Part shown: piece by piece, positions 1 to 64,000 of the stretch
How the letters are laid out: every line of letters starts with the position of its first letter
Position numbering within the stretch: position 1 is the first letter of the stretch
Source of the DNA: a phage
Reading direction: 5' to 3' (one strand)
Sequence record: PZ019085.1
Length of the DNA stretch: 64,000 nucleotides
Program-made: the position numbers and the translations under genes
Notes under the pieces: generated by a model
Database searches by the model: none
Seen by the model: the letters and a program-made list of their open reading frames with translations, nothing else
What the model was told of the DNA's origin: nothing

Positions 1-1
1 G

Positions 2-205
2 GTGAGTTCTTTCGGTTTTGTTGATATTATTGCTATCTTATTAGCATCTAGTATCATAAGTGTTGTTGGTGGCATCATTGGTGGCGGTACTGCAGCCATC
101 ATTATTAATCTTGTTAAAAGTAGTTTACAGGAACGTAAAGACAAGATAAAGGCCAAGAATAATGAAGTTGAACGTTTTATTACCGAATGCAGGAATTTGA
201 GATGA
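2..205 (+). CDS. Hypothetical small membrane protein (5' partial at window edge)
   Basis: ORF track; hydrophobic N-terminal stretch (IIAILLASSIISVVGGIIGGG); start lies outside the window. Confidence 0.35.
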   Translation: MSSFGFVDIIAILLASSIISVVGGIIGGGTAAIIINLVKSSLQERKDKIKAKNNEVERFITECRNLR

Positions 206-438
206 GTATAGCAATTTACATTAAATCAGAATCATGTGATTCTTATCTGTATTCCTATGATACCGGAACGTCAGAAGAGAAAATCAAAGAAGATTTAGAA
301 AGCGACTTGGATATGTTCCGACCTATTTCTGATTATATGGTCCAAATATCTGATAGTGAAAGTCCGTCAACAGAAACATGTGTTGAACTTATTATACAAG
401 ATATCTTTAAACAATCATGGGACCGAGATGATGAGTAA
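202..438 (+). CDS. Hypothetical acidic protein
   Basis: ORF track frame; internal ATG at 202 preceded by agga; stop overlaps the nudE start. Confidence 0.45.
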   Translation: MSIAIYIKSESCDSYLYSYDTGTSEEKIKEDLESDLDMFRPISDYMVQISDSESPSTETCVELIIQDIFKQSWDRDDE

Positions 439-886
439 GAAAAATAAAGTGAAAGAACTATCAGCCGGTATTATTTTCCTTACCGAAGATAAAGAATTAT
501 TCATGGGGCGTGTAACTGGTTCTCGTCCTAAAGGTTCTTTAGCTCATCGGTGGGATATTCCTAAAGGTCGTGTCGAGCCCGGTGAATCTCCTATCGAAGC
601 CGCTATTCGTGAATGCGAAGAAGAAACTGGGTTTACACAATATGACCCTGCCTTCCTGAAAGACCTAGGTGAACATCATTACTCAGACAATAAGAATATT
701 CATCTGTTCCTATATACCATCCCTGTAGAGCACGAGCAATTCAGAAACAGTGTTTGTAATTCCTATCATACATTCCCAGACGGACGACAGATTCCTGAAT
801 TTGATGCATTCGCTTTAATTAAACCTTCTCAATGGGAGTATGTAATGGGCAAATCATTATATAAGGTGCTCACTACCCTCCTATAA
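428..886 (+). CDS. nudE: Nudix hydrolase (NudE-like)
   Basis: Nudix box GRVEPGESPIEAAIRECEEETG; sits directly upstream of lysozyme as in T4-like phages; start at 428 or 431. Confidence 0.85.
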   Translation: MMSKKNKVKELSAGIIFLTEDKELFMGRVTGSRPKGSLAHRWDIPKGRVEPGESPIEAAIRECEEETGFTQYDPAFLKDLGEHHYSDNKNIHLFLYTIPVEHEQFRNSVCNSYHTFPDGRQIPEFDAFALIKPSQWEYVMGKSLYKVLTTLL

Positions 887-890
887 GTAA

Positions 891-920
891 TAAATACCTC
901 CTATAAACGTGGGAGGTATT
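891..920 (+). promoter_or_regulatory. Hairpin (acctcc/ggaggt) sequestering the lysozyme SD, with late-promoter-like TATAAA motifs in and before the loop
   Basis: Inverted repeat 896-901 / 912-917; right arm is the ggagg SD; aataaata and tataaacg motifs; resembles the known T4 gene e arrangement. Confidence 0.5.
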
Positions 921-1409
921 ATGAATATATTTGAAATGCTTCGTAATGACGAAGGTCTTAGACTGTCTTTATACAAAGACACTGAAGGCTTTTGGACGAT
1001 TGGCATAGGCCATTTAGTAACAAAGAACCCGTCTTTAGCCGTAGCTAAAGCTGAACTTGACAGAATGATCGGACGTAAATGCAACGGTACAATTACCCTT
1101 GATGAGGCTGAAAAGCTATTTAATGAAGACGTTGATAAAGCCGTTCGCGGAATCTTGGGTAATGCTAAACTTAAACCGGTATATGATTCTTTAGATGCGG
1201 TTCGTCGATGTGCATTGGTCAATATGGTCTTCCAAATGGGTGTAGCAGGCGTCGCTGGTTTTACTAATTCTCTTCGTATGCTTCAGCAGAAACGTTGGGA
1301 TGAAGCGGCAGTAAATCTAGCCCAATCTAAATGGTATCGTCAGACACCTAATCGCGCGAAACGCGTAATCTCAACATTTAAAACAGGAACTTGGAAAGCG
1401 TATATATGA
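921..1409 (+). CDS. e: Lysozyme (endolysin, T4 gene e type)
   Basis: Translation [32 protein letters not shown]... matches T4 lysozyme along its whole length; ATG at 921 after ggagg. Confidence 0.95.
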
Positions 1410-1687
1410 AAACATATAGTGAATTTTTATCAGAATCTATTCTTAACGAAGCTACTGACACATTTGCAACTAAGCTAGGTGCAGCTTTGGTTGAAGCTGA
1501 AAGTCTATTAGCACGTATTTCTGAACTTGCTAGTAAGATAGATACTCGCAAATTTGAACGTACCAGCGATATCGTTAAGCTTGAAGCATTGTTGCGTATG
1601 TGCGATAAACCGGAAGAAATCGCTAAGAATGGCTCGCTAATGAAACAACGTCTTGAAAAATATATTTCAGGCGCTTCAGAAAAATAG
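1406..1687 (+). CDS. Internal-protein-like with capsid-targeting leader ([10 protein letters not shown])
   Basis: N-terminus resembles the T4 internal-protein capsid-targeting sequence MKTYQEFIAE; ATGA overlap with the lysozyme stop. Confidence 0.55.
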
Positions 1688-1688
1688 T

Positions 1689-1740
1689 GTTTACTTCCTC
1701 CAAGGACTTTGATACTATACATTCATCAACTACTTGGAGG
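1689..1740 (+). promoter_or_regulatory. Early sigma70-type promoter (GTTTAC -35, TAnnnT -10) with inverted repeat cctccaag/cttggagg spanning the -10 and the denV SD
   Basis: gtttac at 1689-1694, tactat at 1713-1718; 8-bp inverted repeat 1697-1704 / 1733-1740. Confidence 0.55.
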
Positions 1741-1745
1741 AAATT

Positions 1746-2159
1746 ATGACCCGTATCAATTTAACACTTGTTTCTGAACTGACCGACCAACATCTTATGG
1801 CAGAGTATCGTGAATTACCACGCGTATTTGGTGCAGTCCGTAAACATGTTCAAAACGGTAAACGTGTAAAGGATTTTAAAATCTCTCCAACATTTATCTT
1901 AGGCACAGGTCACGTAACATTCTTTTACGACAAACTCGAATTTTTACGTTTACGTCAAATCGAGCTAATCGCTGAATGCTTGAAACGTGGTTTCAAAATC
2001 AAGGACACGACTGTCCAGGATATTTCCGACATCCCTGCCGAATTTCGTAATAATTATGTCCCGTCCGAAGCGTCCATTGCGATAAGTCAAGCTCGCTTAG
2101 ATGAAAAAATTGCTCAACGTCCTACTTGGTACAAATACTATGGTAAATCAATTTACTAA
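1746..2159 (+). CDS. denV: Endonuclease V, pyrimidine-dimer DNA glycosylase
   Basis: [34 protein letters not shown]... closely matches T4 DenV. Confidence 0.95.
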
Positions 2160-2165
2160 GGAAAA

Positions 2166-2426
2166 ATGAAAATGTATCAAGAATTTATCGCTGAAGCAGA
2201 TGACAAAGGTCCTAAATTTAAAGTTAAAGCTTTCATTGGTGATGCGGAAGACTTTGGCTCATTAAAACGTAATGGGTATTTTTTCTTAGGTGGCGATGGT
2301 AAAGAAATCAACACCTATGCAAAACGTAGTGAAATTGCTTATGTTGTAGCAAGCCCTAAAGTAGATGTTGACGATATTGGATACGATTTTAACAACTTCG
2401 GAATTATTTCTGGCGGTAAAGCTTAA
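2166..2426 (+). CDS. Internal protein (capsid-targeting leader MKMYQEFIAE)
   Basis: Leader motif; located in the ip locus next to denV. Confidence 0.7.
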   Translation: MKMYQEFIAEADDKGPKFKVKAFIGDAEDFGSLKRNGYFFLGGDGKEINTYAKRSEIAYVVASPKVDVDDIGYDFNNFGIISGGKA

Positions 2427-2489
2427 ACGGTTTACGCTTAAGTATTAATATAGTATAATTACTCTATCAAAACAAACAAGGAAACAAAA

Positions 2490-2804
2490 ATGAAAACGTA
2501 TAAAGAATTTATTGCAGAATCCGCCAACCAACGCGTTGAAGGTGGTTATATTTGGATTGAACAAGTTGAGCCGCCGAGCCGCACTTCTACAGGTAAATGG
2601 AAAATTACTGTTGATGGTCCTGGCGGTAAACGTAGGACTCTTAAAGAAATTAACGGGTACTATGAAGAAGCTCTTTCGGATGCAGGAACTTACATGATGC
2701 AAATCATGATTAAAAACCCTGAAAACCGTTTTGCAGCTAAAGTCTTCCGCCGTATTGGTAATAAACTTTATGATGCATACTCTAAAAACTTCCCTAAAGA
2801 ATAA
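2490..2804 (+). CDS. Internal protein (capsid-targeting leader MKTYKEFIAE)
   Basis: Leader motif; own upstream promoter-like element. Confidence 0.7.
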   Translation: MKTYKEFIAESANQRVEGGYIWIEQVEPPSRTSTGKWKITVDGPGGKRRTLKEINGYYEEALSDAGTYMMQIMIKNPENRFAAKVFRRIGNKLYDAYSKNFPKE

Positions 2805-2829
2805 CATAAATTAAAACAATAGGAACAAA

Positions 2830-3159
2830 ATGAAAACATATCAAGAGTTTATCACTGAAGTTACATTATCTGCGGAACAGAAAGCTGCTATCGAAGAAGG
2901 TAAAAATCCCAAAGTAACATATAAAGTAAATAGTAAAGGCGTTTTTGATGACTTGGTTCAAGACCCTGAATTGAAAAAGGCTCTTTCTAAAACTAATGCG
3001 TACTTTGCTCCTAAATTTAACACAGCCGGTGTACTTATTGGATTGGATGTATTCAACTCTAAAGGTGTTCTATCTAATGCCTTTGGTTATGCCGCTAACA
3101 AAATTACCAAAGCCGCATGGGAATCCAATACTAAACAAGCTCAAAAGCCTAGAGTATAA
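2830..3159 (+). CDS. Internal protein (capsid-targeting leader MKTYQEFITE)
   Basis: Leader motif. Confidence 0.7.
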   Translation: MKTYQEFITEVTLSAEQKAAIEEGKNPKVTYKVNSKGVFDDLVQDPELKKALSKTNAYFAPKFNTAGVLIGLDVFNSKGVLSNAFGYAANKITKAAWESNTKQAQKPRV

Positions 3160-3331
3160 TTCTTGCCTAATAAAGGGAAACGCAACCTCTCCTTATGAAC
3201 GTCGAGTCCTCTGAGTGATGTACCTTTTCCAACCTGTAATAAGGTCGAGCGCAATGCGGTAATGGGTTTACATAGCGAGTCGAAGGACATAACATGTGCC
3301 ACGGAATGGCCCAAACCTTAAGAGAAATAAT

Positions 3332-3871
3332 ATGAGAACATTTTTAACTGGTCCTTATCTATCCCTGATGAATGCTTTTACACACCATTCTGATGCTAGA
3401 GTAGAAGAAATTTGTAAGAACGGTTATGCCCCACCATTTGAAGACGTACTCAAGCAGTACTGTACACTTCGTTTAGACGGCGGCAGACAATCAGGTAAAT
3501 CGACCGCAGTAACTAATTTTGCTGTTAATTGGCTGTATGACGGTGGAACAGTTATTGTTCTTTCTAATACTTCAGCTTATTCTAAAATTTCTGCTGGCAA
3601 TATTAAAAAAGAATTTTCTCGTTATTCTAGCGATGATATTCGATTCCGTTTATTTACTGATTCTGTCCGTAGTTTTATTGGCAATGAAGCTTCTAAATTC
3701 CGTGGATTAACGCTTTCTCGTATTCTGTATATAATTGACGAGCCTATTAAAGCTCCTGATATGGATAAGATTTACAACATACATATTAAAACAGTCCAAC
3801 ACTGTTGCAAAAGCAAATATTGCATCGGCGGTATTGCTCGTCCTCAATTTTTTGTGATTGGAATGCAATGA
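3332..3871 (+). CDS. Hypothetical P-loop NTPase
   Basis: Walker A GGRQSGKST and Walker B-like ILYIIDEP; the track start at 3296 is GTG, ATG at 3332 preferred. Confidence 0.5.
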   Translation: MRTFLTGPYLSLMNAFTHHSDARVEEICKNGYAPPFEDVLKQYCTLRLDGGRQSGKSTAVTNFAVNWLYDGGTVIVLSNTSAYSKISAGNIKKEFSRYSSDDIRFRLFTDSVRSFIGNEASKFRGLTLSRILYIIDEPIKAPDMDKIYNIHIKTVQHCCKSKYCIGGIARPQFFVIGMQ

Positions 3872-4176
3872 TGACCACTATTGAAGTTTTTGAATATTGT
3901 TATAATAGCCAAGTATGCAATAAAAGGGCCCTTGTAGAAAATTACGAGATTTACCATTTTAAACCTAAACGATATCGTTTGACTAAAGGTCCGTTCGCAG
4001 GGCAGCAGGTTCTTTGTACTGCTCCTAATGCACGGTTGATGACTAGTATTCCGCATTTCAAAATGGAATTTATTGATGGACCATTTAAGGGATTAATCAC
4101 TCAAAGTTTAATGGCGTTTAATTCCGACCCATTTTTGATTAAAGAAAAAACTTGGATAAATTTATTTTCTAATTGA
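3868..4176 (+). CDS. Hypothetical protein
   Basis: ORF track; ATG at 3868 overlaps the upstream stop. Confidence 0.45.
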   Translation: MMTTIEVFEYCYNSQVCNKRALVENYEIYHFKPKRYRLTKGPFAGQQVLCTAPNARLMTSIPHFKMEFIDGPFKGLITQSLMAFNSDPFLIKEKTWINLFSN

Positions 4177-4182
4177 GGTTAT

Positions 4183-4545
4183 ATGAAAGCATATCAAATT
4201 CTTGAAGGTGCACATAAAGGCACTATTTATTTTGAAGACGGTACTCAAGCTCGGATTATCGTCTCTAAGACTTTTAAAGAAGACGCTATTGTAGACCCGG
4301 AAATTTTCTACGGTTTGAATGCCCGTGAAATTGAAATTGAACATCAACCTAAAGTTAAAATTGAAGGTGGTCAACATCTGAACGTTAACGTTCTGCGTCG
4401 CGAAACTCTGGAAGATGCAGTTAAGCATCCTGAAAAATATCCGCAGCTGACCATCCGCGTATCCGGTTATGCAGTTCGCTTTAACTCTCTGACTCCGGAA
4501 CAGCAGCGCGACGTTATCGCTCGTACCTTTACTGAGAGTCTATAA
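4183..4545 (+). CDS. Autonomous glycyl-radical cofactor (GrcA/YfiD-like)
   Basis: C-terminal ~65 aa ([59 protein letters not shown]) matches E. coli GrcA with the RVSGY glycyl-radical motif; that half has GC-rich host-like codons. Confidence 0.85.
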
Positions 4546-4769
4546 TGGCTAAATTGATTATAGAAGGGTCTGATGATGTTTTAAAATGTTTTGCCGCCTG
4601 GTTTAGTTGCTCAGGCGAGCAATCATTCGTTGAAGCATTTAGAACGGGTGATATTACTGGAAAATATCCGTCAACCGATATCACTGTACGCGGATATGGT
4701 ATTAATGAGCCTATCCAATTGGTCGAATATGACCTTGCCACCGATGAGGAAATTCCTTATGTCGATTGA
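4545..4769 (+). CDS. Hypothetical protein
   Basis: ORF track. Confidence 0.45.
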   Translation: MAKLIIEGSDDVLKCFAAWFSCSGEQSFVEAFRTGDITGKYPSTDITVRGYGINEPIQLVEYDLATDEEIPYVD

Positions 4770-5025
4770 AGACATCAAAGGCTACAAGCCGCATACCGAT
4801 GATAAAATCAGTAAAGTGAACGCTATTAAAGATGCAGAAGTCCGTCTTGGATTGATGTTTGATGCTCTGATTGAAGAAGCATATATCTTGAAAGAAAACG
4901 AAACAGAGCAACAAACCAAAGAAGATATGGATGCAGTGCAGGCTCTTAAGTATGCTAAGCAACACCTAAAAGAAGCCAGCATGTGGGCATGTCGTGCAGT
5001 ATTTCGACCTGAGGAAAAATACTAA
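4759..5025 (+). CDS. Hypothetical protein
   Basis: Internal ATG of the 4591 ORF, preceded by gaggaaa; overlaps the upstream stop. Confidence 0.4.
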   Translation: MSIEDIKGYKPHTDDKISKVNAIKDAEVRLGLMFDALIEEAYILKENETEQQTKEDMDAVQALKYAKQHLKEASMWACRAVFRPEEKY

Positions 5026-5240
5026 TGGCCTCTACTATTACCGGGTTATTGGACTTTCAAGAAAAGGTCAACAAAATTTGTAGTGAATACTTAAAGTATC
5101 TTGAAGAAGACCTTGAAGATTGTAAGGAAGAAGGCGAAGAAGACTATGCTGACCAGCGTCGTCGCCAAATCGAAGAGATGAGGCATTTCGCCAATATGGT
5201 ATCTAAAGAATCTTGGGCTTTAACTCCATTTTATCAATAA
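5025..5240 (+). CDS. Hypothetical acidic protein
   Basis: ORF track. Confidence 0.45.
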   Translation: MASTITGLLDFQEKVNKICSEYLKYLEEDLEDCKEEGEEDYADQRRRQIEEMRHFANMVSKESWALTPFYQ

Positions 5241-5244
5241 AGTA

Positions 5245-5295
5245 GTTTACTTCTCCTCTAGATGTGTTACTATAGACCTGTCAACTAGAGGAGAA
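5245..5295 (+). promoter_or_regulatory. Early promoter with 11-bp inverted repeat ttctcctctag/ctagaggagaa bracketing the -10 and forming the SD
   Basis: gtttac at 5245-5250; perfect inverted repeat 5251-5261 / 5285-5295; ATG at 5302. Confidence 0.55.
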
Positions 5296-5301
5296 ATCAA
5301 A

Positions 5302-5760
5302 ATGACTATCAATTCAGACGTTTTTATCCGCCGTAATAAACTCCGTCGAATCTTTGAAACGGAGTTCCGCAAAATAAATGCCGGTATAAAAGATGCTGCA
5401 AAGTCTCTTGGACTACCAGGCTTTCATATCAAGTATTCTCAACATCTCTTAGATCGTGCCATCCAGAGAGAAATAGATGAGAACTACGTTTTTGAATTAT
5501 TTCGTAAAGTAAAAAATCATGTTAAAGAAGTTGCAGAATTTTTATCAATGCCGGCACGTCCAGATGTTGATGAAGATTTTGTCGAAGGCGTCGAATATCG
5601 CCCAGGCCGTTTAGAAATAACTGATGGAAATCTTTGGTTAGGACTTACAGTCTGTCGCGAAAATCCAGCATTCAAAATGAAGACTCTTCAATGCAGAATG
5701 GCTATTATTAACAGTAAACGACTACCAGGAAAAGCTTCTAAAGCAGTGATTAAAATCTAG
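5302..5760 (+). CDS. Hypothetical protein
   Basis: ORF track; strong SD. Confidence 0.55.
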   Translation: MTINSDVFIRRNKLRRIFETEFRKINAGIKDAAKSLGLPGFHIKYSQHLLDRAIQREIDENYVFELFRKVKNHVKEVAEFLSMPARPDVDEDFVEGVEYRPGRLEITDGNLWLGLTVCRENPAFKMKTLQCRMAIINSKRLPGKASKAVIKI

Positions 5761-5768
5761 AGGTAAAC

Positions 5769-6311
5769 ATGAGAAAAGCACTACTCGCTGGTCTATTTGC
5801 TCTTTCGTTATCAGCACATAGCTCCGAGCATACTTTTAGTAATGTCCAACTCGATAACTTGAATTATGCTTATCAGTTTGGGGAACAGTTTTCTAAGGAT
5901 GGAAAATTTAAAACGCATGAAAATATGCATAAGAAAGGACTTGGATACATAATGGCCGCAATACTATGGCAGGAATCATCTGCCGGTATTAATCTTAAAG
6001 ATAAGAAAGGTCACCATGCGTATGGAATGTTCCAAAATTATCTACCAACAATGAGGGCAAGAATTAACCAGCTTGGTTATAATATGACTGACGCCCAAAT
6101 TAAGAAAATGCTATCTAAGCGGTCTAATTCAGCCAGATGGGCTTATATCGAATTTTCTTATTGGTTAAATATACATAATGGGGATATAAGAAAAGCTATA
6201 TCCTCATATAACGCGGGATGGAAGACAAGTGCTGGAAGTAAATATGCTTCTGAAGTCCTAGAAAAGGCCAATTACCTTAAATCAAATAAACTACTGGAAA
6301 TAAAAGAATGA
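5769..6311 (+). CDS. Secreted protein, lytic-transglycosylase-like (SLT-like)
   Basis: Signal peptide MRKALLAGLFALSLSAHSS; SLT-like motifs QESSAG ... AYGMFQ. Confidence 0.5.
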   Translation: MRKALLAGLFALSLSAHSSEHTFSNVQLDNLNYAYQFGEQFSKDGKFKTHENMHKKGLGYIMAAILWQESSAGINLKDKKGHHAYGMFQNYLPTMRARINQLGYNMTDAQIKKMLSKRSNSARWAYIEFSYWLNIHNGDIRKAISSYNAGWKTSAGSKYASEVLEKANYLKSNKLLEIKE

Positions 6312-6655
6312 CCAAAATGTTGGCTTTAATAGTTGGCTTGGTTTCATTTAACGCTCTTGCTAATACTACATATACTGATATAACGGAGTATACAAACAGA
6401 ACGGCGTCTGATTATTGTGGTCAAAGTCAAGAGTGTAAAGTAGATTTTTCACAAAAATTGTTATATGCGTATAAAGACGGAGAAAAAGATGGGGCGTCTA
6501 GTAGGTTCAAGGCGTCTACCTTAATTAAAAGATACTATAAAAAATGGCAAATATTAGAATGCTCGGTGGCGGAACCTAAAGATAAGGCAGCATGCAATTC
6601 TATGGTAGACCGTCTAGTTGACTCTTATAATAGAGGACTTGCAGCAAGTGATTAA
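6308..6655 (+). CDS. Secreted Cys-containing hypothetical protein
   Basis: Signal peptide MTKMLALIVGLVSFNALA. Confidence 0.5.
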   Translation: MTKMLALIVGLVSFNALANTTYTDITEYTNRTASDYCGQSQECKVDFSQKLLYAYKDGEKDGASSRFKASTLIKRYYKKWQILECSVAEPKDKAACNSMVDRLVDSYNRGLAASD

Positions 6656-7115
6656 AAACTATATCAAGGGCGATATTGTCGCCCTGTTTTCTAAAGGTAA
6701 TAATATCGCTCATGGGTGTAATTGTTTTCATACAATGGGCGCCGGTGTGGCAGGACAATTAGCAAAGGCTTATCCAAAAATTCTGGAAGCTGATAAACTT
6801 CAAACCGAATTCGGAGACGAGTCTAAACTCGGGACTTATTCGGTTTATGAAAAATATTTTAAGACACATAAAGCTTATTGCTTTAATCTTTATACACAGT
6901 TTGAGCCGGGACCTAATTTTGAGTACTATGCTTTAATGAATTGTATAATAGAATTAAATGAATTCGGAAAAAATAAGATAACAAAGCCTGTAATTTATAT
7001 GCCAAGAATTGGTGCGGGTATTGGTGGCGGAAACTGGGATGTCATCGAAGAGATTTTAGATACGTATTCCACTAAACTAGAAATTGTGATTGTTGATTGG
7101 GAACCATTATTATGA
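6648..7115 (+). CDS. Macro-domain protein (putative ADP-ribose binding/hydrolase)
   Basis: Macro-like motifs GDIVALFSKGNNIAHGCNCFHTMGAGVAGQL and IYMPRIGAGIGGGNW; the track ORF starts at TTG 6618, GTG at 6648 after gagga preferred. Confidence 0.6.
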   Translation: MIKNYIKGDIVALFSKGNNIAHGCNCFHTMGAGVAGQLAKAYPKILEADKLQTEFGDESKLGTYSVYEKYFKTHKAYCFNLYTQFEPGPNFEYYALMNCIIELNEFGKNKITKPVIYMPRIGAGIGGGNWDVIEEILDTYSTKLEIVIVDWEPLL

Positions 7116-7324
7116 ATATACATTATCCACATCCATATGACCCAAAGAATAAGGCAGTAATTATTCGTCAATGGGAACGCATTTGTCGTACCAAATGTCC
7201 AATTAATAGTCCACATGATGTAGATAAAGACTACATCGGAACATTCGTTGAATATACCTTTATTGATAAGAAAGGCCATAAACAACATGTAGAAGAATAT
7301 TGCTTAAAGGTGACATGGCTATGA
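7112..7324 (+). CDS. Hypothetical protein
   Basis: ATG at 7112 overlapping the upstream stop. Confidence 0.45.
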   Translation: MNIHYPHPYDPKNKAVIIRQWERICRTKCPINSPHDVDKDYIGTFVEYTFIDKKGHKQHVEEYCLKVTWL

Positions 7325-7527
7325 GTCAAACAAAAATTCTTACAGGTGCTAAATGCGAAAAATGCGAATGGCCTGTAGTTTTTGCTTTATGCAATGACGA
7401 AATGGCTTGTGATTTTGATTATTGGTGTTACTGTTCGAACAAAGGTTGTAGCAATCATAAAGGTGAAGGGTTTTACTCAGGATTTTACCCTTACCCAGAT
7501 TTCGTTAAAGAAGGTGAACCTAAATGA
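7315..7527 (+). CDS. Cys-rich small protein (possible zinc binding)
   Basis: CEKCEW ... CNDEMAC ... CYCSNKGC cysteine pattern. Confidence 0.45.
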   Translation: MAMSQTKILTGAKCEKCEWPVVFALCNDEMACDFDYWCYCSNKGCSNHKGEGFYSGFYPYPDFVKEGEPK

Positions 7528-7706
7528 AATTAACTAAAGAAGAGAAAGCTAAACTGTTTGAACTTATTCATGACCTATTGGATGAGCAAGCAGCCACCAA
7601 TGCGTACGATGAATATGCTCCTTTAACAGATGAAGAATATCAAGCATTGATGGAATCATTTGACAGGAAAGAACAAGAACTCATTGACTACGTGAATTCA
7701 CTATAA
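7524..7706 (+). CDS. Hypothetical acidic protein
   Basis: ORF track. Confidence 0.45.
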   Translation: MKLTKEEKAKLFELIHDLLDEQAATNAYDEYAPLTDEEYQALMESFDRKEQELIDYVNSL

Positions 7707-7715
7707 GGGACTCTT

Positions 7716-8297
7716 ATGGCTAGTTTAATTTTTACATATGCCGCTATGAACGCTGGTAAGTCTGCTTCATTACTTACTGCCGCACATAACTATAAAGAAC
7801 GTGGCATGGGTGTATTAGTTCTTAAACCGGCTATTGATACTCGCGATTCAAAAGGTGAAATAGTCTCTCGTATTGGTATTCGTCAGGACGCCAATATAAT
7901 TACAAAAGACATGGATATCTTTGAATTCTATAAATGGGCTGCGGCACAAAAGGATATTCATTGTGTATTTGTTGACGAAGCTCAGTTCTTAACTACTGAA
8001 AAGGTGTATCAACTTAGTCGTATTGTTGACGTATACAATGTGCCAGTAATGGCATATGGACTACGAACAGATTTTAAAGGTAATCTATTTGAAGGTTCTC
8101 AAGCATTAATGGCTATTGCCGATAAGCTTGTTGAACTTAAAGGTGTCTGTCATTGTGGTAAAAAGGCCACAATGGTAGCTAGAGTCACGGAAGACGGACT
8201 TCCAATTACGGATGGCAGTCAAATTGAAATTGGTGATACCGATAGATATGTGTCATTATGCCGGAAGCATTGGAATGATTTGACAGGGTTGTTATAA
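7716..8297 (+). CDS. tk: Thymidine kinase
   Basis: P-loop NAGKSASLL, FVDEAQF, C-terminal CHCGKKA zinc ribbon; matches T4 Tk. Confidence 0.95.
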   Translation: MASLIFTYAAMNAGKSASLLTAAHNYKERGMGVLVLKPAIDTRDSKGEIVSRIGIRQDANIITKDMDIFEFYKWAAAQKDIHCVFVDEAQFLTTEKVYQLSRIVDVYNVPVMAYGLRTDFKGNLFEGSQALMAIADKLVELKGVCHCGKKATMVARVTEDGLPITDGSQIEIGDTDRYVSLCRKHWNDLTGLL

Positions 8298-8324
8298 ATA
8301 CTAATATCTAACCAAGAGGTATAT

Positions 8325-8537
8325 ATGCAGCAATTAAACGAAAGACAACTTCGTAATCTTACTGTAACCCAATTGGATGAAATCCGAAGAGAATTAGGAC
8401 ATTCTATTTCTCATTTAAACGAGGATATCCGTCAAACTGGTTCTAAAGCTGATTATACACGCAAGCGCAAGCTGGAAAAATACCTCACAGATGTTAAGGC
8501 CGTCCAAAGGCGAAAAATAAATACTGGCCAAAATTAA
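8325..8537 (+). CDS. Hypothetical protein
   Basis: ORF track. Confidence 0.45.
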
Positions 8538-8549
8538 CAGGAGGCCTAT

Positions 8550-8852
8550 ATGGCCTTAAGAGCGATAGCTGTCATGGCGATGCTGGGGTTTTTTGCAGCA
8601 ACAACTCCTAACGTTGGTACTGCGTACACCGACCCATATTTTGATAACTTTATGGAATCAGGGATTAAAAACGTATATACTTTGTTTGAAATTCAAAATG
8701 TCGAGAATTCTGAAAAATTCTATAAGTATATGGCAAAGCATTACAAAAATAGCCCCTGTGACGATGCATTTGAATGTCATGAACAAGGCATAAAAACTGC
8801 CAGACAATTTGCCGAGTTCATGAAAATAAAATTAGAGCCTACATCTATCTAA
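8550..8852 (+). CDS. Secreted or membrane hypothetical protein
   Basis: N-terminal hydrophobic signal (AIAVMAMLGFFAATTP). Confidence 0.5.
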   Translation: MALRAIAVMAMLGFFAATTPNVGTAYTDPYFDNFMESGIKNVYTLFEIQNVENSEKFYKYMAKHYKNSPCDDAFECHEQGIKTARQFAEFMKIKLEPTSI

Positions 8853-8858
8853 TTTACT

Positions 8859-8887
8859 AGCCCCTTCCTTACGGTTGGGGCTTTTTT
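8859..8887 (+). terminator. Rho-independent terminator
   Basis: Stem agcccc/ggggct with a following T-run. Confidence 0.6.
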
Positions 8888-8897
8888 GCATTTAGCA

Positions 8898-8950
8898 GTT
8901 TACTTCTCCTCAGGTTGTGTTATAGTAGACCTTACTTACTAGAGGAGAAC
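8898..8950 (+). promoter_or_regulatory. Early promoter with inverted repeat (ttctcctc / gaggagaa) overlapping the SD
   Basis: gtttac at 8898-8903; tatagt -10; right repeat arm forms the SD before ATG 8954. Confidence 0.5.
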
Positions 8951-8953
8951 GTT

Positions 8954-9133
8954 ATGACACGTAAAGAAAAGATTTCTAAGTTGATGTTTTTGATTGAAGA
9001 GTACGCTAATGCGGTATCTGATTGGGAAAATGCTCATGGTTGCGAAGATGGAGACATCGACATTAACAGAGCTATGAAAAAGATGGCCGATGCCCACACC
9101 GAATTGCAAATGTATGTTAACGAGATTATGTGA
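8954..9133 (+). CDS. Hypothetical protein
   Basis: ATG at 8954 after gaggag. Confidence 0.45.
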   Translation: MTRKEKISKLMFLIEEYANAVSDWENAHGCEDGDIDINRAMKKMADAHTELQMYVNEIM

Positions 9134-9140
9134 GGATATT

Positions 9141-9305
9141 ATGCTTTACGATTATACTGGAAAATCTGAAGACGGTGTACTTGAACTTTTACCTGAAAGC
9201 GCTGAAGATGATATGGTAGTGATGTTTTGTGTCGGTTGTCAATCAATGCGTGATGAAATTTTTAAACGTGAACCAAGAAACTGTTGGCACAGGAGCATGA
9301 GATGA
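9141..9305 (+). CDS. Hypothetical small protein (paralog of 9397..9612)
   Basis: MLYDYTGKSEDGVLELLPE resembles MLYDPSGNFENGVIVLEPE downstream. Confidence 0.4.
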   Translation: MLYDYTGKSEDGVLELLPESAEDDMVVMFCVGCQSMRDEIFKREPRNCWHRSMR

Positions 9306-9397
9306 TTTACTATCTTGAACCTTGGGCTTGGTTAACAATGGCTATAGGGCCTGTTTTAATTGGTTTATTCTTTTCATGGTTAGCGAGGAAACTGTAA
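9302..9397 (+). CDS. Possible 31-aa transmembrane peptide
   Basis: MIYYLEPWAWLTMAIGPVLIGLFFSWLARKL; below the ORF-track size cutoff; fills the gap between the two paralogs. Confidence 0.25.
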   Translation: MIYYLEPWAWLTMAIGPVLIGLFFSWLARKL

Positions 9398-9612
9398 TGT
9401 TGTATGACCCAAGTGGTAATTTTGAAAATGGTGTGATTGTTCTGGAACCTGAGCATCCAGTTGGTGACGTATACCGCCCAGTTGAAGTATGCGAATGTAA
9501 TTTTGTTGCAGGTAATACTGGTGGGATTTCCATTGAGCAAGATGATGATGTTATTTACCTGGATGCAAGCCAAGTAGAAGCGCTTTATAGTATTTTAAAA
9601 CACAATCGGTAG
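9397..9612 (+). CDS. Hypothetical small protein (paralog of 9141..9305)
   Basis: ATG at 9397 after gaggaa. Confidence 0.4.
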   Translation: MLYDPSGNFENGVIVLEPEHPVGDVYRPVEVCECNFVAGNTGGISIEQDDDVIYLDASQVEALYSILKHNR

Positions 9613-9776
9613 TTTACGTCTTGGTAGGACTATGATATAGTAATCCTACCAAAACAAATGGAGAACAAAATGAAACTTTTGCTTATCGCTTATGTTGTAG
9701 TACAATACAATTATCCGATGTTTACTTATAACATGGTAAACGGCATAGTGAATCTTATTGAAACGAGTATGGTAAA

Positions 9777-9956
9777 ATGACCCGTGAACAAGCTAATAAA
9801 TTGATGGACCTTATCCATGACTTACGTGAAGCCGATTCAGATTTGAATGATGTAGCTTATCATGCGGTAAATGATAACGTAGACTTTTATGAAAATCAGG
9901 TTGATGCTTGCCAGGATGCTTTGGTGAATTTTGTTGAAACTTTAATTGGTGAATAA
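9777..9956 (+). CDS. Possible 59-aa acidic protein
   Basis: MTREQANKLMDLIHDLREADSDLNDV...; below the track cutoff; ATGA overlap with an upstream 36-aa ORF (9670..9780). Confidence 0.3.
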   Translation: MTREQANKLMDLIHDLREADSDLNDVAYHAVNDNVDFYENQVDACQDALVNFVETLIGE

Positions 9957-9957
9957 T

Positions 9958-10488
9958 ATGAAAACTGTAATTGAAACAACCGAGTTGTTTGGTGATTTAT
10001 GTATCGAAAAACGTGGTCATGTGTATGTTCTGACACAAGAAGATGATGCGGTCACTATTCTTCCTATGGAACTGGACAAGATTTTGAAACTCAATCCACC
10101 AGGCCATGCATCTGTAATTAACATTGACGAAGACCTTCAAGTTCGTTTTTATCATGGACTTTATAGTGGGGTTAATATCGAAACTGAAGACGAATGTTTT
10201 TCTATTAATAATTGGAAAACATTCGTCACTAAGGTGAAAGAATTCATGGAATCTGAAACAGCCAAAAAGGCCAAACTTCAATGGGCTAAATGCCGTAATG
10301 CTTTTATTACAAATCAGGACCGCCCTGACTATACAACAGTCCTAGGCGTTAATCCTTCGTATGAAGATGGTGACGTCGTAGTTATTCGCCAAATTGACGA
10401 CCTTCGTCAACATATCATTACATTAGACAAAGATGAAGCAGTTGCTCTTAAAGCTTATCTTGATTCTATTATCCCGACTTTGAAATAA
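9958..10488 (+). CDS. Hypothetical protein
   Basis: ORF track; ATG at 9958. Confidence 0.5.
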   Translation: MKTVIETTELFGDLCIEKRGHVYVLTQEDDAVTILPMELDKILKLNPPGHASVINIDEDLQVRFYHGLYSGVNIETEDECFSINNWKTFVTKVKEFMESETAKKAKLQWAKCRNAFITNQDRPDYTTVLGVNPSYEDGDVVVIRQIDDLRQHIITLDKDEAVALKAYLDSIIPTLK

Positions 10489-10497
10489 GGAATTATT

Positions 10498-10971
10498 ATG
10501 ATTATCAATGAAAACTCTTGGCACTTTAAAATTTATGCCATGTTCAATAGTACATGGCATCGTCCGAAAACGTTGTGTGCTTATTTTTGGAAAACGTTAA
10601 TCCCAGTATTGGCTGTTTCAATTATTGGATTTGCTATTTTAGCAGCAGTCGTAATCATTGGCCAGGAATTTTTAACTAGATTCTTTGTTTTTAGCAGTCT
10701 ATGGACATTAGTTCCGGCCTCAATTGGCGTAGGCATTTTAATGGTAGCAGTCATGGCTTTTATTGCTACCGGGTTGGTAATTGGCCCGTCTTGGTTGTTA
10801 GACAAATATAACGACAGAAAATATTATAAAGAAATTGAGCTCATTGCACAAAACCAAGAACGAATTAAAAATGGACTTGAGCCTATTGAACGTAAGAAAT
10901 CATTAATAGGTGAATACCTTAAAGCTCGTAAAGAAAAAATCTGTCCTACTCTTGAATATAAGGCTAAATGA
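10498..10971 (+). CDS. Hypothetical membrane protein
   Basis: Several hydrophobic segments. Confidence 0.5.
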   Translation: MIINENSWHFKIYAMFNSTWHRPKTLCAYFWKTLIPVLAVSIIGFAILAAVVIIGQEFLTRFFVFSSLWTLVPASIGVGILMVAVMAFIATGLVIGPSWLLDKYNDRKYYKEIELIAQNQERIKNGLEPIERKKSLIGEYLKARKEKICPTLEYKAK

Positions 10972-11957
10972 TGAAAACAATTATGAAAGGCTACTTTGGT
11001 AGTCACCTTTATGGAATGTCTACTCCTGAATCCGACGTCGATTTTAAAGAAATTTATGTCCCTCATGCTCGTGATATTTTGACCGGTAACGTTAAAGAAC
11101 ATATGAGCAAGAACACGAATAACACATCTTCTAAGAACACAAAAGACGACGTGGACCACGAGTTGTATAGTCTCAAATATTTCTTTAAACTAGCTGCAGA
11201 TGGTGAAACCGTCGCATTAGATATGCTTCACACTCCACCAGGTTTAGTAGTTAAATCTGATTTGCCTGACGTGTGGAAGTATATTCAAGATAACAGGTCT
11301 CGTTTCTATACCACTAACATGAAATCTTATTTAGGGTATGTCCGTAAGCAAGCTTCTAAATATGGTGTCAAGGGTTCTCGACTGGCTGTTCTTCGTCAAG
11401 CCCTTAAACGTTCTAATGAATGGGGACAATACTTTGATAATGGTGCAGTAATTCGTTTATCACATATGAAGAATGTTCTGCCTGTAGGTGAATTTGCTTC
11501 ATGGGTTGAAACCGAAAACGAGAAAACAGGTAAGCAAACATTCTATAATCTGTTAGACCGTAAATTCCAAGACACATTAACCAATAAAGAGTTCAATGCC
11601 ATCCTTGTTAAACTAGAAGAGAACTATGGCGAACGTGCTCGTAAGGCAGAAGCTAACGAAGGTATTGACTGGAAAGCATTGAGTCATGCATGTCGTGGTG
11701 GACTTCAATTATTGGAAATTTACAAAACAGGCGACCTGGTTTACCCACTTCAGGATGCTCCGTTTATTCTCGATGTTAAGCTTGGTAAACATACGTTTAA
11801 AACTGTACAAGAATTCCTAGAAGATATCGTTGACCAAGTTGAACATGCGTCAGAACAAGCTGCCAAGAACGGTATGCAACAAAAAGTAGATATGAGTTTC
11901 TGGGATGACTTCCTTGAACAAGTCTATCTCGAAAATCATAATTCTTACTATAAATAA
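10968..11957 (+). CDS. Predicted nucleotidyltransferase (Pol-beta-like fold)
   Basis: N-terminal motif GYFGSHLYGMSTPESDVDF resembles the NTase GS...DxD signature. Confidence 0.45.
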   Translation: MMKTIMKGYFGSHLYGMSTPESDVDFKEIYVPHARDILTGNVKEHMSKNTNNTSSKNTKDDVDHELYSLKYFFKLAADGETVALDMLHTPPGLVVKSDLPDVWKYIQDNRSRFYTTNMKSYLGYVRKQASKYGVKGSRLAVLRQALKRSNEWGQYFDNGAVIRLSHMKNVLPVGEFASWVETENEKTGKQTFYNLLDRKFQDTLTNKEFNAILVKLEENYGERARKAEANEGIDWKALSHACRGGLQLLEIYKTGDLVYPLQDAPFILDVKLGKHTFKTVQEFLEDIVDQVEHASEQAAKNGMQQKVDMSFWDDFLEQVYLENHNSYYK

Positions 11958-11988
11958 GTAGATAAATAACCCTTAACTTGAGGTAAAT

Positions 11989-12255
11989 ATGAAAAAACTA
12001 GTAATTGGTTTATTCGCAGTAATGATGGCGTTCTCTGTTGGTGCTACCATGGGTGCAGGAGCTGGTGGTAACCAGTCTTCTGGGCCTTCTAATGGTTCTG
12101 TAAATGCATCACATTCTCAGGGTATTGAGAACATTAAATCAAGCTATATTAATAGCACGGCTGGACAAGCAACTGAAGCATGGTCAAAGGGCCGAGTAGT
12201 TACTCACTCCGTATTCTGTGATATGCCTAATTATGTTGCTAAGTGCGATAAGTAA
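11989..12255 (+). CDS. Secreted Gly/Ser-rich hypothetical protein
   Basis: Signal peptide MKKLVIGLFAVMMAFSVGA. Confidence 0.5.
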   Translation: MKKLVIGLFAVMMAFSVGATMGAGAGGNQSSGPSNGSVNASHSQGIENIKSSYINSTAGQATEAWSKGRVVTHSVFCDMPNYVAKCDK

Positions 12256-12374
12256 ATGTGGGGACCTTCGGGTCCCTTTAGGGGGTTAAAATATTTTTAA
12301 AAAAGTAGTGTACATGCTTTTAGGATATGTTATTATAGACCTATCGAAACGAAATGAGTAAATTGGAGAATAAA

Positions 12375-13355
12375 ATGTTCAACGTTCAAATCAAAAAAGG
12401 TATCTATCGTAATAACGAAATCTCTGGTTCTTATGTTGCCACAAAGACATGGTTCCCGGCAAAGCTTAATCCTGAATGTTCCCACTTAGGTGATGGTAAA
12501 ATTTTCGTTATGATTGATGGTTCTGAACGTGGAGTATGGGTCTTCAAATCAGACATCGTAATGGAAGGAGTTGAGACATCACCAGTTGCAGTTGTTGAAA
12601 GCACTGAAGATATGAAAACTCGTATCAACAAACGCTTTAAAGTAATGAACATGATGACGAATGGCATTATCGATGGCAAAATTCGTTCACTCATTATTTC
12701 AGGTGCAGCTGGTATTGGTAAGACGTATTCTCTGGATAAAGCACTTAATAATGCTAATGATAATGGTTTCATCAAATACAAAAGCATTAATGGTAAAATC
12801 TCCGGTATTGGCCTTTACGAACAGCTTTGGCTCAACCGTGATGCAGACAGCGTTCTCTTAATCGACGACGTTGACGTATTCTCGGATATGGACATCTTGA
12901 ACCTTCTTAAAGCAGCATTAGATACCGGAGATAAACGCAAAGTTTGTTGGAGCACTGCGTCATCTTATCTCGATGATAAGGGTATTGATAAAGAATTTGA
13001 GTTTGAAGGTACTATCGTTTTCATTACAAACGTTGATATCGATAAAGAGTTAGAACGCGGTTCGAAACTTGCTCCACACCTTCAAGCTTTAGTATCTCGT
13101 TCAGTGTATCTCGACCTTGGAGTACACTCTAATGAAGAGATTATGGTTCGAGTTGAAGATGTAATATTATCTACTGACATGATGCAGAAACGTGGCTTGA
13201 CTGATGCTGAAACGTACAAAGCATTGTCCTGGATGAAGGCTAATGTATCTCGTCTTCGCAATGTATCATTACGTACCGCTCTTTATGTAGCAGATTTTAT
13301 TTCAACTGATAAAGATGGTTGGGAGGAAATCTCTGAAGTTACTTTACTGAAATAA
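12375..13355 (+). CDS. AAA-type P-loop ATPase
   Basis: Walker A GAAGIGKT, Walker B LLIDDVD; ATG at 12375 after ggag. Confidence 0.6.
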   Translation: MFNVQIKKGIYRNNEISGSYVATKTWFPAKLNPECSHLGDGKIFVMIDGSERGVWVFKSDIVMEGVETSPVAVVESTEDMKTRINKRFKVMNMMTNGIIDGKIRSLIISGAAGIGKTYSLDKALNNANDNGFIKYKSINGKISGIGLYEQLWLNRDADSVLLIDDVDVFSDMDILNLLKAALDTGDKRKVCWSTASSYLDDKGIDKEFEFEGTIVFITNVDIDKELERGSKLAPHLQALVSRSVYLDLGVHSNEEIMVRVEDVILSTDMMQKRGLTDAETYKALSWMKANVSRLRNVSLRTALYVADFISTDKDGWEEISEVTLLK

Positions 13356-13493
13356 GCTTATAGGAAGTTCTGAGGTAACAAAAGCCATAAAGATGAATAA
13401 TCATATGGCTTACCTCAAAGAAGGACACCAGGAACCTACTGAGGGCATAGAAATATTTAAAAATAATGTTGTACAAATCAAAGAGGATATGAT

Positions 13494-13781
13494 ATGGATT
13501 TTATGCAAAAAATTAAAGCCGCAGTCGAACTGTATGCTCATCGTATGGTTAGTTCTACGATGCAATATAGCGAGGAGGTTCGCCAGGACTCTTCCTTGAA
13601 AGGAAAAACTAAAGCCTTAATTACCTTAGATCGTCTACAAAAGAATGCCCTAGAGTTGTTCCAGTACGACAAGGATGCATATAAGAAAGAACAGGAAGAG
13701 AAACTTAAATCCGAAAAATTACAGAAAATTCCGAAGTCGGTTTGGTTCAGTGGAAAAAATACCGAAAAAAGTTTCTTTTAG
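13494..13781 (+). CDS. Hypothetical protein
   Basis: ORF track; SD gagga. Confidence 0.45.
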   Translation: MDFMQKIKAAVELYAHRMVSSTMQYSEEVRQDSSLKGKTKALITLDRLQKNALELFQYDKDAYKKEQEEKLKSEKLQKIPKSVWFSGKNTEKSFF

Positions 13782-13839
13782 TTGTTTACAAGGTCTATGG
13801 TTATGTTATTATAGACCTATCAACTACTGGAGGTAAAAC

Positions 13840-14367
13840 ATGAACGCTAAAGATATTTTCAACCTGGTAAATTATAACGACGGTAAATTTAAATCTGAAG
13901 CACAAAGCAAGTTCTTTAATGACGTTGCTTATGGTAATCTCATTACCGTGGATGGAGGTCAGATTTTCAAATCTCGCTGGAATTGGATTGCTATCATCGA
14001 TTCAGTTGGAATTGTGGAAGTCTACAAAAACACTAACAAAAAACGTACATTATTCTGGTCTCGTGAAACTAACGAGCAGTACAAAAAGGATAAAGCATCT
14101 CGTTTATCCAAAGTAACCCAGGAAGATATCGAGTTTATCAAGAAAGATATCGAGATGTACGAAAATTTAATCGCTGAAGACCAGGCAGTACTCGATAAGT
14201 TTGATGAAATTAAAGCTTCTCGTGAAATCCCTGACTTCATGAAAGAATCAGTAAACGAACGATACGCTCTCACTTCAGAACGTATTGCAAACTATACAAA
14301 ACAGAAAGCAGAACGCATTAGTACTCTTCGGAAATTTGAAGAACGTTTAAAGACGGTTCACGCATAA
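13840..14367 (+). CDS. Hypothetical protein
   Basis: ORF track; early promoter upstream. Confidence 0.5.
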   Translation: MNAKDIFNLVNYNDGKFKSEAQSKFFNDVAYGNLITVDGGQIFKSRWNWIAIIDSVGIVEVYKNTNKKRTLFWSRETNEQYKKDKASRLSKVTQEDIEFIKKDIEMYENLIAEDQAVLDKFDEIKASREIPDFMKESVNERYALTSERIANYTKQKAERISTLRKFEERLKTVHA

Positions 14368-14429
14368 ACGCTTTACCCAAGGACGGGTTATAATGGTTTT
14401 GAGTTCCAATTCAATATGAGGAAATAGTT

Positions 14430-15425
14430 ATGAGCATTACATCTGATGCGGTAAAACATGAAATTAACGGTTTATGTGCTTCACAGATTAAAGTGTGGTT
14501 TAAAGACCATAATGATCGCAGAGCACTTAATTATGAGCAAATTGCTATCCAAGTTCATCAATTACTGACTAGTAAATTTGATTTTCATATGCCATCTGAA
14601 ATCTATACTAATCTGCCGCGAGCACTTATTAAAGCGTGTAAAGGTTATGGAAAATCAATGGCCGATGGAATCTTCAGCGCGCTGAATAAACTTAACGTTC
14701 TGTCGATGATTAACTCTAACAATATCCTGCGTAATCTAGGACGTACTGATTTGTTCGGTCGTGAACAGTGTAAAATGCCTTTGAAATGGATTGTTGCTCA
14801 TCTTAACGAGAACCAAACACGTTTTCTGGCCGTATCAGCACGCTTACAAATGGGCCTAGATCGTCAGATGAACTTTAAAACTCATCCACGTTATTCAGGT
14901 TCAACAGACTTTTATAAATGTGAGCTTCAAAAGGTTGCAGGTAAAACTGTCTTGGTAGTTCGTGTAACGTTTGAAGGACGACGTCAAGGATATTTTGACC
15001 TAATCGGCTCTGGTCTCAAACATTGTGGATTTATCGACGAAGTTGATATCAAGCGAGACGGCACTGGATACCGTATTGGATATGTTTGCACTCTTAAAGA
15101 AGAGATTTCGGGACCAGCACCAGGACTAAAAGATGTTAGATATAAAGACGAGCTCGTTGAAGAAATAAAAGAAGTTGAATATGATATCAACCAAGAAGAT
15201 GCTCTTAAAGACCTTATTGACGAACTAAACCAAGACGTTATTCCGGTTCAGAAATTTGAATCAAAACATGCTGAGCAAATCAAATACTTTGAAGCTTTGA
15301 TTAACGAACTTAATGTAACTATTCAACAGACTGATGATGAAATCTCACGATTAGCAGGCTTAAATGGTAAAAATAAAACGGAACGAGCTAATCTTATTCA
15401 AGTAGTAAAACTTCTTAAGGAATGA
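14430..15425 (+). CDS. Hypothetical protein with C-terminal coiled coil
   Basis: ORF track; heptad-like C-terminus. Confidence 0.55.
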   Translation: MSITSDAVKHEINGLCASQIKVWFKDHNDRRALNYEQIAIQVHQLLTSKFDFHMPSEIYTNLPRALIKACKGYGKSMADGIFSALNKLNVLSMINSNNILRNLGRTDLFGREQCKMPLKWIVAHLNENQTRFLAVSARLQMGLDRQMNFKTHPRYSGSTDFYKCELQKVAGKTVLVVRVTFEGRRQGYFDLIGSGLKHCGFIDEVDIKRDGTGYRIGYVCTLKEEISGPAPGLKDVRYKDELVEEIKEVEYDINQEDALKDLIDELNQDVIPVQKFESKHAEQIKYFEALINELNVTIQQTDDEISRLAGLNGKNKTERANLIQVVKLLKE

Positions 15426-15480
15426 TGTACAACCAGGGATGGTTGGAGTATAATAAATTTTTCAACATGAGGAATATAAA

Positions 15481-16455
15481 ATGGCTTTTATTACACGTAG
15501 AGAACTTATCAAAGAATTTACCTCGAACGCATATACCCCAGGACCTAATCCTATCCGTATGCCTGTAAAGACTCCTGAAGAGATTGAGGAAATCTGTTCA
15601 TATTATGGGATTAATTCTCGTATGTTTACTCAATTTGAATGCATTACTAACACACCCGTTAAAGAGTTCATTAAAAATGGTGAGTTCAGCCGTTTATTAG
15701 CCAAACAGAAACTTCGTAATTTTTGTATCGGCGGTGAAGGACAATATTTCGCTAAACAGTTCCGAAATAACCTTAACAATCTGATGGCCATTGCTTCTCG
15801 TATTCGTCCTCAAGCAATTAACATGAAACATTTGAAATATACTTACGATAAGTTAGAAATCATGGTTATCAGTGAGAACGAGTTCACTCTTACATATAAT
15901 CCTAAGAATGATAACGTTGCTCGTGTATTCCACCAAGCACTAGAAGTTTTAGGCGATAATATCCACCAGATTAAAGCGATTTATTCTCGTGAGCTTAATA
16001 TTATTGACCCTATCAAGAATAAGGGCAATATCGCTATCCAGGCTCGTGTATCTATTGGTAAAAAGGTTCCTGCGCCATGGTGGCACAAAGACTCTGAATA
16101 CTATCAAAATCTTAAAAAGGAAAATGCATTGTTTGAAGCATCGCTTACTGGGACCCCAATTGAACAGGCCGAAGTCCTAAGTGCTTATTCTACTTCGGGT
16201 AAATCAATGTTTAAAGGTTTGCCAAATGTGTGCAAACTGTCTGCAGTAAAACTAAATGTTTCTAATGACCTTCTTCCGGCCGAAGATTACCATTACAATC
16301 AAATCAAGGCCACTATGGACCAACTGTCTGTTGAACTTGACAAAGCACAAGCTAAGCTTCGTGATGCTCAAAGTGTTGTAACGAATCTCCAGTTGCAGTA
16401 TTCTAAACTTTTTAACGCAATGAATGCATTAAAATCATGGATGGTTGGAGTATAA
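15481..16455 (+). CDS. Hypothetical protein with C-terminal coiled coil
   Basis: ORF track. Confidence 0.55.
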   Translation: MAFITRRELIKEFTSNAYTPGPNPIRMPVKTPEEIEEICSYYGINSRMFTQFECITNTPVKEFIKNGEFSRLLAKQKLRNFCIGGEGQYFAKQFRNNLNNLMAIASRIRPQAINMKHLKYTYDKLEIMVISENEFTLTYNPKNDNVARVFHQALEVLGDNIHQIKAIYSRELNIIDPIKNKGNIAIQARVSIGKKVPAPWWHKDSEYYQNLKKENALFEASLTGTPIEQAEVLSAYSTSGKSMFKGLPNVCKLSAVKLNVSNDLLPAEDYHYNQIKATMDQLSVELDKAQAKLRDAQSVVTNLQLQYSKLFNAMNALKSWMVGV

Positions 16456-16484
16456 TGAATCTATCTTAACGAGAGGAAAATATT

Positions 16485-17435
16485 ATGACACGTTCACATT
16501 ACATTGAATACTTTGCCGGTCTTATCGCTAACGTTCATGCCCAACGTGCTTCTGGTTCATTAGGATTTGATGTTCCACATCGAGTTGTAGTAAGTGGTAT
16601 TCTTCGAGATTTTGGTACATACACAGGCCAAGAAAATCATATCTGTAAAGATACTCAAAATGCGTATTCTCATTCATTAGGGACACTGCTTCAATGGTTC
16701 AAACGTTCTCGTTTATTATCTTCTACTGTGGCTCGTGATAACATTAAAAACTTTATGAAGCCCAGCTTTATTAAATCTGTGACATCTAAAACCGATTTAG
16801 TTGAATTTACTATTATTAACGATGTTAAAAAGACTCATTTGGCCGATTGGTTATCTACCATTCCTGAAACTAAATTTGCTGATAAATTTGCTTGTGAATT
16901 CAATAACCAAGTGAATATGCTTTTTAAACATTCTCGTAAATTATTCACAGGCGGCGATGATCGTACAAATAAAGTTCATGTTAAAGATTGGGTTACTGCA
17001 GTATTCAAACCAACCGGTAATGGTAACGCATCATTGTCAATTGATATCCAGGTTCCTTATTACTACTCACGTAATCTCGGCACCATGAAAGCTGAAGAAA
17101 TTAAGAAGCACAATAAAACCATTCGTTCGCTGTCTTATAAACTTCGCATGATGTTACAGACTATGGATGTTGTTGAAATGTTCGACGAAACCGAAGATAA
17201 TGGTTCAATGTTATTCAGTTCTCGAATTAAAATTAAACTGAAGAACCCTAACGAGTATAAGCCTAAGCCTATTAAAGAGCCTAAAGCAGAAAAAGTTGAT
17301 AACTTAAGAGAAGAACGCGAATATCTCAAATCCCGTCTGAAAGAAGTCGAAGCCCAGATTGCAGAACAAACTAAATCGTTAAAAGCTCTGAATGCGAAAG
17401 CGGACGGTTTAAGAAATGCCATTGAGGTTTTATAA
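16485..17435 (+). CDS. Hypothetical protein with C-terminal coiled coil
   Basis: ORF track. Confidence 0.55.
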   Translation: MTRSHYIEYFAGLIANVHAQRASGSLGFDVPHRVVVSGILRDFGTYTGQENHICKDTQNAYSHSLGTLLQWFKRSRLLSSTVARDNIKNFMKPSFIKSVTSKTDLVEFTIINDVKKTHLADWLSTIPETKFADKFACEFNNQVNMLFKHSRKLFTGGDDRTNKVHVKDWVTAVFKPTGNGNASLSIDIQVPYYYSRNLGTMKAEEIKKHNKTIRSLSYKLRMMLQTMDVVEMFDETEDNGSMLFSSRIKIKLKNPNEYKPKPIKEPKAEKVDNLREEREYLKSRLKEVEAQIAEQTKSLKALNAKADGLRNAIEVL

Positions 17436-17740
17436 TGAAACTACGTCTTTTAGAGGATATTGATATGAGCACTAATCACAGCTTGGTTAAGTTTATTGAC
17501 GATAGTTCAAAGATTGAATTTGTTCAGCGAGATAAAATCCACAGTGAAGAAGAGTTCGTTCCTCCGGCATGGAACGAAATAATGAAAATGGTTGAACGAC
17601 GTGAAAATGCTGCCAAATCGGCAGCAAAACATCCATGCCCGGAATGTGGAACTATCCAAGTCCAACTGGTTAACTGGACCACTGATAACTTGAAATTGAA
17701 ATGCCGTAAATGCTTCCACAAATTTGAGAGAACATTATAA
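17435..17740 (+). CDS. Zinc-ribbon hypothetical protein
   Basis: CPECG ... CRKC. Confidence 0.5.
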   Translation: MKLRLLEDIDMSTNHSLVKFIDDSSKIEFVQRDKIHSEEEFVPPAWNEIMKMVERRENAAKSAAKHPCPECGTIQVQLVNWTTDNLKLKCRKCFHKFERTL

Positions 17741-18153
17741 TGAGATATAGCCTTCGTTGTTTTATTGCAGCTTTAGTTTTTGCCATCATTCCATTCATTT
17801 GGAACAGCCAGAATACTTACATGGAAACTAAAGTAATTCCTGTGGAGGTAGTGGAATTAATCTCAGGCCAATCTACAGGAAAATATTCTAAATTAGAATT
17901 TATTGCCGTCTATAAAGATGAGCAAGGACGAGTTTTTGACAGGCATGTATCACCGTCGTTTTATACGCTTCTGAATAAAGGTGATACGATAGCTATAGAA
18001 ATTCGTGAGATGGATATCAAACAAACTACTAAAGATAACTTGATTTGGTTCTTTGGTACAGTGTTGTTGGTTTCTATCTGTATCACAGGTTTTATTACAT
18101 GTATTGTATTTGGCATTGCATATTTAATTGATGAAAGGAAAAATAATGTTTAA
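17740..18153 (+). CDS. Membrane protein (N- and C-terminal TM segments)
   Basis: Hydrophobic termini. Confidence 0.5.
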   Translation: MRYSLRCFIAALVFAIIPFIWNSQNTYMETKVIPVEVVELISGQSTGKYSKLEFIAVYKDEQGRVFDRHVSPSFYTLLNKGDTIAIEIREMDIKQTTKDNLIWFFGTVLLVSICITGFITCIVFGIAYLIDERKNNV

Positions 18154-18409
18154 AGTGTACGGGTATGACTCTACTATTCATAAATGCATTTATTGTGATA
18201 ATGCGAAACGATTGCTGACTGTTAAGAAACAGCCATTCGAATTCATTAATGTTATGCCAGAAAAAGGTGTGTTCGATGATGAGAAAATTGCTGAGCTTCT
18301 GGTTAAGCTTGGACGTGAATCACAAGTCGGATTGACTATGCCTCAAGTGTTTGCTCCTGATGGAAGTCACATTGGTGGATTTGACCAACTACGAGAATAT
18401 TTTAAATGA
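18149..18409 (+). CDS. nrdC: Glutaredoxin/thioredoxin NrdC
   Basis: MFKVYGYDSTIHKCIYCDNAKRLL... matches T4 NrdC; CIYC active site. Confidence 0.9.
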   Translation, partial: FKVYGYDSTIHKCIYCDNAKRLLTVKKQPFEFINVMPEKGVFDDEKIAELLVKLGRESQVGLTMPQVFAPDGSHIGGFDQLREYFK

Positions 18410-18762
18410 CATATTCATTAAATCTTAAAGATTTCCAAGATGTATACGAAGTTTGTGCCAATGAACTTGGTCCTGATGCTCCAACTATTATTGAAGTTTT
18501 AAATGTGCTCCCTTCATCATTAGCTTACGAAGCCAAATCATGGGGTTGGAACGACACTGTCGTTCGTGATGACCTTTACGTCCTGATGAACGATATGATG
18601 GTTAAAAAGTCAGAACCGGTTGCACCAATGGTTACCATTACCGTTGAAGAATATAATCGCCTGCAAGCCATTGAAGAGCTTCTGTGGAACATTGAATGTG
18701 ACCTGCCGTCAGGGCTAGAATCCTGGATTGATTATGAAGAGCTCAATAAACTCCGGGGTTAA
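18406..18762 (+). CDS. Hypothetical acidic protein
   Basis: ORF track. Confidence 0.5.
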   Translation: MTYSLNLKDFQDVYEVCANELGPDAPTIIEVLNVLPSSLAYEAKSWGWNDTVVRDDLYVLMNDMMVKKSEPVAPMVTITVEEYNRLQAIEELLWNIECDLPSGLESWIDYEELNKLRG

Positions 18763-18901
18763 ACCGTGGTATTCTGCTCGATGGGAGACTGTCGAGCCAG
18801 ACGTCGAAACAGTTTACAACGACGAAGAAACGTGTTATGATGAACCTACAGTAAACGATATGATTGATTTAGAAATGGGAAGAGATTATTATGCAAGTTA
18901 A
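18734..18901 (+). CDS. Possible 55-aa acidic protein
   Basis: MKSSINSGVKPWYSARWETVEPDVETVYNDEETCYDEP...; below the track cutoff. Confidence 0.3.
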   Translation: MKSSINSGVKPWYSARWETVEPDVETVYNDEETCYDEPTVNDMIDLEMGRDYYAS

Positions 18902-19058
18902 ATTGTTATACCGTTTATTAAAAAGTGGCGAACATGATTGGTATGTGTTGATTAAAACTGAACCAAATTTTTTCTCCGGACAACCATTTACGGTTCGTCC
19001 TACTAAACGTCAGCTTCGCAAAGCTAAACGTTCTCATCGTAACTTTTATAGAGAATAA
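18891..19058 (+). CDS. Possible 55-aa basic protein
   Basis: MQVKLLYRLLKSGEHDWYVLIKTEPNFFSGQPFTVRPTKRQLRKAKR...; below the track cutoff. Confidence 0.3.
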   Translation: MQVKLLYRLLKSGEHDWYVLIKTEPNFFSGQPFTVRPTKRQLRKAKRSHRNFYRE

Positions 19059-19063
19059 TTGAT

Positions 19064-19489
19064 ATGAATATTTCTGAAACTCGCGGTAAATGGTTCAAGA
19101 TTGTTAAAGAAGATGAAGAACTACAAGACAAGTTTCCTGAATTAAAGAAAGATACGATCATCAAGGTAATTGGTACTACTACCGAAGATGGTTATGGCGA
19201 CCATGGCATTATCGAAGTGATGTTGAACACAGGTGAGAAACTTTGCATCTATGACCGTGATACTTCTCTTTGGTGCTTCTGGGAATCCCATTCAATAGAT
19301 GAACTCGAAGAAATTGATTCGGCTGATATTGCAGATGTGCTAGGTAGTAAACTTGGTGAATTCGAAGGTGAACGAATTTCTTATGCATTAGCTAAATTAG
19401 CCGGACAAGAAAATAACGACGGCTATGAAGGTAACCTGATGCAAGCAGCCGCAGAATACATTGAATATTTAGAAAGACGTTTAAGTTAA
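19064..19489 (+). CDS. Hypothetical acidic protein
   Basis: ORF track. Confidence 0.5.
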   Translation: MNISETRGKWFKIVKEDEELQDKFPELKKDTIIKVIGTTTEDGYGDHGIIEVMLNTGEKLCIYDRDTSLWCFWESHSIDELEEIDSADIADVLGSKLGEFEGERISYALAKLAGQENNDGYEGNLMQAAAEYIEYLERRLS

Positions 19490-19524
19490 TAAATACCCTT
19501 ATCTATTTAAGGTAAGGGTTTATC

Positions 19525-19998
19525 ATGTTATTATCAGGCGCAAAATATAAAGAAGAAAAACAAAAATTTTATGACGCACAGAACGGTAAGTGTCCTATTT
19601 GCCACCGCGAATTAGACCCTGATGTTCAAGGTAACCATCTTGACCACGACCATGAATTAAACGGGCCAAAAGCCGGTAGAGTTCGTGGATTACTCTGTAA
19701 TCTGTGCAACGCAGCAGAAGGTCAAATGAAGCATAAGTTCAACCGTTCTGGTCTTAAAGGCCGTGATGTCAACTACCTAGAATGGCTTGAATCTCTTCTT
19801 GATTATTTGAAACAAGATTATTCTGATAATAATATCCATCCTAATTTTGTTCCAGACAAAACTAAAGAGTTCTCAAGACTAGGTAAAGATGAAATGATGG
19901 CTGAGATGCTTCAAAGAGGATTTGAATATAATGAATCTGACACTAAAACACAGTTAATAGCTTCATTCAAAAAGCAGCTTAGAAAGAGTTTAAAATGA
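19525..19998 (+). CDS. 49: Endonuclease VII (Holliday-junction resolvase)
   Basis: MLLSGAKYKEEKQKFYDAQNGKCPICHRELDPDVQGNHLDHDHELNGPKAG... matches T4 gp49. Confidence 0.95.
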   Translation: MLLSGAKYKEEKQKFYDAQNGKCPICHRELDPDVQGNHLDHDHELNGPKAGRVRGLLCNLCNAAEGQMKHKFNRSGLKGRDVNYLEWLESLLDYLKQDYSDNNIHPNFVPDKTKEFSRLGKDEMMAEMLQRGFEYNESDTKTQLIASFKKQLRKSLK

Positions 19999-21812
19999 AA
20001 ATTGAAAAAGAAATTGAAGGATTAATTCATAAAACTAATAAAGATCTTTTGAACGAGAATGCTAATAAAGATTCTCGTGTTTTTCCAACTCAACGGGACC
20101 TTATGGCTGGTATTGTGTCTAAACACATTGCCAAAAATATGGTCCCGTCTTTTATTATGAAAGCGCATGAAAGCGGAATTATCCATTTCCACGATATTGA
20201 TTATTCCCCTGCTCTTCCATTTACTAATTGCTGTTTAGTAGATTTAAAAGGGATGCTTGAGAATGGATTTAAGCTTGGTAATGCGCAGATTGAAACTCCT
20301 AAATCAATCGGTGTTGCTACTGCAATTATGGCACAAATTACTGCACAGGTTGCTTCTCATCAATATGGTGGAACGACTTTTGCGAATGTAGATAAAGTAC
20401 TTTCTCCTTATGTTAAACGCACCTATGCAAAACATATCGAGGATGCAGAAAAATGGCAAATCGCCGATGCACCGAATTATGCTCAATCTAAAACAGAAAA
20501 AGACGTATACGATGCATTCCAAGCTTATGAATATGAAGTAAATACTCTCTTTAGTTCAAACGGGCAAACGCCTTTTGTAACAATTACATTTGGCACGGGA
20601 ACTGACTGGACTGAACGAATGATTCAGAAAGCAATTCTGAAAAATCGTATTAAAGGTCTTGGTCGTGATGGAATAACTCCTATTTTCCCTAAGCTTGTTA
20701 TGTTCGTCGAAGAAGGTGTTAATCTTTACAAAGACGATCCGAACTATGATATTAAGCAGCTTGCTCTAGAGTGCGCAAGCAAAAGGATGTATCCTGACAT
20801 TATTTCGGTTAAGAATAATAAAGCTATTACTGGTTCTTCAATTCCAGTTTCTCCAATGGGTTGCCGTAGTTTCTTGGGCGTATGGAAAGATTCGACTGGT
20901 AATGAAATTCTTGATGGACGTAATAATCTTGGTGTTGTAACGCTGAATCTTCCTCGAATTGCGTTAGATTCTTATATTGGAACACAATTTAACGAACAGA
21001 AATTTATTGAATTATTCAATGAACGTATGGATTTGTGTTTTGAAGCTTTGATGTGTAGAATTAGTTCTTTAAAAGGAGTTAAAGCAACTGTTGCTCCTAT
21101 TCTTTACCAAGAAGGTGCATTCGGGGTTCGTCTTAAACCGGATGATGATATAATTGAGTTATTTAAAAACGGTAGAAGTTCAGTGTCTTTGGGATACATT
21201 GGTATTCACGAATTGAATATTCTTGTCGGTCGTGATATTGGACAAGAAATTTTAACTAAAATGAATGCTCGTCTTAAGCAGTGGACCGAAAGAACCGGTT
21301 TTGCTTTTAGCTTGTATTCTACTCCTGCTGAAAACCTTTGCTATCGCTTCTGTAAACTTGATACTGAAAAATATGGAAGTGTAAAAGATGTTACTGATAA
21401 AGGATGGTACACTAATAGTTTCCATGTTTCAGTAGAAGAAAATATTACTCCGTTTGAAAAGATTTCTCGCGAAGCGCCATATCATTTCATTGCGACAGGC
21501 GGTCACATTTCTTATGTTGAACTTCCTGATATGAAAAATAACCTAAAAGGTCTTGAGGCTGTCTGGGATTATGCTGCACAACATTTAGATTATTTTGGTG
21601 TTAATATGCCAGTAGATAAATGTTTTACGTGTGGAAGTACCCATGAAATGACTCCGACTGAAAACGGATTTGTTTGTTCAGTTTGTGGAGAAACTGATCC
21701 TAAAAAGATGAACACAATAAGAAGAACATGCGGCTATTTGGGAAATCCGAACGAACGCGGATTTAATCTCGGTAAAAATAAAGAAATAATGCATAGGGTT
21801 AAACACCAATGA
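19995..21812 (+). CDS. nrdD: Anaerobic ribonucleoside-triphosphate reductase
   Basis: 605 aa; C-terminal glycyl-radical motif RRTCGYLG and Cys-rich zinc site; no intron interruption. Confidence 0.95.
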   Translation: MKIEKEIEGLIHKTNKDLLNENANKDSRVFPTQRDLMAGIVSKHIAKNMVPSFIMKAHESGIIHFHDIDYSPALPFTNCCLVDLKGMLENGFKLGNAQIETPKSIGVATAIMAQITAQVASHQYGGTTFANVDKVLSPYVKRTYAKHIEDAEKWQIADAPNYAQSKTEKDVYDAFQAYEYEVNTLFSSNGQTPFVTITFGTGTDWTERMIQKAILKNRIKGLGRDGITPIFPKLVMFVEEGVNLYKDDPNYDIKQLALECASKRMYPDIISVKNNKAITGSSIPVSPMGCRSFLGVWKDSTGNEILDGRNNLGVVTLNLPRIALDSYIGTQFNEQKFIELFNERMDLCFEALMCRISSLKGVKATVAPILYQEGAFGVRLKPDDDIIELFKNGRSSVSLGYIGIHELNILVGRDIGQEILTKMNARLKQWTERTGFAFSLYSTPAENLCYRFCKLDTEKYGSVKDVTDKGWYTNSFHVSVEENITPFEKISREAPYHFIATGGHISYVELPDMKNNLKGLEAVWDYAAQHLDYFGVNMPVDKCFTCGSTHEMTPTENGFVCSVCGETDPKKMNTIRRTCGYLGNPNERGFNLGKNKEIMHRVKHQ

Positions 21813-22279
21813 ATTATGATAGATTTTATCCTTGCGATTTTGTGAATGGCCCTGGTTGCAGGGTCGTTCTTTTCGTTACAGGTTGTTTGCATAAATGCGA
21901 AGGGTGTTATAATAAATCAACATGGAATGCTAGAAATGGTATTCCATTCACTAGTGAAACACTAGAACAATTAATTGAATGTTTGAATAATGATTATATA
22001 GAAGGATTAACTATAACTGGAGGAGACCCTCTTTATCCTGATAACAGAGACGTTATTCACTCTGTGATTCAAACTATTAAAAATCTTTATCCCAATAAAA
22101 GCATTTGGTTGTGGACAGGATATAAGTTTGAAGATATTAAACAACTAGAAATGCTTAAATATGTTGATGTTATTATTGATGGTAAGTATGAGAAAAATCT
22201 TCCGACCAAAAAGTTGTGGCGAGGATCAGATAATCAGCGACTTTGGTCAAATACCGATGGGGTGTGGAAACATGATTAA
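21809..22279 (+). CDS. nrdG: Anaerobic RNR activating enzyme (radical SAM)
   Basis: CLHKCEGC radical-SAM cysteine motif; directly follows nrdD. Confidence 0.9.
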   Translation: MNYDRFYPCDFVNGPGCRVVLFVTGCLHKCEGCYNKSTWNARNGIPFTSETLEQLIECLNNDYIEGLTITGGDPLYPDNRDVIHSVIQTIKNLYPNKSIWLWTGYKFEDIKQLEMLKYVDVIIDGKYEKNLPTKKLWRGSDNQRLWSNTDGVWKHD

Positions 22280-22393
22280 ATTGAATTATATTATGGATAC
22301 TATAAATGATATGATTTTTCATTTTGGTCCAGAATTTTATTCACAGTGTAGTTTAGTGCTTATCAATGCTTGGTTAACCAATTAAGGGTAAAT

Positions 22394-22609
22394 ATGTATA
22401 AATTTCGTAAAGGTTTAGCTGATTTTCTTACAACTGTAACGTTCTTTTTGTTTATGGCAGTTGGAGCTATTTTTCTTATTCCTTTTACTGTTGTATTTTT
22501 CGTGATTAGTTTAATTTCTCCAGAAAAAGGACTATCTTCTAGCGAGTTTAATGAACGCCTGGATAAAATTACTAATAAGTTGAATGATGTTCTTGATAAA
22601 AAGGCTTAA
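22394..22609 (+). CDS. Small membrane protein
   Basis: TM segment FFLFMAVGAIFLIPFTVVFFVISLI. Confidence 0.4.
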   Translation: MYKFRKGLADFLTTVTFFLFMAVGAIFLIPFTVVFFVISLISPEKGLSSSEFNERLDKITNKLNDVLDKKA

Positions 22610-22611
22610 TT

Positions 22612-22923
22612 ATGATTAGTTTTGAGCGGTATGTGGTAGAGAGTTGGAAGGGGTTTGATATGTTCGGTAATGACTATTATTTTTACGAATGTAGTCTAAA
22701 TCCTAGTTTTTGGGCTGGACGTGAACGAGATCTCGAAGAAATTAATGCTCGTGCCGAATTGTTAGGTGAACTGCCTACGGTTTATTTTACCTTTGACGCG
22801 TCTGGATTTGTTATCCAGGTTTATTTTCCTGAAGAAAACTCTGGTGAGGATTCTGTTAATCCTCCTTATTGGGCTTATCAAGGAATTATTTCTCGTGGAA
22901 CAAAACTCGAACTTAAAGAATAA
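22612..22923 (+). CDS. Hypothetical protein
   Basis: ORF track. Confidence 0.45.
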   Translation: MISFERYVVESWKGFDMFGNDYYFYECSLNPSFWAGRERDLEEINARAELLGELPTVYFTFDASGFVIQVYFPEENSGEDSVNPPYWAYQGIISRGTKLELKE

Positions 22924-23218
22924 GATTGAAATTTATGGCATCCCTGAAGAAGTAGGACGTTGTCCAGGATGTTATACTGTTACAAAACTTTTAAAGGAAC
23001 TCAATGCTCCTTATACATTTTATAAAGTCCTCACTAATAATGGTAAGATTGAATATGACCGTCCTTTAATCGTATCTCTTGCTAAACGTGCAGGATTCAC
23101 TTCACTTAATATTCGTTATCCTGTCATATTTTTAAATGGTAAGAAACAAAAGAATATTGCAGAGTTTAAAAAGTCCTTGATTTCATTAGGATACGACTCT
23201 GATATCATAGAAGATTGA
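22895..23218 (+). CDS. Glutaredoxin-like protein (NrdH-like)
   Basis: KIEIYGIPEEVGRCPGCY CxxC motif early in the protein; start uncertain (GTG 22895 or ATT 22925). Confidence 0.45.
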   Translation: MEQNSNLKNKIEIYGIPEEVGRCPGCYTVTKLLKELNAPYTFYKVLTNNGKIEYDRPLIVSLAKRAGFTSLNIRYPVIFLNGKKQKNIAEFKKSLISLGYDSDIIED

Positions 23219-23245
23219 CCAGGTGCCGCCTGGTCTTCTTTATCT
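23217..23245 (+). terminator. Rho-independent terminator
   Basis: Stem gaccagg/cctggtc followed by a T-rich tract. Confidence 0.55.
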
Positions 23246-23383
23246 CATTTCTAATATAATCCATTGGAATCTTCACTTCACTATCTCCTTGTGCCCCTCT
23301 CAAATCAAAAATATTTTCATAAAACAGTTTACATCCTCAATAGATGTGTTAAGATTAAACCATCTACTATAGAGGAAAATAAA

Positions 23384-23566
23384 ATGACAATTGAAGATAA
23401 AGAAATTAAGGTCGACCAGTACTATTCTGTCAACGGTAATGCAGTACAGATAACCAGAGTTTCAAGCCTGGATGTTTGGTACCGTTCAATCAAATATCCA
23501 GAAATTGGTGAAATGCTTTGTGACCGTGGTATCTTCTGTTCAATTGCGAAGGAAATTAAGTCATGA
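23384..23566 (+). CDS. Hypothetical small protein
   Basis: ATG 23384 after agagg. Confidence 0.4.
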   Translation: MTIEDKEIKVDQYYSVNGNAVQITRVSSLDVWYRSIKYPEIGEMLCDRGIFCSIAKEIKS

Positions 23567-23811
23567 TTAGTTTAGATTCAAAGAAAGTTGTTCTAACCCT
23601 TAAAGTTAATGACGAGCGACTGGTATTCATTACCATTTCCGATTTACATGTTGAAATTGCTAATGGCGTCCGTACTTATCAAACGACTAAAACACAATGG
23701 GATTATATCCCGATGTTGACGTTCACTCAGCGTTTAGAATCAATCGGTCTCAAAGACCTTTCAGTAAGTGAAGTGAATTTTATCAAACGTGTCGTATCAA
23801 TCAACCTCTGA
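23563..23811 (+). CDS. Hypothetical protein
   Basis: ORF track. Confidence 0.45.
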   Translation: MISLDSKKVVLTLKVNDERLVFITISDLHVEIANGVRTYQTTKTQWDYIPMLTFTQRLESIGLKDLSVSEVNFIKRVVSINL

Positions 23812-23818
23812 GGTACTT

Positions 23819-24112
23819 ATGGGTAAAACATATCGTCGTAAAGATTTGAAAGTTCGCGATTACGACTATTTTGGTAAGCGTAAAGCTCCTGACGGTGTTA
23901 GCCACAAAGATATGGTTGAAAACATTTTCCGCTCAGATAAATGGAAACGTATGAAAGGCGTTGATTCTGAAGTCAAGAATGAAATGAATCGACAACTCCG
24001 CAAAGAAGTTCGTAAGTTGAAAAAAGATGTTTACAGTAAAGAAGATTATGATTATAATACTTCTCATATTGAAGCCAAACGTAAAGCTAACGAATGTTAT
24101 CGTTACAGTTGA
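23819..24112 (+). CDS. Hypothetical basic protein
   Basis: Lys/Arg-rich; ATG 23819 after gaggt. Confidence 0.45.
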   Translation: MGKTYRRKDLKVRDYDYFGKRKAPDGVSHKDMVENIFRSDKWKRMKGVDSEVKNEMNRQLRKEVRKLKKDVYSKEDYDYNTSHIEAKRKANECYRYS

Positions 24113-24250
24113 GGAAATTATGAATATCAAACGAATGCTTTTTAAGCAGGGATTATATACTTTAAATGTTAATCCAAAGGGTGATACAACTAAATGGTCT
24201 GTAAATGACTGGATTAAGTTCATCGATGAAAATGGGACGTGGAACACAAA

Positions 24251-24451
24251 ATGAATCCTGAAAATATTGTGTCATGGCAACTTCGTGAAGAACGTGCCGA
24301 ATTCTTTGCCAATATGAAACTCAACGGTGTTGAGGATGAAGACTTTTTACGCTGGTTCTGGATTTACAAATACAAAGAATGCCAACATGCTGTGCTATTG
24401 ACTTGCGCAATTATGTACGAAGGCTGGAAAGGCGCTAAAAAGTTCGGTTAA
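24251..24451 (+). CDS. Hypothetical protein
   Basis: ORF track. Confidence 0.4.
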   Translation: MNPENIVSWQLREERAEFFANMKLNGVEDEDFLRWFWIYKYKECQHAVLLTCAIMYEGWKGAKKFG

Positions 24452-24506
24452 TAGTTTATGATGGTAGGAAGATAACACTTCTTCCTACCAATTTGAGGAG
24501 AATACC

Positions 24507-24746
24507 ATGGAACAAGAATTAGACATTATTACATCGAAAAAACGTCTTGAAGTCGTAGTGAATGGCTCAACTATTAAGTTTGTATATGACACTTTAACTG
24601 ATGCTATTACTGTTAGTTGCGGTGGAAAGGCTTTTAGTCTAGATTCTACTGAAAACAAATACCCGTTCTATAAAGGTATCTTTGATATGGGTGTTGATAT
24701 CAGTGTTCGCCAAGCAAACTATTTACATTATCTTATCACGAAATAA
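24507..24746 (+). CDS. Hypothetical protein
   Basis: ORF track; SD gaggag. Confidence 0.45.
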   Translation: MEQELDIITSKKRLEVVVNGSTIKFVYDTLTDAITVSCGGKAFSLDSTENKYPFYKGIFDMGVDISVRQANYLHYLITK

Positions 24747-24812
24747 CGCACAAACTCTTGAGAGCAGAGTATAATGCTCTCATTGGATAATAAAATAACC
24801 GAGGAAAATAAT

Positions 24813-25145
24813 ATGTCTACTAAAATAAAAAACGTAGTTAATTCTTTCGCTTTCGATAAAGTTGTTGCTCTTCTAGAAAAAGGCGGTATTGTTACTCCTC
24901 AAGTTCTTGACGCATGGGAATTCCGTCTTTATGAAATCATGCAAAAACACGACCAGAAAATTGGACGTAATTCTATTCGTGAAATTCTAGTACAATATAT
25001 TCTTTCCGAATTTGACGTTGCTGCATTTGGTGTTGAATCTAAAGCTTATCAGAAACATGAAATCTCTGAAAAAACTATCCGTCGTATGAAAAATCAACGT
25101 AAGAAAAAATTCGTTGACCTAAAAATTGTTAAGGCGGTAAAATGA
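24813..25145 (+). CDS. Hypothetical protein
   Basis: ATG 24813 after gaggaaa. Confidence 0.45.
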   Translation: MSTKIKNVVNSFAFDKVVALLEKGGIVTPQVLDAWEFRLYEIMQKHDQKIGRNSIREILVQYILSEFDVAAFGVESKAYQKHEISEKTIRRMKNQRKKKFVDLKIVKAVK

Positions 25146-25369
25146 GCGTATTAACAGAAACTTTGATTAATGATCTGCGTCTAGCTGGTTACGAAGTTGG
25201 TACAAATAGTCTAGGTCTTCCTCAGATTGAAGGTCCTGGATTTATTCTAGAATATGAATTTAAACAATGGTGGCTATATGCTACGGTTGACGATGCGTTG
25301 AATATTGATTTCGTTGACCAATTTGATTCGCTGGATGCTGCTCTTGAAGCAGCAAAGGAACTAGAATGA
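25142..25369 (+). CDS. Hypothetical acidic protein
   Basis: ORF track. Confidence 0.45.
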   Translation: MSVLTETLINDLRLAGYEVGTNSLGLPQIEGPGFILEYEFKQWWLYATVDDALNIDFVDQFDSLDAALEAAKELE

Positions 25370-25635
25370 AACTATCTCGAATCGCTATAACTGAAGAAAA
25401 GCTGGGCGAATTTTACGTCGACAACTTTATGAAAGTCACGTATTTTCCATTCGTTAAAGGTGTTGGTTTTTGGGAAACTCATGTATCTCAATTAAACGAA
25501 GGCGACTATAACGAAACACATGAGAACTTTTTAGATTTTCTTTATAATGCCGGTCTTACTGAGCTTTATATCGATATCCATGAGTTCAAACGTTTAATGG
25601 AAAAAGTGTTTCAGGCTTATTGTTTGCTCCGATAG
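25366..25635 (+). CDS. Hypothetical protein
   Basis: ORF track. Confidence 0.45.
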   Translation: MKLSRIAITEEKLGEFYVDNFMKVTYFPFVKGVGFWETHVSQLNEGDYNETHENFLDFLYNAGLTELYIDIHEFKRLMEKVFQAYCLLR

Positions 25636-25707
25636 TATCTCGTGCTTTAAGATAGGTCTCTAAATATTATGATATAATAGACCTATGAATTGAGCCAAGA
25701 GGTACTT

Positions 25708-26265
25708 ATGACTGAACAAAAACCTAAAAATAACTATGTGAATAATAAAGAGCTTCTCGCCGCTATAATCGAGTGGAAAAAGGAGCTCTTAAATAATAAA
25801 GACCCAAACAAAATTATTCGTCAGAATGATACCATCGGTTTAGCAATTATGCTTATTGCCGAAGGCCTGTCTAAACGTTTCAACTTTTCAGGATATACCC
25901 AGTCTTGGAAGCAGGAGATGATTGCAGATGGGATTGAAGCCTCTATTAAGGGACTTCATAATTTCGACGAAACTAAGTACAATAACCCACATGCATACAT
26001 AACTCGAGCTTGTTTTAATGCTTTTGTCCAACGTATCAAAAAAGAACGTAAGGAAGTTGCAAAGAAATATAGTTACTTCGTTCATAATGTCTACGACAGT
26101 CATGACGATGATATGGTAGCGTTAGTAGATGAAACGTTTATTCAAGACATCTACGATAAAATGACGCATTATGAAGAATCCGCTTATAAAGCTCCTGGGG
26201 CTGAAAAGAAGGAAGTTGTTAGCGATTCGCCTAGTTTGGATTTTTTATATGAGGATGACAATTGA
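25708..26265 (+). CDS. 55: Late-transcription sigma factor gp55
   Basis: [35 protein letters not shown]... matches T4 gp55. Confidence 0.95.
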
Positions 26266-26465
26266 CATCTCTAACTACTTAGAAGAACCTTTTGACGAAG
26301 CAATCCCTTATTTGGTAAAACTGTTGGGTCGTGAATTTAAAATTAATTTTGACATCGACCCTTTGAACCCACATGACGTGTCATTTTCAATAAATGGGAC
26401 TCCAGTTGAGTACGAGTTCTGTATTGAAGAGGATGGACGTTTTTATTTTAATTTAATGAGATAAT

Positions 26466-26789
26466 ATGACTACCGAGATTATTGAAAATAAAGAAGCAGA
26501 AGATGCAGTAGCTAAAATGCTACAAGAAATCCAAAAGAAAAATGAAGCTGAAGCACGTAAAAAATCCGAAAAGATTCTTAAAAAGAATCGTTTTGAACTA
26601 AACCGTCTTTATGCCCACGCTCAAGAAGCAGCAATTCAAAACAACTTCGAAGCTTACGAATATGCTATTAAGAAATCTCGGGATATTCTACGACAACCAT
26701 ATAATGACAAGTTAATTAAAATCCAGTGGGTTACTACTCGTCAGGCTATTGAGGACATTATTAATGGCACTAGTTCAAACAAAGTTTAA
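26466..26789 (+). CDS. Hypothetical protein
   Basis: ORF track. Confidence 0.45.
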   Translation: MTTEIIENKEAEDAVAKMLQEIQKKNEAEARKKSEKILKKNRFELNRLYAHAQEAAIQNNFEAYEYAIKKSRDILRQPYNDKLIKIQWVTTRQAIEDIINGTSSNKV

Positions 26790-27009
26790 ACGTCTGAAGC
26801 TGAACGCGGGGTTCACCATTAAATTGGGAGGTCCTCTTTGTGTTAAAATTTCTGAAAAGGAATATCACGACGGTTCTATTACAGAAATTTGTCCGCCTAT
26901 TGTAAAGGCAGACCCAAAACAACTCGTGTGGGTCGATTCATTTCAAGTTAAGAAATGGTGGAAACGATGAGAGAAATTGATTTAGGCATTTTCTGAGAGG
27001 TGCTTATGC

Positions 27010-27183
27010 ATGACGAACATCCCGATTTCTGAAAATTTCGATAAAATCCGTAAAGGCAAAGCAGAAAGAATGAGACGTTTTAAAGAGTCTTATGATAAAG
27101 CTAAAGCCGAAGGAACTATTACATACAAGCCCATTCGATTTAAAAGTTCAAATGAGCCTCTGTACGGTGTACTATGTGGATAG
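27010..27183 (+). CDS. Possible 57-aa basic protein
   Basis: MTNIPISENFDKIRKGKAERMRRFKESYDKAKAEG...; below the track cutoff; followed by a terminator. Confidence 0.3.
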   Translation: MTNIPISENFDKIRKGKAERMRRFKESYDKAKAEGTITYKPIRFKSSNEPLYGVLCG

Positions 27184-27207
27184 GAACTCTTCGGAGTTCC
27201 TTTTTTT
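27183..27207 (+). terminator. Rho-independent terminator
   Basis: ggaactc-ttcg-gagttcc stem-loop followed by seven T. Confidence 0.7.
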
Positions 27208-27230
27208 GCTTTATAAACGGATGATAGAAT
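27207..27230 (+). promoter_or_regulatory. MotA-dependent middle promoter (MotA box TGCTTTA, -10 tagaat)
   Basis: TGCTTTA at 27207-27213, 11-nt spacer, tagaat at 27225-27230; upstream of gene 47. Confidence 0.55.
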
Positions 27231-27253
27231 GAATTAACTAATGAGGAAATAAT

Positions 27254-28273
27254 ATGAAAATTTTAAATTTAGGTGATTGGCATTTAGGTGTTAAAGCCGA
27301 TGATGAGTGGGTTCAATCCATTCAGTTGGATGGAATTAAGCAGGCGATAGAATATTCTAAGAAAAATGGAATTACTACATGGATTCAATACGGCGATATT
27401 TTTGATGTGCGAAAAGCAATCACGCATAAAACTATGGAGTTCGCACGTGAAATAGTTCAAATGCTTGATGATGCTGGTATTACCCTACATACTGTTGTAG
27501 GAAACCATGATATGCACTTTAAAAATACTTTAACTCCAAACGCTTCTACTGAGCTTTTAGCTAAATATCCTAATGTTAAAGTATATGATAAGCCTACTAC
27601 AGTAGATTTTGACGGATGTTTGATTGATTTAATTCCTTGGATGTGCGAAGAAAATACTGGTGAAATCTTAGAGCACATCAAGACTTCTTCTGCTGCGTAT
27701 TGTGTTGGGCACTGGGAACTGAATGGCTTTTATTTCTATAAAGGAATGAAGTCTCATGGGCTTGAACCTGATTTCTTAAAGACCTATAAACAAGTCTGGT
27801 CTGGCCACTTCCACACAATCTCTGAAGCTGCTAACGTCAAATATATTGGGACACCATGGACCCTTACTGCAGGCGATGAGAACGACCCACGCGGATTCTG
27901 GGTATTTGACACTGATGTTGAACGTATGGAATTTATTCCTAATGAAACAACATGGCATCGACGAATCACTTATCCGTTTAAAGGCAAAATCAATTATTCT
28001 GATTATACTAATCTAGCCGTACGTGTTATAGTATCAGAAATTGATTCAGAGTTGACTAAGTTTGAATCTGAACTTGAAAAAGTAGTTCACTCTCTTCGTA
28101 TGGTTTCTAAAGTTGATAACAGTGTTGAATCTGATGACGACCAGGAAATCGAGATTAAATCACTTCAAGATATCATTAAAGAATATATTGACGCGATTCC
28201 AGATATCTCAGACGAAGACAGAGAAGCGCTGGTCAAATATTCCAACGAACTTTATATTGAGGCAACACAATGA
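27254..28273 (+). CDS. 47: Recombination nuclease subunit gp47 (Mre11/SbcD-like)
   Basis: Phosphoesterase motifs GDWHLG, GDIFD, GNHD. Confidence 0.9.
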   Translation: MKILNLGDWHLGVKADDEWVQSIQLDGIKQAIEYSKKNGITTWIQYGDIFDVRKAITHKTMEFAREIVQMLDDAGITLHTVVGNHDMHFKNTLTPNASTELLAKYPNVKVYDKPTTVDFDGCLIDLIPWMCEENTGEILEHIKTSSAAYCVGHWELNGFYFYKGMKSHGLEPDFLKTYKQVWSGHFHTISEAANVKYIGTPWTLTAGDENDPRGFWVFDTDVERMEFIPNETTWHRRITYPFKGKINYSDYTNLAVRVIVSEIDSELTKFESELEKVVHSLRMVSKVDNSVESDDDQEIEIKSLQDIIKEYIDAIPDISDEDREALVKYSNELYIEATQ

Positions 28274-28527
28274 CTTTAGATGAATTTAACAATGCTGGAC
28301 TCAGGCTTGAAGTTGAAATGGACGTTAAAGATGATGATGGATTCGAGAACACTATCAAGTATTGGATTGAGCCATTACGCGTTGAAGGCAATGAAGTTAA
28401 AGCAGTTCATGTCTGCACCGACTGGGCCATTGAATTTAGCTTTAATATAATGGACAACGATACTCCTGGCTCTATTCTTAAAATGGCCGAAGCGTGTATT
28501 GAGGATGCGTATAATGACGAAGACTGA
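28270..28527 (+). CDS. Hypothetical acidic protein
   Basis: ORF track. Confidence 0.45.
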   Translation: MTLDEFNNAGLRLEVEMDVKDDDGFENTIKYWIEPLRVEGNEVKAVHVCTDWAIEFSFNIMDNDTPGSILKMAEACIEDAYNDED

Positions 28528-28753
28528 CTATGAAATCCATCGTCATGAATTTAGTATTGGTGACGGTTATATTGGTATCGTTGAATGGACCGAGAATTAC
28601 GAGGAATCAACTCCTCGTTTCTTTGGAACAATGTATGTTACCTGTGAGTACGCACCAGGTGTTGTTATGTATGCAGAACTAGATGAATATTTTGCTGATA
28701 GAGATGACATGTTAAAATATGTAGAGGACTTCATTCGAAGAGAATACATATGA
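28499..28753 (+). CDS. Hypothetical protein
   Basis: ORF track. Confidence 0.45.
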   Translation: MRMRIMTKTDYEIHRHEFSIGDGYIGIVEWTENYEESTPRFFGTMYVTCEYAPGVVMYAELDEYFADRDDMLKYVEDFIRREYI

Positions 28754-30438
28754 AATCATTTAAATTAAATCGTGTTCGTTATCAAAATATCATGTCGGTA
28801 GGCGGGAATCCTATTGATATCCAATTAGATAAAGTCCAAAAGACATTAATCACTGGTAAAAATGGTGGTGGTAAATCTACGATGTTAGAAGCCATTACTT
28901 TCGGACTTTTCGGTAAACCATTTCGTGATGTTAAGAAAGGGCAAATCATTAATAGCACGAACAAGAAAGAGCTCTTAGTTGAGCTTTGGATGGAATTCGA
29001 TGGTAAAAAATACTTCATTAAACGCGGCCAAAAACCCAATATTTTCGAAATCTCCGTTGACGGTGTTCGTCTTGATGAATCTGCCAGCAGTCGTGACTTC
29101 CAAGAAGAATTTGAACGTAGCATCGGAATGTCATACGCGTCTTTTAAACAAATCGTTGTGCTTGGGACGGCAGGGTATACCCCTTTCATGGCTCTTAGCA
29201 CCCCTGCTCGTAGAAAACTTGTCGAAGACCTTTTAGAAGTCGGCACACTCGCTGAAATGGATAAAATCAATAAGTCTCAAGTTCGAGAACTTAATTCCCA
29301 GGGACAAGTTCTCGATGCCAAGAAAGACGGTGTTATCCAACAAATTAAGATTTATAACGAGAATATCGAACGTCAAAAGAAATTATCAGGTGATAATGTA
29401 GCGCGTCTACAGAATATGTATGACGACCTAGCCAAAGAAGCTCGTTCATTAAAAGCAGAAATTGAAGAAGCTAACGAGCGACTACTTAATATAGTTCTTG
29501 ACGAAGACCCTACTGAGGCGTTCAACAAGATCGGACAAGAAGCATTCTTGATTAAATCTAAAATCGACTCATATAACAAAGTTATTAAGATGTATCATGA
29601 TGGTGGTACATGTCCTACTTGTGCATCACAGTTGCACCAGGGTGATCCTATTGTCTCTAAGATTACCGATAAGCTTCATGAATGTAATCACTCATTCGAG
29701 CAACTTACATGTCACAGAGATAATCTGAGTGTCCTAGTGGACGAATATAGAGCTAATGTTAAGACTAAACAGGACCTTGCATCTGATATTCGTACCAAGA
29801 AACAAGCATTGATTGCCACTATTGATAAAGCTAAGAAAGTTAAAGCTGCAATAGAACAAGCCTCGGCGGAATTTATCGACCATGCCGATGAGATAGCTTT
29901 GCTTCAAAAAGAACTTGATAAAATCATTAAAACAAAATCGGATATCGTTCTTGAAAAATACCATCGTGGTATTATCACAGATATGCTAAAAGATTCTGGT
30001 ATTAAAGGTGCTATCATTAAAAAATATGTGCCTCTGTTCAACAAGCAGATTAACCATTATCTTAAAATCATGGAAGCTGATTACGTGTTTTCTATTGATG
30101 AAGAATTCAATGAATCTATAAAATCACGTGGTCGTGAAGATTTTAGTTATGCTTCATTTAGTCAAGGTGAAAAGGCACGTATCGATATCGCATTGTTGTT
30201 TACATGGCGAGATATTGCAGAAAAGGTCTCTGGTGTTAAAATCAATACATTAATTATGGACGAAGTCATGGATTCCGCGACTGATTCTGAAGGTATTAAA
30301 GCTATTTCAACAATTCTTAACTCTCTAACCGATGCAAACGTGTTTATAATTAGTCACAGAGACCATGACCCACAAGCTTATGGACAACATCTTCAAATGA
30401 GCAAAGTTGGACGATTTACGGTAATGACTGTTTCATAA
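28750..30438 (+). CDS. 46: Recombination ATPase gp46 (Rad50/SbcC-like)
   Basis: Walker A GKNGGGKST, coiled-coil middle, C-terminal ABC signature region. Confidence 0.9.
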   Translation: MKSFKLNRVRYQNIMSVGGNPIDIQLDKVQKTLITGKNGGGKSTMLEAITFGLFGKPFRDVKKGQIINSTNKKELLVELWMEFDGKKYFIKRGQKPNIFEISVDGVRLDESASSRDFQEEFERSIGMSYASFKQIVVLGTAGYTPFMALSTPARRKLVEDLLEVGTLAEMDKINKSQVRELNSQGQVLDAKKDGVIQQIKIYNENIERQKKLSGDNVARLQNMYDDLAKEARSLKAEIEEANERLLNIVLDEDPTEAFNKIGQEAFLIKSKIDSYNKVIKMYHDGGTCPTCASQLHQGDPIVSKITDKLHECNHSFEQLTCHRDNLSVLVDEYRANVKTKQDLASDIRTKKQALIATIDKAKKVKAAIEQASAEFIDHADEIALLQKELDKIIKTKSDIVLEKYHRGIITDMLKDSGIKGAIIKKYVPLFNKQINHYLKIMEADYVFSIDEEFNESIKSRGREDFSYASFSQGEKARIDIALLFTWRDIAEKVSGVKINTLIMDEVMDSATDSEGIKAISTILNSLTDANVFIISHRDHDPQAYGQHLQMSKVGRFTVMTVS

Positions 30439-30492
30439 ACGCTTTAACACGATGTGGTTATAATGACCACATCAAATTAAATGGAGAACAAC

Positions 30493-30681
30493 ATGGAGTA
30501 TTCAACTGGTCAACATCTTCTCGTTGTCCCTGAAATTAAAAAATATGTTTTGACCAATACGTTTTCAGGTGAAGAACATATTGTTACTGAACAAATGCTC
30601 AAATCTGCTTTTAAAGATGAGTATAATAAAATAATGTCTAATCGCAATTCCGCATGGACAGTTACCGACTTCTACGAATAA
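30493..30681 (+). CDS. Hypothetical small protein
   Basis: ATG 30493 after ggaga. Confidence 0.4.
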   Translation: MEYSTGQHLLVVPEIKKYVLTNTFSGEEHIVTEQMLKSAFKDEYNKIMSNRNSAWTVTDFYE

Positions 30682-30693
30682 GAGAGAAATAAT

Positions 30694-31110
30694 ATGTTTA
30701 CTACTGCTAAAGGTTTCACTGCTGCTGATCTGAAAGTTACTTCTATCCGTACTGACGCTAACCCACATAACCATAATCGTGTTCGTAAAGCATGGGTCCT
30801 GCATTGTGATGACGCAAGTGCTAAAAAACTCCAATCTTTGCCACAAGAAACTCGTTTTATGATTTATGGTTTTATTGATAATGATGTATCTGATATGTGG
30901 ATTCATCTGATGCGTAAGCACTATAAAGATTCTATTGAAGCCGGCGGAAAAATCGTTCTTGATAAAGATGGTTCTGAGCGTCTGGAAGATCTCTACTGTG
31001 TCGATGCCGACGAACAACTAATTGCAGCTGGCGAAATTGTTGCTTCTAAAATTCCAGAATATATTGAATCACTGCCTGAAGCTATTAAAAAGCAGATGGT
31101 TGCTGCATAA
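30694..31110 (+). CDS. Hypothetical protein (position of T4 rpbA, RNA-polymerase-binding protein)
   Basis: Position just upstream of gene 45; codon usage typical of a well-expressed gene; identity not verified. Confidence 0.4.
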   Translation: MFTTAKGFTAADLKVTSIRTDANPHNHNRVRKAWVLHCDDASAKKLQSLPQETRFMIYGFIDNDVSDMWIHLMRKHYKDSIEAGGKIVLDKDGSERLEDLYCVDADEQLIAAGEIVASKIPEYIESLPEAIKKQMVAA

Positions 31111-31152
31111 TAAATTTGTTATAAACTTTGAATTGTCTTGAAAGGAAATAAA

Positions 31153-31839
31153 ATGAAACTGTCTAAAGATACTATCGCTATTCTGAAAAACTTTGCCTCT
31201 ATTAACTCCGGCATTCTGCTGAGTCAAGGTAAATTTATTATGACTCGTGCTGTTAATGGCACCACTTATGCGGAAGCAAATATCTCTGATGAAATTGATT
31301 TTGACGTAGCACTTTATGATTTGAATAGCTTCTTAAGCATTTTGAGTCTAGTGTCTGATGATGCTGAAATTTCAATGCACACTGATGGCAATATTAAAAT
31401 TGCAGATACACGTTCCACAGTTTATTGGCCTGCCGCTGACAAGAGCACCATTGTTTTTCCTAATAAACCAATTCAATTCCCAGTGGCTTCTGTGATTACT
31501 GAAATTAAAGCTGAAGACCTTCAACAATTGCTTCGAGTTTCACGTGGTCTTCAGATTGATACAATTGCTATTACAAATAAAGATGGTAAAATTGTTATCA
31601 ATGGCTATAATAAAGTTGAAGATTCTGGACTAACTCGTCCTAAGTATTCTTTGACTCTTACCGATTATGATGGTTCTAACAACTTTAACTTCGTAATCAA
31701 TATGGCTAATATGAAAATCCAGCCAGGTAACTATAAAGTAATGTTGTGGGGAGCTGGTGATAAAGTTGCAGCCAAGTTTGAAAGCTCTCAAGTAAGTTAT
31801 GTTATTGCGATGGAAGCCGATTCTACTCACGACTTCTAA
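31153..31839 (+). CDS. 45: Sliding clamp gp45
   Basis: MKLSKDTIAILKNFASINSGILL... matches T4 gp45. Confidence 0.9.
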   Translation: MKLSKDTIAILKNFASINSGILLSQGKFIMTRAVNGTTYAEANISDEIDFDVALYDLNSFLSILSLVSDDAEISMHTDGNIKIADTRSTVYWPAADKSTIVFPNKPIQFPVASVITEIKAEDLQQLLRVSRGLQIDTIAITNKDGKIVINGYNKVEDSGLTRPKYSLTLTDYDGSNNFNFVINMANMKIQPGNYKVMLWGAGDKVAAKFESSQVSYVIAMEADSTHDF

Positions 31840-31914
31840 GTCAAAGCTTTACGTTTATTGTGATACGATTATGGAGGAGAAATCCTCCAGTTTAATGATA
31901 ATGAGGAAAATTAC

Positions 31915-32877
31915 ATGATTACTATCAATTCCAAAGAACACATTCTAGAACAGAAATATCGTCCTTCTTCCATTGACGAATGTATTCTGCCTGCGTATGA
32001 CCATGAAACATTCAAGTCTTTAGTATCTAAAGGAAAACTTCCTCATATTATTTTGCACTCTCCTTCTCCTGGTACAGGTAAAACAACCGTAGCAAAAGCA
32101 TTATGTAATGATATCAATGCCGAAATGATGTTCGTCAACGGTTCTGATTGTAAGATTGATTTTGTGCGTGGTCCGTTAACTGCATTCGCTCGTTCGGTCT
32201 CAATGGAAGGCAAGCCTAAAGTTATTGTTATTGATGAATTCGACCGTAGTGGCCTCGCCGAATCACAACGCCATCTTCGTACGTTTATGGAAGAATTCTC
32301 TAGTAACTGCTCTATTGTTATTACTGCTAACAACATCGATGGAATTATTGAACCATTACGTAGTCGTTGTCGAGTTATCGAATTCGGACGTCCAACCGAA
32401 GAAGATAAAATCTCGATGATGAAGAAAATGATTCATCGTATGGTTGAAATCTGTAAGAACGAAAATATCGAAATCGCTGATATGAAAGTTGTTGCAGCTC
32501 TGGTTAAAAAGAACTTCCCGGACTTTCGTCGTACAATTGGCCAATTAGATCAGTACTCGTCTAAAGGTGTTCTTGATGCGGGTATTTTGTCTATCGTAAC
32601 TAATGACCGTGGCACAGTCTCTGATGTTATCGAAGCAATGAAGAACAAAGATATTAAACAGCTTCGTGCATTAGCTCCAAAATATGCCGCAGATTATTCA
32701 TGGTTCATCGATAAATTAGTTTCAGAATGTTATGACCAAGTTGCACCTGGTAAAAGTATTATTTCGCTTTATGAAATTGCAGGCGAAAATAATAAGTTTC
32801 ATGGATTAGCAAGTAATATTGAATTACATGTTATGTATATGCTTCTTCAACTGACCTGCGAACTGACTTGGAAATAA
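31915..32877 (+). CDS. 44: Clamp loader large subunit gp44
   Basis: AAA+ Walker [10 protein letters not shown], Walker B VIVIDEFD. Confidence 0.9.
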
Positions 32878-32878
32878 T

Positions 32879-33442
32879 ATGAACTTATTTGATGATGACG
32901 TCCAGCTTAACGAGCACCAAATTGCATGGAAGTCTAATGACGCTGATGCGATTCAAAAATGTGCTGATATGTTTAAAGAAAAACCTGAGAATGAATTCTT
33001 TAAAATCATTAATGCTATTAATGAAAAGAAATCTATGTCAATTGCTCAGGTCGACTACTCAAAATTTATGGTTGAGAACTCATTATCCCAGTTCCCAGAA
33101 TGTATGCCAGCTGTTTACATGATGAACTTAGTCGGTTCTGAATTAAGCGATGAAGCGCACTTCAACTATATGATGGCGGCAATTCCGCGTGGTCGTCGAT
33201 TCTCTAAATGGGCTAAACTAGTCGAAGACACTTCAGAGTTACTAGTTATCAAACTGTTGATGAAACGTTACACAATCAACATGAATGATGCTACTGAGTA
33301 TAAGCGGCTCCTTGAAAAAAATAACAAGTTGCCAATAGTCCTTAAAGAACTGAAGGCCATGGTCACTGATGAATTTCTCAAAGAAGTTACCAAAAACGTG
33401 AAAGAACAAAAACAATTTAAAAAATTAGCATTGGAATGGTAA
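32879..33442 (+). CDS. 62: Clamp loader small subunit gp62
   Basis: Position between 44 and regA; size. Confidence 0.8.
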
Positions 33443-33444
33443 AA

Positions 33445-33813
33445 ATGATTGAAATTAAATTGAAGAACCCTGAAGATTTTCTGAAAGTCAAAGAGACTTT
33501 GACCCGTATGGGCATCGCTAACAACAAGGATAAAGTCCTTTACCAGTCTTGTCATATCCTCCAAAAGCAAGGTAAGTACTATATCGTCCACTTTAAAGAA
33601 ATGCTGCGTATGGACGGACGTCAGGTTGATATTGATGGTGAAGACTATCAGCGACGTGATTCGATTGCTCAGTTGCTTGAAGACTGGGGCTTGATTGTTA
33701 TTGAAGACTCTGCTCGTGAAGATCTATTTAGCCTGACTAATAACTTCCGAGTTATCTCTTTTAAACAGAAAGATGACTGGACTTTGAAAGCAAAATATAC
33801 AATTGGTAATTAA
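33445..33813 (+). CDS. regA: Translational repressor RegA
   Basis: MIEIKLKNPEDFLKVKETLTRMGIANNKDKVLYQSCHILQKQG... matches T4 RegA. Confidence 0.9.
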   Translation: MIEIKLKNPEDFLKVKETLTRMGIANNKDKVLYQSCHILQKQGKYYIVHFKEMLRMDGRQVDIDGEDYQRRDSIAQLLEDWGLIVIEDSAREDLFSLTNNFRVISFKQKDDWTLKAKYTIGN

Positions 33814-33816
33814 AGC

Positions 33817-33836
33817 AATGGGACTTCGGTCCCATT
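33817..33836 (+). promoter_or_regulatory. Stable UUCG-loop hairpin between regA and gene 43
   Basis: aatgggac-ttcg-gtcccatt; no strong U-tract; could be an attenuator, processing site or part of the gp43 operator. Confidence 0.35.
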
Positions 33837-33894
33837 TGGAGTATAATAAGTTCATCAACAAACAAAAGACAATAACTCGTCTAAAGGAAATTAA

Positions 33895-36606
33895 ATGAAA
33901 GAATTTTACTTAACGGTTGAACAGATTGGTGATTCAATTTTTGAACGTTACATCGATTCTAACGGCCGTGAACGTACTCGTGAAGTAGAATATAAACCAT
34001 CACTGTTTGCTCATTGTCCAGAAAGTCAGGCTACGAAATATTTCGATATCTACGGTAAGCCGTGTACTCGTAAGTTGTTCGCTAATATGCGTGATGCCTC
34101 CCAATGGATTAAACGCATGGAAGATATCGGACTTGAAGCACTTGGCATGGACGATTTCAAATTGGCGTATTTGTCTGACACTTATAACTATGAAATCAAA
34201 TACGACCATACAAAAATTCGTGTGGCCAACTTCGACATCGAAGTAACATCTCCTGACGGGTTCCCTGAGCCGTCACAAGCAAAACATCCGATTGATGCTA
34301 TCACCCATTATGACTCAATTGACGACAGGTTCTACGTATTTGATCTATTGAATTCTCCATATGGTAATGTGGAAGAATGGTCTATTGAAATCGCTGCTAA
34401 GCTTCAAGAACAAGGTGGTGATGAAGTTCCATCTGAAATTATCGATAAAATCATTTATATGCCATTCGATAATGAAAAAGAATTGTTGATGGAATATCTC
34501 AACTTCTGGCAACAGAAAACTCCTGTCATTTTGACTGGATGGAACGTTGAGTCATTTGATATTCCATATGTGTATAACCGAATCAAGAATATTTTTGGCG
34601 AATCTACTGCGAAACGTTTATCACCACATCGTAAAACTCGTGTTAAAGTTATCGAAAACATGTATGGTTCTCGTGAAATCATCACATTGTTTGGTATCTC
34701 TGTTCTTGATTATATTGACCTTTACAAAAAATTCTCTTTCACGAACCAACCGTCATATTCTCTGGATTACATTTCAGAATTTGAATTGAACGTTGGTAAA
34801 CTGAAATATGACGGCCCTATTTCTAAGCTTCGTGAAAGCAATCACCAACGATATATTTCTTATAACATCATCGACGTATATCGTGTATTGCAAATTGACG
34901 CTAAACGCCAGTTCATTAACTTGAGTTTGGACATGGGTTATTATGCTAAAATTCAGATTCAATCTGTGTTCAGTCCAATTAAAACTTGGGATGCTATTAT
35001 TTTTAATAGCCTTAAAGAACAAAACAAGGTGATTCCACAAGGTCGTTCTCACCCGGTTCAACCTTATCCTGGCGCTTTTGTTAAGGAACCTATTCCAAAT
35101 CGATACAAATATGTGATGAGCTTCGACCTCACATCTCTGTATCCAAGTATTATTCGCCAAGTGAATATTAGCCCAGAAACAATAGCAGGAACGTTTAAAG
35201 TAGCTCCATTGCATGATTATATTAACGCTGTTGCTGAACGTCCTTCTGATGTGTACAGTTGCTCTCCTAACGGCATGATGTATTATAAAGACCGTGATGG
35301 TGTAGTTCCAACTGAAATCACTAAAGTCTTTAATCAACGTAAAGAACATAAAGGTTATATGCTTGCAGCTCAACGTAATGGTGAAATAATTAAAGAGGCG
35401 TTGCATAATCCTAATCTTTCTGTTGATGAACCATTAGACGTTGATTATCGTTTTGACTTCACTGACGAGATTAAAGAAAAGATTAAAAAGTTGTCTGCTA
35501 AATCTCTTAATGAAATGTTGTTTAGAGCTCAACGTACTGAAGTTGCAGGTATGACTGCACAAATTAACCGTAAATTGCTTATCAACTCACTTTATGGTGC
35601 ACTTGGCAACGTTTGGTTCCGTTATTATGATTTACGTAATGCTACTGCAATCACAACATTCGGGCAAATGGCTTTACAGTGGATTGAACGTAAAGTTAAT
35701 GAATATCTGAATGAAGTTTGTGGTACAGAAGGCGAAGCTTTCGTTCTATATGGTGATACAGACTCCATTTACGTATCTGCTGATAAAATTATTGATAAGG
35801 TTGGTGAATCTAAATTCCGTGATACCAACCATTGGGTAGACTTCTTAGATAAGTTTGCACGTGAACGTATGGAACCAGCTATTGATAGAGGTTTCCGTGA
35901 AATGTGTGAATACATGAACAATAAACAACACTTAATGTTCATGGACCGAGAAGCTATCGCTGGACCTCCGCTTGGTTCTAAAGGTATTGGCGGATTTTGG
36001 ACAGGTAAGAAACGTTATGCATTAAACGTGTGGGATATGGAAGGAACCAGATACGCTGAACCTAAGCTTAAAATCATGGGTCTCGAAACACAGAAATCTT
36101 CGACCCCTAAAGCAGTACAGAAAGCTCTTAAAGAATGTATTCGTCGTATGCTTCAAGAAGGTGAAGAATCGTTACAAGAATATTTTAAAGAGTTTGAAAA
36201 AGAATTCCGTCAATTGAATTATATTAGCATCGCGTCGGTATCTTCTGCTAATAACATCGCTAAATATGATGTTGGTGGATTCCCTGGTCCTAAATGCCCG
36301 TTCCATATTCGTGGAATTCTAACGTATAACCGGGCTATCAAAGGTAATATCGATGCACCACAAGTTGTAGAAGGTGAAAAAGTATATGTTCTGCCTTTAC
36401 GTGAAGGAAACCCATTCGGTGATAAATGTATCGCATGGCCTTCTGGCACTGAAATCACAGATTTAATTAAAGACGACGTACTTCATTGGATGGACTACAC
36501 TGTTCTCCTTGAGAAGACATTTATTAAACCACTTGAAGGATTCACATCAGCAGCGAAACTCGATTACGAGAAGAAAGCATCTCTGTTCGATATGTTCGAT
36601 TTTTGA
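33895..36606 (+). CDS. 43: DNA polymerase gp43 (family B)
   Basis: 903 aa; exonuclease motifs FDIE and YNIIDV, polymerase motifs DLTSLYPSI and YGDTDS; N-terminus MKEFYLTVEQIGDSIFERYIDSNGRERTREV recalled as RB69-type gp43. Confidence 0.97.
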   Translation: MKEFYLTVEQIGDSIFERYIDSNGRERTREVEYKPSLFAHCPESQATKYFDIYGKPCTRKLFANMRDASQWIKRMEDIGLEALGMDDFKLAYLSDTYNYEIKYDHTKIRVANFDIEVTSPDGFPEPSQAKHPIDAITHYDSIDDRFYVFDLLNSPYGNVEEWSIEIAAKLQEQGGDEVPSEIIDKIIYMPFDNEKELLMEYLNFWQQKTPVILTGWNVESFDIPYVYNRIKNIFGESTAKRLSPHRKTRVKVIENMYGSREIITLFGISVLDYIDLYKKFSFTNQPSYSLDYISEFELNVGKLKYDGPISKLRESNHQRYISYNIIDVYRVLQIDAKRQFINLSLDMGYYAKIQIQSVFSPIKTWDAIIFNSLKEQNKVIPQGRSHPVQPYPGAFVKEPIPNRYKYVMSFDLTSLYPSIIRQVNISPETIAGTFKVAPLHDYINAVAERPSDVYSCSPNGMMYYKDRDGVVPTEITKVFNQRKEHKGYMLAAQRNGEIIKEALHNPNLSVDEPLDVDYRFDFTDEIKEKIKKLSAKSLNEMLFRAQRTEVAGMTAQINRKLLINSLYGALGNVWFRYYDLRNATAITTFGQMALQWIERKVNEYLNEVCGTEGEAFVLYGDTDSIYVSADKIIDKVGESKFRDTNHWVDFLDKFARERMEPAIDRGFREMCEYMNNKQHLMFMDREAIAGPPLGSKGIGGFWTGKKRYALNVWDMEGTRYAEPKLKIMGLETQKSSTPKAVQKALKECIRRMLQEGEESLQEYFKEFEKEFRQLNYISIASVSSANNIAKYDVGGFPGPKCPFHIRGILTYNRAIKGNIDAPQVVEGEKVYVLPLREGNPFGDKCIAWPSGTEITDLIKDDVLHWMDYTVLLEKTFIKPLEGFTSAAKLDYEKKASLFDMFDF

Positions 36607-36646
36607 TATAATGCCAAGGACGGCCAACTAATTAAATGAGAGAAAT

Positions 36647-37282
36647 ATGAAAACTACACCAATCACTATCGCTATTGACGCAATCGTAAAACAAGCTTCA
36701 TCTCTTGCCACTATGGCTAAAGTAATTAGTCAAAACCCTGCCCGATATAATGCTATTCTTGAAACTCTTCGTCGCCCTGGACTGAGTAATTATGAAAGCC
36801 GAGTAATTATTACAGGTGTTGGTAAGAATGCTAATATTGCAACTAAAGCTTCTGAGACATTTGCTTCATTAGGTATTCCTAGCATGTATTTGAACACTGG
36901 GCATTATTCTCATGGTGACGCAGGATTTATTGCACCTAATGATGTATTAGTTCACATCAGTCGTTCTGGTAAGACTGAAGAAATGATAGGTGTTGCTAAA
37001 CATCTTCGTATGATTCGTCCTCAGGTTAAACAGATTCTGTTACATTGTAACCCTGACATTCCACAAGAATACGAAGCTCTTTTTGATTATACGTTCTGTA
37101 CCGGTATCGCGGTAGAAGTTGACGAGAACTCTTTAGCTCCGACGATGTCTACTACATTGTTGTTAGCGCTTATCGATACGTTCGCTATCAACCTTTCATC
37201 TGAACGTGGATTTACCTCTAATGATTTCCTTAAGTTCCATCCAGGCGGTGCACTAGGTGCCATGTTACGAGGCGAGCAATGA
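36647..37282 (+). CDS. SIS-domain sugar-phosphate isomerase (KdsD/GutQ/GmhA-like)
   Basis: ITGVGKNANIATKASETFASLGIPSMYLNTG...HGD...VLVHISRSGKTEEM matches the SIS-domain pattern of arabinose-5-phosphate or phosphoheptose isomerases; no CBS domain. Confidence 0.8.
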   Translation: MKTTPITIAIDAIVKQASSLATMAKVISQNPARYNAILETLRRPGLSNYESRVIITGVGKNANIATKASETFASLGIPSMYLNTGHYSHGDAGFIAPNDVLVHISRSGKTEEMIGVAKHLRMIRPQVKQILLHCNPDIPQEYEALFDYTFCTGIAVEVDENSLAPTMSTTLLLALIDTFAINLSSERGFTSNDFLKFHPGGALGAMLRGEQ

Positions 37283-37422
37283 AAGCAATAACAATAGGAC
37301 TTTTACTATTGATGCTTGTCATGACTATCTATTGGAGCTTAACGGCTCCAGTAATGATTCCAACACTTGTAATTGGATGGATTATGATTGGACTACAAGC
37401 AAAGTATGAATGCTTTAACTAG
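37279..37422 (+). CDS. Possible 47-aa two-TM membrane peptide
   Basis: MKAITIGLLLLMLVMTIYWSLTAPVMIPTLVIGWIMIGLQAKYECFN; ATGA-type overlap with the SIS gene stop. Confidence 0.3.
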   Translation: MKAITIGLLLLMLVMTIYWSLTAPVMIPTLVIGWIMIGLQAKYECFN

Positions 37423-37463
37423 AATAGTGTACAATACTCCTACTTACCAATGAGGACCACAAC

Positions 37464-39149
37464 ATGAAAAAAGCTGTTATTCTTGGTGCTGGACTGGCAA
37501 CTCGTTTGTATCCAATAACGCATCATATTCCTAAGGTGCTTGTTAACTATAAACAAGACACTATTCTGAGCAATTTGTATACAATTTATTCTGACCTTGG
37601 CGCAGATGAAATTATTGTAGTAGTTCATTCAAAATTTGCTGAAACTGTTCGAGCTTATTGTGAGCAAGAAGGGTTCAATGTGACTATTCGTACAGTTGAT
37701 GAAGCATACGGATCTGCTTATGCTCTTGCTAAATTACACAAAGATTTAGACGGCCATAATGTAATTGTTAACTGGTGCGATATTATTCCTGATTTTGGTT
37801 CATGGTCTTGGAATGTTAACGCAATCTATGTTAAGGGTGACGAATGTCGGTATAATTTCGACGGTGAAAATATCACTAACGTAGGTTCAACAGGTGGTAA
37901 TGTTGTAGGAATTTATCAGTTCAAAGACTGGGAATTCTATATGGGTTCTACCGATGAGGAAATTCATGAATACTGCAAAGGACGTGATTTCGTAGAATTC
38001 CTTTACAGCGGCGCATTCAATAAATCAGAGCTTATGAATATAATTGATTTAGGTGATATGCCTAAACTTGAAAAAGCTCATGAAGTTCGTGAACTTAATC
38101 GTAGTTTTAATGCAGTTGAAATTGGTGAAGAAACTGTAACTAAATTCGCATTAACCGAACAGGGCCGAGCTCTTCAGAAAGATGAGATTTCATGGTATCT
38201 TAAAGTGAAATCAGATTCAGTTCCTCAGTTAGTTTCTGTTAATGAAAATAACTTTGAAATGGAACGCATTAAAGGTAAGCCGGCATTTGAATATATTAAA
38301 TCCAAATCAAGTCTTGCTCGTCCACAAATTGTTGATGCAATTTTAGATGCACTGAAATTCAGCACAGACACTTATTTTGTAAGTCCTGAAACTGTTCGTC
38401 GTGATTTCACTAAAGAATTCTATACGAAAGTTATTGATCGTTGTGAAAGTATTCAACCATTGATTGATTCATTTGGTAAAATCACACATGTGAACTACAC
38501 TAAGATTGGACGTCTGAAGCCAATGCTGAAACAAGCTTTAGAACACCTTATTCGTTATCATAACCGTTCTCAGGGACAGTACTCTGTTATTCATGGTGAC
38601 CCTAACTTCAGTAATACTATGATTACTGATAACGGCGAAGTCAAGTTTATCGACCCTCGTGGATATTTTGGTGAAACCAAGATTTACGGGCCAAAATTGT
38701 ATGACGAAGCTAAAGTGCTTTATGCTGTTTCAGGTTATGATGAATTCAATGCTAATCCGACCTGGGGACAGTTTACTATTGATGAAACAACTTGTAATGT
38801 GACTATTAACATCAATCCATTAATTTACAAATATGGAAAGATGAGTTCGTTTAACGAGTATCATCATTTGGCGGTGGCAATTATCTGGATTGCATTGGGT
38901 GGTTATTTCAAGAATAATCCACTTAAAGCGGTAGCCGCATATTATAAAGGTATGGAACTTCTGACTAAGCAATTACGTAACATGGGCCGTGTACTTCAGG
39001 ACGGCTCTATTAGTTATGACGTAGCAGAACCTGTAACGGCTACTCTGATTACAAAAAATCCTGGTAAATGGGTACTAACTGATAAAGAAACTGGTGTTTC
39101 TTATCGTCCAATCGGTGGCGATATCACTCATCAATGGGAACGAATCTAA
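37464..39149 (+). CDS. Bifunctional sugar-1-phosphate nucleotidylyltransferase / APH-like sugar kinase
   Basis: N-terminal ILGAGLATRL (RmlA/GlmU-type NTP-transferase G-x-G-T-R motif); C-terminal HGDPNFSNTMI ... FIDPRG (phosphotransferase/choline-kinase-like catalytic loop). Confidence 0.75.
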   Translation: MKKAVILGAGLATRLYPITHHIPKVLVNYKQDTILSNLYTIYSDLGADEIIVVVHSKFAETVRAYCEQEGFNVTIRTVDEAYGSAYALAKLHKDLDGHNVIVNWCDIIPDFGSWSWNVNAIYVKGDECRYNFDGENITNVGSTGGNVVGIYQFKDWEFYMGSTDEEIHEYCKGRDFVEFLYSGAFNKSELMNIIDLGDMPKLEKAHEVRELNRSFNAVEIGEETVTKFALTEQGRALQKDEISWYLKVKSDSVPQLVSVNENNFEMERIKGKPAFEYIKSKSSLARPQIVDAILDALKFSTDTYFVSPETVRRDFTKEFYTKVIDRCESIQPLIDSFGKITHVNYTKIGRLKPMLKQALEHLIRYHNRSQGQYSVIHGDPNFSNTMITDNGEVKFIDPRGYFGETKIYGPKLYDEAKVLYAVSGYDEFNANPTWGQFTIDETTCNVTININPLIYKYGKMSSFNEYHHLAVAIIWIALGGYFKNNPLKAVAAYYKGMELLTKQLRNMGRVLQDGSISYDVAEPVTATLITKNPGKWVLTDKETGVSYRPIGGDITHQWERI

Positions 39150-39535
39150 TGCATCGTGTAGAAAACATGCTTAATCTTTGTTTTGATGTCGACGATTGTA
39201 TAACAGAGTGGAATAACAATCGTGATTACGTGAACTTCAAGCCAGACGTCGAAATGGTGTCTGCCATTAATGCCCTGTATGATGCAGGGCATACCATAAC
39301 GCTTTACACTGCTCGTGGTATGAAGTCAGTAGGTCCTGGTCGTATAGCAATTGACATTCTCCCAAGTCTGATTCAGAACTTGGCAAACATTGGCTTGAAG
39401 TACCATAATTTGCTAACACATAAACCAGTATATGATTGGATTATCGACGACAAAGCTATGCGTCCCGACGAATTCAAAGCTCTTATGAATAAAGGCGAAT
39501 TCGAAACATTTAAATCATATAAACCGAATCTATAA
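39149..39535 (+). CDS. HAD-superfamily phosphatase-like protein
   Basis: FDVDDCIT near the N-terminus, TARG, WIIDDKA; size typical of KdsC/GmhB-type small HAD phosphatases. Confidence 0.55.
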   Translation: MHRVENMLNLCFDVDDCITEWNNNRDYVNFKPDVEMVSAINALYDAGHTITLYTARGMKSVGPGRIAIDILPSLIQNLANIGLKYHNLLTHKPVYDWIIDDKAMRPDEFKALMNKGEFETFKSYKPNL

Positions 39536-39589
39536 TAATTTAAGTAAGACCTGCAAAAACCATCGCATAAATTAACGCGAGATGCAAAA

Positions 39590-40750
39590 ATGAATACTTT
39601 TAAAATCGGAACGAATTTTGATTTAGCTCTTCTTGATAAAATCGTAGAGCTCAATAAAACTTATCCTAATAGCTTGATAAACGAAGTATACGGCTCTACA
39701 AGAGAAATGGCTTTTGTAGCAGCCAGACCTGATTTTAGGCTTCCTGACGTTGACAAAAAGATGTTAGAAGATTACGTTAAACGTTGTAATGAATTAGGTA
39801 TTTGCTTTAACTATACACTCAACACGATAAATCCCGGTTCAAAAAGAGAACTAGTTGAGTGGAAGAAGAAAGCTATTCAGGATTATGTTCAGTATCTTTG
39901 GTCAATAGGCGTATGGCGTATTACTATCGCTAACCCTGTTGTTATGGAAATTGTTCGTGAAGTCAATAAAGACATTGAGATTGAAGTTTCAACAATTCTA
40001 CATGTCGATGCTGTAACTCAAATCAAATACTTACATGACCAATACAATATCAAAAAGGTCTGCTGTGGAATTCATAAGAACCGTTCAGTTTCTTTCCTGA
40101 AGCGTGCAGCAGAGTTTTGCAATAAGAACAATATAATATTTGAAGTTCTTGTAAATGAGTTCTGTTCTAATGCTGGTAAAGGGTATACAACACATTGTAG
40201 CTATCGTGACTCTTGCTATATTTTCCATAGTACTGATGTTACAGCTGATGATGCTAAATCCTTAAACGGGTATCCAATGCAACACTGCATTAAAGCTCGT
40301 GATACAGACCCATTTAACTGGTTGAGAACTCGTTTTGTTCGTCCTCAAGATTTGAAACTTTATAATGATATTGGTATCACTCAATTCAAAGTTTCAGGAC
40401 GTACAGGTAGCACAGACTACATTTTGAAAGTTCTTGAAGCATACGCTTCTGAAAAGTTTGAAGGTAATTTGTTAGAACTGTGGAAGCCTTTAGAGACTAT
40501 TTTCACTCTTGAAAACGAAACTGAGTTTTCACATACAGTAAATATTGAAACCTCTTTGTTAGATGGCTTTTTAGAAAAAAGGTGGTTCAGGCATCCAGAT
40601 TTCGATTGTGCTAATGAAATCTGTGGGACGACGTGTACATATTGTGAAAGATATTATAAACGTCAGTTATCTAAAAACGGGTTAGCAGAAAACTCTATAT
40701 CTATTATTGATATAACTAACTCTGATGACGCTTTGAGGTACCCAGAATGA
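39590..40750 (+). CDS. Cys-rich hypothetical enzyme in the sugar island
   Basis: 386 aa with multiple conserved-looking Cys clusters (CANEICGTTCTYC, EFCSNAGKGYTTHCSY); fold not assignable by eye. Confidence 0.55.
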   Translation: MNTFKIGTNFDLALLDKIVELNKTYPNSLINEVYGSTREMAFVAARPDFRLPDVDKKMLEDYVKRCNELGICFNYTLNTINPGSKRELVEWKKKAIQDYVQYLWSIGVWRITIANPVVMEIVREVNKDIEIEVSTILHVDAVTQIKYLHDQYNIKKVCCGIHKNRSVSFLKRAAEFCNKNNIIFEVLVNEFCSNAGKGYTTHCSYRDSCYIFHSTDVTADDAKSLNGYPMQHCIKARDTDPFNWLRTRFVRPQDLKLYNDIGITQFKVSGRTGSTDYILKVLEAYASEKFEGNLLELWKPLETIFTLENETEFSHTVNIETSLLDGFLEKRWFRHPDFDCANEICGTTCTYCERYYKRQLSKNGLAENSISIIDITNSDDALRYPE

Positions 40751-41030
40751 TTTCTAGAAAAACTTTTAACCACCAACTTAATGAAGAGATTTTGACTATG
40801 AAACTGAACACTAACGAACAAATTCTTAAAAAGGCCCTTATGGGGGCCTGTTTGAAACCAAAGCGGCTAAAGTGATTAAAGAACCTGTTCAATTGGAATA
40901 CTACGCTGATGCATTTCTTCATAGTGTTCTTGGAAGTATCGATGCTGAAGCTTTACGGTATATCAACACTGCCAAGAAATTCAAATAAGCTTTACGAATC
41001 GAGTATATAATAAATTGTATTGAGGTAAAC

Positions 41031-41747
41031 ATGGGAAAACATAACACAATGAAATATATCAAAGCCGCAGATTTTCAAACCGCATTTAAAGCAGTCAATC
41101 GTGAAATTTTAGAAAACCCGGAATTCGTAACTGATTCTCGTATTGGACGTTGTAATGAAATTGGGTCTATGACAGTAGTTGTTGACACTCCATCGTCATT
41201 CAAAATGACCGACCCACGTATTAACCGCATCTCTTATGAATATGCCGAAGACTTCTGGAAGTTTATGATTTCTGGTGGTACTGATGCAGAAGAAGCGTTT
41301 AAGGCATATCCTAATGTCGCTAAATTTATTTCTAAACCAAAATCGGATGCTTTGCCTGCAAACTTCAACACTTTCTATGGTCCTCGCATTGCGGCCCAAT
41401 TACCAACTCTTCTAAAAGAACTTAAAGAGAAACCTAACTCTCGAAGAGTTGTGTTCCAAATTCTAGAAAGTTCAGATCAGGCTTTGCTTGATTCGGACGA
41501 AACACTTGAATATCCATGTACTGACTCAGTGACTTATTATATTCGTGATGGTAAGCTTTATACCCACTGTCATATGCGTTCTCAGAACTGTGCTGTTGTT
41601 ATGCAGTTGGATTTTTATCTCCAAGGAAAATTACTTCATTATATCGCTAACGAATGCGGTGTAGAAGTAGGTGATTATACTCATACCATGGTAAGTGCCC
41701 ATGTGTTTGAACGTGATTTTGATTATGTTAAAGGATTCCTTGACTAA
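41031..41747 (+). CDS. 42: dCMP hydroxymethylase (thymidylate-synthase superfamily)
   Basis: PCTDSVTYYIRDGK ... MRSQNCAV resembles the catalytic Cys region of T4 gp42; syntenic position. Confidence 0.75.
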   Translation: MGKHNTMKYIKAADFQTAFKAVNREILENPEFVTDSRIGRCNEIGSMTVVVDTPSSFKMTDPRINRISYEYAEDFWKFMISGGTDAEEAFKAYPNVAKFISKPKSDALPANFNTFYGPRIAAQLPTLLKELKEKPNSRRVVFQILESSDQALLDSDETLEYPCTDSVTYYIRDGKLYTHCHMRSQNCAVVMQLDFYLQGKLLHYIANECGVEVGDYTHTMVSAHVFERDFDYVKGFLD

Positions 41748-42646
41748 TGGCTATTTTCCGCGTACCTATCTTGAGTATGCGGTCTTATGAAACTGGTCAG
41801 TATGCTATCCTTAAGGATGGCAACTTCCAACTTCATTTGCACCGTGCTAATCCAGGCGATGTGATTACATATCCACGTAATGCATCTGATATTAAAGAAT
41901 GTGAACGTCTTTTCCCGGAATTTAAGTTTGTTCCATTATGGTATAAAGATAACGCGTATAACACTCGTAAATATTTCTGGTCTGAAAATGAATTTGTGGT
42001 TGATTCATTAATTGCTTATTATGATTGTGATTTTCTAATCACAGATATCACTGGATATGATGGCGCTTTTGACGTAGAATTCAATTTCAATATCACTGCA
42101 GACCCTAATAAACCACGTTTTTATATTGATGAATTCTTAAAAACCGACATGTTGTCTGTTAATCGTTCACTTCAAACTACTGTGTTGAATGAACGTCAAA
42201 AAGAAGTGCTGGTTAACGCAGGTGCAGATGGTAATAAGATTATCGTAACGCAGAAAGTTATACGTCCTTCCGTCATGCAGCGTCTTGTAGGTGATTTGGC
42301 TCCTATTCATCTAGATGGTATTTTTCATCCATTTCGAATTAGTGACCCATGCTATCGTTTTGAACAAGTTGTTGAATGCGCAATTCAATTAGGTCAACCG
42401 CTTTATATAACTGATCCAAATAATAGTTTCGACAGAAATAAGTATCCTGAAGAAGCGCTGATTCGAATTTTTAATCCAACTAAAACTGAGTACTATCAAA
42501 TTCTTAAAGGACGTCCGAAGATTCAATATTTCGAAAATCCTGAAGAAGTATTCCATCCAGGTCTTGGTGAGTTCATCTACTTTAATGCTTTAATTTCTTC
42601 ACCGTATAATATACCTAAATACGAAGATGTCGTAATCGAGGAATAA
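41747..42646 (+). CDS. Hypothetical protein at the position of T4 beta-glucosyltransferase
   Basis: 299 aa; no match to T4 beta-gt noticed. Confidence 0.55.
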   Translation: MAIFRVPILSMRSYETGQYAILKDGNFQLHLHRANPGDVITYPRNASDIKECERLFPEFKFVPLWYKDNAYNTRKYFWSENEFVVDSLIAYYDCDFLITDITGYDGAFDVEFNFNITADPNKPRFYIDEFLKTDMLSVNRSLQTTVLNERQKEVLVNAGADGNKIIVTQKVIRPSVMQRLVGDLAPIHLDGIFHPFRISDPCYRFEQVVECAIQLGQPLYITDPNNSFDRNKYPEEALIRIFNPTKTEYYQILKGRPKIQYFENPEEVFHPGLGEFIYFNALISSPYNIPKYEDVVIEE

Positions 42647-42647
42647 A

Positions 42648-43196
42648 ATGGCTAAAATTATTTTAGTAGACGGCCCGGATAATGCTGGTAAAACAACTTT
42701 CATTAATGACATAATGGAAATTAGTGAAAGATATGTAAAGATTGATTTCCCTAAACGAACAGTTGATGGACGTTTCGATGTTAAGTCTCGAAATGAAGTT
42801 GGCTGTTTCGAAACGATGTTGAATTATTTAGACCCTACTAAGATTTATCTGTTAGACCGTGGATATATTAGTAACTGGGTTTATGGACGTATTCGACAAG
42901 ATGTGGACTCGGTTCTTGACGTTTATGAACAGGATTATGTTCGTCTTTGCCAAAACCATGATGTGTTCACAATTATTTTAACACGTAACGAAATGACTGA
43001 AAGTTTTGAAGACGACCTTATTACTTTGTCTTCATTCGGTTTTAATACAGTCATTTCATATTTTGAAGAGTTTGCAATTCATAACAAAATCCAAACGTAT
43101 CAATTACTTAATCATGATGGTGCTAACAAAGTTATAGGATTTAATGCAAGCGAACGTAATTATTTGATTACAGAAATCATTAAATGGGCTCGTTAA
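42648..43196 (+). CDS. P-loop nucleotide kinase (thymidylate/dNMP kinase-like)
   Basis: Walker A DGPDNAGKTT and LLDRGYIS (DRY-like motif of the TMPK fold). Confidence 0.55.
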   Translation: MAKIILVDGPDNAGKTTFINDIMEISERYVKIDFPKRTVDGRFDVKSRNEVGCFETMLNYLDPTKIYLLDRGYISNWVYGRIRQDVDSVLDVYEQDYVRLCQNHDVFTIILTRNEMTESFEDDLITLSSFGFNTVISYFEEFAIHNKIQTYQLLNHDGANKVIGFNASERNYLITEIIKWAR

Positions 43197-43294
43197 GAGC
43201 CATTTAAAGTTTTAAATGCTGTATAACCCTTAGTATATAATCATCTTATCCTTTAAACATGAGTAAAATATAATGATGCCTATGGAAAAATACA

Positions 43295-44467
43295 ATGTCT
43301 GATTTAAAATCTCGTCTGATTAAAGCTTCTACTTCTAAAATGACTGCAGACTTGACTAAGTCTAAGCTGTTTAATAATCGTGATGAAGTCCCTACTCGTA
43401 TTCCGATGTTGAATATTGCATTAGGTGGTGCACTGAATGCAGGGTTGCAATCAGGCTTAACTATTTTTGCTGCTCCTTCTAAACACTTTAAAACGTTGTT
43501 TGGACTAACTATGGTTGCAGCATATATGAAGAAATATAAAGATGCAATTTGTTTGTTCTATGATTCAGAATTTGGTGCTTCAGAATCTTATTTTCGTTCA
43601 ATGGGTGTTGATTTAGACCGTGTAGTTCATACTCCGATTCAATCTGTCGAACAACTTAAAGTTGATATGACTAATCAGCTTGACGCGATTGAACGCGGTG
43701 ATAAAGTTATTATCTTTATCGATTCAATCGGTAATACTGCATCTAAGAAAGAAACCGAAGATGCGTTGAACGAGAAAGTTGTAGGTGATATGTCTCGTGC
43801 TAAGGCACTTAAATCTCTTTTCCGTATTGTGACCCCGTATCTGACTATTAAAGATATCCCGTGTGTTGCAATCAACCATACAGCAATGGAAATCGGCGGA
43901 CTATATCCTAAAGAGATTATGGGTGGTGGTACAGGTATTCTTTACTCTGCTAACACCGTATTCTTTATCTCTAAACGTCAGGTTAAAGAAGGTACAGAAT
44001 TAACCGGTTATGACTTCACGTTGAAAGCAGAAAAATCTCGTACAGTTAAAGAGAAATCTACTTTCCCGATCACGGTTAATTTTGATGGCGGTATTGACCC
44101 ATTCAGTGGCTTGTTAGAAATGGCAACTGAAATCGGTTTTGTGGTTAAGCCTAAAGCTGGTTGGTATGCTCGTGAATTCCTTGACGAAGAAACAGGTGAA
44201 ATGATTCGTGAAGAAAAATCATGGCGTGCTAAAGCTACTGATTGTGTAGAATTCTGGGGACCATTGTTTAAACACAAACCTTTCCGAGATGCAATTGAAA
44301 CTAAATATAAACTAGGTGCTATCTCTTCTATTAAAGAAGTTGATGACGCTGTTAATGACCTTATTAATTGCAAAGCAACAACTAAAGTTCCGGTTAAAAC
44401 TTCTGATGCTCCATCCGCAGCAGATATAGAAAACGACCTTGACGAAATGGAAGATTTCGATGAATAA
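43295..44467 (+). CDS. uvsX: RecA-like recombinase UvsX
   Basis: Matches T4 UvsX; Walker A-like APSKHFKT; acidic C-terminal tail. Confidence 0.95.
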   Translation: MSDLKSRLIKASTSKMTADLTKSKLFNNRDEVPTRIPMLNIALGGALNAGLQSGLTIFAAPSKHFKTLFGLTMVAAYMKKYKDAICLFYDSEFGASESYFRSMGVDLDRVVHTPIQSVEQLKVDMTNQLDAIERGDKVIIFIDSIGNTASKKETEDALNEKVVGDMSRAKALKSLFRIVTPYLTIKDIPCVAINHTAMEIGGLYPKEIMGGGTGILYSANTVFFISKRQVKEGTELTGYDFTLKAEKSRTVKEKSTFPITVNFDGGIDPFSGLLEMATEIGFVVKPKAGWYAREFLDEETGEMIREEKSWRAKATDCVEFWGPLFKHKPFRDAIETKYKLGAISSIKEVDDAVNDLINCKATTKVPVKTSDAPSAADIENDLDEMEDFDE

Positions 44468-44801
44468 TCTCGATGATTTAAATCTAGAAATCGTTGATGA
44501 ATCCCCTTCTTCGGAAGGGGAAGACATTCGCAAAGAACGAGTGTTTAATGAATCTCTTAAAATTATCCGTTCAGCAATGGAAAATGTCATTCAAGAGATT
44601 CTGATTACGCTTGAAGATGGTTCTCATCATATAGTCTATATTACAAAACTAGACTGGGTTGATGGTAAAATCGTAATGGACTTTGCAGTTCTTGACCAGG
44701 ACAGAAAAGCAGAACTTGCACCACATGTTGAAAAATGTGTTACAATGCAAGTACAACAAGCTTTTAATGAACGGACCAAGAAAAAATTTAAATTCTTTTA
44801 A
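44460..44801 (+). CDS. Hypothetical protein at the position of T4 gp40
   Basis: Position between uvsX and 41; ATGA-type overlap with the uvsX stop. Confidence 0.4.
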   Translation: MNNLDDLNLEIVDESPSSEGEDIRKERVFNESLKIIRSAMENVIQEILITLEDGSHHIVYITKLDWVDGKIVMDFAVLDQDRKAELAPHVEKCVTMQVQQAFNERTKKKFKFF

Positions 44802-44810
44802 GGAGTTATC

Positions 44811-46253
44811 GTGGTAGAAATTATTTTGTCTCATCTCGTATATGACCAGGCTTATTTTTCTAAGGTCTGGCCTTATATGGATTCTGAGTATTTTGAGCGT
44901 GGACCGGCAAAAAATGTCTTTAAAATTATAAAGAGCCACGTTAACGAATATAATGCAATGCCATCTATCAATGCGTTAAAGGTGGCTTTAGATAACAGTT
45001 CTTTAACTGAAGCCGAATATAAAGGAACTTCAGACCTAATTGAAAAATTGGCTGATACTCCTGAAGACCACGAATGGTTGGTTAAAGAAACTGAGAAATA
45101 TGTCCAGCAAAAAGCGATGTATAATGCTACATCCAAAATCATTGAGATTCAGTCTAATGCTGAACTACCTCCAGAACAACGTAACAAGAAAATGCCTGAC
45201 GTAGGAGCTATTCCTGATATTATGCGTCAAGCACTTTCAATTTCGTTTGATAGTTATGTCGGACATGACTGGATGGAAGACTACGAAGCACGCTGGCTTT
45301 CTTATCTGAACAAAGCACGTAAGGTCCCGTTCAAATTAAACATTCTGAATAAAATCACTAAAGGTGGCGCTGAAACCGGTACACTGAATGTTTTAATGGC
45401 CGGTGTTAACGTTGGTAAATCTTTAGGCCTTTGTTCACTTGCTGCAGATTATCTTCAAACAGGTCATAATGTTCTTTATATTTCCATGGAAATGGCTGAA
45501 GAAGTTTGTGCTAAGCGTATAGATGCAAACATGCTCGACGTATCACTCGATGATATCGATGATGGTAACGTATCTTATGCTGAATATAAAGCCAAGATGG
45601 AAAAATGGCGTTCAAAAACAACATTAGGACGTTTAGTAGTTAAACAGTATCCTACTGGTGGAGCTAATGCTAATACATTCCGTGCATTGCTTAATGAATT
45701 GAAACTCAAGAAGAACTTTGTGCCATCTGTAATCATGGTTGATTACTTAGGTATTTGTGGGTCTTGTCGTATCAGAGTTTACACTGAAAATAGTTACACA
45801 TTAGTTAAAGCTATCGCAGAAGAACTTCGTGCATTAGCAGTAGAATCTGAAACAGTTCTATGGACTGCAGCTCAAGTAGGACGTGCAGCATGGGATGCTT
45901 CGGATATGAACATGAGCGATATTGCAGAATCAGCAGGTTTACCAGCAACGGCAGATTTCATGTTGGCCGTAATTGAAACCGAAGAACTTGCACAAGCTGA
46001 ACAACAACTTATCAAACAAATAAAATCACGATACGGTGATAAGAATAAGTGGAATAAATTCCTGATGGGTGTACGCAAAGGCAACCAGAAATGGATTGAG
46101 ATTGAGCAAGAAGGCATGAACACATCTAACACAGTAAATGAAAATGCAGGTGCTCAGATGCGTCAGGCAGAGGTGAATCGTACGGAACGCGTAGGTAAAG
46201 CCAAAACAACACGTGCTGACCTAGATAGCTTAGCCAATGAGTTAAAATTTTAA
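44811..46253 (+). CDS. 41: Replicative helicase gp41 (DnaB-like)
   Basis: MVEIILSHLVYDQAYFSKVWPYMDSEYFE... matches T4 gp41; Walker A GVNVGKSLG; GTG start. Confidence 0.95.
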   Translation: MVEIILSHLVYDQAYFSKVWPYMDSEYFERGPAKNVFKIIKSHVNEYNAMPSINALKVALDNSSLTEAEYKGTSDLIEKLADTPEDHEWLVKETEKYVQQKAMYNATSKIIEIQSNAELPPEQRNKKMPDVGAIPDIMRQALSISFDSYVGHDWMEDYEARWLSYLNKARKVPFKLNILNKITKGGAETGTLNVLMAGVNVGKSLGLCSLAADYLQTGHNVLYISMEMAEEVCAKRIDANMLDVSLDDIDDGNVSYAEYKAKMEKWRSKTTLGRLVVKQYPTGGANANTFRALLNELKLKKNFVPSVIMVDYLGICGSCRIRVYTENSYTLVKAIAEELRALAVESETVLWTAAQVGRAAWDASDMNMSDIAESAGLPATADFMLAVIETEELAQAEQQLIKQIKSRYGDKNKWNKFLMGVRKGNQKWIEIEQEGMNTSNTVNENAGAQMRQAEVNRTERVGKAKTTRADLDSLANELKF

Positions 46254-46254
46254 T

Positions 46255-46280
46255 AAAAAAGGAGCCTTCGGGCTCCTTTC
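46255..46280 (+). terminator. Terminator-like UUCG hairpin
   Basis: aaaggagcc-ttcg-ggctccttt. Confidence 0.5.
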
Positions 46281-46342
46281 GGGGTTTACATCTTCCTCTA
46301 GGCATGATATGATGTACTTACACCAACCAAGAGGAAAACACT

Positions 46343-46717
46343 ATGAATATGTCTCAAGCAATTTTTACTGCAATCACCGAAAACACAACTGTTGAAGTAG
46401 TTTCTCCGCTGGCAACCTACGTTATTCTTGCTCCTAAAACTATTGTATCTCGTATGGAAAACACGGGCAAACGTATTGTACAAATTGTTGGAGCTGGAAA
46501 TCAAAAACTTGATTATCTGCGAACTATCAAAGCTTACGAACATTTCCAAATCGAAAAAGGTTCTCCTATCCAGGTAGAACTCGTAAATGGTGATATCGTT
46601 CGAGCAATGTTCCATCATTTCTATGCATTGAATGACCAATCTAAAGCGGTTCGTTTAATTGCATACGACGCAAACCAAAACGAAATCAACGCAGACGTAT
46701 CTAAATTACGTTTTTAA
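46343..46717 (+). CDS. Hypothetical protein
   Basis: ORF track; early promoter upstream. Confidence 0.5.
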   Translation: MNMSQAIFTAITENTTVEVVSPLATYVILAPKTIVSRMENTGKRIVQIVGAGNQKLDYLRTIKAYEHFQIEKGSPIQVELVNGDIVRAMFHHFYALNDQSKAVRLIAYDANQNEINADVSKLRF

Positions 46718-46768
46718 GTTTACTTCTCCAGTAGTTGTGTTATTATAGACCTATCAACTACTGGAGAA
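46718..46768 (+). promoter_or_regulatory. Early promoter with 14-bp inverted repeat ttctccagtagttg/caactactggagaa bracketing the -10 and forming the SD
   Basis: gtttac at 46718-46723, tattat at 46741-46746; repeat arms 46724-46737 and 46755-46768. Confidence 0.55.
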
Positions 46769-46772
46769 CAAA

Positions 46773-47090
46773 ATGAAAACCATCGATTGTAAAGCAGAAT
46801 TTAAGATTTTTTATCACGGTTCAAGTAGTTCAGCTAACATCGAAAACATGCTTTGTCCTCCTGAAGAAACAGGAGTTCTGTCTGAAACAGGACGTAAGAA
46901 AAACTTGGATCGTGTATTCTTTACTGAAGATATCGGTTTAGCAAAGATTTATGCAGGACGAGCAGCACGCTCTTATGGAGGTGAACCACGTCTCTATCGA
47001 GTAATTTCTCCGGTAGATGTAGTTCAAATGAATGATACTAAAGGCGCTACAGTTTATCACGCTGAATGGGCATTTTGCGAGGAAATATGA
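46773..47090 (+). CDS. Hypothetical protein
   Basis: ORF track. Confidence 0.45.
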   Translation: MKTIDCKAEFKIFYHGSSSSANIENMLCPPEETGVLSETGRKKNLDRVFFTEDIGLAKIYAGRAARSYGGEPRLYRVISPVDVVQMNDTKGATVYHAEWAFCEEI

Positions 47091-47275
47091 GCAAATTAAC
47101 TAAAGTTACTTTTATCGGTTGGTTTAAAAGTGGTGAGATGTTCACTAAAGATATCATGTTATCAGGTGATCGCGAAGAAATCGAGTGGGTTGCGGTACAA
47201 CTTGCTGAAGTGAACAACGCATTAGTTAAAGCATTTGTTAATGACGAGAAAGTTTTCGAAGCAGATTTTCGATAA
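47087..47275 (+). CDS. Small protein, possibly Dmd-like antitoxin
   Basis: 62 aa; position near gene 41 where T4 dmd lies; similarity to Dmd is from uncertain recall. Confidence 0.3.
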   Translation: MSKLTKVTFIGWFKSGEMFTKDIMLSGDREEIEWVAVQLAEVNNALVKAFVNDEKVFEADFR

Positions 47276-47344
47276 TTTTAAAAACTGTTTACAAGCACTA
47301 CATACTGTGTTACTATCTTTCTATCAACTATAGAGGAAATTGAA

Positions 47345-47713
47345 ATGAAAAAATTAATCGCTTTAGCAATGGTATTTGGATTAACCGGATGTGGTGCCCA
47401 TGGCTTTATTCCTAATAATGTTGGCCAACTGATTTACAATCCGAATGTTAAACAATATGAACAACCTAAAGTTGAAGTGGAAGACCCGGTTACTGTAGGT
47501 AATCGAATGATTCAAGCTGATGCTCATGCTCAACGTTATCGTGATTCCGATACTGTAGCTATGTCAAAAGAACAGCGCGTTAAAGAACATTGCTTACAGG
47601 CTACTGAAATCGCATTCATTCGCTATGTTGAAACAACTGGTAAAGAGCCTACCCAGAAACAAATCGCGAATAACTACGTCCAGTGTATTGAACGTTTAAA
47701 CAAATTTAATTAA
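47345..47713 (+). CDS. Lipoprotein
   Basis: Signal peptide with lipobox LTGC. Confidence 0.55.
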   Translation: MKKLIALAMVFGLTGCGAHGFIPNNVGQLIYNPNVKQYEQPKVEVEDPVTVGNRMIQADAHAQRYRDSDTVAMSKEQRVKEHCLQATEIAFIRYVETTGKEPTQKQIANNYVQCIERLNKFN

Positions 47714-47774
47714 TTGGTTTACACTAAAGTTAAAATAAGATACTATAAGCATAACAAATCAAGAGGAAATTAAC

Positions 47775-48023
47775 ATGGAATTATTCGTAGCTAGTTCAGT
47801 AGCAGTTTTAATCGCAGGTATTGGTTCAATCATCATTTACATGTTGCCTTGGGTAATCGCACTTATTCGTGGCACAAAAAGCACAACAGCAATCTTCTTT
47901 GTATCTTTACTCTTTAACTGGACGATGGTTGGTTGGATTGGAACTTTAATTTGGTCCATCGTTGCCGAAAAGAAATCGGCTCAGCAGCCTCAACAAGTAA
48001 TTATTATTCGCGAAAAAGAATAA
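47775..48023 (+). CDS. Small two-TM membrane protein
   Basis: Hydrophobic segments VAVLIAGIGSIIIY and IFFVSLLFNWTMVGWIGTLIWSIV. Confidence 0.5.
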   Translation: MELFVASSVAVLIAGIGSIIIYMLPWVIALIRGTKSTTAIFFVSLLFNWTMVGWIGTLIWSIVAEKKSAQQPQQVIIIREKE

Positions 48024-48086
48024 ACTTGTTTACATTATAGATGGACTATAGTATAGTAGTCCTATCAAATCAACTAAGGAGTTAAA

Positions 48087-48380
48087 ATGAAAAAGTTATC
48101 ATTGGCAGCAATCTTACTTGCAGTATCATGTGCACCGGCTCCAGTTACAGCAGGTTATGATAAAGACCTCTGTGAGTGGTCAATGACTGCAAATCAAGAA
48201 GATGTTGAACAACAAATCTTCTCTGATATCATGAACATCACTAAACGAGACCGTCCTAATATGGTTAATAAAGTTGTTGAACAACTTAAGTCTGGCGGTA
48301 TCATGCAGTACAACTATGTTTTGTATTGTGACCCTAATTTCGATAACAAAGATATCGTAACCGAAATCACAGGTGAATAA
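48087..48380 (+). CDS. sp: Spackle-like periplasmic protein
   Basis: 97 aa with signal peptide; GYDKDLCEWSM ... YVLYCD resembles T4 Sp as recalled; position in the 41-61 interval. Confidence 0.65.
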   Translation: MKKLSLAAILLAVSCAPAPVTAGYDKDLCEWSMTANQEDVEQQIFSDIMNITKRDRPNMVNKVVEQLKSGGIMQYNYVLYCDPNFDNKDIVTEITGE

Positions 48381-48381
48381 T

Positions 48382-49032
48382 ATGATTTATTATATGCACA
48401 AAAATGCGCCGTTTAAATATGGTAAATTTCCTAATGCACAATGTTATAATATAACGCCGAATGAAAATAATAATGGATACCATATTGGTGTAATTTTTGT
48501 AATTGTTAAAGATAATGAAATCGTTGCCTGGGCAGATTTTAAAGGTACAACGTATGATGTTAATCCTGTGCCTTTCACGTATTACAATATAATGGATTTG
48601 GCATATGATTATAATTGGTTTACTCATGACACGTTGGCTCATATTGAAGGTGTAGGATTTGACATCTCTTATTCTAGTTATTCACTATGTCCTATGAGCC
48701 GAGCTCACGGTAAAGATGTATCATATCTTTCAATTCGGAAACGTGTAAACTTCAAACGTAGCACAGAGTATGTTGGTGGACTCTTTGTTAAAGATAATAA
48801 AATAACCCGTATTAGTTATCCTTTAAGTGTAGGTCAAAAAGATGTTGATGTTGATTTAGACTTAACTGAAAGTAACATTAATCGTATTGCTTCTGTATAT
48901 TTTGATATCGATGAAAAAATTGTAGTGTGTGGATACGAATTACCACCTGAAGAAAAGGCTGAAGCAATTGAAGTCGAATTAGAAATTTCTGTCGATGACC
49001 AAATATTTAATGCATTTATGAATCGAGGTTAA
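48382..49032 (+). CDS. Hypothetical protein
   Basis: ORF track; very AT-rich codons. Confidence 0.5.
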   Translation: MIYYMHKNAPFKYGKFPNAQCYNITPNENNNGYHIGVIFVIVKDNEIVAWADFKGTTYDVNPVPFTYYNIMDLAYDYNWFTHDTLAHIEGVGFDISYSSYSLCPMSRAHGKDVSYLSIRKRVNFKRSTEYVGGLFVKDNKITRISYPLSVGQKDVDVDLDLTESNINRIASVYFDIDEKIVVCGYELPPEEKAEAIEVELEISVDDQIFNAFMNRG

Positions 49033-49033
49033 A

Positions 49034-49231
49034 ATGACTACTGCAATTTGCACTGGTTCTAAAATTAGTGTTTTTACAAGTTTTGAAGATTACGAAGTTG
49101 TTTCAAAACACCAATGCCATATTAGCGTAAAAGCTAATGATGGTGTAATTTGGAATATTCCACAGTATGAAGGCACTACATATGAAGTCACGGATATAAA
49201 TGGTGACAAAGCAATCTTTGTAATTGATTAA
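49034..49231 (+). CDS. Hypothetical small protein
   Basis: ORF track. Confidence 0.4.
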   Translation: MTTAICTGSKISVFTSFEDYEVVSKHQCHISVKANDGVIWNIPQYEGTTYEVTDINGDKAIFVID

Positions 49232-49250
49232 ATATACTCAGGAGGTACCT

Positions 49251-49718
49251 ATGGGTATTATTAACACTGCAATAGATTCTGTTTATGCATATAAGTTTAT
49301 TCGACTAATGCAAAAACCTTTTACCGAATGGAAAGCGTATGAAGCCAAAATCATCGATGAACGTGGAAGTGTTCTTAAACGTCCTTCTACTCCTGAAGAG
49401 AAAGCGGCTTATACACCTTTTCATGCTTCAGTTCGTTCAATGAAGCGAATGATGAGCACTGTTCCAGGTCTTAATGGAATGGCCTCAATGATGTCTGCCT
49501 GGAGTGCTGTAGCTTCACGCTATAACATTACGGAAGAACAACAGAAAGAAATATTTAAAGAACTCCCTTTATTTGAGGATATGGTTGCCGGCGATTCAGG
49601 CGGTAGTCCTCAAGCTATTGCATCAGGAACAACTACAGGTGCAGTAGTAAATAAAGGTCCAGAACAAATTCCTTCCAAGAAAAGAAAGCGAATTAAAGTA
49701 AATATTAATAAGTTGTGA
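49251..49718 (+). CDS. Hypothetical protein
   Basis: ATG 49251 after aggagg. Confidence 0.45.
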   Translation: MGIINTAIDSVYAYKFIRLMQKPFTEWKAYEAKIIDERGSVLKRPSTPEEKAAYTPFHASVRSMKRMMSTVPGLNGMASMMSAWSAVASRYNITEEQQKEIFKELPLFEDMVAGDSGGSPQAIASGTTTGAVVNKGPEQIPSKKRKRIKVNINKL

Positions 49719-49757
49719 TATGATGGCCTTATTAATTTAAGGCCTCTGGAGAATACT

Positions 49758-50780
49758 ATGGCTGAATGGATAGATAATGAATTTGCTTATCGTGCGTTTT
49801 CTCACCTACCTCGTTTTAGACAAATCAATAATTCAAGCACATTTAAATTAACATTTCGATGTCCAGTTTGTGGCGACTCCCAGACAGATGCAATGAAAGC
49901 TCGCGGATGGTATTATGGCGGTACTCCAGGTAATGTGCATTGCTATAACTGTCAATATCATAATACAATTTCCGGATACTTAAAAGAGTATGATGAAGAG
50001 CTTTATCGCGAATATCTAATGGAAGTTCGTAAAGAAAAAGCTAGAATGGAACCAAAGATTGAAAAGGTTCCTGAAGCTAAGCCGGAGCCAGAGAAAAAGA
50101 CTATAAATTCTTTGCCGTCTTGTTCTCGTCTGGACAAGCTGCCTGAAGAGCATCCTATTGTGAAATATGTTAAGTCTCGGTGTATTCCTAAAGAATCATG
50201 GAACAGATTATGGTTCACATTAGAATGGCCCAAATTGGTCAACAAGATTCAACCTGGTACGTATAAGAAAGAGATTCCCGAACCACGTTTAGTGATTCCT
50301 ATTTTTAATAAAGATGGTAAGGCCGAGTCATTCCAAGGACGTGCACTTCGTAAAGATGCTCCTCAGAAATATATCACTATTAAAGCGTTTGAGTCTGCAA
50401 CAAAAATTTATGGTGTTGAACGTGTTAAGGAAGGGGACGTCTGGGTAATGGAAGGTCCTATTGATAGTTTATTCATACCAAATGCAATCGCTATTACAGG
50501 CGGCTCAATAGATTTAGATGTGGTACCATTTAAAGAACGTCGGGTATGGGTAATGGATAATGAACCTAGGCATCCGGATACTATAGCTCGCATGAAGCGA
50601 TTAGTTGATGCAGGCGAACGTGTCATGTTCTGGGACCGAGCTCCATGGAGATCAAAGGATGTGAATGATATGGTAATGAAAGAAAATGCAACACCACAAG
50701 AAATTTTAGAATACATGAAACAGAATATTTCAAGTGGGTTGCATGCTAAAATGAGATTATCTCGTTATTCGAAGATTTAA
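49758..50780 (+). CDS. 61: DNA primase gp61
   Basis: N-terminal zinc ribbon CPVCGDS ... CYNC; TOPRIM-like region. Confidence 0.9.
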   Translation: MAEWIDNEFAYRAFSHLPRFRQINNSSTFKLTFRCPVCGDSQTDAMKARGWYYGGTPGNVHCYNCQYHNTISGYLKEYDEELYREYLMEVRKEKARMEPKIEKVPEAKPEPEKKTINSLPSCSRLDKLPEEHPIVKYVKSRCIPKESWNRLWFTLEWPKLVNKIQPGTYKKEIPEPRLVIPIFNKDGKAESFQGRALRKDAPQKYITIKAFESATKIYGVERVKEGDVWVMEGPIDSLFIPNAIAITGGSIDLDVVPFKERRVWVMDNEPRHPDTIARMKRLVDAGERVMFWDRAPWRSKDVNDMVMKENATPQEILEYMKQNISSGLHAKMRLSRYSKI

Positions 50781-50974
50781 ACAAGCCCTATAATAGCAAA
50801 AGCTAGGTCAACTACAGTATCCAATGGAACAGAAGGAACCATAACACCATGGGCAACTAACAATGGTGCAATCCCGAAGTTCCATGAAATAATGCCACCT
50901 ACAACTATTGCGGCGATAGCAGTTTTCTTTTTATTGCCTTTAATAGCGTTTATTAACGATGGAAGTTTAAACAT
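50777..50974 (-). CDS. Small membrane protein on the opposite strand
   Basis: Only convincing minus-strand ORF in the window; strong SD (aggag) before its ATG; hydrophobic (AIAAIVVGGIISWNFGIAPLLVAHGV). Confidence 0.45.
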   Translation of the reverse strand: MFKLPSLINAIKGNKKKTAIAAIVVGGIISWNFGIAPLLVAHGVMVPSVPLDTVVDLAFAIIGLV

Positions 50975-51005
50975 AATATCTCCTTAGTTACCTTATTATT
51001 TATTA

Positions 51006-51030
51006 CGCTTTATAAAATTAATGTTAGAAT
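51006..51030 (+). promoter_or_regulatory. Middle-promoter-like element (cGCTTTA box, -10 tagaat) upstream of gene 56
   Basis: MotA-box variant with 12-nt spacing to tagaat. Confidence 0.4.
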
Positions 51031-51064
51031 TATCTCTCTTACTACTGAATTGAAAGGAAAAATT

Positions 51065-51586
51065 ATGGCGCACTTTAACGAATGTTCACAACTTATTTCT
51101 GGTGTTGATAAAGCAGAAGAAGCTTATTTTAATGCTCTGATTCATGAAGATAAAGACCCACTGCAGGTAATGCTTGATATGCAGAAATCTTTACAGGTTC
51201 GTCTGGCAAATGACAAGCCTGAATATAACAAACATCCTGATGAATTGGCTACCGCCGGTGATGTTGTTGATTGGCTGCGTAATCAGAAAGATTATATTGA
51301 TGATGAATTCCGTGAACTGCTGACTTCACTTGGCGGTATGAGCAATGGTGAAAAAGCCGCTAGCTCTGTATGGAAGCCGTGGAAAGCACAACATGCTGAA
51401 TATCGTAATCGTCGTATCGATGAACTGTCTCCTGAAGACCAGCTTGAAATTAAATTCGAGATGATTGATATCCTCCACTTTGTTCTGAATATGTTCCAAG
51501 GCCTTGGACTTACTGCTGAAGAAATCTTTAAACTGTATTACCTGAAAAATGCTGAAAACTTCGCACGTCAAGACCGAGGTTACTAA
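51065..51586 (+). CDS. 56: dCTPase/dUTPase gp56 (MazG-like)
   Basis: MAHFNECSQLISGVDKAEEAYF... matches T4 gp56. Confidence 0.85.
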   Translation: MAHFNECSQLISGVDKAEEAYFNALIHEDKDPLQVMLDMQKSLQVRLANDKPEYNKHPDELATAGDVVDWLRNQKDYIDDEFRELLTSLGGMSNGEKAASSVWKPWKAQHAEYRNRRIDELSPEDQLEIKFEMIDILHFVLNMFQGLGLTAEEIFKLYYLKNAENFARQDRGY

Positions 51587-51748
51587 TGGCTCGTTTAAAT
51601 AAACGACAGCTTAAGAAAGCCCACAAGAAACGTATTGACCGGCTATTTAAAAATTATGACAAGAAGCTCGTATGTGAGCTCTTATCTAATCAGCTTCAGC
51701 ATGTTAGTCAATTATCAGACCATCTACATATGGTTGATTGGGTTGCAA

Positions 51749-51973
51749 ATGAAACTTGATTTTTATGCATGGCAAAAAGCCGGGAGACCGGCTAATAAAG
51801 CATTCGGCTCTGATGGATATAATACTAGACTCCACTGGAAATTTAATACTCAAGATGATTATTCTCCGGTAATCATTAATGGTGATGTTGTTATATTAGC
51901 TAAATTCGGATATTTTATTGTCCCGAAGAAATTCATTATAAATACACCTGTAATTAAACAACAAAGGAGTTAA
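51749..51973 (+). CDS. Hypothetical small protein
   Basis: Internal ATG of the 51635 ORF; contains the soc late promoter near its 3' end. Confidence 0.35.
   Translation: MKLDFYAWQKAGRPANKAFGSDGYNTRLHWKFNTQDDYSPVIINGDVVILAKFGYFIVPKKFIINTPVIKQQRS
51937..51944 (+). promoter_or_regulatory. Late promoter TATAAATA upstream of soc
   Basis: Exact TATAAATA about 30 nt upstream of the soc ATG. Confidence 0.55.
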
Positions 51974-51975
51974 TT

Positions 51976-52212
51976 ATGGGTGGTTATGTAAACATCAAAA
52001 CCTTTACGCATCCTGCTGGTGAAGGTAAAGAAGTTAAAGGTATGGAAGTTTCTGTACCGTTTGAGATTTATTCAAACGAACATCGGATTGCAGATTCTCA
52101 TTACCAAATCTTTCCATCAGAAAAGGCAGCTTATTCTGATGTCGTTTCTGATGCAGCAACTTGGAAAACTAAGAACGCAGCAATGTTTACCCCTACACCA
52201 GTAAGTGGTTAA
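51976..52212 (+). CDS. soc: Small outer capsid protein Soc
   Basis: MGGYVNIKTF ... HYQIFPSEKAAYS matches T4 Soc. Confidence 0.85.
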   Translation: MGGYVNIKTFTHPAGEGKEVKGMEVSVPFEIYSNEHRIADSHYQIFPSEKAAYSDVVSDAATWKTKNAAMFTPTPVSG

Positions 52213-52220
52213 ATAATTTA

Positions 52221-52246
52221 AGGAATCCTTCGGGATTCCTTTTTTT
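52221..52246 (+). terminator. Rho-independent terminator
   Basis: aggaatcc-ttcg-ggattcct followed by six T. Confidence 0.75.
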
Positions 52247-52313
52247 GTTTCTACAGTTTACAACCACTAAAAACTGTGTTAAGATATTCTTACTTACTCA
52301 AGAGGAGAACAAT

Positions 52314-52541
52314 ATGTTAAATCGTTGGATTAAACCTAATAACACATTAGGTGCTTTGATTGCTCAAGAAGTTTCATTAAAGTACGGTCTTGGATATTAC
52401 GATGATGTAGTCGTACACTCATTCATGATGGATGGTGAAGACGTCAAATTTAATGCTGAAATCCGTTGGGATGATGGTGGTGTTCGTTTTGTTCGAGGAA
52501 CAATTAATGCTTACGATACTGAAGAAGTTGTTTTCTGTTAA
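52314..52541 (+). CDS. Hypothetical protein
   Basis: ATG 52314 after agaggag. Confidence 0.45.
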   Translation: MLNRWIKPNNTLGALIAQEVSLKYGLGYYDDVVVHSFMMDGEDVKFNAEIRWDDGGVRFVRGTINAYDTEEVVFC

Positions 52542-52930
52542 ACCAGGCGAAGGTATGATGCCTATTCCTGATACACATGAAAAAGGTTGGGAATATATCG
52601 GTGACGGCATGATGGAAGAAGTTGTTCGTCCAAAAACAAAACATGTTAATGCTTCAAGCTCTTCAAGTTATAATCATTCATACGTATCGTCTTGGTCTGG
52701 TGATTCCGGGTCAAGTTATTCTGATTGTGGTTCAAGCTCAGGGAGCTGCGAATGAACAAGATAGTTAAATGGTTTAAAAGCTGGGACGATGGTGTCGGTC
52801 CAGAAGATTGGCTGGATGTTCTTGAAGAGAATATGGCTAAAGAATTCCAGAAACATGAAGAAAAGCTCGTCGAAGATGAAGGCGAACGTATTGTAAAACT
52901 TTATATGGGTGAACCATCGAGGAAATTATA

Positions 52931-53395
52931 ATGGATGCTATGCTATTTAAAATGTATTTGCTTGAAGCCAAGTCATTTAAACATATACCAGTGGAAGATA
53001 AGACTCCACTAGAAATAGCTATTCTCATTAATAAAAGTCTAAATAATCCGCAATATATTGTAGAAGAATTCTGTAAATTGCAGATTCCTAAAGGTTACAA
53101 AATTCGTGTAGAGCGAGTTGGAGCTATTACTCGTTCTAAAAATTCTCCGTTTAGTCTTGAAGAAGGCATAAAGGACTTAGGTTATGAATCTACGGAAAAT
53201 GCAGTTTATGTGAATCCTGAAAAGCGTTTAGACTTGTTTGAAAAGCGAGACCATAAGTATTTTGCCAAAAAATACTTTATTACATCATTAGCAGATTTAG
53301 TCCATTTGCAACGTGCTATTTGGAAATTTTTTAAGACAAAAGGTGTAGCACTAGAAACATTCTCTGAACCAGCTAGTTTTTATCTAGGTGAATAA
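52931..53395 (+). CDS. Hypothetical protein
   Basis: ORF track. Confidence 0.45.
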   Translation: MDAMLFKMYLLEAKSFKHIPVEDKTPLEIAILINKSLNNPQYIVEEFCKLQIPKGYKIRVERVGAITRSKNSPFSLEEGIKDLGYESTENAVYVNPEKRLDLFEKRDHKYFAKKYFITSLADLVHLQRAIWKFFKTKGVALETFSEPASFYLGE

Positions 53396-53792
53396 TATGG
53401 ACCTTATGAGTATGTTTGACGAGCCTGAAGTTGAGGCTCCTAAAGTGCATCGTAGTGAACTTATTGATGAACTAGATAGTATTATACAACGACACGGCTT
53501 TAGTTTACCTGTTGAAGCCCTGAAAGACCTTGCCTCTTATTATGACGACCCGCCACCATGGAGTCCTTGGAAATGAAAGAAAAATTTAAAGAGAAATTCT
53601 TACTAGAAATCAAGGAAAAAGACTTTGAGACATGGTACCGAATGGTGAAAGGGTTGACATTGCTTTTTAAAGCGTCCTTATTCATGTTAGAACAACCTGG
53701 TCCTGATGGACCTTTAGTAGGAAAGCTTAAAAAGTAGTTTACATTCCCTCCTCTCGTGTTATGATAGACTTATCTTTAAATGGAGGTCTATC

Positions 53793-54374
53793 ATGACATG
53801 TCAATCTGAACTTCAAGAACGCGAATACCTAACAAATCTGATTGATAGCAAATTCACCCGCCAAGAACAAAACATTCTCTGGGCTTGCACTGATTCTAAG
53901 GAAGACCCGGATTTCCACTATGAATTAGACCATCTTGTTCGTAAGCATATGACTTCTACAGTACCAGTAGAACTCTACCGTGGTGTAACTCCAGAAGAAA
54001 TAGAACGTCTTTCACTTCTTTCTGTTGGATGCCATTGGTCTCCTGGACGAGTAACATCGTTCACAACTGATTTCAACACAGCTCGTCAATTCTCTGGGAG
54101 TTGGGAATATCAGACGTACACTATTCTTAGTCTCAGGAATGCTCCATTCATTTTTGATTACTACCAAAACATGGTTAACATTGTACTCGCCGGAAAGAAC
54201 CCTAAGCATGTTATGGAAGAAACGCGTGTTGACGTCCTAGATATGATTGAATCTGAACAAGAGTACATGGTCTCAGGTATCTCTAGATTTGAGATTGTGG
54301 AAATTGAAGAGTTAGAGTATGACCCTTTGTCTCGAGTATACAAAATCATTCACTTAAAGATGTTGAATTTTTAG
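53793..54374 (+). CDS. ADP-ribosyltransferase-like protein (ModB-like)
   Basis: R-S-E triad candidates (LYRG, SFTTD, EQEYMVS); position between soc and dda as for T4 modA/modB. Confidence 0.55.
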   Translation: MTCQSELQEREYLTNLIDSKFTRQEQNILWACTDSKEDPDFHYELDHLVRKHMTSTVPVELYRGVTPEEIERLSLLSVGCHWSPGRVTSFTTDFNTARQFSGSWEYQTYTILSLRNAPFIFDYYQNMVNIVLAGKNPKHVMEETRVDVLDMIESEQEYMVSGISRFEIVEIEELEYDPLSRVYKIIHLKMLNF

Positions 54375-54431
54375 TGTACAAACTCTACCTACGATGATAC
54401 TATACTTTTATCAACCACAGGAGAAACCTAA

Positions 54432-55040
54432 ATGTTTATGCCGTATAACGAGTGTGAAATTGAAGAAATGGTTCGTCGTGCTCAAAACCCCGAATATCAA
54501 GATGTATTGCAGTACGAAATTGATAGTCAATTCAGCGACATTGAACAAAGTGTACTATGGCAGTGTATGGAAAACAAGCCAGACTGTATTCAACAGGAGT
54601 TAAGTTCAATCGTTCGTAGAAATTGGACGTCTTCTGTTCCTGAGACAATGTATCGCGGAATCTCTAAGAAAACTATGGCCACACTCGATGATAAAGGCGT
54701 TGGTAGTATTATTAAATTTGACAGAGTAATGAGCTTTAGTCCGGTGTTTGGTGTAGCACGTAACTTCGCTTCATATAATTTTTATGGAACATTTAATATG
54801 TTCTGCATCAAAGATGCACCATTTGCTTTCAACTTCCGTGAACATATGCTTAATATGATTCTGGCTGCACCATCTTGTGAGTTCAATGGAGCTTTCCCTG
54901 AAGCGACAAGACGGTCTAATGCTAGACTTATATCTGACGAATGTGAATTTATGCTCCCTATAGGGACTACACTGCGTGTAGATTCTATTATTCAAGATGG
55001 ACGTTATACAATCTGGAATCTGTCTATTGTCAGTTACTGA
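54432..55040 (+). CDS. ADP-ribosyltransferase-like protein (ModA-like)
   Basis: MYRG, SFSPVF, ECEFML motif arrangement; paralogous to the preceding gene. Confidence 0.55.
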   Translation: MFMPYNECEIEEMVRRAQNPEYQDVLQYEIDSQFSDIEQSVLWQCMENKPDCIQQELSSIVRRNWTSSVPETMYRGISKKTMATLDDKGVGSIIKFDRVMSFSPVFGVARNFASYNFYGTFNMFCIKDAPFAFNFREHMLNMILAAPSCEFNGAFPEATRRSNARLISDECEFMLPIGTTLRVDSIIQDGRYTIWNLSIVSY

Positions 55041-55193
55041 CTGGATTGGAATAACCGGATGGAACTCAGAACCATTATAACACATAAAAAATTAAAGCAT
55101 TTTACGAAAAAAGAGTGTACACTACCTGAGGGCATGATATTATAAGACCTATCAGCTAAATGATCTAACGTCCGTAAGACAGAGGAAAATATT

Positions 55194-55940
55194 ATGTTAT
55201 CAAATAATAAAATTAACAAAATCAATCGTCGTCTTGACCATACCAGAGCTTCTGCGAAGAGACGCTCTAAGGATTTTAACTTAGATTTTAATTACCTTAA
55301 AAACATTCTTGATCAAAAGGTCTGCGCTTACTCAGGTGAATCTTTCAATAACTCTGTTGAAGGTGAGAAATTATCCTTAGAACGTTTTAATAATGATATC
55401 GGCTACATTAAAGGTAATGTTATCCCAGTTAAGAAAAAATATAACACGGCTCGTTCTGATTTAACATTAGAAGAACTTATTGAGAAACGTGATGCCATTG
55501 CAAGACGTATCGCTAATCCTTCTGCCCGTAAAGTAGAGAAACTTAATCTCGACGAGAAGAAATGGACCCAAATTAAAAAGGTTTATGGTACTATTTTAAA
55601 AATACGAGCAAAACGTGAAAATCGTGTTAAGCATATGGCGAACATGATGAAAAATCAACCTTTATCTAACGAATCTAAACTTAGAATTGTTGCTTTGAAA
55701 GCACGCATTAATGGCTCACATCAGGCAGAAGGCCATGAACTTACTAAACTCAACGTTCTTCTTAAAGGCTCTGACTGGAAAACTAAAACTAAATTAACTG
55801 ACGCTGAATCGCTTTTCGATACATATGATAAAGTTATCCAAGGTCTGCAACGTTTTGAAAAGATTGGTTTCATTGGTAAATTAAAATTGAAACGTGGCTT
55901 ACCACTTAGCGCATCATTATTCCAACTGATTAAAGGTTAA
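55194..55940 (+). CDS. Hypothetical basic protein at the position of T4 srd
   Basis: Position and size only. Confidence 0.4.
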   Translation: MLSNNKINKINRRLDHTRASAKRRSKDFNLDFNYLKNILDQKVCAYSGESFNNSVEGEKLSLERFNNDIGYIKGNVIPVKKKYNTARSDLTLEELIEKRDAIARRIANPSARKVEKLNLDEKKWTQIKKVYGTILKIRAKRENRVKHMANMMKNQPLSNESKLRIVALKARINGSHQAEGHELTKLNVLLKGSDWKTKTKLTDAESLFDTYDKVIQGLQRFEKIGFIGKLKLKRGLPLSASLFQLIKG

Positions 55941-55942
55941 TT

Positions 55943-56254
55943 ATGGTTTATGTATATGCAATAGTTTATCGAGATATGGAAGGATTTACTATCCCGGTTC
56001 CACTTGATGAGCATCGTCCTGCAGTATTTTTTAGAAAGGATATTGCAGATAAAGTTTTCGATACTTTGAAAACACAGTATAAAACAGATTTAAAATTGGG
56101 AGCTCTAAGAATGGTCGAAACTCCGCGTAAGTTCTGGTTTAATAAGCTTGAAATGAAACACGTTAAACTAGATGCGGAGACGCAAAGATTGTATCAACGA
56201 ATCCTGGACACAGGCCGTATTGTTAGTATTCCAATTGCAGGGACTTTACGATGA
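55943..56254 (+). CDS. Hypothetical protein
   Basis: ORF track. Confidence 0.45.
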   Translation: MVYVYAIVYRDMEGFTIPVPLDEHRPAVFFRKDIADKVFDTLKTQYKTDLKLGALRMVETPRKFWFNKLEMKHVKLDAETQRLYQRILDTGRIVSIPIAGTLR

Positions 56255-57564
56255 CATTTGATGATTTGACTGAAGGCCAGAAAAATGCCTTCAACGTTGT
56301 TATGGAAGCTATTAAAGAAAAGAAACATCATGTAACTATTAATGGACCTGCTGGTACAGGTAAAACAACCCTTACTAGATTCATCGTTGAAGCCCTTATT
56401 TCTTCTGGAGAATCAGGTATTATTTTAGCAGCCCCTACACATGCTGCTAAAAAGGTTCTAAGCAAACTTGCAGGTCAAGAAGCATCGACTATTCATAGCA
56501 TTCTTAAAATCAACCCAACCACATACGAAGAAAACGTATTATTTGAACAGAAAAAGGTTCCCGACTTAGCCTTGTGTCGTGTACTGTTATTTGATGAAGC
56601 GTCAATGTGCGACCGTTCTCTGTTTAAAATAATGTTAGCTAGTATCCCTAAATGGTGTACAGTAATTGGAATCGGCGACCGATGCCAGATTCGTCCGGTA
56701 GACCCAGGCGAATCAACTGCGTATCTAAGTCCTTTCTTCACTCACAAAGACTTCGTGCAATGCAACCTTACAGAAGTTAAACGTAGCAATGCACCAATTA
56801 TTGATGTTGCGACTGATATTCGTAACGGCAAATGGATTTACGATAAAGTAGTTGATGGGCACGGTGTTCATGGATATACAGACCTTAAATCGTATATGAT
56901 GAACTATTTTAACGTCGTTAAAACTCCTGAAGACCTTTTCGAAAATCGAATGATGGCATTCACAAATAAGTCGGTGGACAAGTTAAATTCAATTATTCGC
57001 CGAAAACTTCTTGAAACAGAAAAACCATTTATTAAAGACGAAGTCATTGTTCTACAAGAGCCATTTACTAAGACATATAAGCTAGACGGTAAAAATATGA
57101 CCGAAATGCTTTTCAATAATGGGCAATTCGTTCGTATTCGAGACGCCGTAGAAACGTCTACATTCGTTAAAGCACGTGGTGTTTCAGGCGAATATATGAT
57201 ACGATACTGGAATCTTACAGTAGAAACATATGGTGATGATGAAGAATATATCCGCGAAGATATAAAGGTTATTTCTTCTGAAGAAGAGCTTTATAAATTC
57301 AATTTGTTTTTGGCTAAGACCGCAGAAACATACAAATTCTGGAATAAAGGTGGTAAAGCTCCATGGAGCGAATTCTGGGATGCTAAACGTATGTTCACTA
57401 AGGTGAAGGCACTACCGGTATCAACCTTCCATAAGGCCCAGGGTATGTCTGTTGACACGGCCTTTGTTTATACACCGTGTATCCATTATGCCGATTCAGA
57501 ATTAGCTAAACAGTTATTGTATGTCGGCACAACTCGTGGTCGGTTTGACGTCCATTTTATTTGA
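56251..57564 (+). CDS. dda: SF1B DNA helicase Dda
   Basis: MTFDDLTEGQKNAFNVVMEAIKEKKHHVTINGPAGTGKTT... matches T4 Dda. Confidence 0.95.
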   Translation: MTFDDLTEGQKNAFNVVMEAIKEKKHHVTINGPAGTGKTTLTRFIVEALISSGESGIILAAPTHAAKKVLSKLAGQEASTIHSILKINPTTYEENVLFEQKKVPDLALCRVLLFDEASMCDRSLFKIMLASIPKWCTVIGIGDRCQIRPVDPGESTAYLSPFFTHKDFVQCNLTEVKRSNAPIIDVATDIRNGKWIYDKVVDGHGVHGYTDLKSYMMNYFNVVKTPEDLFENRMMAFTNKSVDKLNSIIRRKLLETEKPFIKDEVIVLQEPFTKTYKLDGKNMTEMLFNNGQFVRIRDAVETSTFVKARGVSGEYMIRYWNLTVETYGDDEEYIREDIKVISSEEELYKFNLFLAKTAETYKFWNKGGKAPWSEFWDAKRMFTKVKALPVSTFHKAQGMSVDTAFVYTPCIHYADSELAKQLLYVGTTRGRFDVHFI

Positions 57565-57573
57565 GAGAAAATT

Positions 57574-58251
57574 ATGAGCACTGATGTTATTATAGATTTT
57601 GAAACATTCGGCAATACATCAAAAGCGGCTGTTATTGACCTTGCGGTTATTGCATATAATTCCGACCCTGAAGTTGTTGAATCATTTGAAGAACTTGTTC
57701 AACGTGGTAAGCGAATTAAATTTAATTTAGCTTCTCAAAAAGGGAAGCGAGTTTTCGCTAAATCCACTATGAAATGGTGGAAAGAACAATCAGCAGAAGC
57801 ACGTAAAAACTTGGCTCCGTCTGAAGACGATGTCACTACGCTTGAAGGCATAAAAATCTTTTTAGATTATTGCCGAGCTAATAAAGTTGACCAATGGAAA
57901 TCACAGATGTGGTGCCGTGGTATGAGCTTTGACTTCCCGATCTTGGTCGATTTGATTCGTGACCTCTATCGTGATGAAGGTGTTCTTGAACCAGATATTG
58001 ATACTGATAAATTAGAACCGGTTAAATTCTGGGCTCAACGCGATATTCGTACGGCAATCGAAGCTTACTCGTTGACACGAGGATTAAGTATGTGTCCATT
58101 ACCAATGGGTACACTAAAAGGATTCGTTGCCCATGATAGTATTCATGATTGTGCTAAAGATATTTTGATGTTAAAATATGCTCAGCGTTATGCGCTTGGT
58201 CTTGAAGATGTCCCTGAGAATCCTGACCCGTTAAGTGTAAAACAGCGATAA
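57574..58251 (+). CDS. dexA: Exonuclease A (DnaQ-like 3'-5' exonuclease)
   Basis: IIDFETFG Exo I motif; position next to dda. Confidence 0.85.
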   Translation: MSTDVIIDFETFGNTSKAAVIDLAVIAYNSDPEVVESFEELVQRGKRIKFNLASQKGKRVFAKSTMKWWKEQSAEARKNLAPSEDDVTTLEGIKIFLDYCRANKVDQWKSQMWCRGMSFDFPILVDLIRDLYRDEGVLEPDIDTDKLEPVKFWAQRDIRTAIEAYSLTRGLSMCPLPMGTLKGFVAHDSIHDCAKDILMLKYAQRYALGLEDVPENPDPLSVKQR

Positions 58252-58317
58252 AATCAGTTTACAACCAAGGATGGTTGTGGTATAATCTTTCTATCTTAAC
58301 TAAACAGGAAAAACATT

Positions 58318-58812
58318 ATGAATATCAATACTACGGCTACTTACATCCTGAAAGACGAAAAACAAATCAACTGGTACGGTGCTTCAGTGCGAGCTTATGA
58401 AAAGTTTTGTGAAATTTTAGGTGCCACTCAAGGTAATAGTTTCACTATTGTTAACTTCATCAAACAAGCTGAAGGTCCTTGGTTATTCTTAGAAATTAAA
58501 AATTCATACGGTACAATTTCTACTACCGCCCTTCCAAGCACCGACTTTGAACTGTTGATTGAAGAAGCACCTGTTAAAGATGGTCTCCACTTTGATATGG
58601 ACATCGCTTGTATGTACGGTACTCTGATTAAGCCTATTGAGCCTACTGATTTGTTGTGTAAAGCCGTTTCAATTCGACGTCCGTTCGCAGGTCCAGTGAG
58701 TGGATGGGTAACTGACCAGTGGATTGAAGATGGTGTTGAACTTCTGAACGTAGTTCATGCAGGTGATTTTAGTGTAGTTCCTCGTAGTGCTGTGGTTAAT
58801 ATTCTTAATTAA
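58318..58812 (+). CDS. Hypothetical protein, member of a tandem paralog triplet
   Basis: C-terminal motif GWVTDQWIEDGVELLNVVHAGDFSVV shared with the next two genes. Confidence 0.55.
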   Translation: MNINTTATYILKDEKQINWYGASVRAYEKFCEILGATQGNSFTIVNFIKQAEGPWLFLEIKNSYGTISTTALPSTDFELLIEEAPVKDGLHFDMDIACMYGTLIKPIEPTDLLCKAVSIRRPFAGPVSGWVTDQWIEDGVELLNVVHAGDFSVVPRSAVVNILN

Positions 58813-58874
58813 TGTTTTACATCCAAGGATGGATGGAGTATAATGAATTCAACTTAAACAAAGAGAGAAAAAAT

Positions 58875-59330
58875 ATGATTAATATTGGTGAAATTAAACG
58901 TGTATCAACAGTGTCTCGTTCTAAAGCTGCAGGAAAGCTGGTTGAAGTAGTAGGACTTCGTACTAATGGCATGGGTCGTATTAAAGAAGTTAAAGTTCGA
59001 ATCATCCCCAGTTTTGGCGGACAAGATGCCCAGTATGCTTACGTAAGTCCTAAATTCCTGGAAACTCATGTGAGTGCTCATTTTGCTTCTACTGAACCTA
59101 ATGTACAGTTCAAATGGACCTTGTGTAAAGGTGTTGAATTCCAGACTGATAAAGAATTTGACTTCATCGATGAATACGGTTATCCAAGCAAAACTGATAT
59201 TATGTGTGGCTTCATTAGTGACCAATGGGTTGAAGATGGTGAAAAGTTATACAATATCGTATTCTTAGGTGACTTCCGAGTTGTTAAAGAATCTGAAATC
59301 ACTCGCTATGTGTCTCCTCGTAAAGCTTAA
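58875..59330 (+). CDS. Hypothetical protein, member of a tandem paralog triplet
   Basis: SRSKAAGKLVEV ... GFISDQWVEDGEKLYNIVFLGDFRVV. Confidence 0.55.
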   Translation: MINIGEIKRVSTVSRSKAAGKLVEVVGLRTNGMGRIKEVKVRIIPSFGGQDAQYAYVSPKFLETHVSAHFASTEPNVQFKWTLCKGVEFQTDKEFDFIDEYGYPSKTDIMCGFISDQWVEDGEKLYNIVFLGDFRVVKESEITRYVSPRKA

Positions 59331-59339
59331 GGAATTATT

Positions 59340-59759
59340 ATGAATATTGCAAATCTCTCTATTGGTGATTATGTACACGTATCAGATGCTTCTCGCTCTA
59401 AAGTTGCTGGTAAGTTGGTCGAAGTTCTTTCTGTGAGTGATCCGGTTTTTGGACGTAACGAAGTTAAAGTTCGTGACGCTGATGGTAACATTGGTTACGT
59501 TAAAAGCCAATTCATCGAGCCAGAAGAACGCGCGTTCAAATGGAAACTGTGCAGATCGGTTTTAGTTGTAAAAGACCACGAGTTCACCATTGCTGCGGCA
59601 ACAGATGGAACACCGTGGACAACGAATCAAGTTGCTGGTTTTATTTCGGACCAATGGGTAGAAGATGGTGTTAAGCTTTATAACATCGTTTTCGCTGGAC
59701 AGTTCATAGTAGTTCCTGAGTTCCAAATCAAAAAATATTGTCCAGCATCTTTTGCATAA
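59340..59759 (+). CDS. Hypothetical protein, member of a tandem paralog triplet
   Basis: SRSKVAGKLVEV ... GFISDQWVEDGVKLYNIVFAGQFIVV. Confidence 0.55.
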   Translation: MNIANLSIGDYVHVSDASRSKVAGKLVEVLSVSDPVFGRNEVKVRDADGNIGYVKSQFIEPEERAFKWKLCRSVLVVKDHEFTIAAATDGTPWTTNQVAGFISDQWVEDGVKLYNIVFAGQFIVVPEFQIKKYCPASFA

Positions 59760-59763
59760 AGTT

Positions 59764-59814
59764 GTTTACTTCTCCTCTGGTTTTGATATTATACCCATAT
59801 CAACCAGAGGAGAA
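59764..59814 (+). promoter_or_regulatory. Early promoter with 13-bp inverted repeat ttctcctctggtt/aaccagaggagaa bracketing the -10 and forming the SD
   Basis: gtttac at 59764-59769, tattat at 59787-59792; repeat arms 59770-59782 and 59802-59814. Confidence 0.55.
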
Positions 59815-59818
59815 TAAT

Positions 59819-60343
59819 ATGTTAGTTTACCGCGTAGAACGTAGTTTTTGTACTCAACGTGAATCATTACCAGGAATTGCTATTGAAGACGGTAAAGCCG
59901 TCAGAATTTGGGAAACCTCTTGGAATAAAGAACCTCGCTCGCCGTACGGTTGGTCGGGCACCGACAACTCTGAAGAAACATGGGAGTTCCTTGATAAGCA
60001 TGGAATACTCTCAGGTAACTTCTACCATCATGGCGACAACTATAATGTCCCTAATCGTCCTACAGTAAATGAAGACAAACTCCTTGAACAAAATATCTTA
60101 AGATACTATAGAATTGAGCACACATTTGAATTGAGTGAAGATTGGGCTCAATGGTTCTATTTTGGATTTGAAAGTGTTGACGCGGTTTATGCATGGTTTG
60201 ATGACCAGGTGGATGTTGAACTCTTGAAAGCTAAAGGATACTACATCGCTGTCTATGAAGCACCTGATTTCATCCTCGGAAGTTGTCAATTAATGTTTAG
60301 ACGTTCATTGGCAGAACAAGTTGATTTTATTTTGCTAAAATGA
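59819..60343 (+). CDS. Hypothetical protein
   Basis: ATG 59819 after agaggag. Confidence 0.5.
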   Translation: MLVYRVERSFCTQRESLPGIAIEDGKAVRIWETSWNKEPRSPYGWSGTDNSEETWEFLDKHGILSGNFYHHGDNYNVPNRPTVNEDKLLEQNILRYYRIEHTFELSEDWAQWFYFGFESVDAVYAWFDDQVDVELLKAKGYYIAVYEAPDFILGSCQLMFRRSLAEQVDFILLK

Positions 60344-60400
60344 TGTACAACAACTATGGTCTATGATACTATAGACCTATCAAAACAAGAGGAGAATATT

Positions 60401-60628
60401 ATGAAACGTCAAATCATTAAAAACGTAACTACTGATTCAAACATCGATGAGTTTGAAGATGTTCTGTTTAATCCTGATTTAGTTGTTGTACAGAAAAACT
60501 GGACTGAATTTTTATGCTACACTGAAGTGGTTTACGTTTACGAAAAACTCGGCGATGAAATGCCTATCTATGGTATCTTCCGTGAAATCACTGAAAACGG
60601 TACAACTTATTGGAAGGAAACTTACTAA
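60401..60628 (+). CDS. Hypothetical small protein
   Basis: ATG 60401 after gaggag. Confidence 0.4.
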
Positions 60629-61041
60629 TGGCTAATAAATTTGAAGTTAATAAATGGTATCAGTTCATAGATAAACGTGCCCAAGAAGAGTTTATTAAAG
60701 ACCACACTGATAATGGGATTTATGCACGCCGTCTTGGCATGGAGCCATTTAAAATATTAGATGTTGACCATCTTGGACGTCCTACTAAACTTGTGACATC
60801 TACTGGCACGGTTGGGTACGCAACAGGCGGTGATATTCTTGATGAAAACTTTATCTGGCTCTCCACGAATGAAGCAGAGTTCTTTGACGAAGTTGGAAAT
60901 CCATATCAAGATTCTGAAGAGCAAGATTCTGATGAACTTGGCGAATTGTCTGAATTTCCTGCGATGACGATTACTATCGAAAATAACGACCAGGCATGGT
61001 CTTTGTATCAAATGTTGAAAGCACATTTTAAGGAACAATAA
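60628..61041 (+). CDS. Hypothetical acidic protein
   Basis: ORF track. Confidence 0.45.
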
Positions 61042-61220
61042 TGCCTTTATACGACTATAAATGTCAATCTGAAGATTGTGGTCATGAATATGAAAAAATT
61101 AAAAGGATTTCTGAACGAGAAAACGATGTTTGCCCTGAATGTCATCGTCTGTCTACTCGTCGGGTTTCTGCTCCTAAACATGTGAACGGTGGTTTTTACG
61201 ACTTACTTAAGAAGGGTTAA
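61041..61220 (+). CDS. FmdB-type zinc-ribbon small protein
   Basis: [18 protein letters not shown] ... CPEC, classic FmdB zinc-ribbon pattern; 59 aa, below the track cutoff. Confidence 0.45.
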   Translation: MPLYDYKCQSEDCGHEYEKIKRISERENDVCPECHRLSTRRVSAPKHVNGGFYDLLKKG

Positions 61221-61222
61221 TT

Positions 61223-61669
61223 ATGGCTTTTAATACGTCTTTTAAAGGTTTTAAAGGTTTTGAAGTTGGTAAGAAATATCGTATTATCAAAGGACAGGAA
61301 GATAATTTCTTGAGAATTCTTAATACGACCGGTAAACGTCTTAATACTAATCTGCATACTACTTTATTGTCTAAAGATTTTATTGTGGAAGAGATGATTG
61401 GTTATGGTGTTTCAGTGATTGCCGTAGAAGCCGTAGGTGATTATGGCCGAACTATTCATAGTATGCAAGGTGATATTCTGATTTATGGTGCAGAATTTAA
61501 ATTCTTTGAAGAAGTTCCGGAACCAGATACAGCTGTCGATTTCAAAAAAGGCTCTATAGAATTTGTTGATGGTTCGGTGATCGTATCAGGCGATGTGGTC
61601 ATTACAGTTAAAAGTGAACAAGGGCGTTTAGCTGCAATTGATACACTTCAGAAAATTAAATTTAAATAA
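61223..61669 (+). CDS. Hypothetical protein
   Basis: ORF track. Confidence 0.45.
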   Translation: MAFNTSFKGFKGFEVGKKYRIIKGQEDNFLRILNTTGKRLNTNLHTTLLSKDFIVEEMIGYGVSVIAVEAVGDYGRTIHSMQGDILIYGAEFKFFEEVPEPDTAVDFKKGSIEFVDGSVIVSGDVVITVKSEQGRLAAIDTLQKIKFK

Positions 61670-61710
61670 GGGCTTAGGCCCTTTTTGCTTTAGATTTCGG
61701 ATGATAGAAT
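61668..61710 (+). promoter_or_regulatory. Terminator hairpin followed by a MotA-type middle promoter (TGCTTTA, -10 tagaat) for gene 39
   Basis: aagggc-ttag-gccctt plus T-run; TGCTTTA at 61686-61692, tagaat at 61705-61710; shares a cggatgatagaat core with the gene 47 promoter. Confidence 0.5.
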
Positions 61711-61732
61711 ACCTTCATAACGAGGAGACAAC

Positions 61733-63550
61733 ATGATTAAAAATGAAATTAAGGTATTGTCAGATGTAGAACATATTAAGAAACGTAGTGGTATGTATAT
61801 TGGTTCTTCGGCCAAAGAAGCACATGAGCGTTTTTTGTTCGGTAAATATCAACAAGTTGAATATGTTCCTGGTCTGGTTAAATTAATCGATGAGATTATT
61901 GACAACTCGGTTGATGAAGCTATTCGTACATCATTTAAGTTTGCAAATAAAATTGATGTGCAAATTAAAAATAATCAAGTTTCGGTGGAAGATAACGGAC
62001 GTGGTATTCCTCAAGGTTTAGTTACCGACCAAACAGGTGAACAAATTCCTGGGCCTGTAGCAGCCTGGACTATTCCAAAGGCCGGTGGTAACTTTGGTGA
62101 TGACTCTGAACGCAAGACCGGTGGTATGAACGGCGTCGGGAGTAGTTTAACCAATATCTTCTCTACGTTGTTTACAGGCATTACGTCAGATGGCGAAAAT
62201 GAAATCACTGTTAACTGTTCAAATGGAATGGAAAACAAATCATGGTCTTCTAAGAAATCTAAAGGTAAAGGCACTAAAGTAATCTTCACTCCTGATTTCA
62301 CTTCATTTGAAGAGCATAATTTATCTCAAATTTATTTAGATATTACTTTAGACCGACTTCAAACATTGGCAGTCGTTTATCCTGATATCAAGTTCACATT
62401 TAATGGTAAAAAGGTTGATGGTAATTTTAAACGATTTGCTAAACAATTTGGTGAAGATAACATCATTCAAGAAAATGATAAAGTCTCTATAGCATTCACA
62501 ACATCACCAGATGGCTTCCGTCATTTAACTTATGTGAATAACATCCATACTAAAAACGGCGGTCATCATGTTGAATGTGTAATGGATGATATCTGCGAAC
62601 ATCTTTTGCCTGGTATCAAAAAGAAATATAAGGGTATTGAAGTCACTAAAGCTCGTGTTAAAGAATGCCTCACAATGTTGATGTTTATTAGAGACATGAG
62701 CAACATGCGTTTTGATTCTCAGACTAAAGAACGTTTAACGTCAACGTACGGTGATATTCGTAATCATATCCAATTAGATGCTAAGAAAATTGCTCAGGCA
62801 CTTCTTAAAAACGAAGCCTTGATTATGCCTATTGTTGAAGCAGCATTAGCTCGTAAATTGGCGGCAGAAAAGGCTGCAGAAACTAAAGCGGCTAAAAAGG
62901 CAACTAAAGCTAAGGTTCATAAGCATATTAAAGCTAACCAATGTGGTAAAGATGCAGATACGACATTGTTCTTAACAGAAGGTGATTCGGCAATTGGTTA
63001 TCTCATTGATGTTCGTGACCGTGAACTACATGGTGGATTCCCATTACGTGGTAAGGTGATGAATAGCTGGGGTATGTCATATGCTGATATGATGAAGAAC
63101 AAAGAGCTCTTTGATATCTGTGCTATCACAGGTCTTATTCTTGGTGAAAAGGCAGAGAATACGAACTATCGTAATATTGCAATTATGACCGATGCCGATC
63201 ATGACGGTCTTGGAAGTATCTATCCGGCTTTGCTTGCTTTCTTTAGTAATTGGCCTGAATTGTTTGAACAAGGACGTATTCGCTTTGTTAAAACGCCTGT
63301 AATTATTGCACAAATTGGCAAAACTCAAAAATGGTTTTATACTGTAGCTGAGTATGAAGAAGTTAAAGATACACTGCCTAAGCATAGTATTCGATACATC
63401 AAGGGATTAGGCTCCCTTGAAAAGTCAGAATATCGTGAAATGATTCAGAACCCTGTGTACGACGTAGTTAAACTTCCTGAAAATTGGAAAGAACTCTTTG
63501 AAATGTTGATGGGTGACGATTCAGAACTTCGTAAAGAATGGATGTCCTAA
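61733..63550 (+). CDS. 39: Type II DNA topoisomerase ATPase/Toprim subunit (gp39, uninterrupted)
   Basis: GHKL ATPase motifs (IDNSVDEA, GRGIP, GGMNGVG) and Toprim (LTEGDSA); single 605-aa ORF. Confidence 0.9.
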   Translation: MIKNEIKVLSDVEHIKKRSGMYIGSSAKEAHERFLFGKYQQVEYVPGLVKLIDEIIDNSVDEAIRTSFKFANKIDVQIKNNQVSVEDNGRGIPQGLVTDQTGEQIPGPVAAWTIPKAGGNFGDDSERKTGGMNGVGSSLTNIFSTLFTGITSDGENEITVNCSNGMENKSWSSKKSKGKGTKVIFTPDFTSFEEHNLSQIYLDITLDRLQTLAVVYPDIKFTFNGKKVDGNFKRFAKQFGEDNIIQENDKVSIAFTTSPDGFRHLTYVNNIHTKNGGHHVECVMDDICEHLLPGIKKKYKGIEVTKARVKECLTMLMFIRDMSNMRFDSQTKERLTSTYGDIRNHIQLDAKKIAQALLKNEALIMPIVEAALARKLAAEKAAETKAAKKATKAKVHKHIKANQCGKDADTTLFLTEGDSAIGYLIDVRDRELHGGFPLRGKVMNSWGMSYADMMKNKELFDICAITGLILGEKAENTNYRNIAIMTDADHDGLGSIYPALLAFFSNWPELFEQGRIRFVKTPVIIAQIGKTQKWFYTVAEYEEVKDTLPKHSIRYIKGLGSLEKSEYREMIQNPVYDVVKLPENWKELFEMLMGDDSELRKEWMS

Positions 63551-63575
63551 GCTCCTTCGGGAGCTTCATTTTAAT
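63550..63575 (+). terminator. Terminator-like UUCG hairpin after gene 39
   Basis: agctcc-ttcg-ggagct followed by a U-rich tract. Confidence 0.5.
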
Positions 63576-63592
63576 TTTAATAAGGCTTAATT

Positions 63593-64000
63593 ATGAAAGT
63601 TATGTTTATCCCATCTCGTGCAGTCCCATTTAATCCTGACCGTGTACAAGGTGGTCTTGAGGCAGTACATTTAAATGTGTTGAAATATCTTGTGTCCATC
63701 GGTGCTGATATTGATTATATCGGCTTTGATAATGACACGTTTGGTGACTGGAAAGTTACACACCATCCTGTTGGTCATCTGACTAAATTCAGTCTAGGTA
63801 TGAGTTATACTATGGCCCGTAAGATTGTTGAACTAGCCGGCATCCATGAATACGATTTTGTTGTTACTATGGAACCGACTAAACTAACCGTTCAGGCAAT
63901 TAAAGACGCAGGTCTCTCTAAAGTTCATAAGAATTTTATGGCTACGCCGTTTGAACCGGTGTCTCGTGGTATTGTTCAAATTTGGGATCAGACTATCCAG
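63593..64000 (+). CDS. Glycosyltransferase, GT-B/GT4-like (3' partial, runs off the window)
   Basis: MKVMFIPSRAVPFNPDRVQGGLEAVHLNVLKYLVSIGADIDYIGF resembles the GT4 N-terminal domain; ATG 63593 after aagg; no stop within the window. Confidence 0.55.
   Translation, partial: MKVMFIPSRAVPFNPDRVQGGLEAVHLNVLKYLVSIGADIDYIGFDNDTFGDWKVTHHPVGHLTKFSLGMSYTMARKIVELAGIHEYDFVVTMEPTKLTVQAIKDAGLSKVHKNFMATPFEPVSRGIVQIWDQTIQ

Follow-up and report, generated by a model that had tools for sequence, protein, structure and literature searches.

What do the two genes that fill the slot of the T4 beta-glucosyltransferase (beta-gt) in this phage encode, and to which DNA modification do they belong? The window, i.e., the whole stretch of 64,000 nucleotides analyzed here, is a Mosigvirus sequence ~98% identical to phages HY126 and Bas46 and the RB69 group; He et al. 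reportedly worked on HY126 in 2026. The 7.1-kb region around the locus shows 98 to 98.7% identity to Mosigvirus genomes. The order of genes in T4 is 42, b-gt, segA, uvsX, and that in the window is a synthase homologue (41031-41747), a 299-aa ORF (41747-42646), a 182-aa ORF (42648-43196), and uvsX (43295-44467), so that the two ORFs lie between the gene 42 homologue and uvsX, exactly where the first-pass annotation had placed them. Its statement that no alpha-gt-sized gene is found between genes 55 and 47 holds as well: the ORFs between gp55 (25690-26265) and gp47 (27254-28273) are all of 107 aa or less, in a slot that in T4 is occupied by the 400-aa a-gt. The 299-aa and 182-aa ORFs are real genes, with relatives in 349 and 344 phage records, respectively. 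The three genes at the center of this analysis are as follows.

41031 to 41747, plus strand: thymidylate synthase homologue of 238 aa, flavin/O2-dependent 5-hydroxy-dCMP synthase, orthologue of RB69 gp48 (Pfam Thymidylat_synt, 1.9e-15)
41747 to 42646, plus strand: compact glycosyltransferase of 299 aa with a predicted GT-B fold, orthologue of RB69 gp46:47, DLP3 gp79, and Thanatos TH1_063, predicted to transfer the first, base-proximal arabinose to 5-hydroxycytosine
42648 to 43196, plus strand: P-loop nucleotide kinase of 182 aa with the thymidylate kinase (TMPK) fold and 5-hydroxy-dCMP as its putative substrate, orthologue of RB69 gp45, DLP3 gp78, and Thanatos TH1_064

The three genes are translationally coupled. 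The TAA stop codon of the synthase gene overlaps the ATG of the 299-aa gene (TAATG), and a single base separates the stop codon of the latter from the ATG of the kinase gene, which is closely preceded by GAGGAA. The region 36500-44600 shows no enrichment of promoter-like or terminator-like sites (23 found versus 29.4 expected). The gene order in HY126 is identical to that in the window, and the two kinases share 98.4% identity. This locus has already been described for RB69, HY126, Bas46, and DLP3 (PMC13326640), and the DNA of HY126, Bas46, and the RB69 group contains arabinosylated 5-hydroxycytosine rather than glucosyl-hydroxymethylcytosine (Lee et al., NAR 2026, PMC13326640). The cluster, the base chemistry, and most of the gene roles are already known, having been published in 2025-2026 for phages ~98% identical to the window. 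With a probability of about 65%, positions 41031-43196 represent a three-gene cassette that forms the core of the published arabinosyl-5-hydroxycytosine pathway and comprises a synthase, a kinase that serves the base side, and a glycosyltransferase (GT) that acts on DNA. The earlier suggestion that both proteins handle a modified nucleotide agrees with their membership in the gene cluster of this pathway (PMC13326640).

The nature of the base is indicated by the synthase. Its motif reads HMRSQNCAVVMQLD (D169N plus N177D) versus NMRSNDVVFGFRND in T4 gp42, with Asn at the position of Asp169 of Escherichia coli ThyA and Asp at that of Asn177, which is the residue rule given for 5-hydroxy-dCMP synthases in PMC13326640. 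It matches PDB entries 9iqc/9ir2 with an E value of 1.6e-161, being nearly identical to the solved HY126 enzyme, and the respective activity has been shown for RB69 gp48 and DLP3 gp80 (PMC13326640). Judging from these residues, the window “gene 42” codes for a flavin/O2-dependent 5-hydroxy-dCMP synthase. Given the D169N/N177D signature and the near-identity to the HY126 enzyme, the base is 5-hydroxycytosine and not hydroxymethylcytosine, and the assays with hm-dCMP that the first-pass annotation suggested would use the wrong substrate.

The 299-aa protein had been described as unrelated to beta-gt and devoid of GT features. At the sequence level, this is correct: Pfam produced no match for the window protein and no GT family at E ≤ 1 for any of the 52 family members, NCBIfam had nothing for it, the family profile had no match among PDB sequences, and BLASTP against T4 beta-gt gave an E value of 3.6. 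The predicted structure, however, is a high-confidence GT-B model with two Rossmann-like domains and a cleft between them, and its best matches are retaining GT4-type enzymes, so that the identity of this protein as a probable GT is visible only from the fold. The “unrelated” protein of the first-pass annotation is thus the predicted first arabinosyltransferase. Like T4 beta-gt, the 299-aa protein is encoded immediately downstream of the gene 42 homologue, yet it shows no detectable sequence similarity or close structural similarity to that enzyme.

Orthology and gene adjacency provide a more specific assignment. The window protein is 99.0 to 100% identical to the other Mosigvirus copies (Bas46, bas46_0141, 99.0%), 47.5% identical to the Thanatos protein TH1_063, and ~46% identical to those of the Acinetobacter DLP-group phages; the HY126 copy (XAN60474) is found at the same position as in the window. 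By orthology and by its location next to the D169N synthase, it belongs to the RB69 gp46:47 family, “arabinosyltransferase 1,” and differs in nothing of substance from RB69 gp46:47 and DLP3 gp79, except that gp46:47 is split by a sequencing error in the RB69 GenBank record, whereas the window copy is intact. Thanatos carries one sugar per base, RB69 two, and DLP3 three (PMC13326640), and the number of GTs equals the number of sugars in each case (1/1, 2/2, and 3/3). The retaining GT4-type matches also fit the alpha linkage reported for the base-proximal sugar (PMC13326640). The fold, the synteny, and these gene counts lead to the prediction that the 299-aa protein is the first, base-proximal arabinosyltransferase. 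The genes predicted to supply the sugar, and the beginning of the gene for the second transferase, are also present in the window.

36647 to 37282, plus strand: arabinose-5-phosphate isomerase, RB69 gp55 orthologue, first step of UDP-arabinose supply (PHROG 5670, 2.4e-116; PMC13326640)
37464 to 39149, plus strand: bifunctional sugar kinase/nucleotidyltransferase, RB69 gp52:53, analogous to HY126 AfhE (Pfam NTP_transferase, 8.4e-10; weak kinase-family matches; PHROG 4098; PMC13326640)
39134 to 39535, plus strand: HAD-type sugar-phosphate phosphatase, RB69 gp51, analogous to HY126 AfhF (PHROG 1238, 5.3e-43; TIGR01689, 4.3e-13, below cutoff; PMC13326640)
63593 to 64000, plus strand: second arabinosyltransferase (RB69 gp3/bas46_0103), N-terminal 136 codons, truncated where the window ends; in translation it agrees with bas46_0103, “putative hmC-arabinosyltransferase”

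A different activity has been reported for the Thanatos protein, which produced UDP-xylose from UTP and xylose-1-phosphate in vitro (PMC12838424). As TH1_063 is a true orthologue (47.5% identity, same position), the 299-aa protein could by the same token be a UDP-pentose pyrophosphorylase and not a transferase. Such a role appears very improbable: the predicted fold is GT-B and not that of a nucleotidyltransferase, Thanatos would be left with no GT for its single sugar, and a nucleotidyltransferase domain is already present in the 561-aa bifunctional protein of the cluster, whose homologue AfhE of HY126 is reported to have UDP-arabinose pyrophosphorylase activity (PMC13326640). The UDP-xylose could stem from a retaining GT-B enzyme that, as a side activity, works in reverse with phosphate as the acceptor (UDP + sugar-1-P -> UDP-sugar + Pi), which is conceivable because the GT4 family includes sugar phosphorylases, or from a co-purified host enzyme.

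The 182-aa protein was described as a P-loop kinase with TMPK-like motifs, and this description is borne out by its P-loop, GPDNAGKT (G9-T16), and by D70-R71-G-Y73, in agreement with the TMPK pattern GxxxxGK[ST] and the Arg of DR(Y/H/F). We take the P-loop with its Asp, the FPKR motif, and DR-x-Y to be the features that resemble those of TMPKs. All of its best structural matches are thymidylate kinases, and some annotation pipelines label it as such. Across the wide family, with relatives that are 12 to 20% identical, the P-loop Lys (K15) and the Arg of the DR motif (R71) are the sole invariant residues. The kinase shares the P-loop NMP kinase fold with the thymidylate kinases (PF02223, TIGR00041) and the T4 gene 1 kinase, which phosphorylates dTMP; neither in structure nor in sequence does it closely resemble T4 gp1. 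It scores below the cutoffs of both curated models, with 12.3 bits against PF02223 (gathering cutoff, 27) and 16.1 bits against TIGR00041 (83.25); PF02223 is also matched by 14 of 23 relatives, with a best E value of 2e-4. The orthologues in HY126 and Bas46 are XAN60473 and bas46_0140, and those in RB69 (gp45), DLP3 (gp78), and RL38J1 (gp214) are listed as “nucleotide kinase” without a proposed substrate (PMC13326640, Table 1).

In a sample of 40 nonredundant GT loci with flanks, in which the kinase was scored within 6 kb, it was present in 38 and adjacent to the GT gene in 31. The synthase gene was present in 36 of the 40, adjacent upstream in 32, and carried the MRSxN motif in 34. The gene order varies between genera: it is kinase-synthase-GT in Dhakavirus, the kinase comes ahead of the synthase or the GT in several uncultured phages, and in Marfavirus and Proteus phages it lies 2 to 2.8 kb upstream. 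In all of these arrangements, the kinase remains part of the cluster. The synthase-GT-kinase triad is also found in Pootjesviridae, relatives of RL38J1, a phage that uses galactose and glucose in place of arabinose (PMC13326640); since the triad is kept in a family whose member uses other sugars, the kinase appears to serve the base and not the supply of the sugar. A profile search of a large protein collection yielded six new kinase relatives, one of which, P0153, adjoins a GT, with U32 (see below) and synthase genes downstream. A candidate GT-kinase fusion that could have served as a “Rosetta stone,” the single long GT ORF L057 (551 aa), proved to have a HAD/KdsC-like N-terminal domain, not a kinase. 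The synthase, GT, and kinase genes, found in the same order in unrelated phage families, constitute a transferable cassette, which replaces T4 gene 42 and beta-gt. What this analysis adds to the published description of the RB69 gp45 family (PMC13326640) is the quantified coinheritance of the kinase, the synthase, and the first GT across phage families, along with the argument for the base and not the sugar.

These counts also bear on the idea that the kinase is a housekeeping dTMP or dNMP kinase that boosts the nucleotide supply and owes its position in the cluster to historical accident. Its structural matches and the thymidylate kinase label of some pipelines would agree with that, but the gene is found essentially only together with the D169N synthase and the 299-aa GT family, in different phage families and regardless of rearrangements, and its product fails the curated dTMP kinase models. 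Furthermore, such phages already encode a gene 1-type dNMP kinase (gp159 in RB69, gp133 in RHph_N34), and neither the GT nor the kinase HMM matched anything in T4 bases 1-50000. A housekeeping role accordingly seems distinctly unlikely.

In the favored reading of the cassette, the synthase would convert dCMP to 5-hydroxy-dCMP (5hodCMP) using flavin and O2, as its orthologues do according to the literature. The new pyrimidine dNMP, in the simplest case 5hodCMP, would be converted to the diphosphate by the kinase, a step that host kinases presumably cannot perform; T4 gene 1 follows a similar logic, whereby the phage that produces a new dNMP also supplies the kinase for it. 5-Hydroxycytosine would then enter the DNA through the NDP kinase of the host and the polymerase of the phage, and there the 299-aa enzyme is predicted to use UDP-Araf as the donor of the base-proximal alpha-D-arabinofuranose, which it attaches to the 5-hydroxyl. 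UDP-Araf would be made by the enzymes encoded upstream (isomerase, bifunctional kinase/uridylyltransferase, and phosphatase), and the second GT (the gp3 homologue at the window end) would add the second arabinose. Several observations do not sit easily with this scheme. The kinase is below the dTMP kinase cutoffs and was absent within 6 kb at 2 of the 40 loci. As the gene 1-type kinase RB69 gp159 already phosphorylates 5hodCMP (PMC13326640), a second kinase for it would be redundant, and in T4-like genomes the 182-aa protein would thus duplicate the gene 1 enzyme. The transfer step, in addition to the UDP-xylose reported for TH1_063, faces the finding that single GTs did not arabinosylate 5-hydroxycytosine-containing DNA (“data not shown”; Lee et al., PMC13326640).

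The redundancy of the kinase and the inactivity of single GTs can be read in favor of glycosylation before replication: the GT would arabinosylate 5hodCMP, the kinase would phosphorylate the arabinoside, and the polymerase would insert the glycosylated dNTP, with only the second sugar added on DNA. The second kinase would then have a substrate of its own, needed as host and gene 1 kinases would refuse the bulky 5-O-arabinosyl-dCMP. The order synthase-GT-kinase in most genera, with its overlapping stop and start codons, matches the order of the reactions, the kinase accompanies the GT also in relatives of a phage with other sugars, and Lee et al. could not tell at which level, mononucleotide or DNA, the first sugar is attached (PMC13326640). 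The in vitro result, however, could mean that the protein was inactive or lacked a partner, the latter being the case for DLP3 gp76 and gp77, which are active only in combination (PMC13326640), and gene order is a weak argument given the kinase-first arrangements in Dhakavirus and several uncultured phages. DNA and nucleotide acceptors cannot be told apart by net charge: the 299-aa family is acidic (median pI, 5.06) and T4 beta-gt basic (9.05), but the pI values of T4 alpha-gt (6.11), which acts on DNA, and of the second arabinosyltransferase (6.17) are not basic either. Glycosylation before replication is considered unlikely; if true, it would be, to our knowledge, the first of its kind.

One more neighbor of the cassette deserves attention.

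39590 to 40750, plus strand: U32-family protein (RB69 gp50), candidate oxygen-independent hydroxylase (Pfam Peptidase_U32, 42.2 bits versus a cutoff of 22.4)

This protein is the most conserved of the cluster, with at least 80% identity across genera and ten invariant cysteines. Its gene is often paired with one for chorismate mutase. Together with the chorismate mutase present in most genera, it suggests an oxygen-independent route, in which the U32 protein may be an oxygen-independent hydroxylase providing an O2-free path to 5-hydroxycytosine.

As it stands, the two-gene finding matters little, the roles being mostly published. The question of the kinase substrate is sharp and cheap to address, and its answer decides whether the first glycosylation precedes or follows replication. 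The U32 protein is rated the stronger lead: if true, an O2-independent route would explain the modified DNA of gut phages that live without O2.

The first-pass annotation had placed a 299-aa and a 182-aa protein between the gene 42 homologue and uvsX, with no alpha-gt-sized gene between genes 55 and 47, and the ORF coordinates and the contents of the gp55-gp47 interval bear this out in all details. That interval, which in T4 is occupied by the 400-aa a-gt, contains only ORFs of ≤107 aa in the window. Since the T4 gene order is 43, imm.1, imm, 42, b-gt, segA, uvsX, the 299-aa gene occupies the exact beta-gt position.

Features of the modification locus and of the regions compared with T4
25690-26265, gp55
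27254-28273, gp47
39590-40750, U32-family gene (RB69 gp50), passing the Pfam U32 threshold
40747-40986, small ORF between the U32 and synthase genes (79 aa in phage Bas46; a 42-aa ORF is left in the window)
41031-41747, + strand, ORF, thymidylate synthase homologue, 238 aa
41747-42646, + strand, 299-aa ORF, predicted glycosyltransferase (GT)
42648-43196, + strand, 182-aa ORF, P-loop kinase
43295-44467, + strand, ORF, uvsX
63593-64000, first 136 codons of the second arabinosyltransferase gene (RB69 gp3/bas46_0103, 366 aa), inside which the window ends

The synthase, GT, and kinase genes are translationally coupled: the ATG of the 299-aa ORF overlaps the synthase stop codon (TAATG), and a single base separates its own stop codon from the kinase ATG, which is preceded by GAGGAA. 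Sites resembling promoters or terminators show no enrichment in this region. Upstream lie the genes for DNA polymerase, arabinose-5-phosphate isomerase, a 561-aa protein with nucleotidyltransferase and kinase domains, a HAD phosphatase, and the U32-family protein. The second arabinosyltransferase gene, whose HY126 homologue has a solved structure (PDB 9iqz), comes just behind a fused gp39/gp60-type topoisomerase subunit gene (61733-63550). The 7.1-kb region is 98 to 98.7% identical to many RB69-group Mosigvirus genomes, including that of Bas46/ChristianSchoenbein; in HY126, another close relative, the gene order is identical and the kinase is 98.4% identical. Phages nearly identical to that of the window have reportedly been studied by He et al. 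in 2026 (HY126, “Afh” genes) and by Mahler et al. in 2025 (Bas46/47, “Aat”).

The two genes are the same as RB69 gp46:47 and gp45, and we consider it nearly certain (probability of ∼0.95) that this is the RB69-type 5-hydroxycytosine (5hoC) modification locus, a published system, so that the finding itself is already known. Thomas et al. (2018) detected arabinose in RB69 DNA and pointed out that eight genes absent from T4 form a module between the polymerase gene and uvsX (PMC6024577). Lee et al. (NAR 2026; preprint June 2025) revised this chemistry: in place of cytosine, RB69 has 5hoC bearing one or two arabinoses, the sugar being joined to C5 itself by an ether bond, and the “gene 42” homologue gp48 is a flavin-binding, O2-using 5-hydroxy-dCMP (5hodCMP) synthase, diagnosed by an Asn where E. 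coli ThyA has Asp169, whose product is phosphorylated by the gene-1 type kinase gp159 (PMC13326640). The synthase in the window, which matches PDB entries 9iqc/9ir2 with an E value of 1.6e-161, carries HMRSQNCAVVMQLD (D169N and N177D) where T4 gp42 has NMRSNDVVFGFRND; with the base belonging to the 5hoC series, hm-dCMP, earlier proposed for kinase assays, is the wrong substrate. In two distant uncultured phages, Flavodoxin_2 genes are found in the cluster, which fits the reported flavin dependence of these synthases: an FMN-dependent reductase-like gene (L007, 5739-6293) directly upstream of the D169N synthase, and another (L005, 1-123) ∼4.8 kb upstream, past the isomerase and bifunctional genes. 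The Mosigvirus cluster has no Flavodoxin_2 gene.

The earlier impression that the 299-aa protein lacks GT features holds at the level of sequence, as neither the protein nor its 52 relatives match any Pfam or NCBIfam family and the family profile matches no PDB sequence, but not at the level of predicted structure: the AlphaFold2 model built on these relatives (pLDDT of 94.6) has a GT-B fold, with retaining GT4-type enzymes as its best structural matches. We saw no similarity to T4 beta-gt and rejected a diverged beta-gt; taken with the confident model, this points to a GT of a separate lineage, and a GT role is quite probable. Retaining GT4-type matches would, by our own reasoning, fit an alpha product formed from a UDP-alpha-sugar. 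The label given to gp46:47 in Table 1 of Lee et al. is likewise “arabinosyltransferase 1,” and that of gp45 is “nucleotide kinase,” both from structure prediction only (PMC13326640). A less likely role, UDP-pentose pyrophosphorylase, is suggested by the report that TH1_063, the orthologue from Shewanella phage Thanatos, forms UDP-xylose (PMC12838424). Against this role, the fold is predicted to be GT-B, the cluster has a nucleotidyltransferase domain elsewhere, and Thanatos needs a GT. The UDP-xylose is more likely the product of a side reaction (reversal or phosphorolysis) or of a contaminant. The “UDP-xylose pyrophosphorylase” label of TH1_063 (L003:5995-6897; PMC12838424) conflicts with the GT-B fold and the later arabinosyltransferase assignment, and may propagate through databases. 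In one uncultured phage (L057:5452-7107, IMG/VR contig 3300018410_000011), a domain of ∼180 aa resembling HAD/KdsC-type sugar-phosphate phosphatases is fused to the N terminus of the GT homologue; no kinase was found within 6 kb of this GT.

The 182-aa protein, in which thymidylate-kinase-like motifs were noticed at first pass, has P-loop, FPKR, and DR-x-Y motifs; it falls short of the curated dTMP kinase thresholds. The tblastn hits to the GT came from 349 phage records and those to the kinase from 344, the genus counts being almost equal. Scanning IMG/VR with the GT profile and searching the fetched loci with GT and kinase HMMs (and phmmer for the synthase) yielded 40 GT loci, nonredundant at ∼90% identity and with at least 1.5 kb on each side. 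The kinase family lies within 6 kb of the GT in 38 of these, directly adjoining it in 31 (downstream of the GT in 30 loci, upstream in 8); a synthase homologue is present in 36, adjoins the GT on its upstream side in 32, and carries the MRSxN (D169N) motif in 34. In the most distant loci, the kinase was matched by an iterated HMM; its first iteration, built without these sequences, already gave 6/9 at E < 1e-4. Gene order varies by genus, yet the kinase remains inside the cluster: in Dhakavirus it precedes the synthase and GT, and in Marfavirus and Proteus phages it is found 2 to 2.8 kb upstream. In distant uncultured phages (GT 38% and kinase 29 to 30% identical), flavodoxin-like protein, synthase, GT, and kinase are encoded in a row, and another group has kinase, GT, probable homologues of the isomerase and the bifunctional enzyme, U32, and synthase. 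In Pootjesviridae, the synthase (MRSQN), GT (hhalign 98.9%, E value of 1e-17), and kinase adjoin a gene-1 type dNMP kinase and a dCTPase; one member, RL38J1, has galactose and glucose instead of arabinose (PMC13326640). The kinase therefore accompanies the hydroxylated base and the first GT, not arabinose supply, in line with the proposed tie to a modified nucleotide. It is no general dNMP kinase of the T4 type, and its distribution contradicts a housekeeping dTMP kinase; in T4 itself, neither the GT nor the kinase HMM found anything in bases 1-50000.

The most conserved cluster protein is U32, which keeps at least 80% identity between coliphages and Thanatos, versus 47.5% for the GT (related loci include L003:7462-8852 in Thanatos and L073:4489-5897). 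It has ten invariant cysteines, and its family profile weakly matches E. coli RlhA over the cysteine motif (hhalign 57%, E value of 1e-4). RlhA is the 23S rRNA 5-hydroxycytidine synthase and, like its U32 relatives TrhP and UbiU/V, an O2-independent hydroxylase using prephenate, which chorismate mutase produces (PMC5727448, PMC6599085, PMC10990095). In nearly all U32-bearing Straboviridae genera, a chorismate mutase of 79 to 85 aa follows U32 (Pfam CM_2 scores of 40.9 bits for the Entb_45 copy and 34.7 for the Thanatos copy; cutoff, 27), and each of the 15 ORFs resembling chorismate mutase belongs to a locus with U32, where it sits between the U32 and synthase genes. This kinship and neighborhood suggest that U32 may provide an anaerobic route to 5hoC beside the O2-dependent synthase; we found no paper proposing such a route, and Lee et al. 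label the protein only “sugar or heterocycle reductase” (PMC13326640). The U32 gene is absent from 57 of 57 Acinetobacter phage records, from GT-bearing Rhizobium phages, and from Dhakavirus-group coliphages. Unlike the ORF at the same position in other genera, the small Mosigvirus ORF has no chorismate mutase match; in the window a 2-nt insertion relative to Bas46 interrupts it (GGGGG versus GGG near 40830), and HY126 has other indels in it. Gene decay or an error in sequencing may be the cause.

In orthologous systems, the synthase converts dCMP to 5hodCMP, its coexpression with a dNMP kinase brings 5hodC into DNA, and the later arabinoses are transferred from UDP-arabinofuranose to the DNA; Lee et al. 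saw no activity of single GTs on 5hoC DNA and leave open whether the first sugar joins the mononucleotide or DNA (PMC13326640). The 299-aa GT would attach the base-proximal alpha-arabinofuranose and the kinase would phosphorylate the modified dNMP, with roughly even odds that this is 5hodCMP. Two points favor a GT acting on the nucleotide, with the kinase handling an arabinosylated dNMP: that negative result, and the fact that 5hodCMP is already served by the gene-1 kinase. We nevertheless regard this reading as unlikely given the inconstant gene order. To our knowledge, phage DNA glycosylation is post-replicative in all known cases, which also argues against it. In the simplest reading, the synthase, kinase, and GT would form a self-sufficient transferable cassette, with one gene each to make, phosphorylate, and decorate the new dNMP, and its kinase would be partly redundant with gene 1 in a T4-like genome.

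Follow-up and report, generated by a model that had tools for sequence, protein, structure and literature searches.

The DNA between the helicase gene 41 and the primase gene 61 of this phage very probably represents, in its Mosigvirus (RB69-type) form, the hyperplastic 41-61 region of the T-even phages, that is, a group of nine accessory genes that would be expressed early, that carries superinfection-exclusion and anti-toxin functions by homology, and that varies cassette by cassette. The cluster is an ordinary, previously annotated accessory-gene set of RB69-like T-even phages, and the locus is not new; the same gene order can already be read in the annotated RB69 reference sequence (NC_004928). 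What is added here concerns the second gene, ORF 2: its assignment to the ADP-ribosyltransferase (ART)-like proteins, its conservation in about 610 phage records, and a distribution that is separable from that of its neighbour dmd.

In the ORF listing of the window (the whole 64,000-nt stretch of PZ019085.1 that was analysed), nine non-overlapping ORFs lie on the + strand at 46343-49718, flanked on the left by gene 41 (helicase, 44811-46253) and on the right by gene 61 (primase, 49758-50780), in a phage of the Mosigvirus (RB69-like) type. All nine match PHROG families (E 1e-28 to 1e-130) and their products are 97-100% identical to RB69 proteins, so that they are genuine genes and not chance frames, and the nine small genes counted by the initial annotation are all retained. 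For dmd (47087), adfA (48382) and the long form of 61.1 (49251), the starts supported by homologues were used, the ORF listing having given longer alternatives. The initial annotation had also called the interval expanded and diverged relative to T4, and both descriptions are accurate: it measures 3,504 bp with nine genes, against 1,648 bp with five genes in T4, and the flanks are less diverged from T4 by BLASTP than the interval is (gp41 85% and gp61 74% identical). Homologues in T4 exist for six of the nine genes, namely dmd, imm.1, imm, sp, adfA (61.2) and the 155-aa long 61.1, and nothing equivalent to the remaining three (the 124-aa ORFan, the 105-aa protein and the 65-aa protein) is present between genes 41 and 61 of T4. 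The homology to T4 proteins on which the earlier proposal was to stand or fall is present: the identity is 33% for Imm.1 (E 3e-19), 53% for Dmd, 64% for Imm (end to end), 65% for AdfA (gp61.2), 66% for Sp and 75% for the C-terminal 40 aa of ORF 9 (T4 61.1). The activities discussed below are transferred from T4 and RB69 orthologues at 33-66% and 97-100% identity, respectively.

According to hydropathy, only three of the nine products are envelope-targeted. The gene imm.1 (47345..47713, + strand) encodes a 122-aa lipoprotein of the DUF5481 family (Pfam PF17578, 1.9e-09, 38.3 bits vs a cut-off of 27), with an N-terminal hydrophobic/signal segment at residues 4-22 and the lipobox LTGC at Cys16, the corresponding lipobox of T4 being LAGC; it is 98% identical to RB69 Imm.1. 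The gene imm (47775..48023, +), present as a single copy in the window, encodes an 82-aa protein that is 100% identical to RB69 Imm and matches Imm_superinfect (Pfam PF14373, 1.8e-15, 56.9 bits vs a cut-off of 27.9); with hydrophobic segments at residues 1-34 and 40-59, it is predicted to be the two-TM inner-membrane superinfection immunity protein. The initial annotation had recognised a lipoprotein and a two-TM membrane protein at these places, and their identity as imm.1-imm had escaped it. By sequence, the pair is the imm.1-imm cassette, which in T4 is located elsewhere, between genes 43 and 42; the order (lipoprotein, then two-TM Imm) and the orientation are kept, whereas the cassette here sits in the 41-61 interval, its T4 place between genes 43 and 42 being occupied in this phage by SIS-domain, nucleotidyl-transferase and U32-like genes. 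In the proposed mechanism, Imm would block the entry of superinfecting T-even DNA, and the lipoprotein Imm.1 would be, by homology, a third envelope product in superinfection exclusion.

The other envelope product is Spackle, as had been suggested. The gene sp (48087..48380, +) encodes a 97-aa precursor with a hydrophobic segment at residues 4-24 by hydropathy, in agreement with a cleavable export signal, covers positions 1-96 of the 96 of Pfam T4_Spackle (PF25676, 1.1e-42, 145 bits), and keeps Gly23 and the Cys29-Cys81 pair at their T4 positions. Sp would be expected in the periplasm, where it may inhibit the lysozyme gp5 of the incoming tail spike; the Spackle-gp5 mechanism and the residue facts of T4 Sp are given in PMC7677548.

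The Dmd-like protein of the initial annotation is likewise borne out. The gene dmd (47087..47275, +; 62 aa, ATG at 47087) matches positions 3-59 of the 60-position Pfam Dmd profile (PF17587, 2.7e-19, 69.7 bits vs a cut-off of 27), and its product is 97% identical to RB69 Dmd. This antitoxin-like protein is predicted to act in the cytoplasm as a neutraliser of RnlA and LsoA, the RNases of host toxin-antitoxin defence. Immediately after dmd, RB69 and Bas47 have tifA (61.4, 70 aa; 4027-4239 of the compared Bas47 locus, L002). At the corresponding junction here (47276..47290, +) tifA is absent, comparison with both phages showing a clean gap of about 209 bp, and tblastn of T4 61.4 against the whole window gave no match; among about 155 related records, tifA is present in 69. 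T4 TifA and Dmd were treated by Srikant et al. (2022, PMC9391042), who proposed the 41-61 region as an 'anti-TA island'. The absence of tifA (61.4) and the ART-like nature of the second gene are two features that the initial annotation did not mention.

The 216-aa protein that had been placed at roughly the position of T4 61.2 is AdfA (48382..49032, +), the anti-DarT factor A, which covers positions 1-211 of 211 of Pfam PF23813 (3.2e-118, 393 bits) and is 98% identical to its RB69 counterpart. It would be a cytoplasmic protein directed against a DarT-type DNA ADP-ribosyltransferase. At RB69 position 164, which is the R of NNINRIAS, the window also has Arg (SNINRIAS), as does Bas47, whereas T4 has His (IINHIAS); that is to say, the DarT1-neutralising His is not found here. 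In the work that named 61.2 AdfA and established the meaning of the R164H allele (PMC11257639), the RB69 Arg164 allele neither bound nor neutralised E. coli DarT1, and deletion of adfA from T4 gave no DarTG1 phenotype.

Among the genes without an assigned role, ORF 1 (46343..46717, +; 124 aa) is a Mosigvirus-restricted ORFan, equivalent to RB69ORF041c at 97% identity (phrog_10668, 1e-83); it forms only two clusters among 5.8 billion proteins, occurs in 135 phage records, nearly all at at least 95% identity, and has no match in Pfam, PDB, PADLOC or NCBIfam. ORF 8 (49034..49231, +; 65 aa; phrog_3249, 3.2e-33) is 100% identical to RB69ORF033c and has no match in Pfam or PDB; it is found in 263 phage records, JS98-like phages and an unrelated 47.6-kb Shigella phage among them. 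ORF 9 (49251..49718, +) is the long form of 61.1, in which an N-terminal helical domain is followed by a C-terminal tail that is conserved and probably disordered (MVAGDSGG..IASGTTTGAVVNKGP..KKRKR).

Compared with RB69, the order (ORF041c, ORF040c, dmd, imm.1, imm, sp, 61.2, ORF033c, ORF032c/61.1) and the orientation are shared, and the same order appears in the annotated Bas47 and mobillu records. The differences from RB69 are that 61.4, which follows dmd there, is missing; that ORF 9 is intact at 155 aa, whereas the RB69 record splits it at a frameshift into ORF032c and 61.1; and that AdfA differs at a few residues, with Arg164 kept. The T4 record reads 41-dmd-61.4-sp-61.2-61.1-61, in agreement with what had been said of superinfection-exclusion and anti-toxin functions in that interval. 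The helicase-primase position and the strand are the same in both phages, and four genes (dmd, sp, adfA and 61.1) are homologous, with identities of 53-75%; unlike in T4, the interval here is twice as long, lacks tifA, contains ORF 1, the ART-like gene, imm.1-imm and ORF 8 in addition, has an Arg allele of adfA, and has a 61.1 of 155 aa instead of 54 aa. Set against T4, the gene content differs by whole cassettes: imm.1-imm would have come from the 43-42 slot, three genes (ORFs 1, 2 and 8) are additional, and tifA is lost.

With regard to expression, the early-promoter pattern GTTTAC-N17-19-TANNNT was searched, and 23 matches were observed in the window vs 2.9 expected, of which five lie in the gaps between genes here. 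These T4-early-type promoter-like sites, all on the + strand, are P1 (GTTTACA ... TATGAT, 46284..46313) upstream of ORF 1, P2 (GTTTACT ... TATTAT, 46718..46773), P3 (GTTTACA ... TACTAT, 47287..47316) upstream of imm.1, P4 (GTTTACA ... TACTAT, 47717..47746) upstream of imm, and P5 (GTTTACA ... TATAGT, 48028..48066), which heads the closely packed run of sp, adfA, ORF 8 and ORF 9, possibly with gene 61 as well. Given five such sites, expression of the genes probably falls within the first minutes of infection. Immediately 3′ of the gene 41 stop codon lies a G+C-rich, terminator-like hairpin (46258..46279, +) with a 9-bp stem, GGAGCC(C)..GGGCUCC (z = -2.98 in the RNA fold of 46251-46345). P2 is inside a 14-19 bp inverted repeat (arms 46719-46737 and 46755-46773, 89% complementary), whose stem-loop at 46724-46768 folds at -21.5 kcal/mol (z = -5.74), and at P5 a stem-loop (48040-48066, z = -2.25) covers the -10 region. 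RNA folding gave no significant stem-loop at 47273-47347, around P3 (z = -0.37), or at 47711-47777, around P4. A further hairpin (49722..49746, +; -12 kcal/mol, z = -2.77) stands between ORF 9 and the start of gene 61.

This arrangement partly resembles the PeSL (promoter-early stem-loop) cassettes, which, together with PeSL shuffling, were described in T4-type phages by Arbiol et al. (2010, PMC2839356). As in those cassettes, strong sigma-70-like early promoter motifs directly follow stop codons, stem-loops overlap or precede the promoter at cassette boundaries, and whole genes vary in presence or absence; the P2 site in particular may be taken as a PeSL-like cassette boundary. However, while all five boundaries have a promoter-like site, a significant stem-loop is present at only three of them, so that the PeSL-type architecture is partial, and the stems are not of the GGGG...CCCC type of RB49 and phi1. 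Differences by whole cassettes are the expected product of recombination at repeated promoter/stem-loop boundaries, and PeSL-type shuffling may thus have shaped the interval.

It could be asked whether the interval has a theme at all, or is a hyperplastic region, permissive for insertion, that gathers unrelated small early genes and seems to have a theme because a few of them have been studied. In line with this, no role is known for four of the nine genes, the gene content varies between genera and inside Mosigvirus, ORF 8 is shared with an unrelated phage, ORF 1 is an ORFan, and imm.1-imm is located elsewhere in T4. We nevertheless consider it unlikely, since five of nine, as counted (dmd, imm, sp, adfA and the former tifA slot), are homologous to proteins with experimental exclusion or counter-defence roles (PMC7677548, PMC9391042, PMC11257639), a share probably above what T-even accessory genes drawn at random would give. 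The initial description of the interval as a cluster of envelope-targeted and candidate anti-defence genes is supported: the superinfection-exclusion and anti-toxin homologues are there, but with three of nine products envelope-targeted and four of nine genes without an assigned role, extending the label to the whole cluster is an extrapolation.

ORF 2 (46773..47090, +; 105 aa) corresponds to RB69ORF040c and is, by predicted fold and transitive Pfam homology, an Arr/KptA-like mini ADP-ribosyltransferase. It has an N-terminal H-G-[ST] NAD-binding motif, as do the small ART-superfamily members Arr and Tpt1/KptA, to which its best structural and Pfam links lead. It has no direct Pfam match at E <= 0.1, Arr-ms (PF12120) included, and no match among PDB sequences either as a single sequence or as a profile; its profile does match three intermediate homologues (P0264, P0248 and P0272; E 1e-23 to 1e-25), and the same stretch of these scores 29.4, 27.5 and 27.3 bits with Arr-ms (cut-off 25). 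Its 105 aa fall short of the 140-aa chain of Arr, and it can match only part of the 179-aa chain of Tpt1 by length (75 residues aligned), a part which we take to be the NAD-binding lobe, not the RNA-binding lobe. Its Glu103 is conserved within the T4-like subgroup only. About 610 phage records contain homologues, 116 of them from Klebsiella, 68 from Acinetobacter and 62 from Aeromonas phages; among T4-like phages that infect Escherichia, Klebsiella, Aeromonas and Acinetobacter, the identity is 64-72%. The same ART domain is also found in large multi-domain conflict proteins and as a module of giant phage polyvalent proteins. The stop codon of ORF 2 overlaps the dmd start (ATGA, 47087-47090) behind the single upstream promoter-like site at 46718, which suggests that the two genes are co-transcribed and translationally coupled. 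No experimental work on ORF 2 was found in the searchable literature.

Such coupling, the adjacency of the two genes in Mosigvirus-type records and the occurrence of the domain in conflict proteins would also suit a phage-borne toxin-antitoxin-like pair, in which Dmd is the cognate antitoxin of ORF 2 besides being an inhibitor of RnlA/LsoA, and a pairing of 'p0068-family ART + Dmd' has been predicted computationally (Iyer et al. 2022, PMC9503650). This seems quite improbable, because the distributions are separable: the ART extends to Klebsiella, Acinetobacter and Aeromonas phages, whereas Dmd, in 799 records, is confined to phages of Escherichia, Shigella, Yersinia, Salmonella and Citrobacter; T4 carries dmd without the ART; the gene 3′ of the ART is unrelated to Dmd in 44RR2.8t, Acj61, RB16 and KLB31; and the identity of the ART across distant hosts is unlike that of fast-evolving toxin/antitoxin pairs. 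An obligate ART-Dmd linkage across genomes does not hold, each gene occurring without the other. It is also rather doubtful that ORF 2 is an AcrIF11-like, protein-targeting ART that ADP-ribosylates and disables a specific host immune protein and makes up, in function, an anti-defence island together with Dmd and AdfA. Polyvalent proteins are interpreted as being delivered together with DNA against host defences, and the presence of the ORF 2 domain in them agrees with that, as does the setting of the gene, with known anti-defence genes as neighbours and an early-type promoter-like site in front; however, the very high conservation across phages of four host genera points to a conserved target instead of a variable defence protein, Tpt1/KptA and Arr modify an RNA 2′-phosphate and a small molecule, and ORF 2 has neither a PADLOC match nor a literature link.

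ORF 2 is presumably enzymatically active, using NAD+ to modify a conserved target, for which a nucleic acid or a small molecule is more likely than a fast-evolving defence protein. Carried further, it is a tentative possibility that ORF 2 is one of the smallest active ARTs, a member of the Arr/KptA clade and a module of polyvalent proteins, which early in infection would modify RNA ends, a small molecule or another conserved target that is not a protein, and that in RB69-type phages Dmd is co-translated with it, both countering RNA-targeting host defences. Tiny, highly conserved and coupled to dmd, ORF 2 is the under-studied item of the cluster.

The nine small ORFs of the interval occupy 46343–49718 on the + strand, with uvsX (43295–44467), gene 40 and the gene 41 helicase (44811–46253) in succession on one side and the gene 61 primase (49758–50780) on the other. 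In nucleotide comparison, the 3.5-kb interval was matched in 490 phage records and at least 80% covered in 153, and the best matches, at 98% identity, were with Mosigvirus phages of Escherichia, among them AV109, mobillu and AlbertHofmann/Bas47. All nine proteins have PHROG family matches (E 1e-28 to 1e-130) and are 97–100% identical to proteins of phage RB69, so none of them is a chance ORF; the layout of the interval in the RB69 reference genome is identical to that in the window. NCBIfam and PADLOC gave no match for any of the ten proteins searched, the tRNA scan of 44000–52500 found no tRNA, and Rfam (E <= 1) over the same region returned only hairpin matches below threshold. On the 3′ side of gene 61 lies a hydrophobic 65-aa ORF, the homologue of RB69ORF029w (phrog_2024; 50777–50974, minus strand), followed by the gene 56 dCTPase. 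This ORF is convergent with gene 61, overlaps its end by 4 nt and is the only minus-strand gene of the neighbourhood; in T4, the gap between 61 and 56 is instead occupied by dam.

The initial annotation had read the interval as an expanded cluster of envelope-targeted and candidate anti-defence genes. At the level of sequence this interpretation is supported, and it matches published descriptions of the region, which has been proposed as an "anti-TA island" with dmd, tifA and adfA (Srikant et al., PMC9391042). The T4 interval was also described correctly, since the T4 record reads 41-dmd-61.4-sp-61.2-61.1-61, and the expansion is real: 3,504 bp and nine genes in the window versus 1,648 bp and five genes in T4. 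The five proteins singled out in that annotation are all present. Hydropathy gave an N-terminal signal segment in the lipoprotein and in the Spackle-like protein, two membrane segments in the two-TM protein, and none in the other six.

Among the envelope proteins, the lipoprotein with the lipobox LTGC (47345–47713) is Imm.1, which matches DUF5481 at 38.3 bits (cut-off 27) and has 33% identity with T4 Imm.1 (E 3e-19), the lipobox being at the same place. The two-TM protein (47775–48023) is Imm, with full-length identity of 64% to its T4 counterpart (Pfam Imm_superinfect, 1.8e-15). T4 carries imm.1 and imm in the gap between genes 43 and 42, whereas in the window the pair stands in the same order between dmd and sp, and no second imm copy was found in the window. 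The slot between genes 43 and 42 (36647–40750) holds a SIS-domain protein, a 561-aa nucleotidyl-transferase, a 133-aa ORF and a U32-like protein, which we take to be probably the RB69-type sugar (arabinose) DNA-modification cluster. The Spackle-like protein (48087–48380) gave a full-length match to Pfam T4_Spackle (1.1e-42) and has 66% identity with T4 Sp, and Gly23 (the mature N-terminus), Cys29 and Cys81 all match the T4 positions. It has been reported that T4 Spackle inhibits the gp5 tail lysozyme, by a mechanism published in 2020 (PMC7677548). By analogy, superinfecting T-even phages would be expected to be excluded through Imm and Spackle.

As for the anti-toxin genes, the protein described as Dmd-like (47087–47275; 62 aa, counted from the ATG at 47087) scores 69.7 bits against the Pfam Dmd model (cut-off 27) and shares 53% identity with T4 Dmd, by which escape from RnlAB and LsoAB would be predicted to persist. 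In RB69 and Bas47, dmd is directly followed by a 70-aa homologue of TifA (61.4), 57% identical to T4 TifA; the window, by contrast, has at 47275–47290 a clean gap of about 209 bp where Bas47 (4027–4239 in local coordinates of the comparison sequence L002) and RB69 (4751–4963 of L005) carry tifA, and no 61.4/tifA match or relic was found anywhere in the window. The RB69-type tifA is found in about 69 of about 155 related Mosigvirus-type records, the rest being without it like the window, so that its absence is a common presence/absence polymorphism. TifA is the ToxN inhibitor, and the phage without it should be sensitive to ToxIN-type defence. The 216-aa protein noted at the 61.2 position (48382–49032) is AdfA/gp61.2 (Pfam AdfA, 393 bits; 65% identical to T4). 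The escape mutation R164H of RB69 AdfA has been reported to create DarT1 binding (LeRoux group, PMC11257639). At this position, the window has Arg, as do RB69 and Bas47, and T4 has His; with Arg164, the AdfA of the window would be expected to fail by itself against E. coli DarT1.

The surviving reading of greatest novelty concerns ORF 2 (46773–47090), which encodes a 105-aa protein equivalent to RB69ORF040c. Its homologues in phages of Klebsiella, Aeromonas, Acinetobacter, Pantoea and Serratia are 64–72% identical, a conservation that is unusual for an accessory gene, and within the T4-like group H15-G16, the loop E38-G40-R41-K43-N44-L45, F49/F50/T51, Y60, R63 and E103 show little or no variation. 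Direct sequence searches against Pfam and PDB chains gave no meaningful match, and neither did the family profile against PDB. Against 1.84 billion representatives, the family profile recovered 222 relatives, many of which are domains within proteins of 870–3,924 aa (e.g., P0264, P0269, P0280 and P0293), and several of these large proteins exceed the Arr-ms gathering score on exactly the stretch aligned with ORF 2. The core YHG[ST]..LPP..SE.GRKKNLD.VFFT..AKIYAGRA..GG.P is common to ORF 2 and the large-protein domains, while E103 is not. The partner domains include ART-PolyVal, NUDIX, 2H/Acb1-like phosphoesterase, lambda-type portal, Toprim and GNAT, which is how phage "polyvalent proteins" are built, and the pairing of the ART domain with 2H and NUDIX hints that the reaction may involve ADP-ribose or RNA ends. 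We conclude that ORF 2 is an Arr/KptA-like mini-ADP-ribosyltransferase (mini-ART) domain and very probably an NAD+-using enzyme. The label "ADP-ribosyl transferase" is already attached to homologues in some GenBank records. In the Bas47 annotation (L002 3595–3837), the ART starts at an internal Met and has 80 aa, so that the invariant NAD-binding motif F-Y-H-G-S is lost; what homologues have in common is the 105-aa start.

The ART of this family ("p0068-family ART") has been predicted computationally to form a toxin–antitoxin pair with Dmd (Iyer et al. 2022, PMC9503650), and in the literature on ORF040c/p0068 and an anti-defence role of the RB69 ART, this 2022 prediction was all that was found, with no experimental study. 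The ATGA overlap of the ORF 2 stop and the dmd start (47087–47090) supports co-translation of the two and hence such a pair. An obligate pairing is nevertheless argued against by distribution: the ART occurs in 610 records, including genera without detectable Dmd, T4-type phages have Dmd without the ART, and in RB16, KLB31, 44RR2.8t and Acj61 the ORF after the ART is unrelated to Dmd (no Dmd Pfam match and no BLAST similarity). In the Acinetobacter phage Acj61 (L007 1–1797), a nicotinamide phosphoribosyltransferase (NAD+ salvage) gene precedes the ART by about 1 kb, and sp and a long 61.1 follow the ART closely, and therefore the ART/sp/61.1 neighbourhood persists in a distant genus without dmd.

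The remaining three ORFs gave nothing meaningful against PDB chains. ORF 1 (124 aa; RB69ORF041c) is represented by just two sequence clusters in a set of 5.8 billion proteins. Of the 135 phage records that contain it, nearly every one does so at 95% identity or above, and with no family or structure match it is a Mosigvirus ORFan. ORF 8 (65 aa; RB69ORF033c) has matches in 263 phage records, JS98-like phages among them, and a 40% identical homologue exists in the Shigella phage Sf12 (NC_047848, 8377–8571); since this genome of 47.6 kb is much smaller and unrelated, the homologue points to horizontal gene movement between phage families. ORF 9 (155 aa from the ATG at 49251; 49251–49718) is the long form of 61.1, a family whose members are about 155 aa long in T4-like phages that infect many hosts. 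The alignment of T4 gp61.1 (54 aa; L001 3967–4131) covers a few residues at the N-terminus and resumes at the invariant C-terminal tail, MVAGDSGG..IASGTTTGAVVNKGP..KKK, so it looks like the internal-deletion remnant of a 155-aa gene. In the RB69 reference (L005 2318–2784), the gene is split at a frameshift into ORF032c and 61.1, whereas it is a single gene in the window. The GDSGG of the ORF 9 tail was considered as a serine-protease motif and rejected, because the tail is probably disordered and its Ser varies among homologues (GDAGG, GDAEG, GNASA).

The window contains 23 matches to the T4-early-type promoter motif GTTTAC-N17-19-TANNNT, where 2.9 would be expected by chance; none of 100 shuffles reached 23, and 20 of the matches are on the + strand. 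Five of them stand in intergenic gaps of the interval directly 3′ of stop codons (46284, 46718, 47287, 47717 and 48028) and, together with gene spacing, divide it into five units: ORF 1; ART-dmd; imm.1; imm; and sp-adfA-ORF8-ORF9, the last with gaps of 1–19 nt. Several sites (5245, 8898, 46718 and 59764) share the longer consensus GTTTACTTCTCC...TGTGTTA(C/T)TAT, which suggests that promoter cassettes may be repeated elsewhere in the window. RNA folding placed a terminator-like hairpin after gene 41 (46258–46279); the −10 region of the second promoter-like site is enclosed by an inverted repeat of 14–19 bp (z = −5.7), a third stem-loop lies over that of the fifth, and at two of the five promoter boundaries no stem-loop was found. 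A generic terminator scan gave a single site, inside ORF 2, fewer than expected by chance, and was disregarded. The arrangement of promoter-like sites and stem-loops, here read from sequence with no recombination event observed, resembles the PeSL (promoter/stem-loop) cassettes by which T4-type phages have been proposed to shuffle modules (PMC2839356), and fits the way in which gene content differs by whole cassettes from T4 and between Mosigvirus isolates.

In summary, the interval is a textbook case of the hyperplastic regions of T-even phages, and its composition has been deposited in GenBank many times. With the RB69 layout and the papers on the anti-TA island, AdfA R164H and Spackle, the initial reading is supported and the finding counts as explained and already known. 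The present analysis adds that imm.1-imm is a relocated cassette, that tifA is missing, that AdfA carries Arg164 and that T4 61.1 can be read as what a deletion left of a 155-aa gene; it also adds fold-level and transitive-homology evidence for ORF 2 as an Arr/KptA-like ART with a distribution separable from that of Dmd. The practical worth of the locus is predictive, in the phenotypes expected from its allele set, and laboratory work could repay only for the conserved mini-ART and ORFs 1, 8 and 9, genes that hundreds of phage isolates carry, including some obtained for therapy.

Follow-up and report, generated by a model that had tools for sequence, protein, structure and literature searches.

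A conserved opposite-strand gene for a small membrane protein beside the primase gene of T-even phages, with a predicted late promoter

Results

The window analysed here is the whole stretch of 64,000 nucleotides taken from sequence record PZ019085.1. It comes from an RB69-like T-even phage (Mosigvirus), and the 1.2 kb around the locus described below are 97–98% identical to many Mosigvirus phages. Gene 61 for the DNA primase lies at 49758..50780 (+), as given by the ORF listing and as annotated in close relatives, and its product is 73% identical to T4 gp61. Gene 56 for the dCTPase, called dCTP pyrophosphatase in relatives, follows at 51065..51586 (+). The mechanical ORF of gene 56 opens at TTG 51050, and the likelier start is ATG 51065, which we placed from the lengths annotated in relatives and from the conserved gp56 N-terminus MAHFNE. 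Between these two genes, on the opposite strand, is a small membrane-protein CDS at 50777..50974 (−), convergent with gene 61 and divergent from gene 56. It starts with ATG, encodes 65 residues (MFKLPSLINAIKGNKKKTAIAAIVVGGIISWNFGIAPLLVAHGVMVPSVPLDTVVDLAFAIIGLV) and is preceded, 5 nt upstream of the ATG, by a Shine–Dalgarno sequence that reads TAAGGAG at 50980..50986 (−). Its stop codon TAA (50779-50777, −) and the stop codon TAA of gene 61 (50778-50780, +) have the palindrome TTAA at 50777..50780 in common, which is a CDS overlap of 4 nt. The 90-nt spacer that separates the small ORF from gene 56 (50975-51064) contains the late-promoter box discussed below.

Open reading frames in the window are strongly biased by strand: counted from stop to stop, 49 open frames reach 150 codons on the plus strand and five do so on the minus strand. 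The near-identical annotated phage mobillu encodes a small-ORF protein identical to that of the window, and there the small ORF is the sole opposite-strand CDS among ~140 CDSs in the ~71 kb equivalent to the window. A sequence-only reading of the window had described a hydrophobic 65-residue ORF with a strong Shine–Dalgarno sequence, alone on the opposite strand, convergent with the primase gene and overlapping its stop by 4 nt. Each descriptive element is correct, as judged from the sequence and from the mobillu annotation, and the coordinates of the two stops agree with the overlap.

The gene is already known and catalogued. It has been annotated in RB69 since 2003 as RB69ORF029w (NP_861719.1; PHROG 2024 / pVOG VOG1982), which is the ortholog of the small CDS: the two proteins are ~95% identical (3 of 65 residues differ), and the genes have the same position, orientation, 4-nt overlap with the gene 61 stop, and upstream box and Shine–Dalgarno sequence. 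Hundreds of T-even phage records list the product as a ‘hypothetical protein’, and the identical protein has several NCBI accessions and is found on 156 contigs. Given these accessions and the PHROG family, little is at stake for novelty. A literature search found no paper mentioning the small gene. The curated T4 RefSeq NC_000866 has no CDS at 17738-17938 (+) (4739-4939 of our T4 locus, L002), between dam and gene 61, and the exact T4 protein is without an NCBI accession; other T4 records and most relatives annotate the gene. The CRISPRi-ART T4 library covers annotated CDSs only. With no CDS in the T4 RefSeq, the gene is missed by RefSeq-based omics, knock-down libraries and proteome databases.

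By tblastn, the frame is matched in 693 phage records, with a coverage of at least 80% in 686 of them, and identities fall to 55% in T4 and 45–46% in Gaprivervirus CJ20 and Yersinia phage P8. The protein matches the PHROG 2024 profile from residue 1 to 65 of its 65 positions (E 2.6e-27), and the same profile is matched by the homologs from T4, S16, Roth51 and KLB31 and by the type-B paralogs described below. When 1.84 billion representative proteins were searched with a profile, only eight clusters were returned, all of small T-even phage proteins. The distant ones were traced to Salmonella S16 (gp16.1), Citrobacter Merlin and CkP1, Klebsiella phages and Kanagawavirus KLB31. The distant subfamilies are found in Gelderlandvirus, Moonvirus, Kanagawavirus and Klebsiella phages, and each of them matches PHROG 2024. 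The frame is without stops in hundreds of genomes from at least seven genera, down to ~25–45% identity, and indels among the homologs are in frame and comprise whole codons only. Where measurable, dN/dS is 0.05–0.46, and between genera dS is saturated and dN is only 0.2–0.75. Pairs of homologs differ on average by 0.38, 0.15 and 0.51 at the first, second and third codon positions. Across homologs the coding frame has 0 stops; of the five other frames, four average 3.8–7 stops and one, which is antisense, averages 0.8. Upstream, AGGAGG or AGGAGA stands at an equal distance from the ATG in nearly all homologous loci. By these comparative measures the ORF at 50777..50974 (−) is a genuine protein-coding gene under purifying selection. 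Frameshifted alleles are rare (P0068, P0071 and P0073) and suggest that the gene is probably non-essential in the laboratory or dispensable under some conditions. A further homolog, P0074 (61 aa), has many residues changed to V, I or F (MVFVNVIKGNKKCIVFIIFVMVGILFWNF...) and resembles a hypermutated or error-laden read, not a natural variant.

At all loci examined, the small gene lies between genes 61 and 56 and is convergent with the primase gene. This arrangement is found in Mosigvirus, Tequatrovirus, Gaprivervirus, Gelderlandvirus, Moonvirus, Kanagawavirus and Klebsiella phage loci, and it is kept despite insertions of dam (T4), homing endonucleases (fPS-2 and P8) or a mazG-like gene (KLB31 and Merlin). 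The two stops overlap by the same 4 nt in T4, RB69, S16, Merlin, KLB31 and the locus L028; the stops do not overlap in L020, L022, Roth51 and CJ20, where a gap of 10–119 nt separates the genes. Some phages carry at this site a second subfamily, type B (MG.IFYQIWKLA...WNL..VP...), which is alone there in L028 and L031. In L022 the two types form a tandem B-A operon (2805-3008 and 3001-3198) with one late box ahead of the first gene. Gaprivervirus keeps type B as a frameshifted remnant, which lies downstream of the ORF in L030 and CJ20 (L005). No family member was found among positional analogues beside primases of at most 55% identity (80 loci, including four large T4-like contigs and many environmental ones), and membership therefore seems limited to the T4/RB69 branch of enterobacterial T-even phages.

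The protein is hydrophobic (GRAVY 1.2), with its best 19-residue Kyte–Doolittle window (1.93) at residues 22–41. AlphaFold2, supplied with a 16-sequence alignment, predicts helices at 3–11, 15–41 and 51–62 with a pLDDT of 83, and independent annotations carry the wording ‘contains transmembrane domain’ or ‘putative membrane protein’. Residues W31, N32, F33, P37, G43 and P47 are invariant, together with a basic K12/K16 stretch. The family signature is a length of 60–70 aa, a basic N-terminus and a hydrophobic helix with W-N-(F/Y/L), followed after 4–5 residues by a proline and then by a glycine and a proline-containing loop; the protein has all of these and distant members keep them. Charges lie at the N-terminus (KGNKKK), and the C-terminus is hydrophobic (...DLAFAIIGLV). 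Trypsin would release a single peptide of any size, 48 residues long and hydrophobic, which makes the protein poorly suited to detection by shotgun MS. By the positive-inside rule, the basic N-terminus would face the cytoplasm. The Trp-Asn-Phe in the middle of the long helix, followed by Pro and Gly, suggests a surface for specific contacts within the membrane. The hydrophobic helix at the C-terminus falls short of the length of a standard membrane span, which leaves the topology uncertain. Searches of known families gave no Pfam family even at E 10, only noise in NCBIfam, nothing better than E >0.8 in a PDB sequence profile search and 0 matches in Foldseek against PDB; Foldseek against BFVD returned family members only, one of them labelled ‘Holin’.

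T4 late promoters have a TATAAATA box at −13 to −6, and among 50 listed T4 late sites the box is perfect in 32 and has A at −13 in nine (PMC2988020). Upstream of the small ORF, 22 nt before its ATG, lies a T4-type late box with the A(−13) variant, AATAAATA, at 50997..51004 (−). From this predicted promoter, transcription would start near 50991 (−), equivalent to ~17722 (+) in T4 NC_000866, and give a leader of ~17 nt. Such boxes are rare in the window. The perfect TATAAATA occurs three times against 7.2 expected and VATAAATA six times against 22.7 expected, with counts at least as high as the observed one in 100 of 100 shuffles. The motif NATAAATA is present in nine copies over both strands, which is 2–4 times rarer than in shuffled sequence. 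Seven copies are on the plus strand (889-896, 8293-8300, 8516-8523, 11949-11956, 11961-11968, 19488-19495 and 51937-51944) and two on the minus strand (51004-50997 and 4231-4224). Eight of the nine lie 20–32 nt upstream of a Shine–Dalgarno sequence and ATG that open an ORF on the same strand. Besides the small ORF, the starts so preceded are, all on the plus strand, those of e (921), a 70-aa phrog_1826 ORF (8325), rI (8550), an 88-aa phrog_2243 ORF with a double box (11989), gene 49 (19525) and soc (51976). The genes e, rI, 49 and soc are classical late-promoter genes inside the T4 early region. Within the early region of the window, the box thus appears to be a near-perfect marker of late starts. 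The remaining copy, AATAAATA at 4224-4231 (−), is the only late-type box without an ORF behind it; it lies inside plus-strand genes, where it may have arisen by chance or may be an orphan late promoter in antisense orientation.

The box is also a feature of the family. Nearly every lineage has a NATAAATA box 20–30 nt ahead of its ATG, beside the conserved AGGAGG, with variants ATTAAATA in S16 and Merlin and TATTAATA in L020. A perfect TATAAATA box is absent at the small-ORF locus in every lineage; the boxes there depart from it at −13 or have TA changed to AT. Since the box is kept while the surrounding sequence and the upstream neighbour vary, it belongs to the small ORF, not to gene 56. On these sequence grounds we strongly infer that the small gene is most likely strictly late. 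On the other strand, at 51003-51035 (+) upstream of gene 56, ACGCTTTA followed by 12 nt and TAGAAT resembles a MotA-box middle promoter; this putative promoter is back to back with the small-ORF late box and abuts it. The T4 RefSeq notes that the gene 56 transcript primes the origin oriA.

The late genes e, 49, rI and soc resemble the small gene in that they encode small late products among early genes and carry a gp55-type box, which in the window lies 24–31 nt before their ATG. They differ in strand: all four lie on the early-transcribed strand and the small gene lies on the opposite one. Three of them have hairpin leaders on the plus strand, each beginning right after the late box, in which the Shine–Dalgarno sequence or the AUG is buried: e (885-930, −16.3 kcal/mol), gene 49 (19484-19534, −13.2 kcal/mol) and soc (51933-51985, −12.4 kcal/mol). 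Such hairpins, which hide the ribosome-binding site, are a classical T4 device by which read-through early transcripts stay untranslated.

No site resembling an intrinsic terminator was found where the two genes converge or, on the minus strand, in the 3 kb that follow, so the late RNA should continue as an antisense transcript into the tail of gene 61. A T4 dRNA-seq study reports 150 transcription starts of the phage, 22 of them antisense (bioRxiv 10.1101/2024.04.04.588121). Inside the tail of gene 61, at 50744-50677 (−) and 33–100 nt beyond the small-ORF stop, a hairpin is followed by UUUUCUUUC, and T4 has a homologous hairpin (L002 ~4975-5030, +) in which two pairs carry compensatory changes. 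RNAalifold on the overlapped gene 61 tail from 19 lineages gave 0 conserved pairs. The hairpin and U-tract folds in the window and in T4, but we do not claim it as a terminator, as it is not conserved family-wide; it is possibly a lineage-specific 3′ end of the late transcript.

Discussion

The locus holds a conserved gene under selection, with conserved synteny, box and Shine–Dalgarno sequence and a hydrophobic product. The sequence-only reading had taken it for a membrane-protein gene that might be late or independently regulated, and had named conservation of the reading frame in related phages as the check. The frame proves to be conserved across genera; its selection, one clear hydrophobic helix and the predicted helices 15–41 and 51–62 bear out a membrane-protein gene, and the gp55-type box 22 nt before the ATG, kept in nearly all lineages, favours the late alternative. 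We conclude, with a probability of roughly 80%, that this is a T-even gene for a 65-residue inner-membrane micro-protein, read late and on the opposite strand from a variant gp55-type promoter. Late timing, membrane topology and antisense read-through are the parts of this picture that we infer. Transcription from the late variant AATAAATA would yield the ~17-nt leader with a strong ribosome-binding site. The product would hold its basic N-terminus in the cytoplasm and span the membrane by the helix at ~15–41 with W-N-F and P37, followed by G43, a short conserved loop and the hydrophobic C-terminal helix 51–62.

The orientation offers a rationale for the timing. All T4 early and middle transcription has one polarity, which is opposite to that of the small ORF (PMC2988020). 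Being on the strand opposite to early and middle transcription, the small gene should be absent from early RNA, and the inverted orientation would thereby enforce strictly late synthesis. It would be a second and tighter route to a strictly late product, compared with hairpins that bury the ribosome-binding site, and with the gene on the opposite strand no such lock is needed. This arrangement would suggest that early synthesis of the small membrane protein is disfavoured.

What the protein does is a matter of more tentative proposals. Our best guess is that it would bind a larger membrane protein late in infection, in envelope, lysis-timing or exclusion functions. A broader proposal, which we offer as speculative and would not expect to hold in full, is that the protein has an overlooked part in what happens at the envelope late in infection (timing or inhibition of lysis, late superinfection exclusion, or protection from abortive-infection systems that act on the membrane) and that, in addition, its unterminated transcript silences primase mRNA at that stage. 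T4 Imm, Ac and RI are of similar size and are membrane-embedded or membrane-anchored. They are early or early-and-late genes on the main strand, their functions (exclusion, acridine sensitivity and antiholin) are genetically defined, unlike that of the small protein, and family searches found no sequence similarity to it. An Imm-like gene is present 3 kb away in the window (47775-48023).

A narrower version of such a function seems to us unlikely, namely that the product resembles a holin or is an accessory to lysis timing, made late and perhaps acting with holin T or with the antiholins RI and RIII to tune lysis or lysis inhibition. The protein is small, membrane-embedded and predicted late, two other box-flagged genes in the early region are the lysis genes e and rI, and the probable lack of early expression would fit a product that is harmful if made early. 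One homolog record, P0067, is labelled ‘Holin’ (the BFVD match), but that label has no stated evidence, and no holin-family similarity was found in PHROG, Pfam or NCBIfam. Holins are small late proteins with one or more transmembrane domains, and such a domain is predicted here from the Kyte–Doolittle value of 1.93 and the AlphaFold2 helix 15–41. A highly charged hydrophilic C-terminal tail and genetic linkage to endolysin are not found: the charges cluster at the N-terminus, the protein ends in a hydrophobic stretch (AIIGLV), and endolysin e (921-1409) is ~50 kb away. The holin label is rejected on these two grounds. T4 lysis needs holin T and t mutants fail to lyse, so the small protein is not a sufficient holin. 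Class II holins or pinholins such as S68 of phage 21, a protein of ~70 aa with two membrane spans, are likewise small late membrane proteins with two hydrophobic segments; the second segment of the small protein, however, falls short of a membrane span, the C-terminus bears no charged tail, and the gene is unlinked to endolysin and without homology to them.

We consider it quite improbable that the locus acts mainly through RNA, with a late antisense transcript shutting down primase mRNA and the ORF secondary. The convergent geometry, the overlapping stops and the lack of a terminator between the genes or in the 3 kb beyond would allow such an effect. However, strong purifying selection on amino acids, the invariant residues and saturated synonymous sites are unexplained by RNA alone, the substitution pattern is of the coding type (dN/dS <0.5), and RNAalifold found no conserved structure in the overlapped region. 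The antisense overlap is also not obligatory, since in CJ20 a 119-nt spacer with a hairpin and T-run parts the ORF from the primase gene. An RNA-only role is rejected on the codon evidence.

Early or constitutive expression from a sigma-70-type promoter, with the NATAAATA box as incidental AT-rich sequence, is highly improbable. A weak sigma-70 match (9 of 12 positions) does lie upstream of the small ORF at 51091-51062 (−), but such matches occur at chance frequency (3 found against 3.6 expected). The late box, in turn, is depleted genome-wide and yet keeps a fixed distance from the ATG across genera with differing neighbours, and early and middle transcription in T4 runs the other way (PMC2988020). 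Finally, a chance open frame in AT-rich DNA, spread by annotation pipelines, is a negligible prospect: the ORF is short and the curated T4 RefSeq annotation is without it, but the stop-less frame in hundreds of genomes, in-frame indels, dN/dS well below 1, the conserved Shine–Dalgarno sequence and the existence of tandem paralogs rule out a spurious ORF by comparative and codon evidence.

To a catalogued gene we add the coding evidence and the evidence for a conserved late promoter, a rationale for its orientation, two subfamilies and the T4 annotation gap. The curated T4 reference is without a gene on which purifying selection clearly acts in relatives. The map of boxes provides a simple rule, open to testing, by which late promoters may be recognised within the early region of this phage, and strand inversion, set against hairpins that hide the ribosome-binding site, would make two ways of keeping a late product off early in infection. 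If a role in lysis timing or exclusion is true, the small protein would be a new component of a classical system.

What the first reader, a model, noticed from the sequence alone, without database searches (positions are those of the whole stretch)
53793..55040. Tandem ModA/ModB-like ADP-ribosyltransferase pair
Two adjacent paralogs of about 200 aa each carry plausible R / S-x-S / E-x-E catalytic elements and lie where T4 modA and modB sit. They complement the macro-domain gene as a writer and possible eraser set.
Basis: partly seen in the sequence, partly recalled or inferred. Interest (0 to 1): 0.45.

Follow-up and report, generated by a model that had tools for sequence, protein, structure and literature searches.

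The report
Phage modB–modA ADP-ribosyltransferase gene pair
These are the well-known modB and modA genes of an RB69/JS09-type T4-like coliphage, two small enzymes predicted to attach ADP-ribose to host proteins early in infection; the finding is correct but ordinary and already annotated in public records.

Summary
Window 53793-54374 (193 aa) and 54432-55040 (202 aa) are adjacent same-strand paralogues (34% identity, E 1e-27). The window is 98.3% identical in DNA to Escherichia phage JS09 (Mosigvirus, RB69 group), where these two genes are already annotated ModB and ModA.

- **Family:** both match PHROG 832 (RNA polymerase ADP-ribosylase, about 1e-38) and T4 ModA/ModB by BLASTP.
- **Catalytic motif:** both keep the R / S-x-(S/T) / E-x-E residues, which are invariant in 61 family members and align with T4 residues shown by mutation to be needed for activity.
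- **Synteny:** the gene order mrh-like, modA.2, small ORF, ORF1, ORF2, srd, dda.1, dda follows T4.

By raw score both proteins look more like T4 ModB. A quartet test nevertheless favours ORF1 = ModB and ORF2 = ModA (85-89% of bootstraps).

The writer/eraser idea is not supported. The macro-domain gene lies 47 kb away and is 83% identical to T4 Tk.4/AdfM, which a 2025 preprint reports as a counter-defence factor against the host DarTG2 system.

Verdict: real, already known, low interest.

The parts
53738..53765 (+). Early-promoter-like site upstream of ORF1 (TTTACA, 16 nt, TATGAT, with TG before the -10; preceded by G, giving GTTTACA)
   Evidence: Best-scoring site of the scan, 10 of 12 matches; sequence read. 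The scan as a whole is not enriched over shuffles (11 found, 10.5 expected), so this is a positional inference only.
53793..54374 (+). ORF1, 193 aa: Mod-family mono-ADP-ribosyltransferase at the modB position. Catalytic codons: R63 53979-53981, S89 54057-54059, E155 54255-54257, E157 54261-54263. A GGAGG Shine-Dalgarno sequence lies 7 nt before the ATG.
   Evidence: phrog_832 4.8e-38. 38% identical to T4 ModB, E 2e-28. Annotated ModB in JS09 as JS09_0162. AF2 pLDDT 89.4. Foldseek top hits are Certhrax, CDTa, iota toxin Ia, HopU1 and C3. Motif residues invariant in the family.
54375..54403 (+). Weak promoter-like site in the 57-nt spacer between the two genes (TGTACA, 17 nt including TGa, TACTAT), followed by an AGGAG Shine-Dalgarno sequence. 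In T4, modB and modA overlap by 4 nt instead.
   Evidence: Read by eye. It scores 8 of 12, below the threshold of the scan, so this is inference only. T4 overlap taken from the coordinates (modA 11908-12510, modB 12507-13130).
54432..55040 (+). ORF2, 202 aa: Mod-family mono-ADP-ribosyltransferase at the modA position. Catalytic codons: R75 54654-54656, S101 54732-54734, E170 54939-54941, E172 54945-54947.

Best explanation
The two ORFs are the Mosigvirus (RB69/JS09-group) counterparts of T4 modB (ORF1, 53793-54374) and modA (ORF2, 54432-55040). Each encodes a small protein of about 200 aa in the R-S-ExE clade of mono-ADP-ribosyltransferases.

Proposed mechanism, by analogy with T4:
- The genes are transcribed early.
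- Each enzyme binds NAD+ through the conserved Arg (beta-strand 1) and Ser (beta-strand 2).
- The second Glu of the E-x-E motif drives transfer of ADP-ribose onto arginine side chains of host proteins.

In T4, ModA modifies Arg265 of both RNA polymerase alpha subunits, which blocks UP-element and CRP-dependent transcription. T4 ModB modifies ribosomal protein S1, EF-Tu and trigger factor, and can also attach NAD-capped RNA to S1 and L2 (RNAylation).

Shown here: homology, paralogy, an intact catalytic motif, the ART fold and synteny. Inferred: enzymatic activity, early expression, and which host proteins each enzyme targets.
For: - **Identity of the phage:** 98.3% DNA identity over 4.7 kb to phage JS09, where the genes are annotated ModB and ModA. 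Proteins 97% identical or more are annotated as ADP-ribosylases.
- **Family hits:** phrog_832 'RNA polymerase ADP-ribosylase' at about 1e-38 for both proteins. All homologues carry the precomputed Pfam PF26816.
- **BLASTP to T4:** E values from 1e-10 to 1e-33 against T4 ModA and ModB.
- **Motif:** R63/S89/E155/E157 (ORF1) and R75/S101/E170/E172 (ORF2) align with T4 ModB R73 and E171-Q-E173 and with T4 ModA R72 and E163-Q-E165. These columns are invariant in 61 family members. T4 ModB R73A and T4 ModA E165A are catalytically dead, and E173 of ModB is reported essential (PMC10468400; PMC11404850; bioRxiv 10.1101/2025.07.11.664405).
- **Fold:** AF2 models with pLDDT 89.4 and 94.4 place R and S on beta-strands and the second Glu at the start of a strand. 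All top structural neighbours are R-S-E ARTs.
- **Synteny:** the gene order matches T4.
- **Orthology:** the quartet test favours (T4 ModA + ORF2 clade | T4 ModB + ORF1 clade) in 427-446 of 500 bootstraps under four distance corrections.
- **Selection:** against JS09, codon differences are mostly synonymous, 8 vs 4 and 10 vs 2.
Against: - No experiment exists for the RB69-group proteins; my searches found none.
- The proteins are only 24-38% identical to the T4 enzymes.
- By raw BLAST score both resemble T4 ModB more than T4 ModA: 93 and 106 bits against 45 and 70.
- The deep nodes of the NJ tree are unresolved, with bootstraps below 10%. Transferring the T4 target specificities is therefore uncertain.
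- The segment before the ExE helix, which lies just before the catalytic Glu pair, differs in length among all four proteins.
- The local Pfam and NCBIfam libraries have no model that hits either protein.
- The promoter calls are not statistically supported.
Confidence: 0.9

Rival explanations
1. Independent duplication: the two Mosigvirus genes arose by a duplication separate from the one that produced T4 modA and modB. Neither would then be a true ModA orthologue, and both would be ModB-like in specificity. RNAP alpha Arg265 modification in this phage would be left to Alt or would be absent.
For: Both window proteins score higher against T4 ModB than against T4 ModA. Neither clade joins T4 ModA or T4 ModB with support in the NJ tree. 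Many related phages carry a single copy: 1748 places in 1081 records, with several genera showing one place per record.
Against: The quartet split (ModA+ModB | ORF1+ORF2) wins only about 10% of bootstraps, against 85-89% for the positional-orthology split. T4 ModA's best hits outside its own clade are all in the ORF2 clade (67-96 bits), while the ORF1 clade gives no hit at E <= 1e-5 in that search. Gene order and flanking genes are identical to T4.
Confidence: 0.1
2. Writer/eraser module: the two transferases work together with the macro-domain protein of the window (6618-7115), which would remove the ADP-ribose they add and so make the modification reversible.
For: The window does encode a macro-domain protein (Pfam Macro, 3.4e-6, above the gathering score). 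Macrodomains are ADP-ribosyl hydrolases in general (PMC9503650).
Against: The gene lies 47 kb away in a different gene block. It is 83% identical to T4 Tk.4, reported as AdfM, an anti-DarTG2 factor. Its only NCBIfam and PADLOC matches are to DarG. The arginine-linked ADP-ribose made by ModB was removed with ARH1, not with a macrodomain. A survey of phage NAD/ADPr systems found no direct evidence that stand-alone phage macro domains deconjugate macromolecular adducts.
Confidence: 0.03
3. One of the two copies is a catalytically dead pseudo-enzyme retained for binding only.
For: The paralogues have diverged strongly (34% identity). ORF1 has S-x-T instead of S-x-S and a shorter, lower-confidence segment at residues 131-150 (pLDDT 68-78).
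Against: R, G, S and both Glu residues are intact in both copies and invariant across the family. T also occurs at the third motif position in 11 of 61 members, including T4 ModB. Both models are confident overall.
Confidence: 0.03

Closest known systems
T4 ModB (NP_049636, 207 aa), an NAD--protein ADP-ribosyltransferase that also attaches NAD-capped RNA to proteins
   Same: The upstream gene of the pair, in the same position between modA.2 and modA. ORF1 is 38% identical (E 2e-28). R73 and E171-Q-E173 align with R63 and E155-Q-E157. S-F-T motif in both. Same predicted R-S-E ART fold.
   Different: ORF1 is 14 aa shorter and lacks about 8-14 residues in the segment before the ExE helix. It is separated from the downstream gene by 57 nt rather than overlapping it. 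Targets and RNAylation ability are untested.
T4 ModA (NP_049635, 200 aa), the ADP-ribosyltransferase that modifies Arg265 of RNA polymerase alpha
   Same: The downstream gene of the pair, immediately before srd. ORF2 is 30% identical over 199 residues (E 9e-20). R72 and E163-Q-E165 align with R75 and E170-C-E172. Both have the local strings SDE-x-E and FP(D/E). The quartet test groups them.
   Different: ORF2 scores higher against T4 ModB (106 bits) than against T4 ModA (70 bits). T4 ModA sits on a long branch. RNAP alpha specificity is not shown for ORF2.
RB69/JS09 ModB and ModA (JS09_0162 and JS09_0163; RB69 NP_861709 and NP_861708)
   Same: Essentially the same genes. The closest database clusters are 97% identical in protein (P0013, P0001); against JS09 only 4 of 194 and 2 of 203 codons change the amino acid. 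DNA is 98.3% identical, with the same lengths, spacing and neighbours.
   Different: Only a few substitutions.
R-S-E clade bacterial ART toxins (Certhrax, iota toxin Ia/CDTa, VIP2, C3, Vis, HopU1, Tre1)
   Different: Sequence identity is only 10-20%. A profile search of PDB sequences finds nothing significant. The Mod proteins have their own N-terminal helical bundle and no delivery or binding domains.

Membership tests
T4 Mod family of phage ADP-ribosyltransferases (phrog_832 / Pfam PF26816) | Significant sequence homology to T4 ModA/ModB | tested here: met
   phrog_832 4.8e-38 and 6e-38. BLASTP against T4 ModB 2e-28 and 1e-33, against T4 ModA 1e-10 and 9e-20. PF26816 is precomputed on all homologues, but that model is absent from the local Pfam copy.
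T4 Mod family of phage ADP-ribosyltransferases (phrog_832 / Pfam PF26816) | Location in the early region between the mrh/modA.x genes and srd-dda | tested here: met
   The gene order in the window matches T4 and JS09.
R-S-ExE clade of mono-ADP-ribosyltransferases | Conserved Arg, Ser-x-Ser/Thr and Glu-x-Glu aligned with residues shown to be catalytic | tested here: met
   ORF1 R63, S89-F-T91, E155-Q-E157. ORF2 R75, S101-F-S103, E170-C-E172. Invariant in 61 members. They align with T4 ModB R73/E173 and T4 ModA E165, for which inactivating mutations are published.
R-S-ExE clade of mono-ADP-ribosyltransferases | ART catalytic fold | tested here: met
R-S-ExE clade of mono-ADP-ribosyltransferases | NAD-dependent ADP-ribosyl transfer to arginine | not testable with these tools
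   Needs biochemistry. No published assay of the RB69-group proteins was found.
ModA orthologue (ORF2) and ModB orthologue (ORF1) specifically | Phylogenetic grouping with the T4 namesake | tested here: inconclusive
   Deep nodes of the NJ tree are unresolved. Raw scores favour ModB for both proteins. The four-point quartet test favours ORF2+ModA | ORF1+ModB in 85-89% of bootstraps. Position agrees with that split.
ModA orthologue (ORF2) and ModB orthologue (ORF1) specifically | Target specificity: RNAP alpha Arg265 for ModA; S1, EF-Tu, trigger factor and RNAylation for ModB | not testable with these tools
   The T4 targets are taken from PMC2988021, PMC3014915 and PMC10468400. Nothing is known for this phage group.
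ART-macrodomain writer/eraser pair | Genomic coupling, and an eraser chemistry that matches the writer's linkage | tested here: not met
   The macro gene is 47 kb away. It is 83% identical to T4 Tk.4/AdfM and DarG-like, so the predicted substrate is DNA-linked rather than arginine-linked ADP-ribose.

The most novel reading that the evidence does not exclude
The RB69-group enzymes may have drifted far enough from their T4 namesakes to have a different division of labour. They are 24-38% identical to the T4 enzymes, both are closer to ModB in raw score, and the segment before the catalytic Glu pair differs in length. For example, both could act on the translation apparatus or both could RNAylate. 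Alternatively the pair may serve mainly as counter-defence effectors: in the phage Bas37, insertions in the ModA orthologue were flagged in a screen against the Mokosh type I defence system.
Probability: 0.2. Interest if true: 0.35.

Novelty: already known. Interest (0 to 1): 0.07.

Why it matters
It matters little as a discovery. The genes have carried the ModB and ModA names in the RB69 group for years (the JS09 record cites the RB69 entries), and they occur in more than a thousand phage records. The useful outcome is a clean annotation, a caution that the ModA/ModB labels in this group rest mainly on gene order and a moderately supported quartet test, and correction of the writer/eraser idea. 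If someone wished to test whether RNAylation or RNAP alpha modification is conserved beyond T4, these diverged but catalytically intact orthologues would be reasonable candidates.

Tried and rejected
- **Local family libraries.** Pfam-A and NCBIfam scans of both proteins gave no real hit. The only Pfam line, DUF6597 at E 0.089, is noise. PADLOC gave nothing.
- **PDB by sequence.** Single-sequence searches returned only chance nucleophosmin matches (E 0.02) or nothing. A profile search gave only a sub-significant match of the ExE strand to XopAI (E 0.13). The fold comparison was needed to link the proteins to solved ARTs.
- **Tiemann et al. 2004.** This paper (J Bacteriol 186:7262) holds the original mutagenesis, but it is not in the library. 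Catalytic residues were therefore taken from later papers that cite it.
- **Neighbour-joining tree.** The tree of 61 family members did not resolve the deep relationships, so I replaced it with a four-group quartet test.
- **Other coding or RNA features.** Overlapping and antisense ORFs (54771-55085 minus strand, 54012-54209 minus, 54161-54349 minus, 54394-54603 plus, 55034-55225 minus) have no family support. Rfam found nothing credible in 52500-56500.
- **Promoter scan.** The generic scan is not enriched over shuffles, so promoter assignments stay tentative.
- **Pseudo-enzyme reading.** Considered and rejected, because the motif is intact in both copies.

Full report
**What is there.** Window 53793-54374 and 54432-55040 are two + strand ORFs of 193 and 202 aa, separated by 57 nt. 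Each is preceded by a good Shine-Dalgarno sequence: GGAGG for ORF1 and AGGAG for ORF2. They are clear paralogues, at 34% identity over 147 residues with E 1e-27.

**Which genome.** The 4.7 kb around the pair is 98.3% identical to Escherichia phage vB_EcoM_JS09 (Mosigvirus, the RB69 group of Tevenvirinae). A further 153 phage records cover at least 80% of it.

In JS09 the two genes are JS09_0162 'ModB ADP-ribosylase' and JS09_0163 'ModA RNA polymerase ADP-ribosylase', each cross-referenced to the RB69 proteins. The closest database clusters (P0013, P0001) are 97% identical and their named members are annotated as ribosyltransferases or ADP-ribosylases; individual phage records reach 99.5%. The finding therefore re-discovers an existing annotation.

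**Context.** The gene order in the window is:
- an Mrh-family ORF (52931-53395; Pfam T4_MRH, 1e-37)
- modA.2 (53388-53576)
- a small conserved ORF (53558-53737)
- ORF1
- ORF2
- srd (55194-55940; phrog_1400, 2e-99)
- dda.1 (55943-56254)
- dda (56251-57564)

T4, read in its direction of transcription, has modA.3 (Mrh-like), modA.2, modB, modA, srd, dda.1, dda. So ORF1 sits at the modB position and ORF2 at the modA position.

One small difference: T4 modB and modA overlap by 4 nt, whereas here a 57-nt spacer separates them. Promoter-like sites lie upstream of ORF1 (GTTTACA, 16 nt, TGtTATGAT; 53738-53765) and, more weakly, in the spacer (54375-54403). The generic scan is not enriched over shuffles, so these remain inferences.

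**Family membership.**
- Both proteins hit phrog_832 'RNA polymerase ADP-ribosylase' at about 1e-38.
- Both hit T4 ModB (E 2e-28 and 1e-33) and T4 ModA (E 1e-10 and 9e-20) by BLASTP.
- The local Pfam and NCBIfam copies have no model for them, although every homologue in the large protein collection carries a precomputed PF26816.
- tblastn finds the family in 1081 phage records at 1748 places, so most T4-like coliphages have two copies and several other genera have one.
- A full HMM search of 1.8 billion representatives finds only 43 clusters at E <= 1e-10, including domains inside giant polyvalent proteins.

**Catalytic motif.** In the four-way alignment with T4 ModA and ModB, numbered by script:

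| Protein | Arg | Ser motif | Glu motif |
|---|---|---|---|
| ORF1 | R63 | S89-F-T91 | E155-Q-E157 |
| ORF2 | R75 | S101-F-S103 | E170-C-E172 |
| T4 ModB | R73 | S99-F-T101 | E171-Q-E173 |
| T4 ModA | R72 | S96-A-S98 | E163-Q-E165 |

The R, the following G, the S and both E columns are invariant in 61 aligned family members.

Published work ties these T4 residues to activity:
- ModB R73A is catalytically inactive for both ADP-ribosylation and RNAylation (PMC10468400).
- ModB E173 is reported essential and R73 is reported to bind NAD (bioRxiv 10.1101/2025.07.11.664405).
- ModA E165A abolishes ADP-ribosylation in vivo (PMC11404850).

The only correction is that ORF1 has S-x-T rather than S-x-S, as T4 ModB does.

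**Fold.** AlphaFold2 models built on a 35-sequence alignment are confident: ORF1 has pLDDT 89.4 and pTM 0.84, ORF2 has pLDDT 94.4 and pTM 0.88. In ORF1, R63 lies on strand 60-64, S89 on strand 88-91, and E157 opens strand 157-160 after a helix. That is the arrangement expected of R-S-E ARTs.

**Which is ModA and which is ModB?** By raw score both window proteins are closer to T4 ModB (93 and 106 bits) than to T4 ModA (45 and 70 bits). A bootstrapped NJ tree of 61 members recovers the ORF1 clade (100%) and the ORF2 clade (93%) but leaves every deep node unresolved. T4 ModA sits on a long branch.

Two further observations favour positional orthology:
- T4 ModA's best matches outside its own clade are all ORF2-clade proteins (67-96 bits), while the ORF1 clade gives no hit at E <= 1e-5 in that search.
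- A four-group, four-point test gives the split (ModA + ORF2 clade | ModB + ORF1 clade) in 427-446 of 500 bootstraps under four distance corrections. The independent-duplication split wins in only 51-53.

I therefore accept ORF1 = ModB and ORF2 = ModA as the better-supported reading, at roughly 85-90%. The test is distance-based and the branches are long, so this is not settled.

**How it most likely works.** The following is inferred from T4. Both are early proteins that use NAD+ to ADP-ribosylate arginines of host proteins.
- T4 ModA modifies Arg265 of both RNAP alpha subunits, which abolishes UP-element and CRP contacts (PMC2988021).
- T4 ModB modifies S1, EF-Tu and trigger factor (PMC3014915).
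- T4 ModB can also transfer NAD-capped RNA onto S1 and L2, and the inactivating mutant loses burst size and lyses later (PMC10468400).

[quoted passage not shown] None of this has been tested for RB69-group proteins. The variable segment before the ExE helix (lower pLDDT at ORF1 residues 131-150) leaves room for different targets.

**The macro-domain 'eraser'.** The window does encode a macro-domain protein at 6618-7115 (Pfam Macro, 3.4e-6). The evidence points away from a link with the Mod pair:
- The gene lies 47 kb from the mod genes, in the tk-vs block.
- It is 83% identical to T4 Tk.4.
- Its only NCBIfam and PADLOC matches are to DarG.
- T4 Tk.4 was recently shown to be required for resistance to DarTG2 and was named AdfM; the authors propose that it removes DarT2-added ADP-ribose from DNA.
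- ModB's arginine-linked products were removed with ARH1, which is not a macrodomain.
- A broad survey of viral NAD/ADPr systems found no direct evidence that stand-alone phage macro domains deconjugate macromolecular adducts.

The writer/eraser pairing is therefore not supported.

**Other strands and features.** Overlapping and antisense ORFs have no family support. Rfam finds no RNA family in 52500-56500. Codon differences from JS09 are mostly synonymous, 8 vs 4 and 10 vs 2, which fits expressed genes under selective constraint.

**Verdict.** This is a real, correctly identified, catalytically intact modB-modA pair of an RB69/JS09-type phage. It is already known and annotated, so interest is low. 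The caveat worth recording is that the ModA/ModB labels, and hence the presumed targets, in this genus rest on synteny and a moderately supported quartet test, not on experiment.

Noticed in passing
window 6618-7115 (+); the start is probably internal, near 6648: A macro-domain protein 83% identical to T4 Tk.4, recently named AdfM (an anti-DarTG2 factor). Its only NCBIfam and PADLOC hits are to the DarG antitoxin. The listed ORF begins at a TTG 10 codons upstream of the T4/JS09 start.
   Followed up: yes
window 48373-49032 (+): Homologue of T4 gp61.2 = AdfA (anti-DarT factor A), 98% identical to the JS09 protein. Together with the Tk.4/AdfM homologue and the two Mod enzymes, the window holds four genes tied to ADP-ribosylation conflicts. 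The two 'erasers/blockers' act against host DarT, not against the phage's own transferases.
   Followed up: partly
window 55194-55940 (+): The Srd homologue (phrog_1400, 2e-99) also matches HNH-endonuclease, endonuclease VII and 'decoy of host sigma70' PHROGs over its N-terminal ~100-150 residues (E 4e-18 to 8e-11). This suggests that Srd's N-terminal region derives from an HNH-like fold.
   Followed up: no
window about 36800-43400 (coordinates from the JS09 annotation, with possible indels): An RB69-group-specific block downstream of DNA polymerase, annotated arabinose 5-phosphate isomerase, phosphoheptose isomerase, peptidase and thymidylate kinase, plus large hypothetical proteins. From memory, this is probably the sugar-modification (arabinosyl-hydroxymethylcytosine) gene set of RB69-type phages. 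Not checked here.
   Followed up: no
window 52432-52755 (+): An ORF whose C-terminus is a Ser/Gly/Cys-rich low-complexity tail (...SSSSSYNHSYVSSWSGDSGSSYSDCGSSSGSCE). It corresponds to the JS09/RB69 hypothetical ORF025c region between soc and the Mrh-like gene. Function unknown.
   Followed up: no
window 6.6 kb, 48.4 kb and 53.8 kb, compared with JS09: The window is not perfectly collinear with JS09. The offset between window and JS09 coordinates is +29 at the macro gene, about -364 at gp61.2 and 0 at the mod genes, so there are indels or small gene-content differences in between.
   Followed up: no
window 51050-52931 compared with T4 (L001): Between gene 56 and the Mrh-like gene, the window lacks T4's segF homing endonuclease, srh, mrh.1 and modA.4. 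It carries RB69-type small ORFs instead. This is typical plasticity of the region.
   Followed up: no
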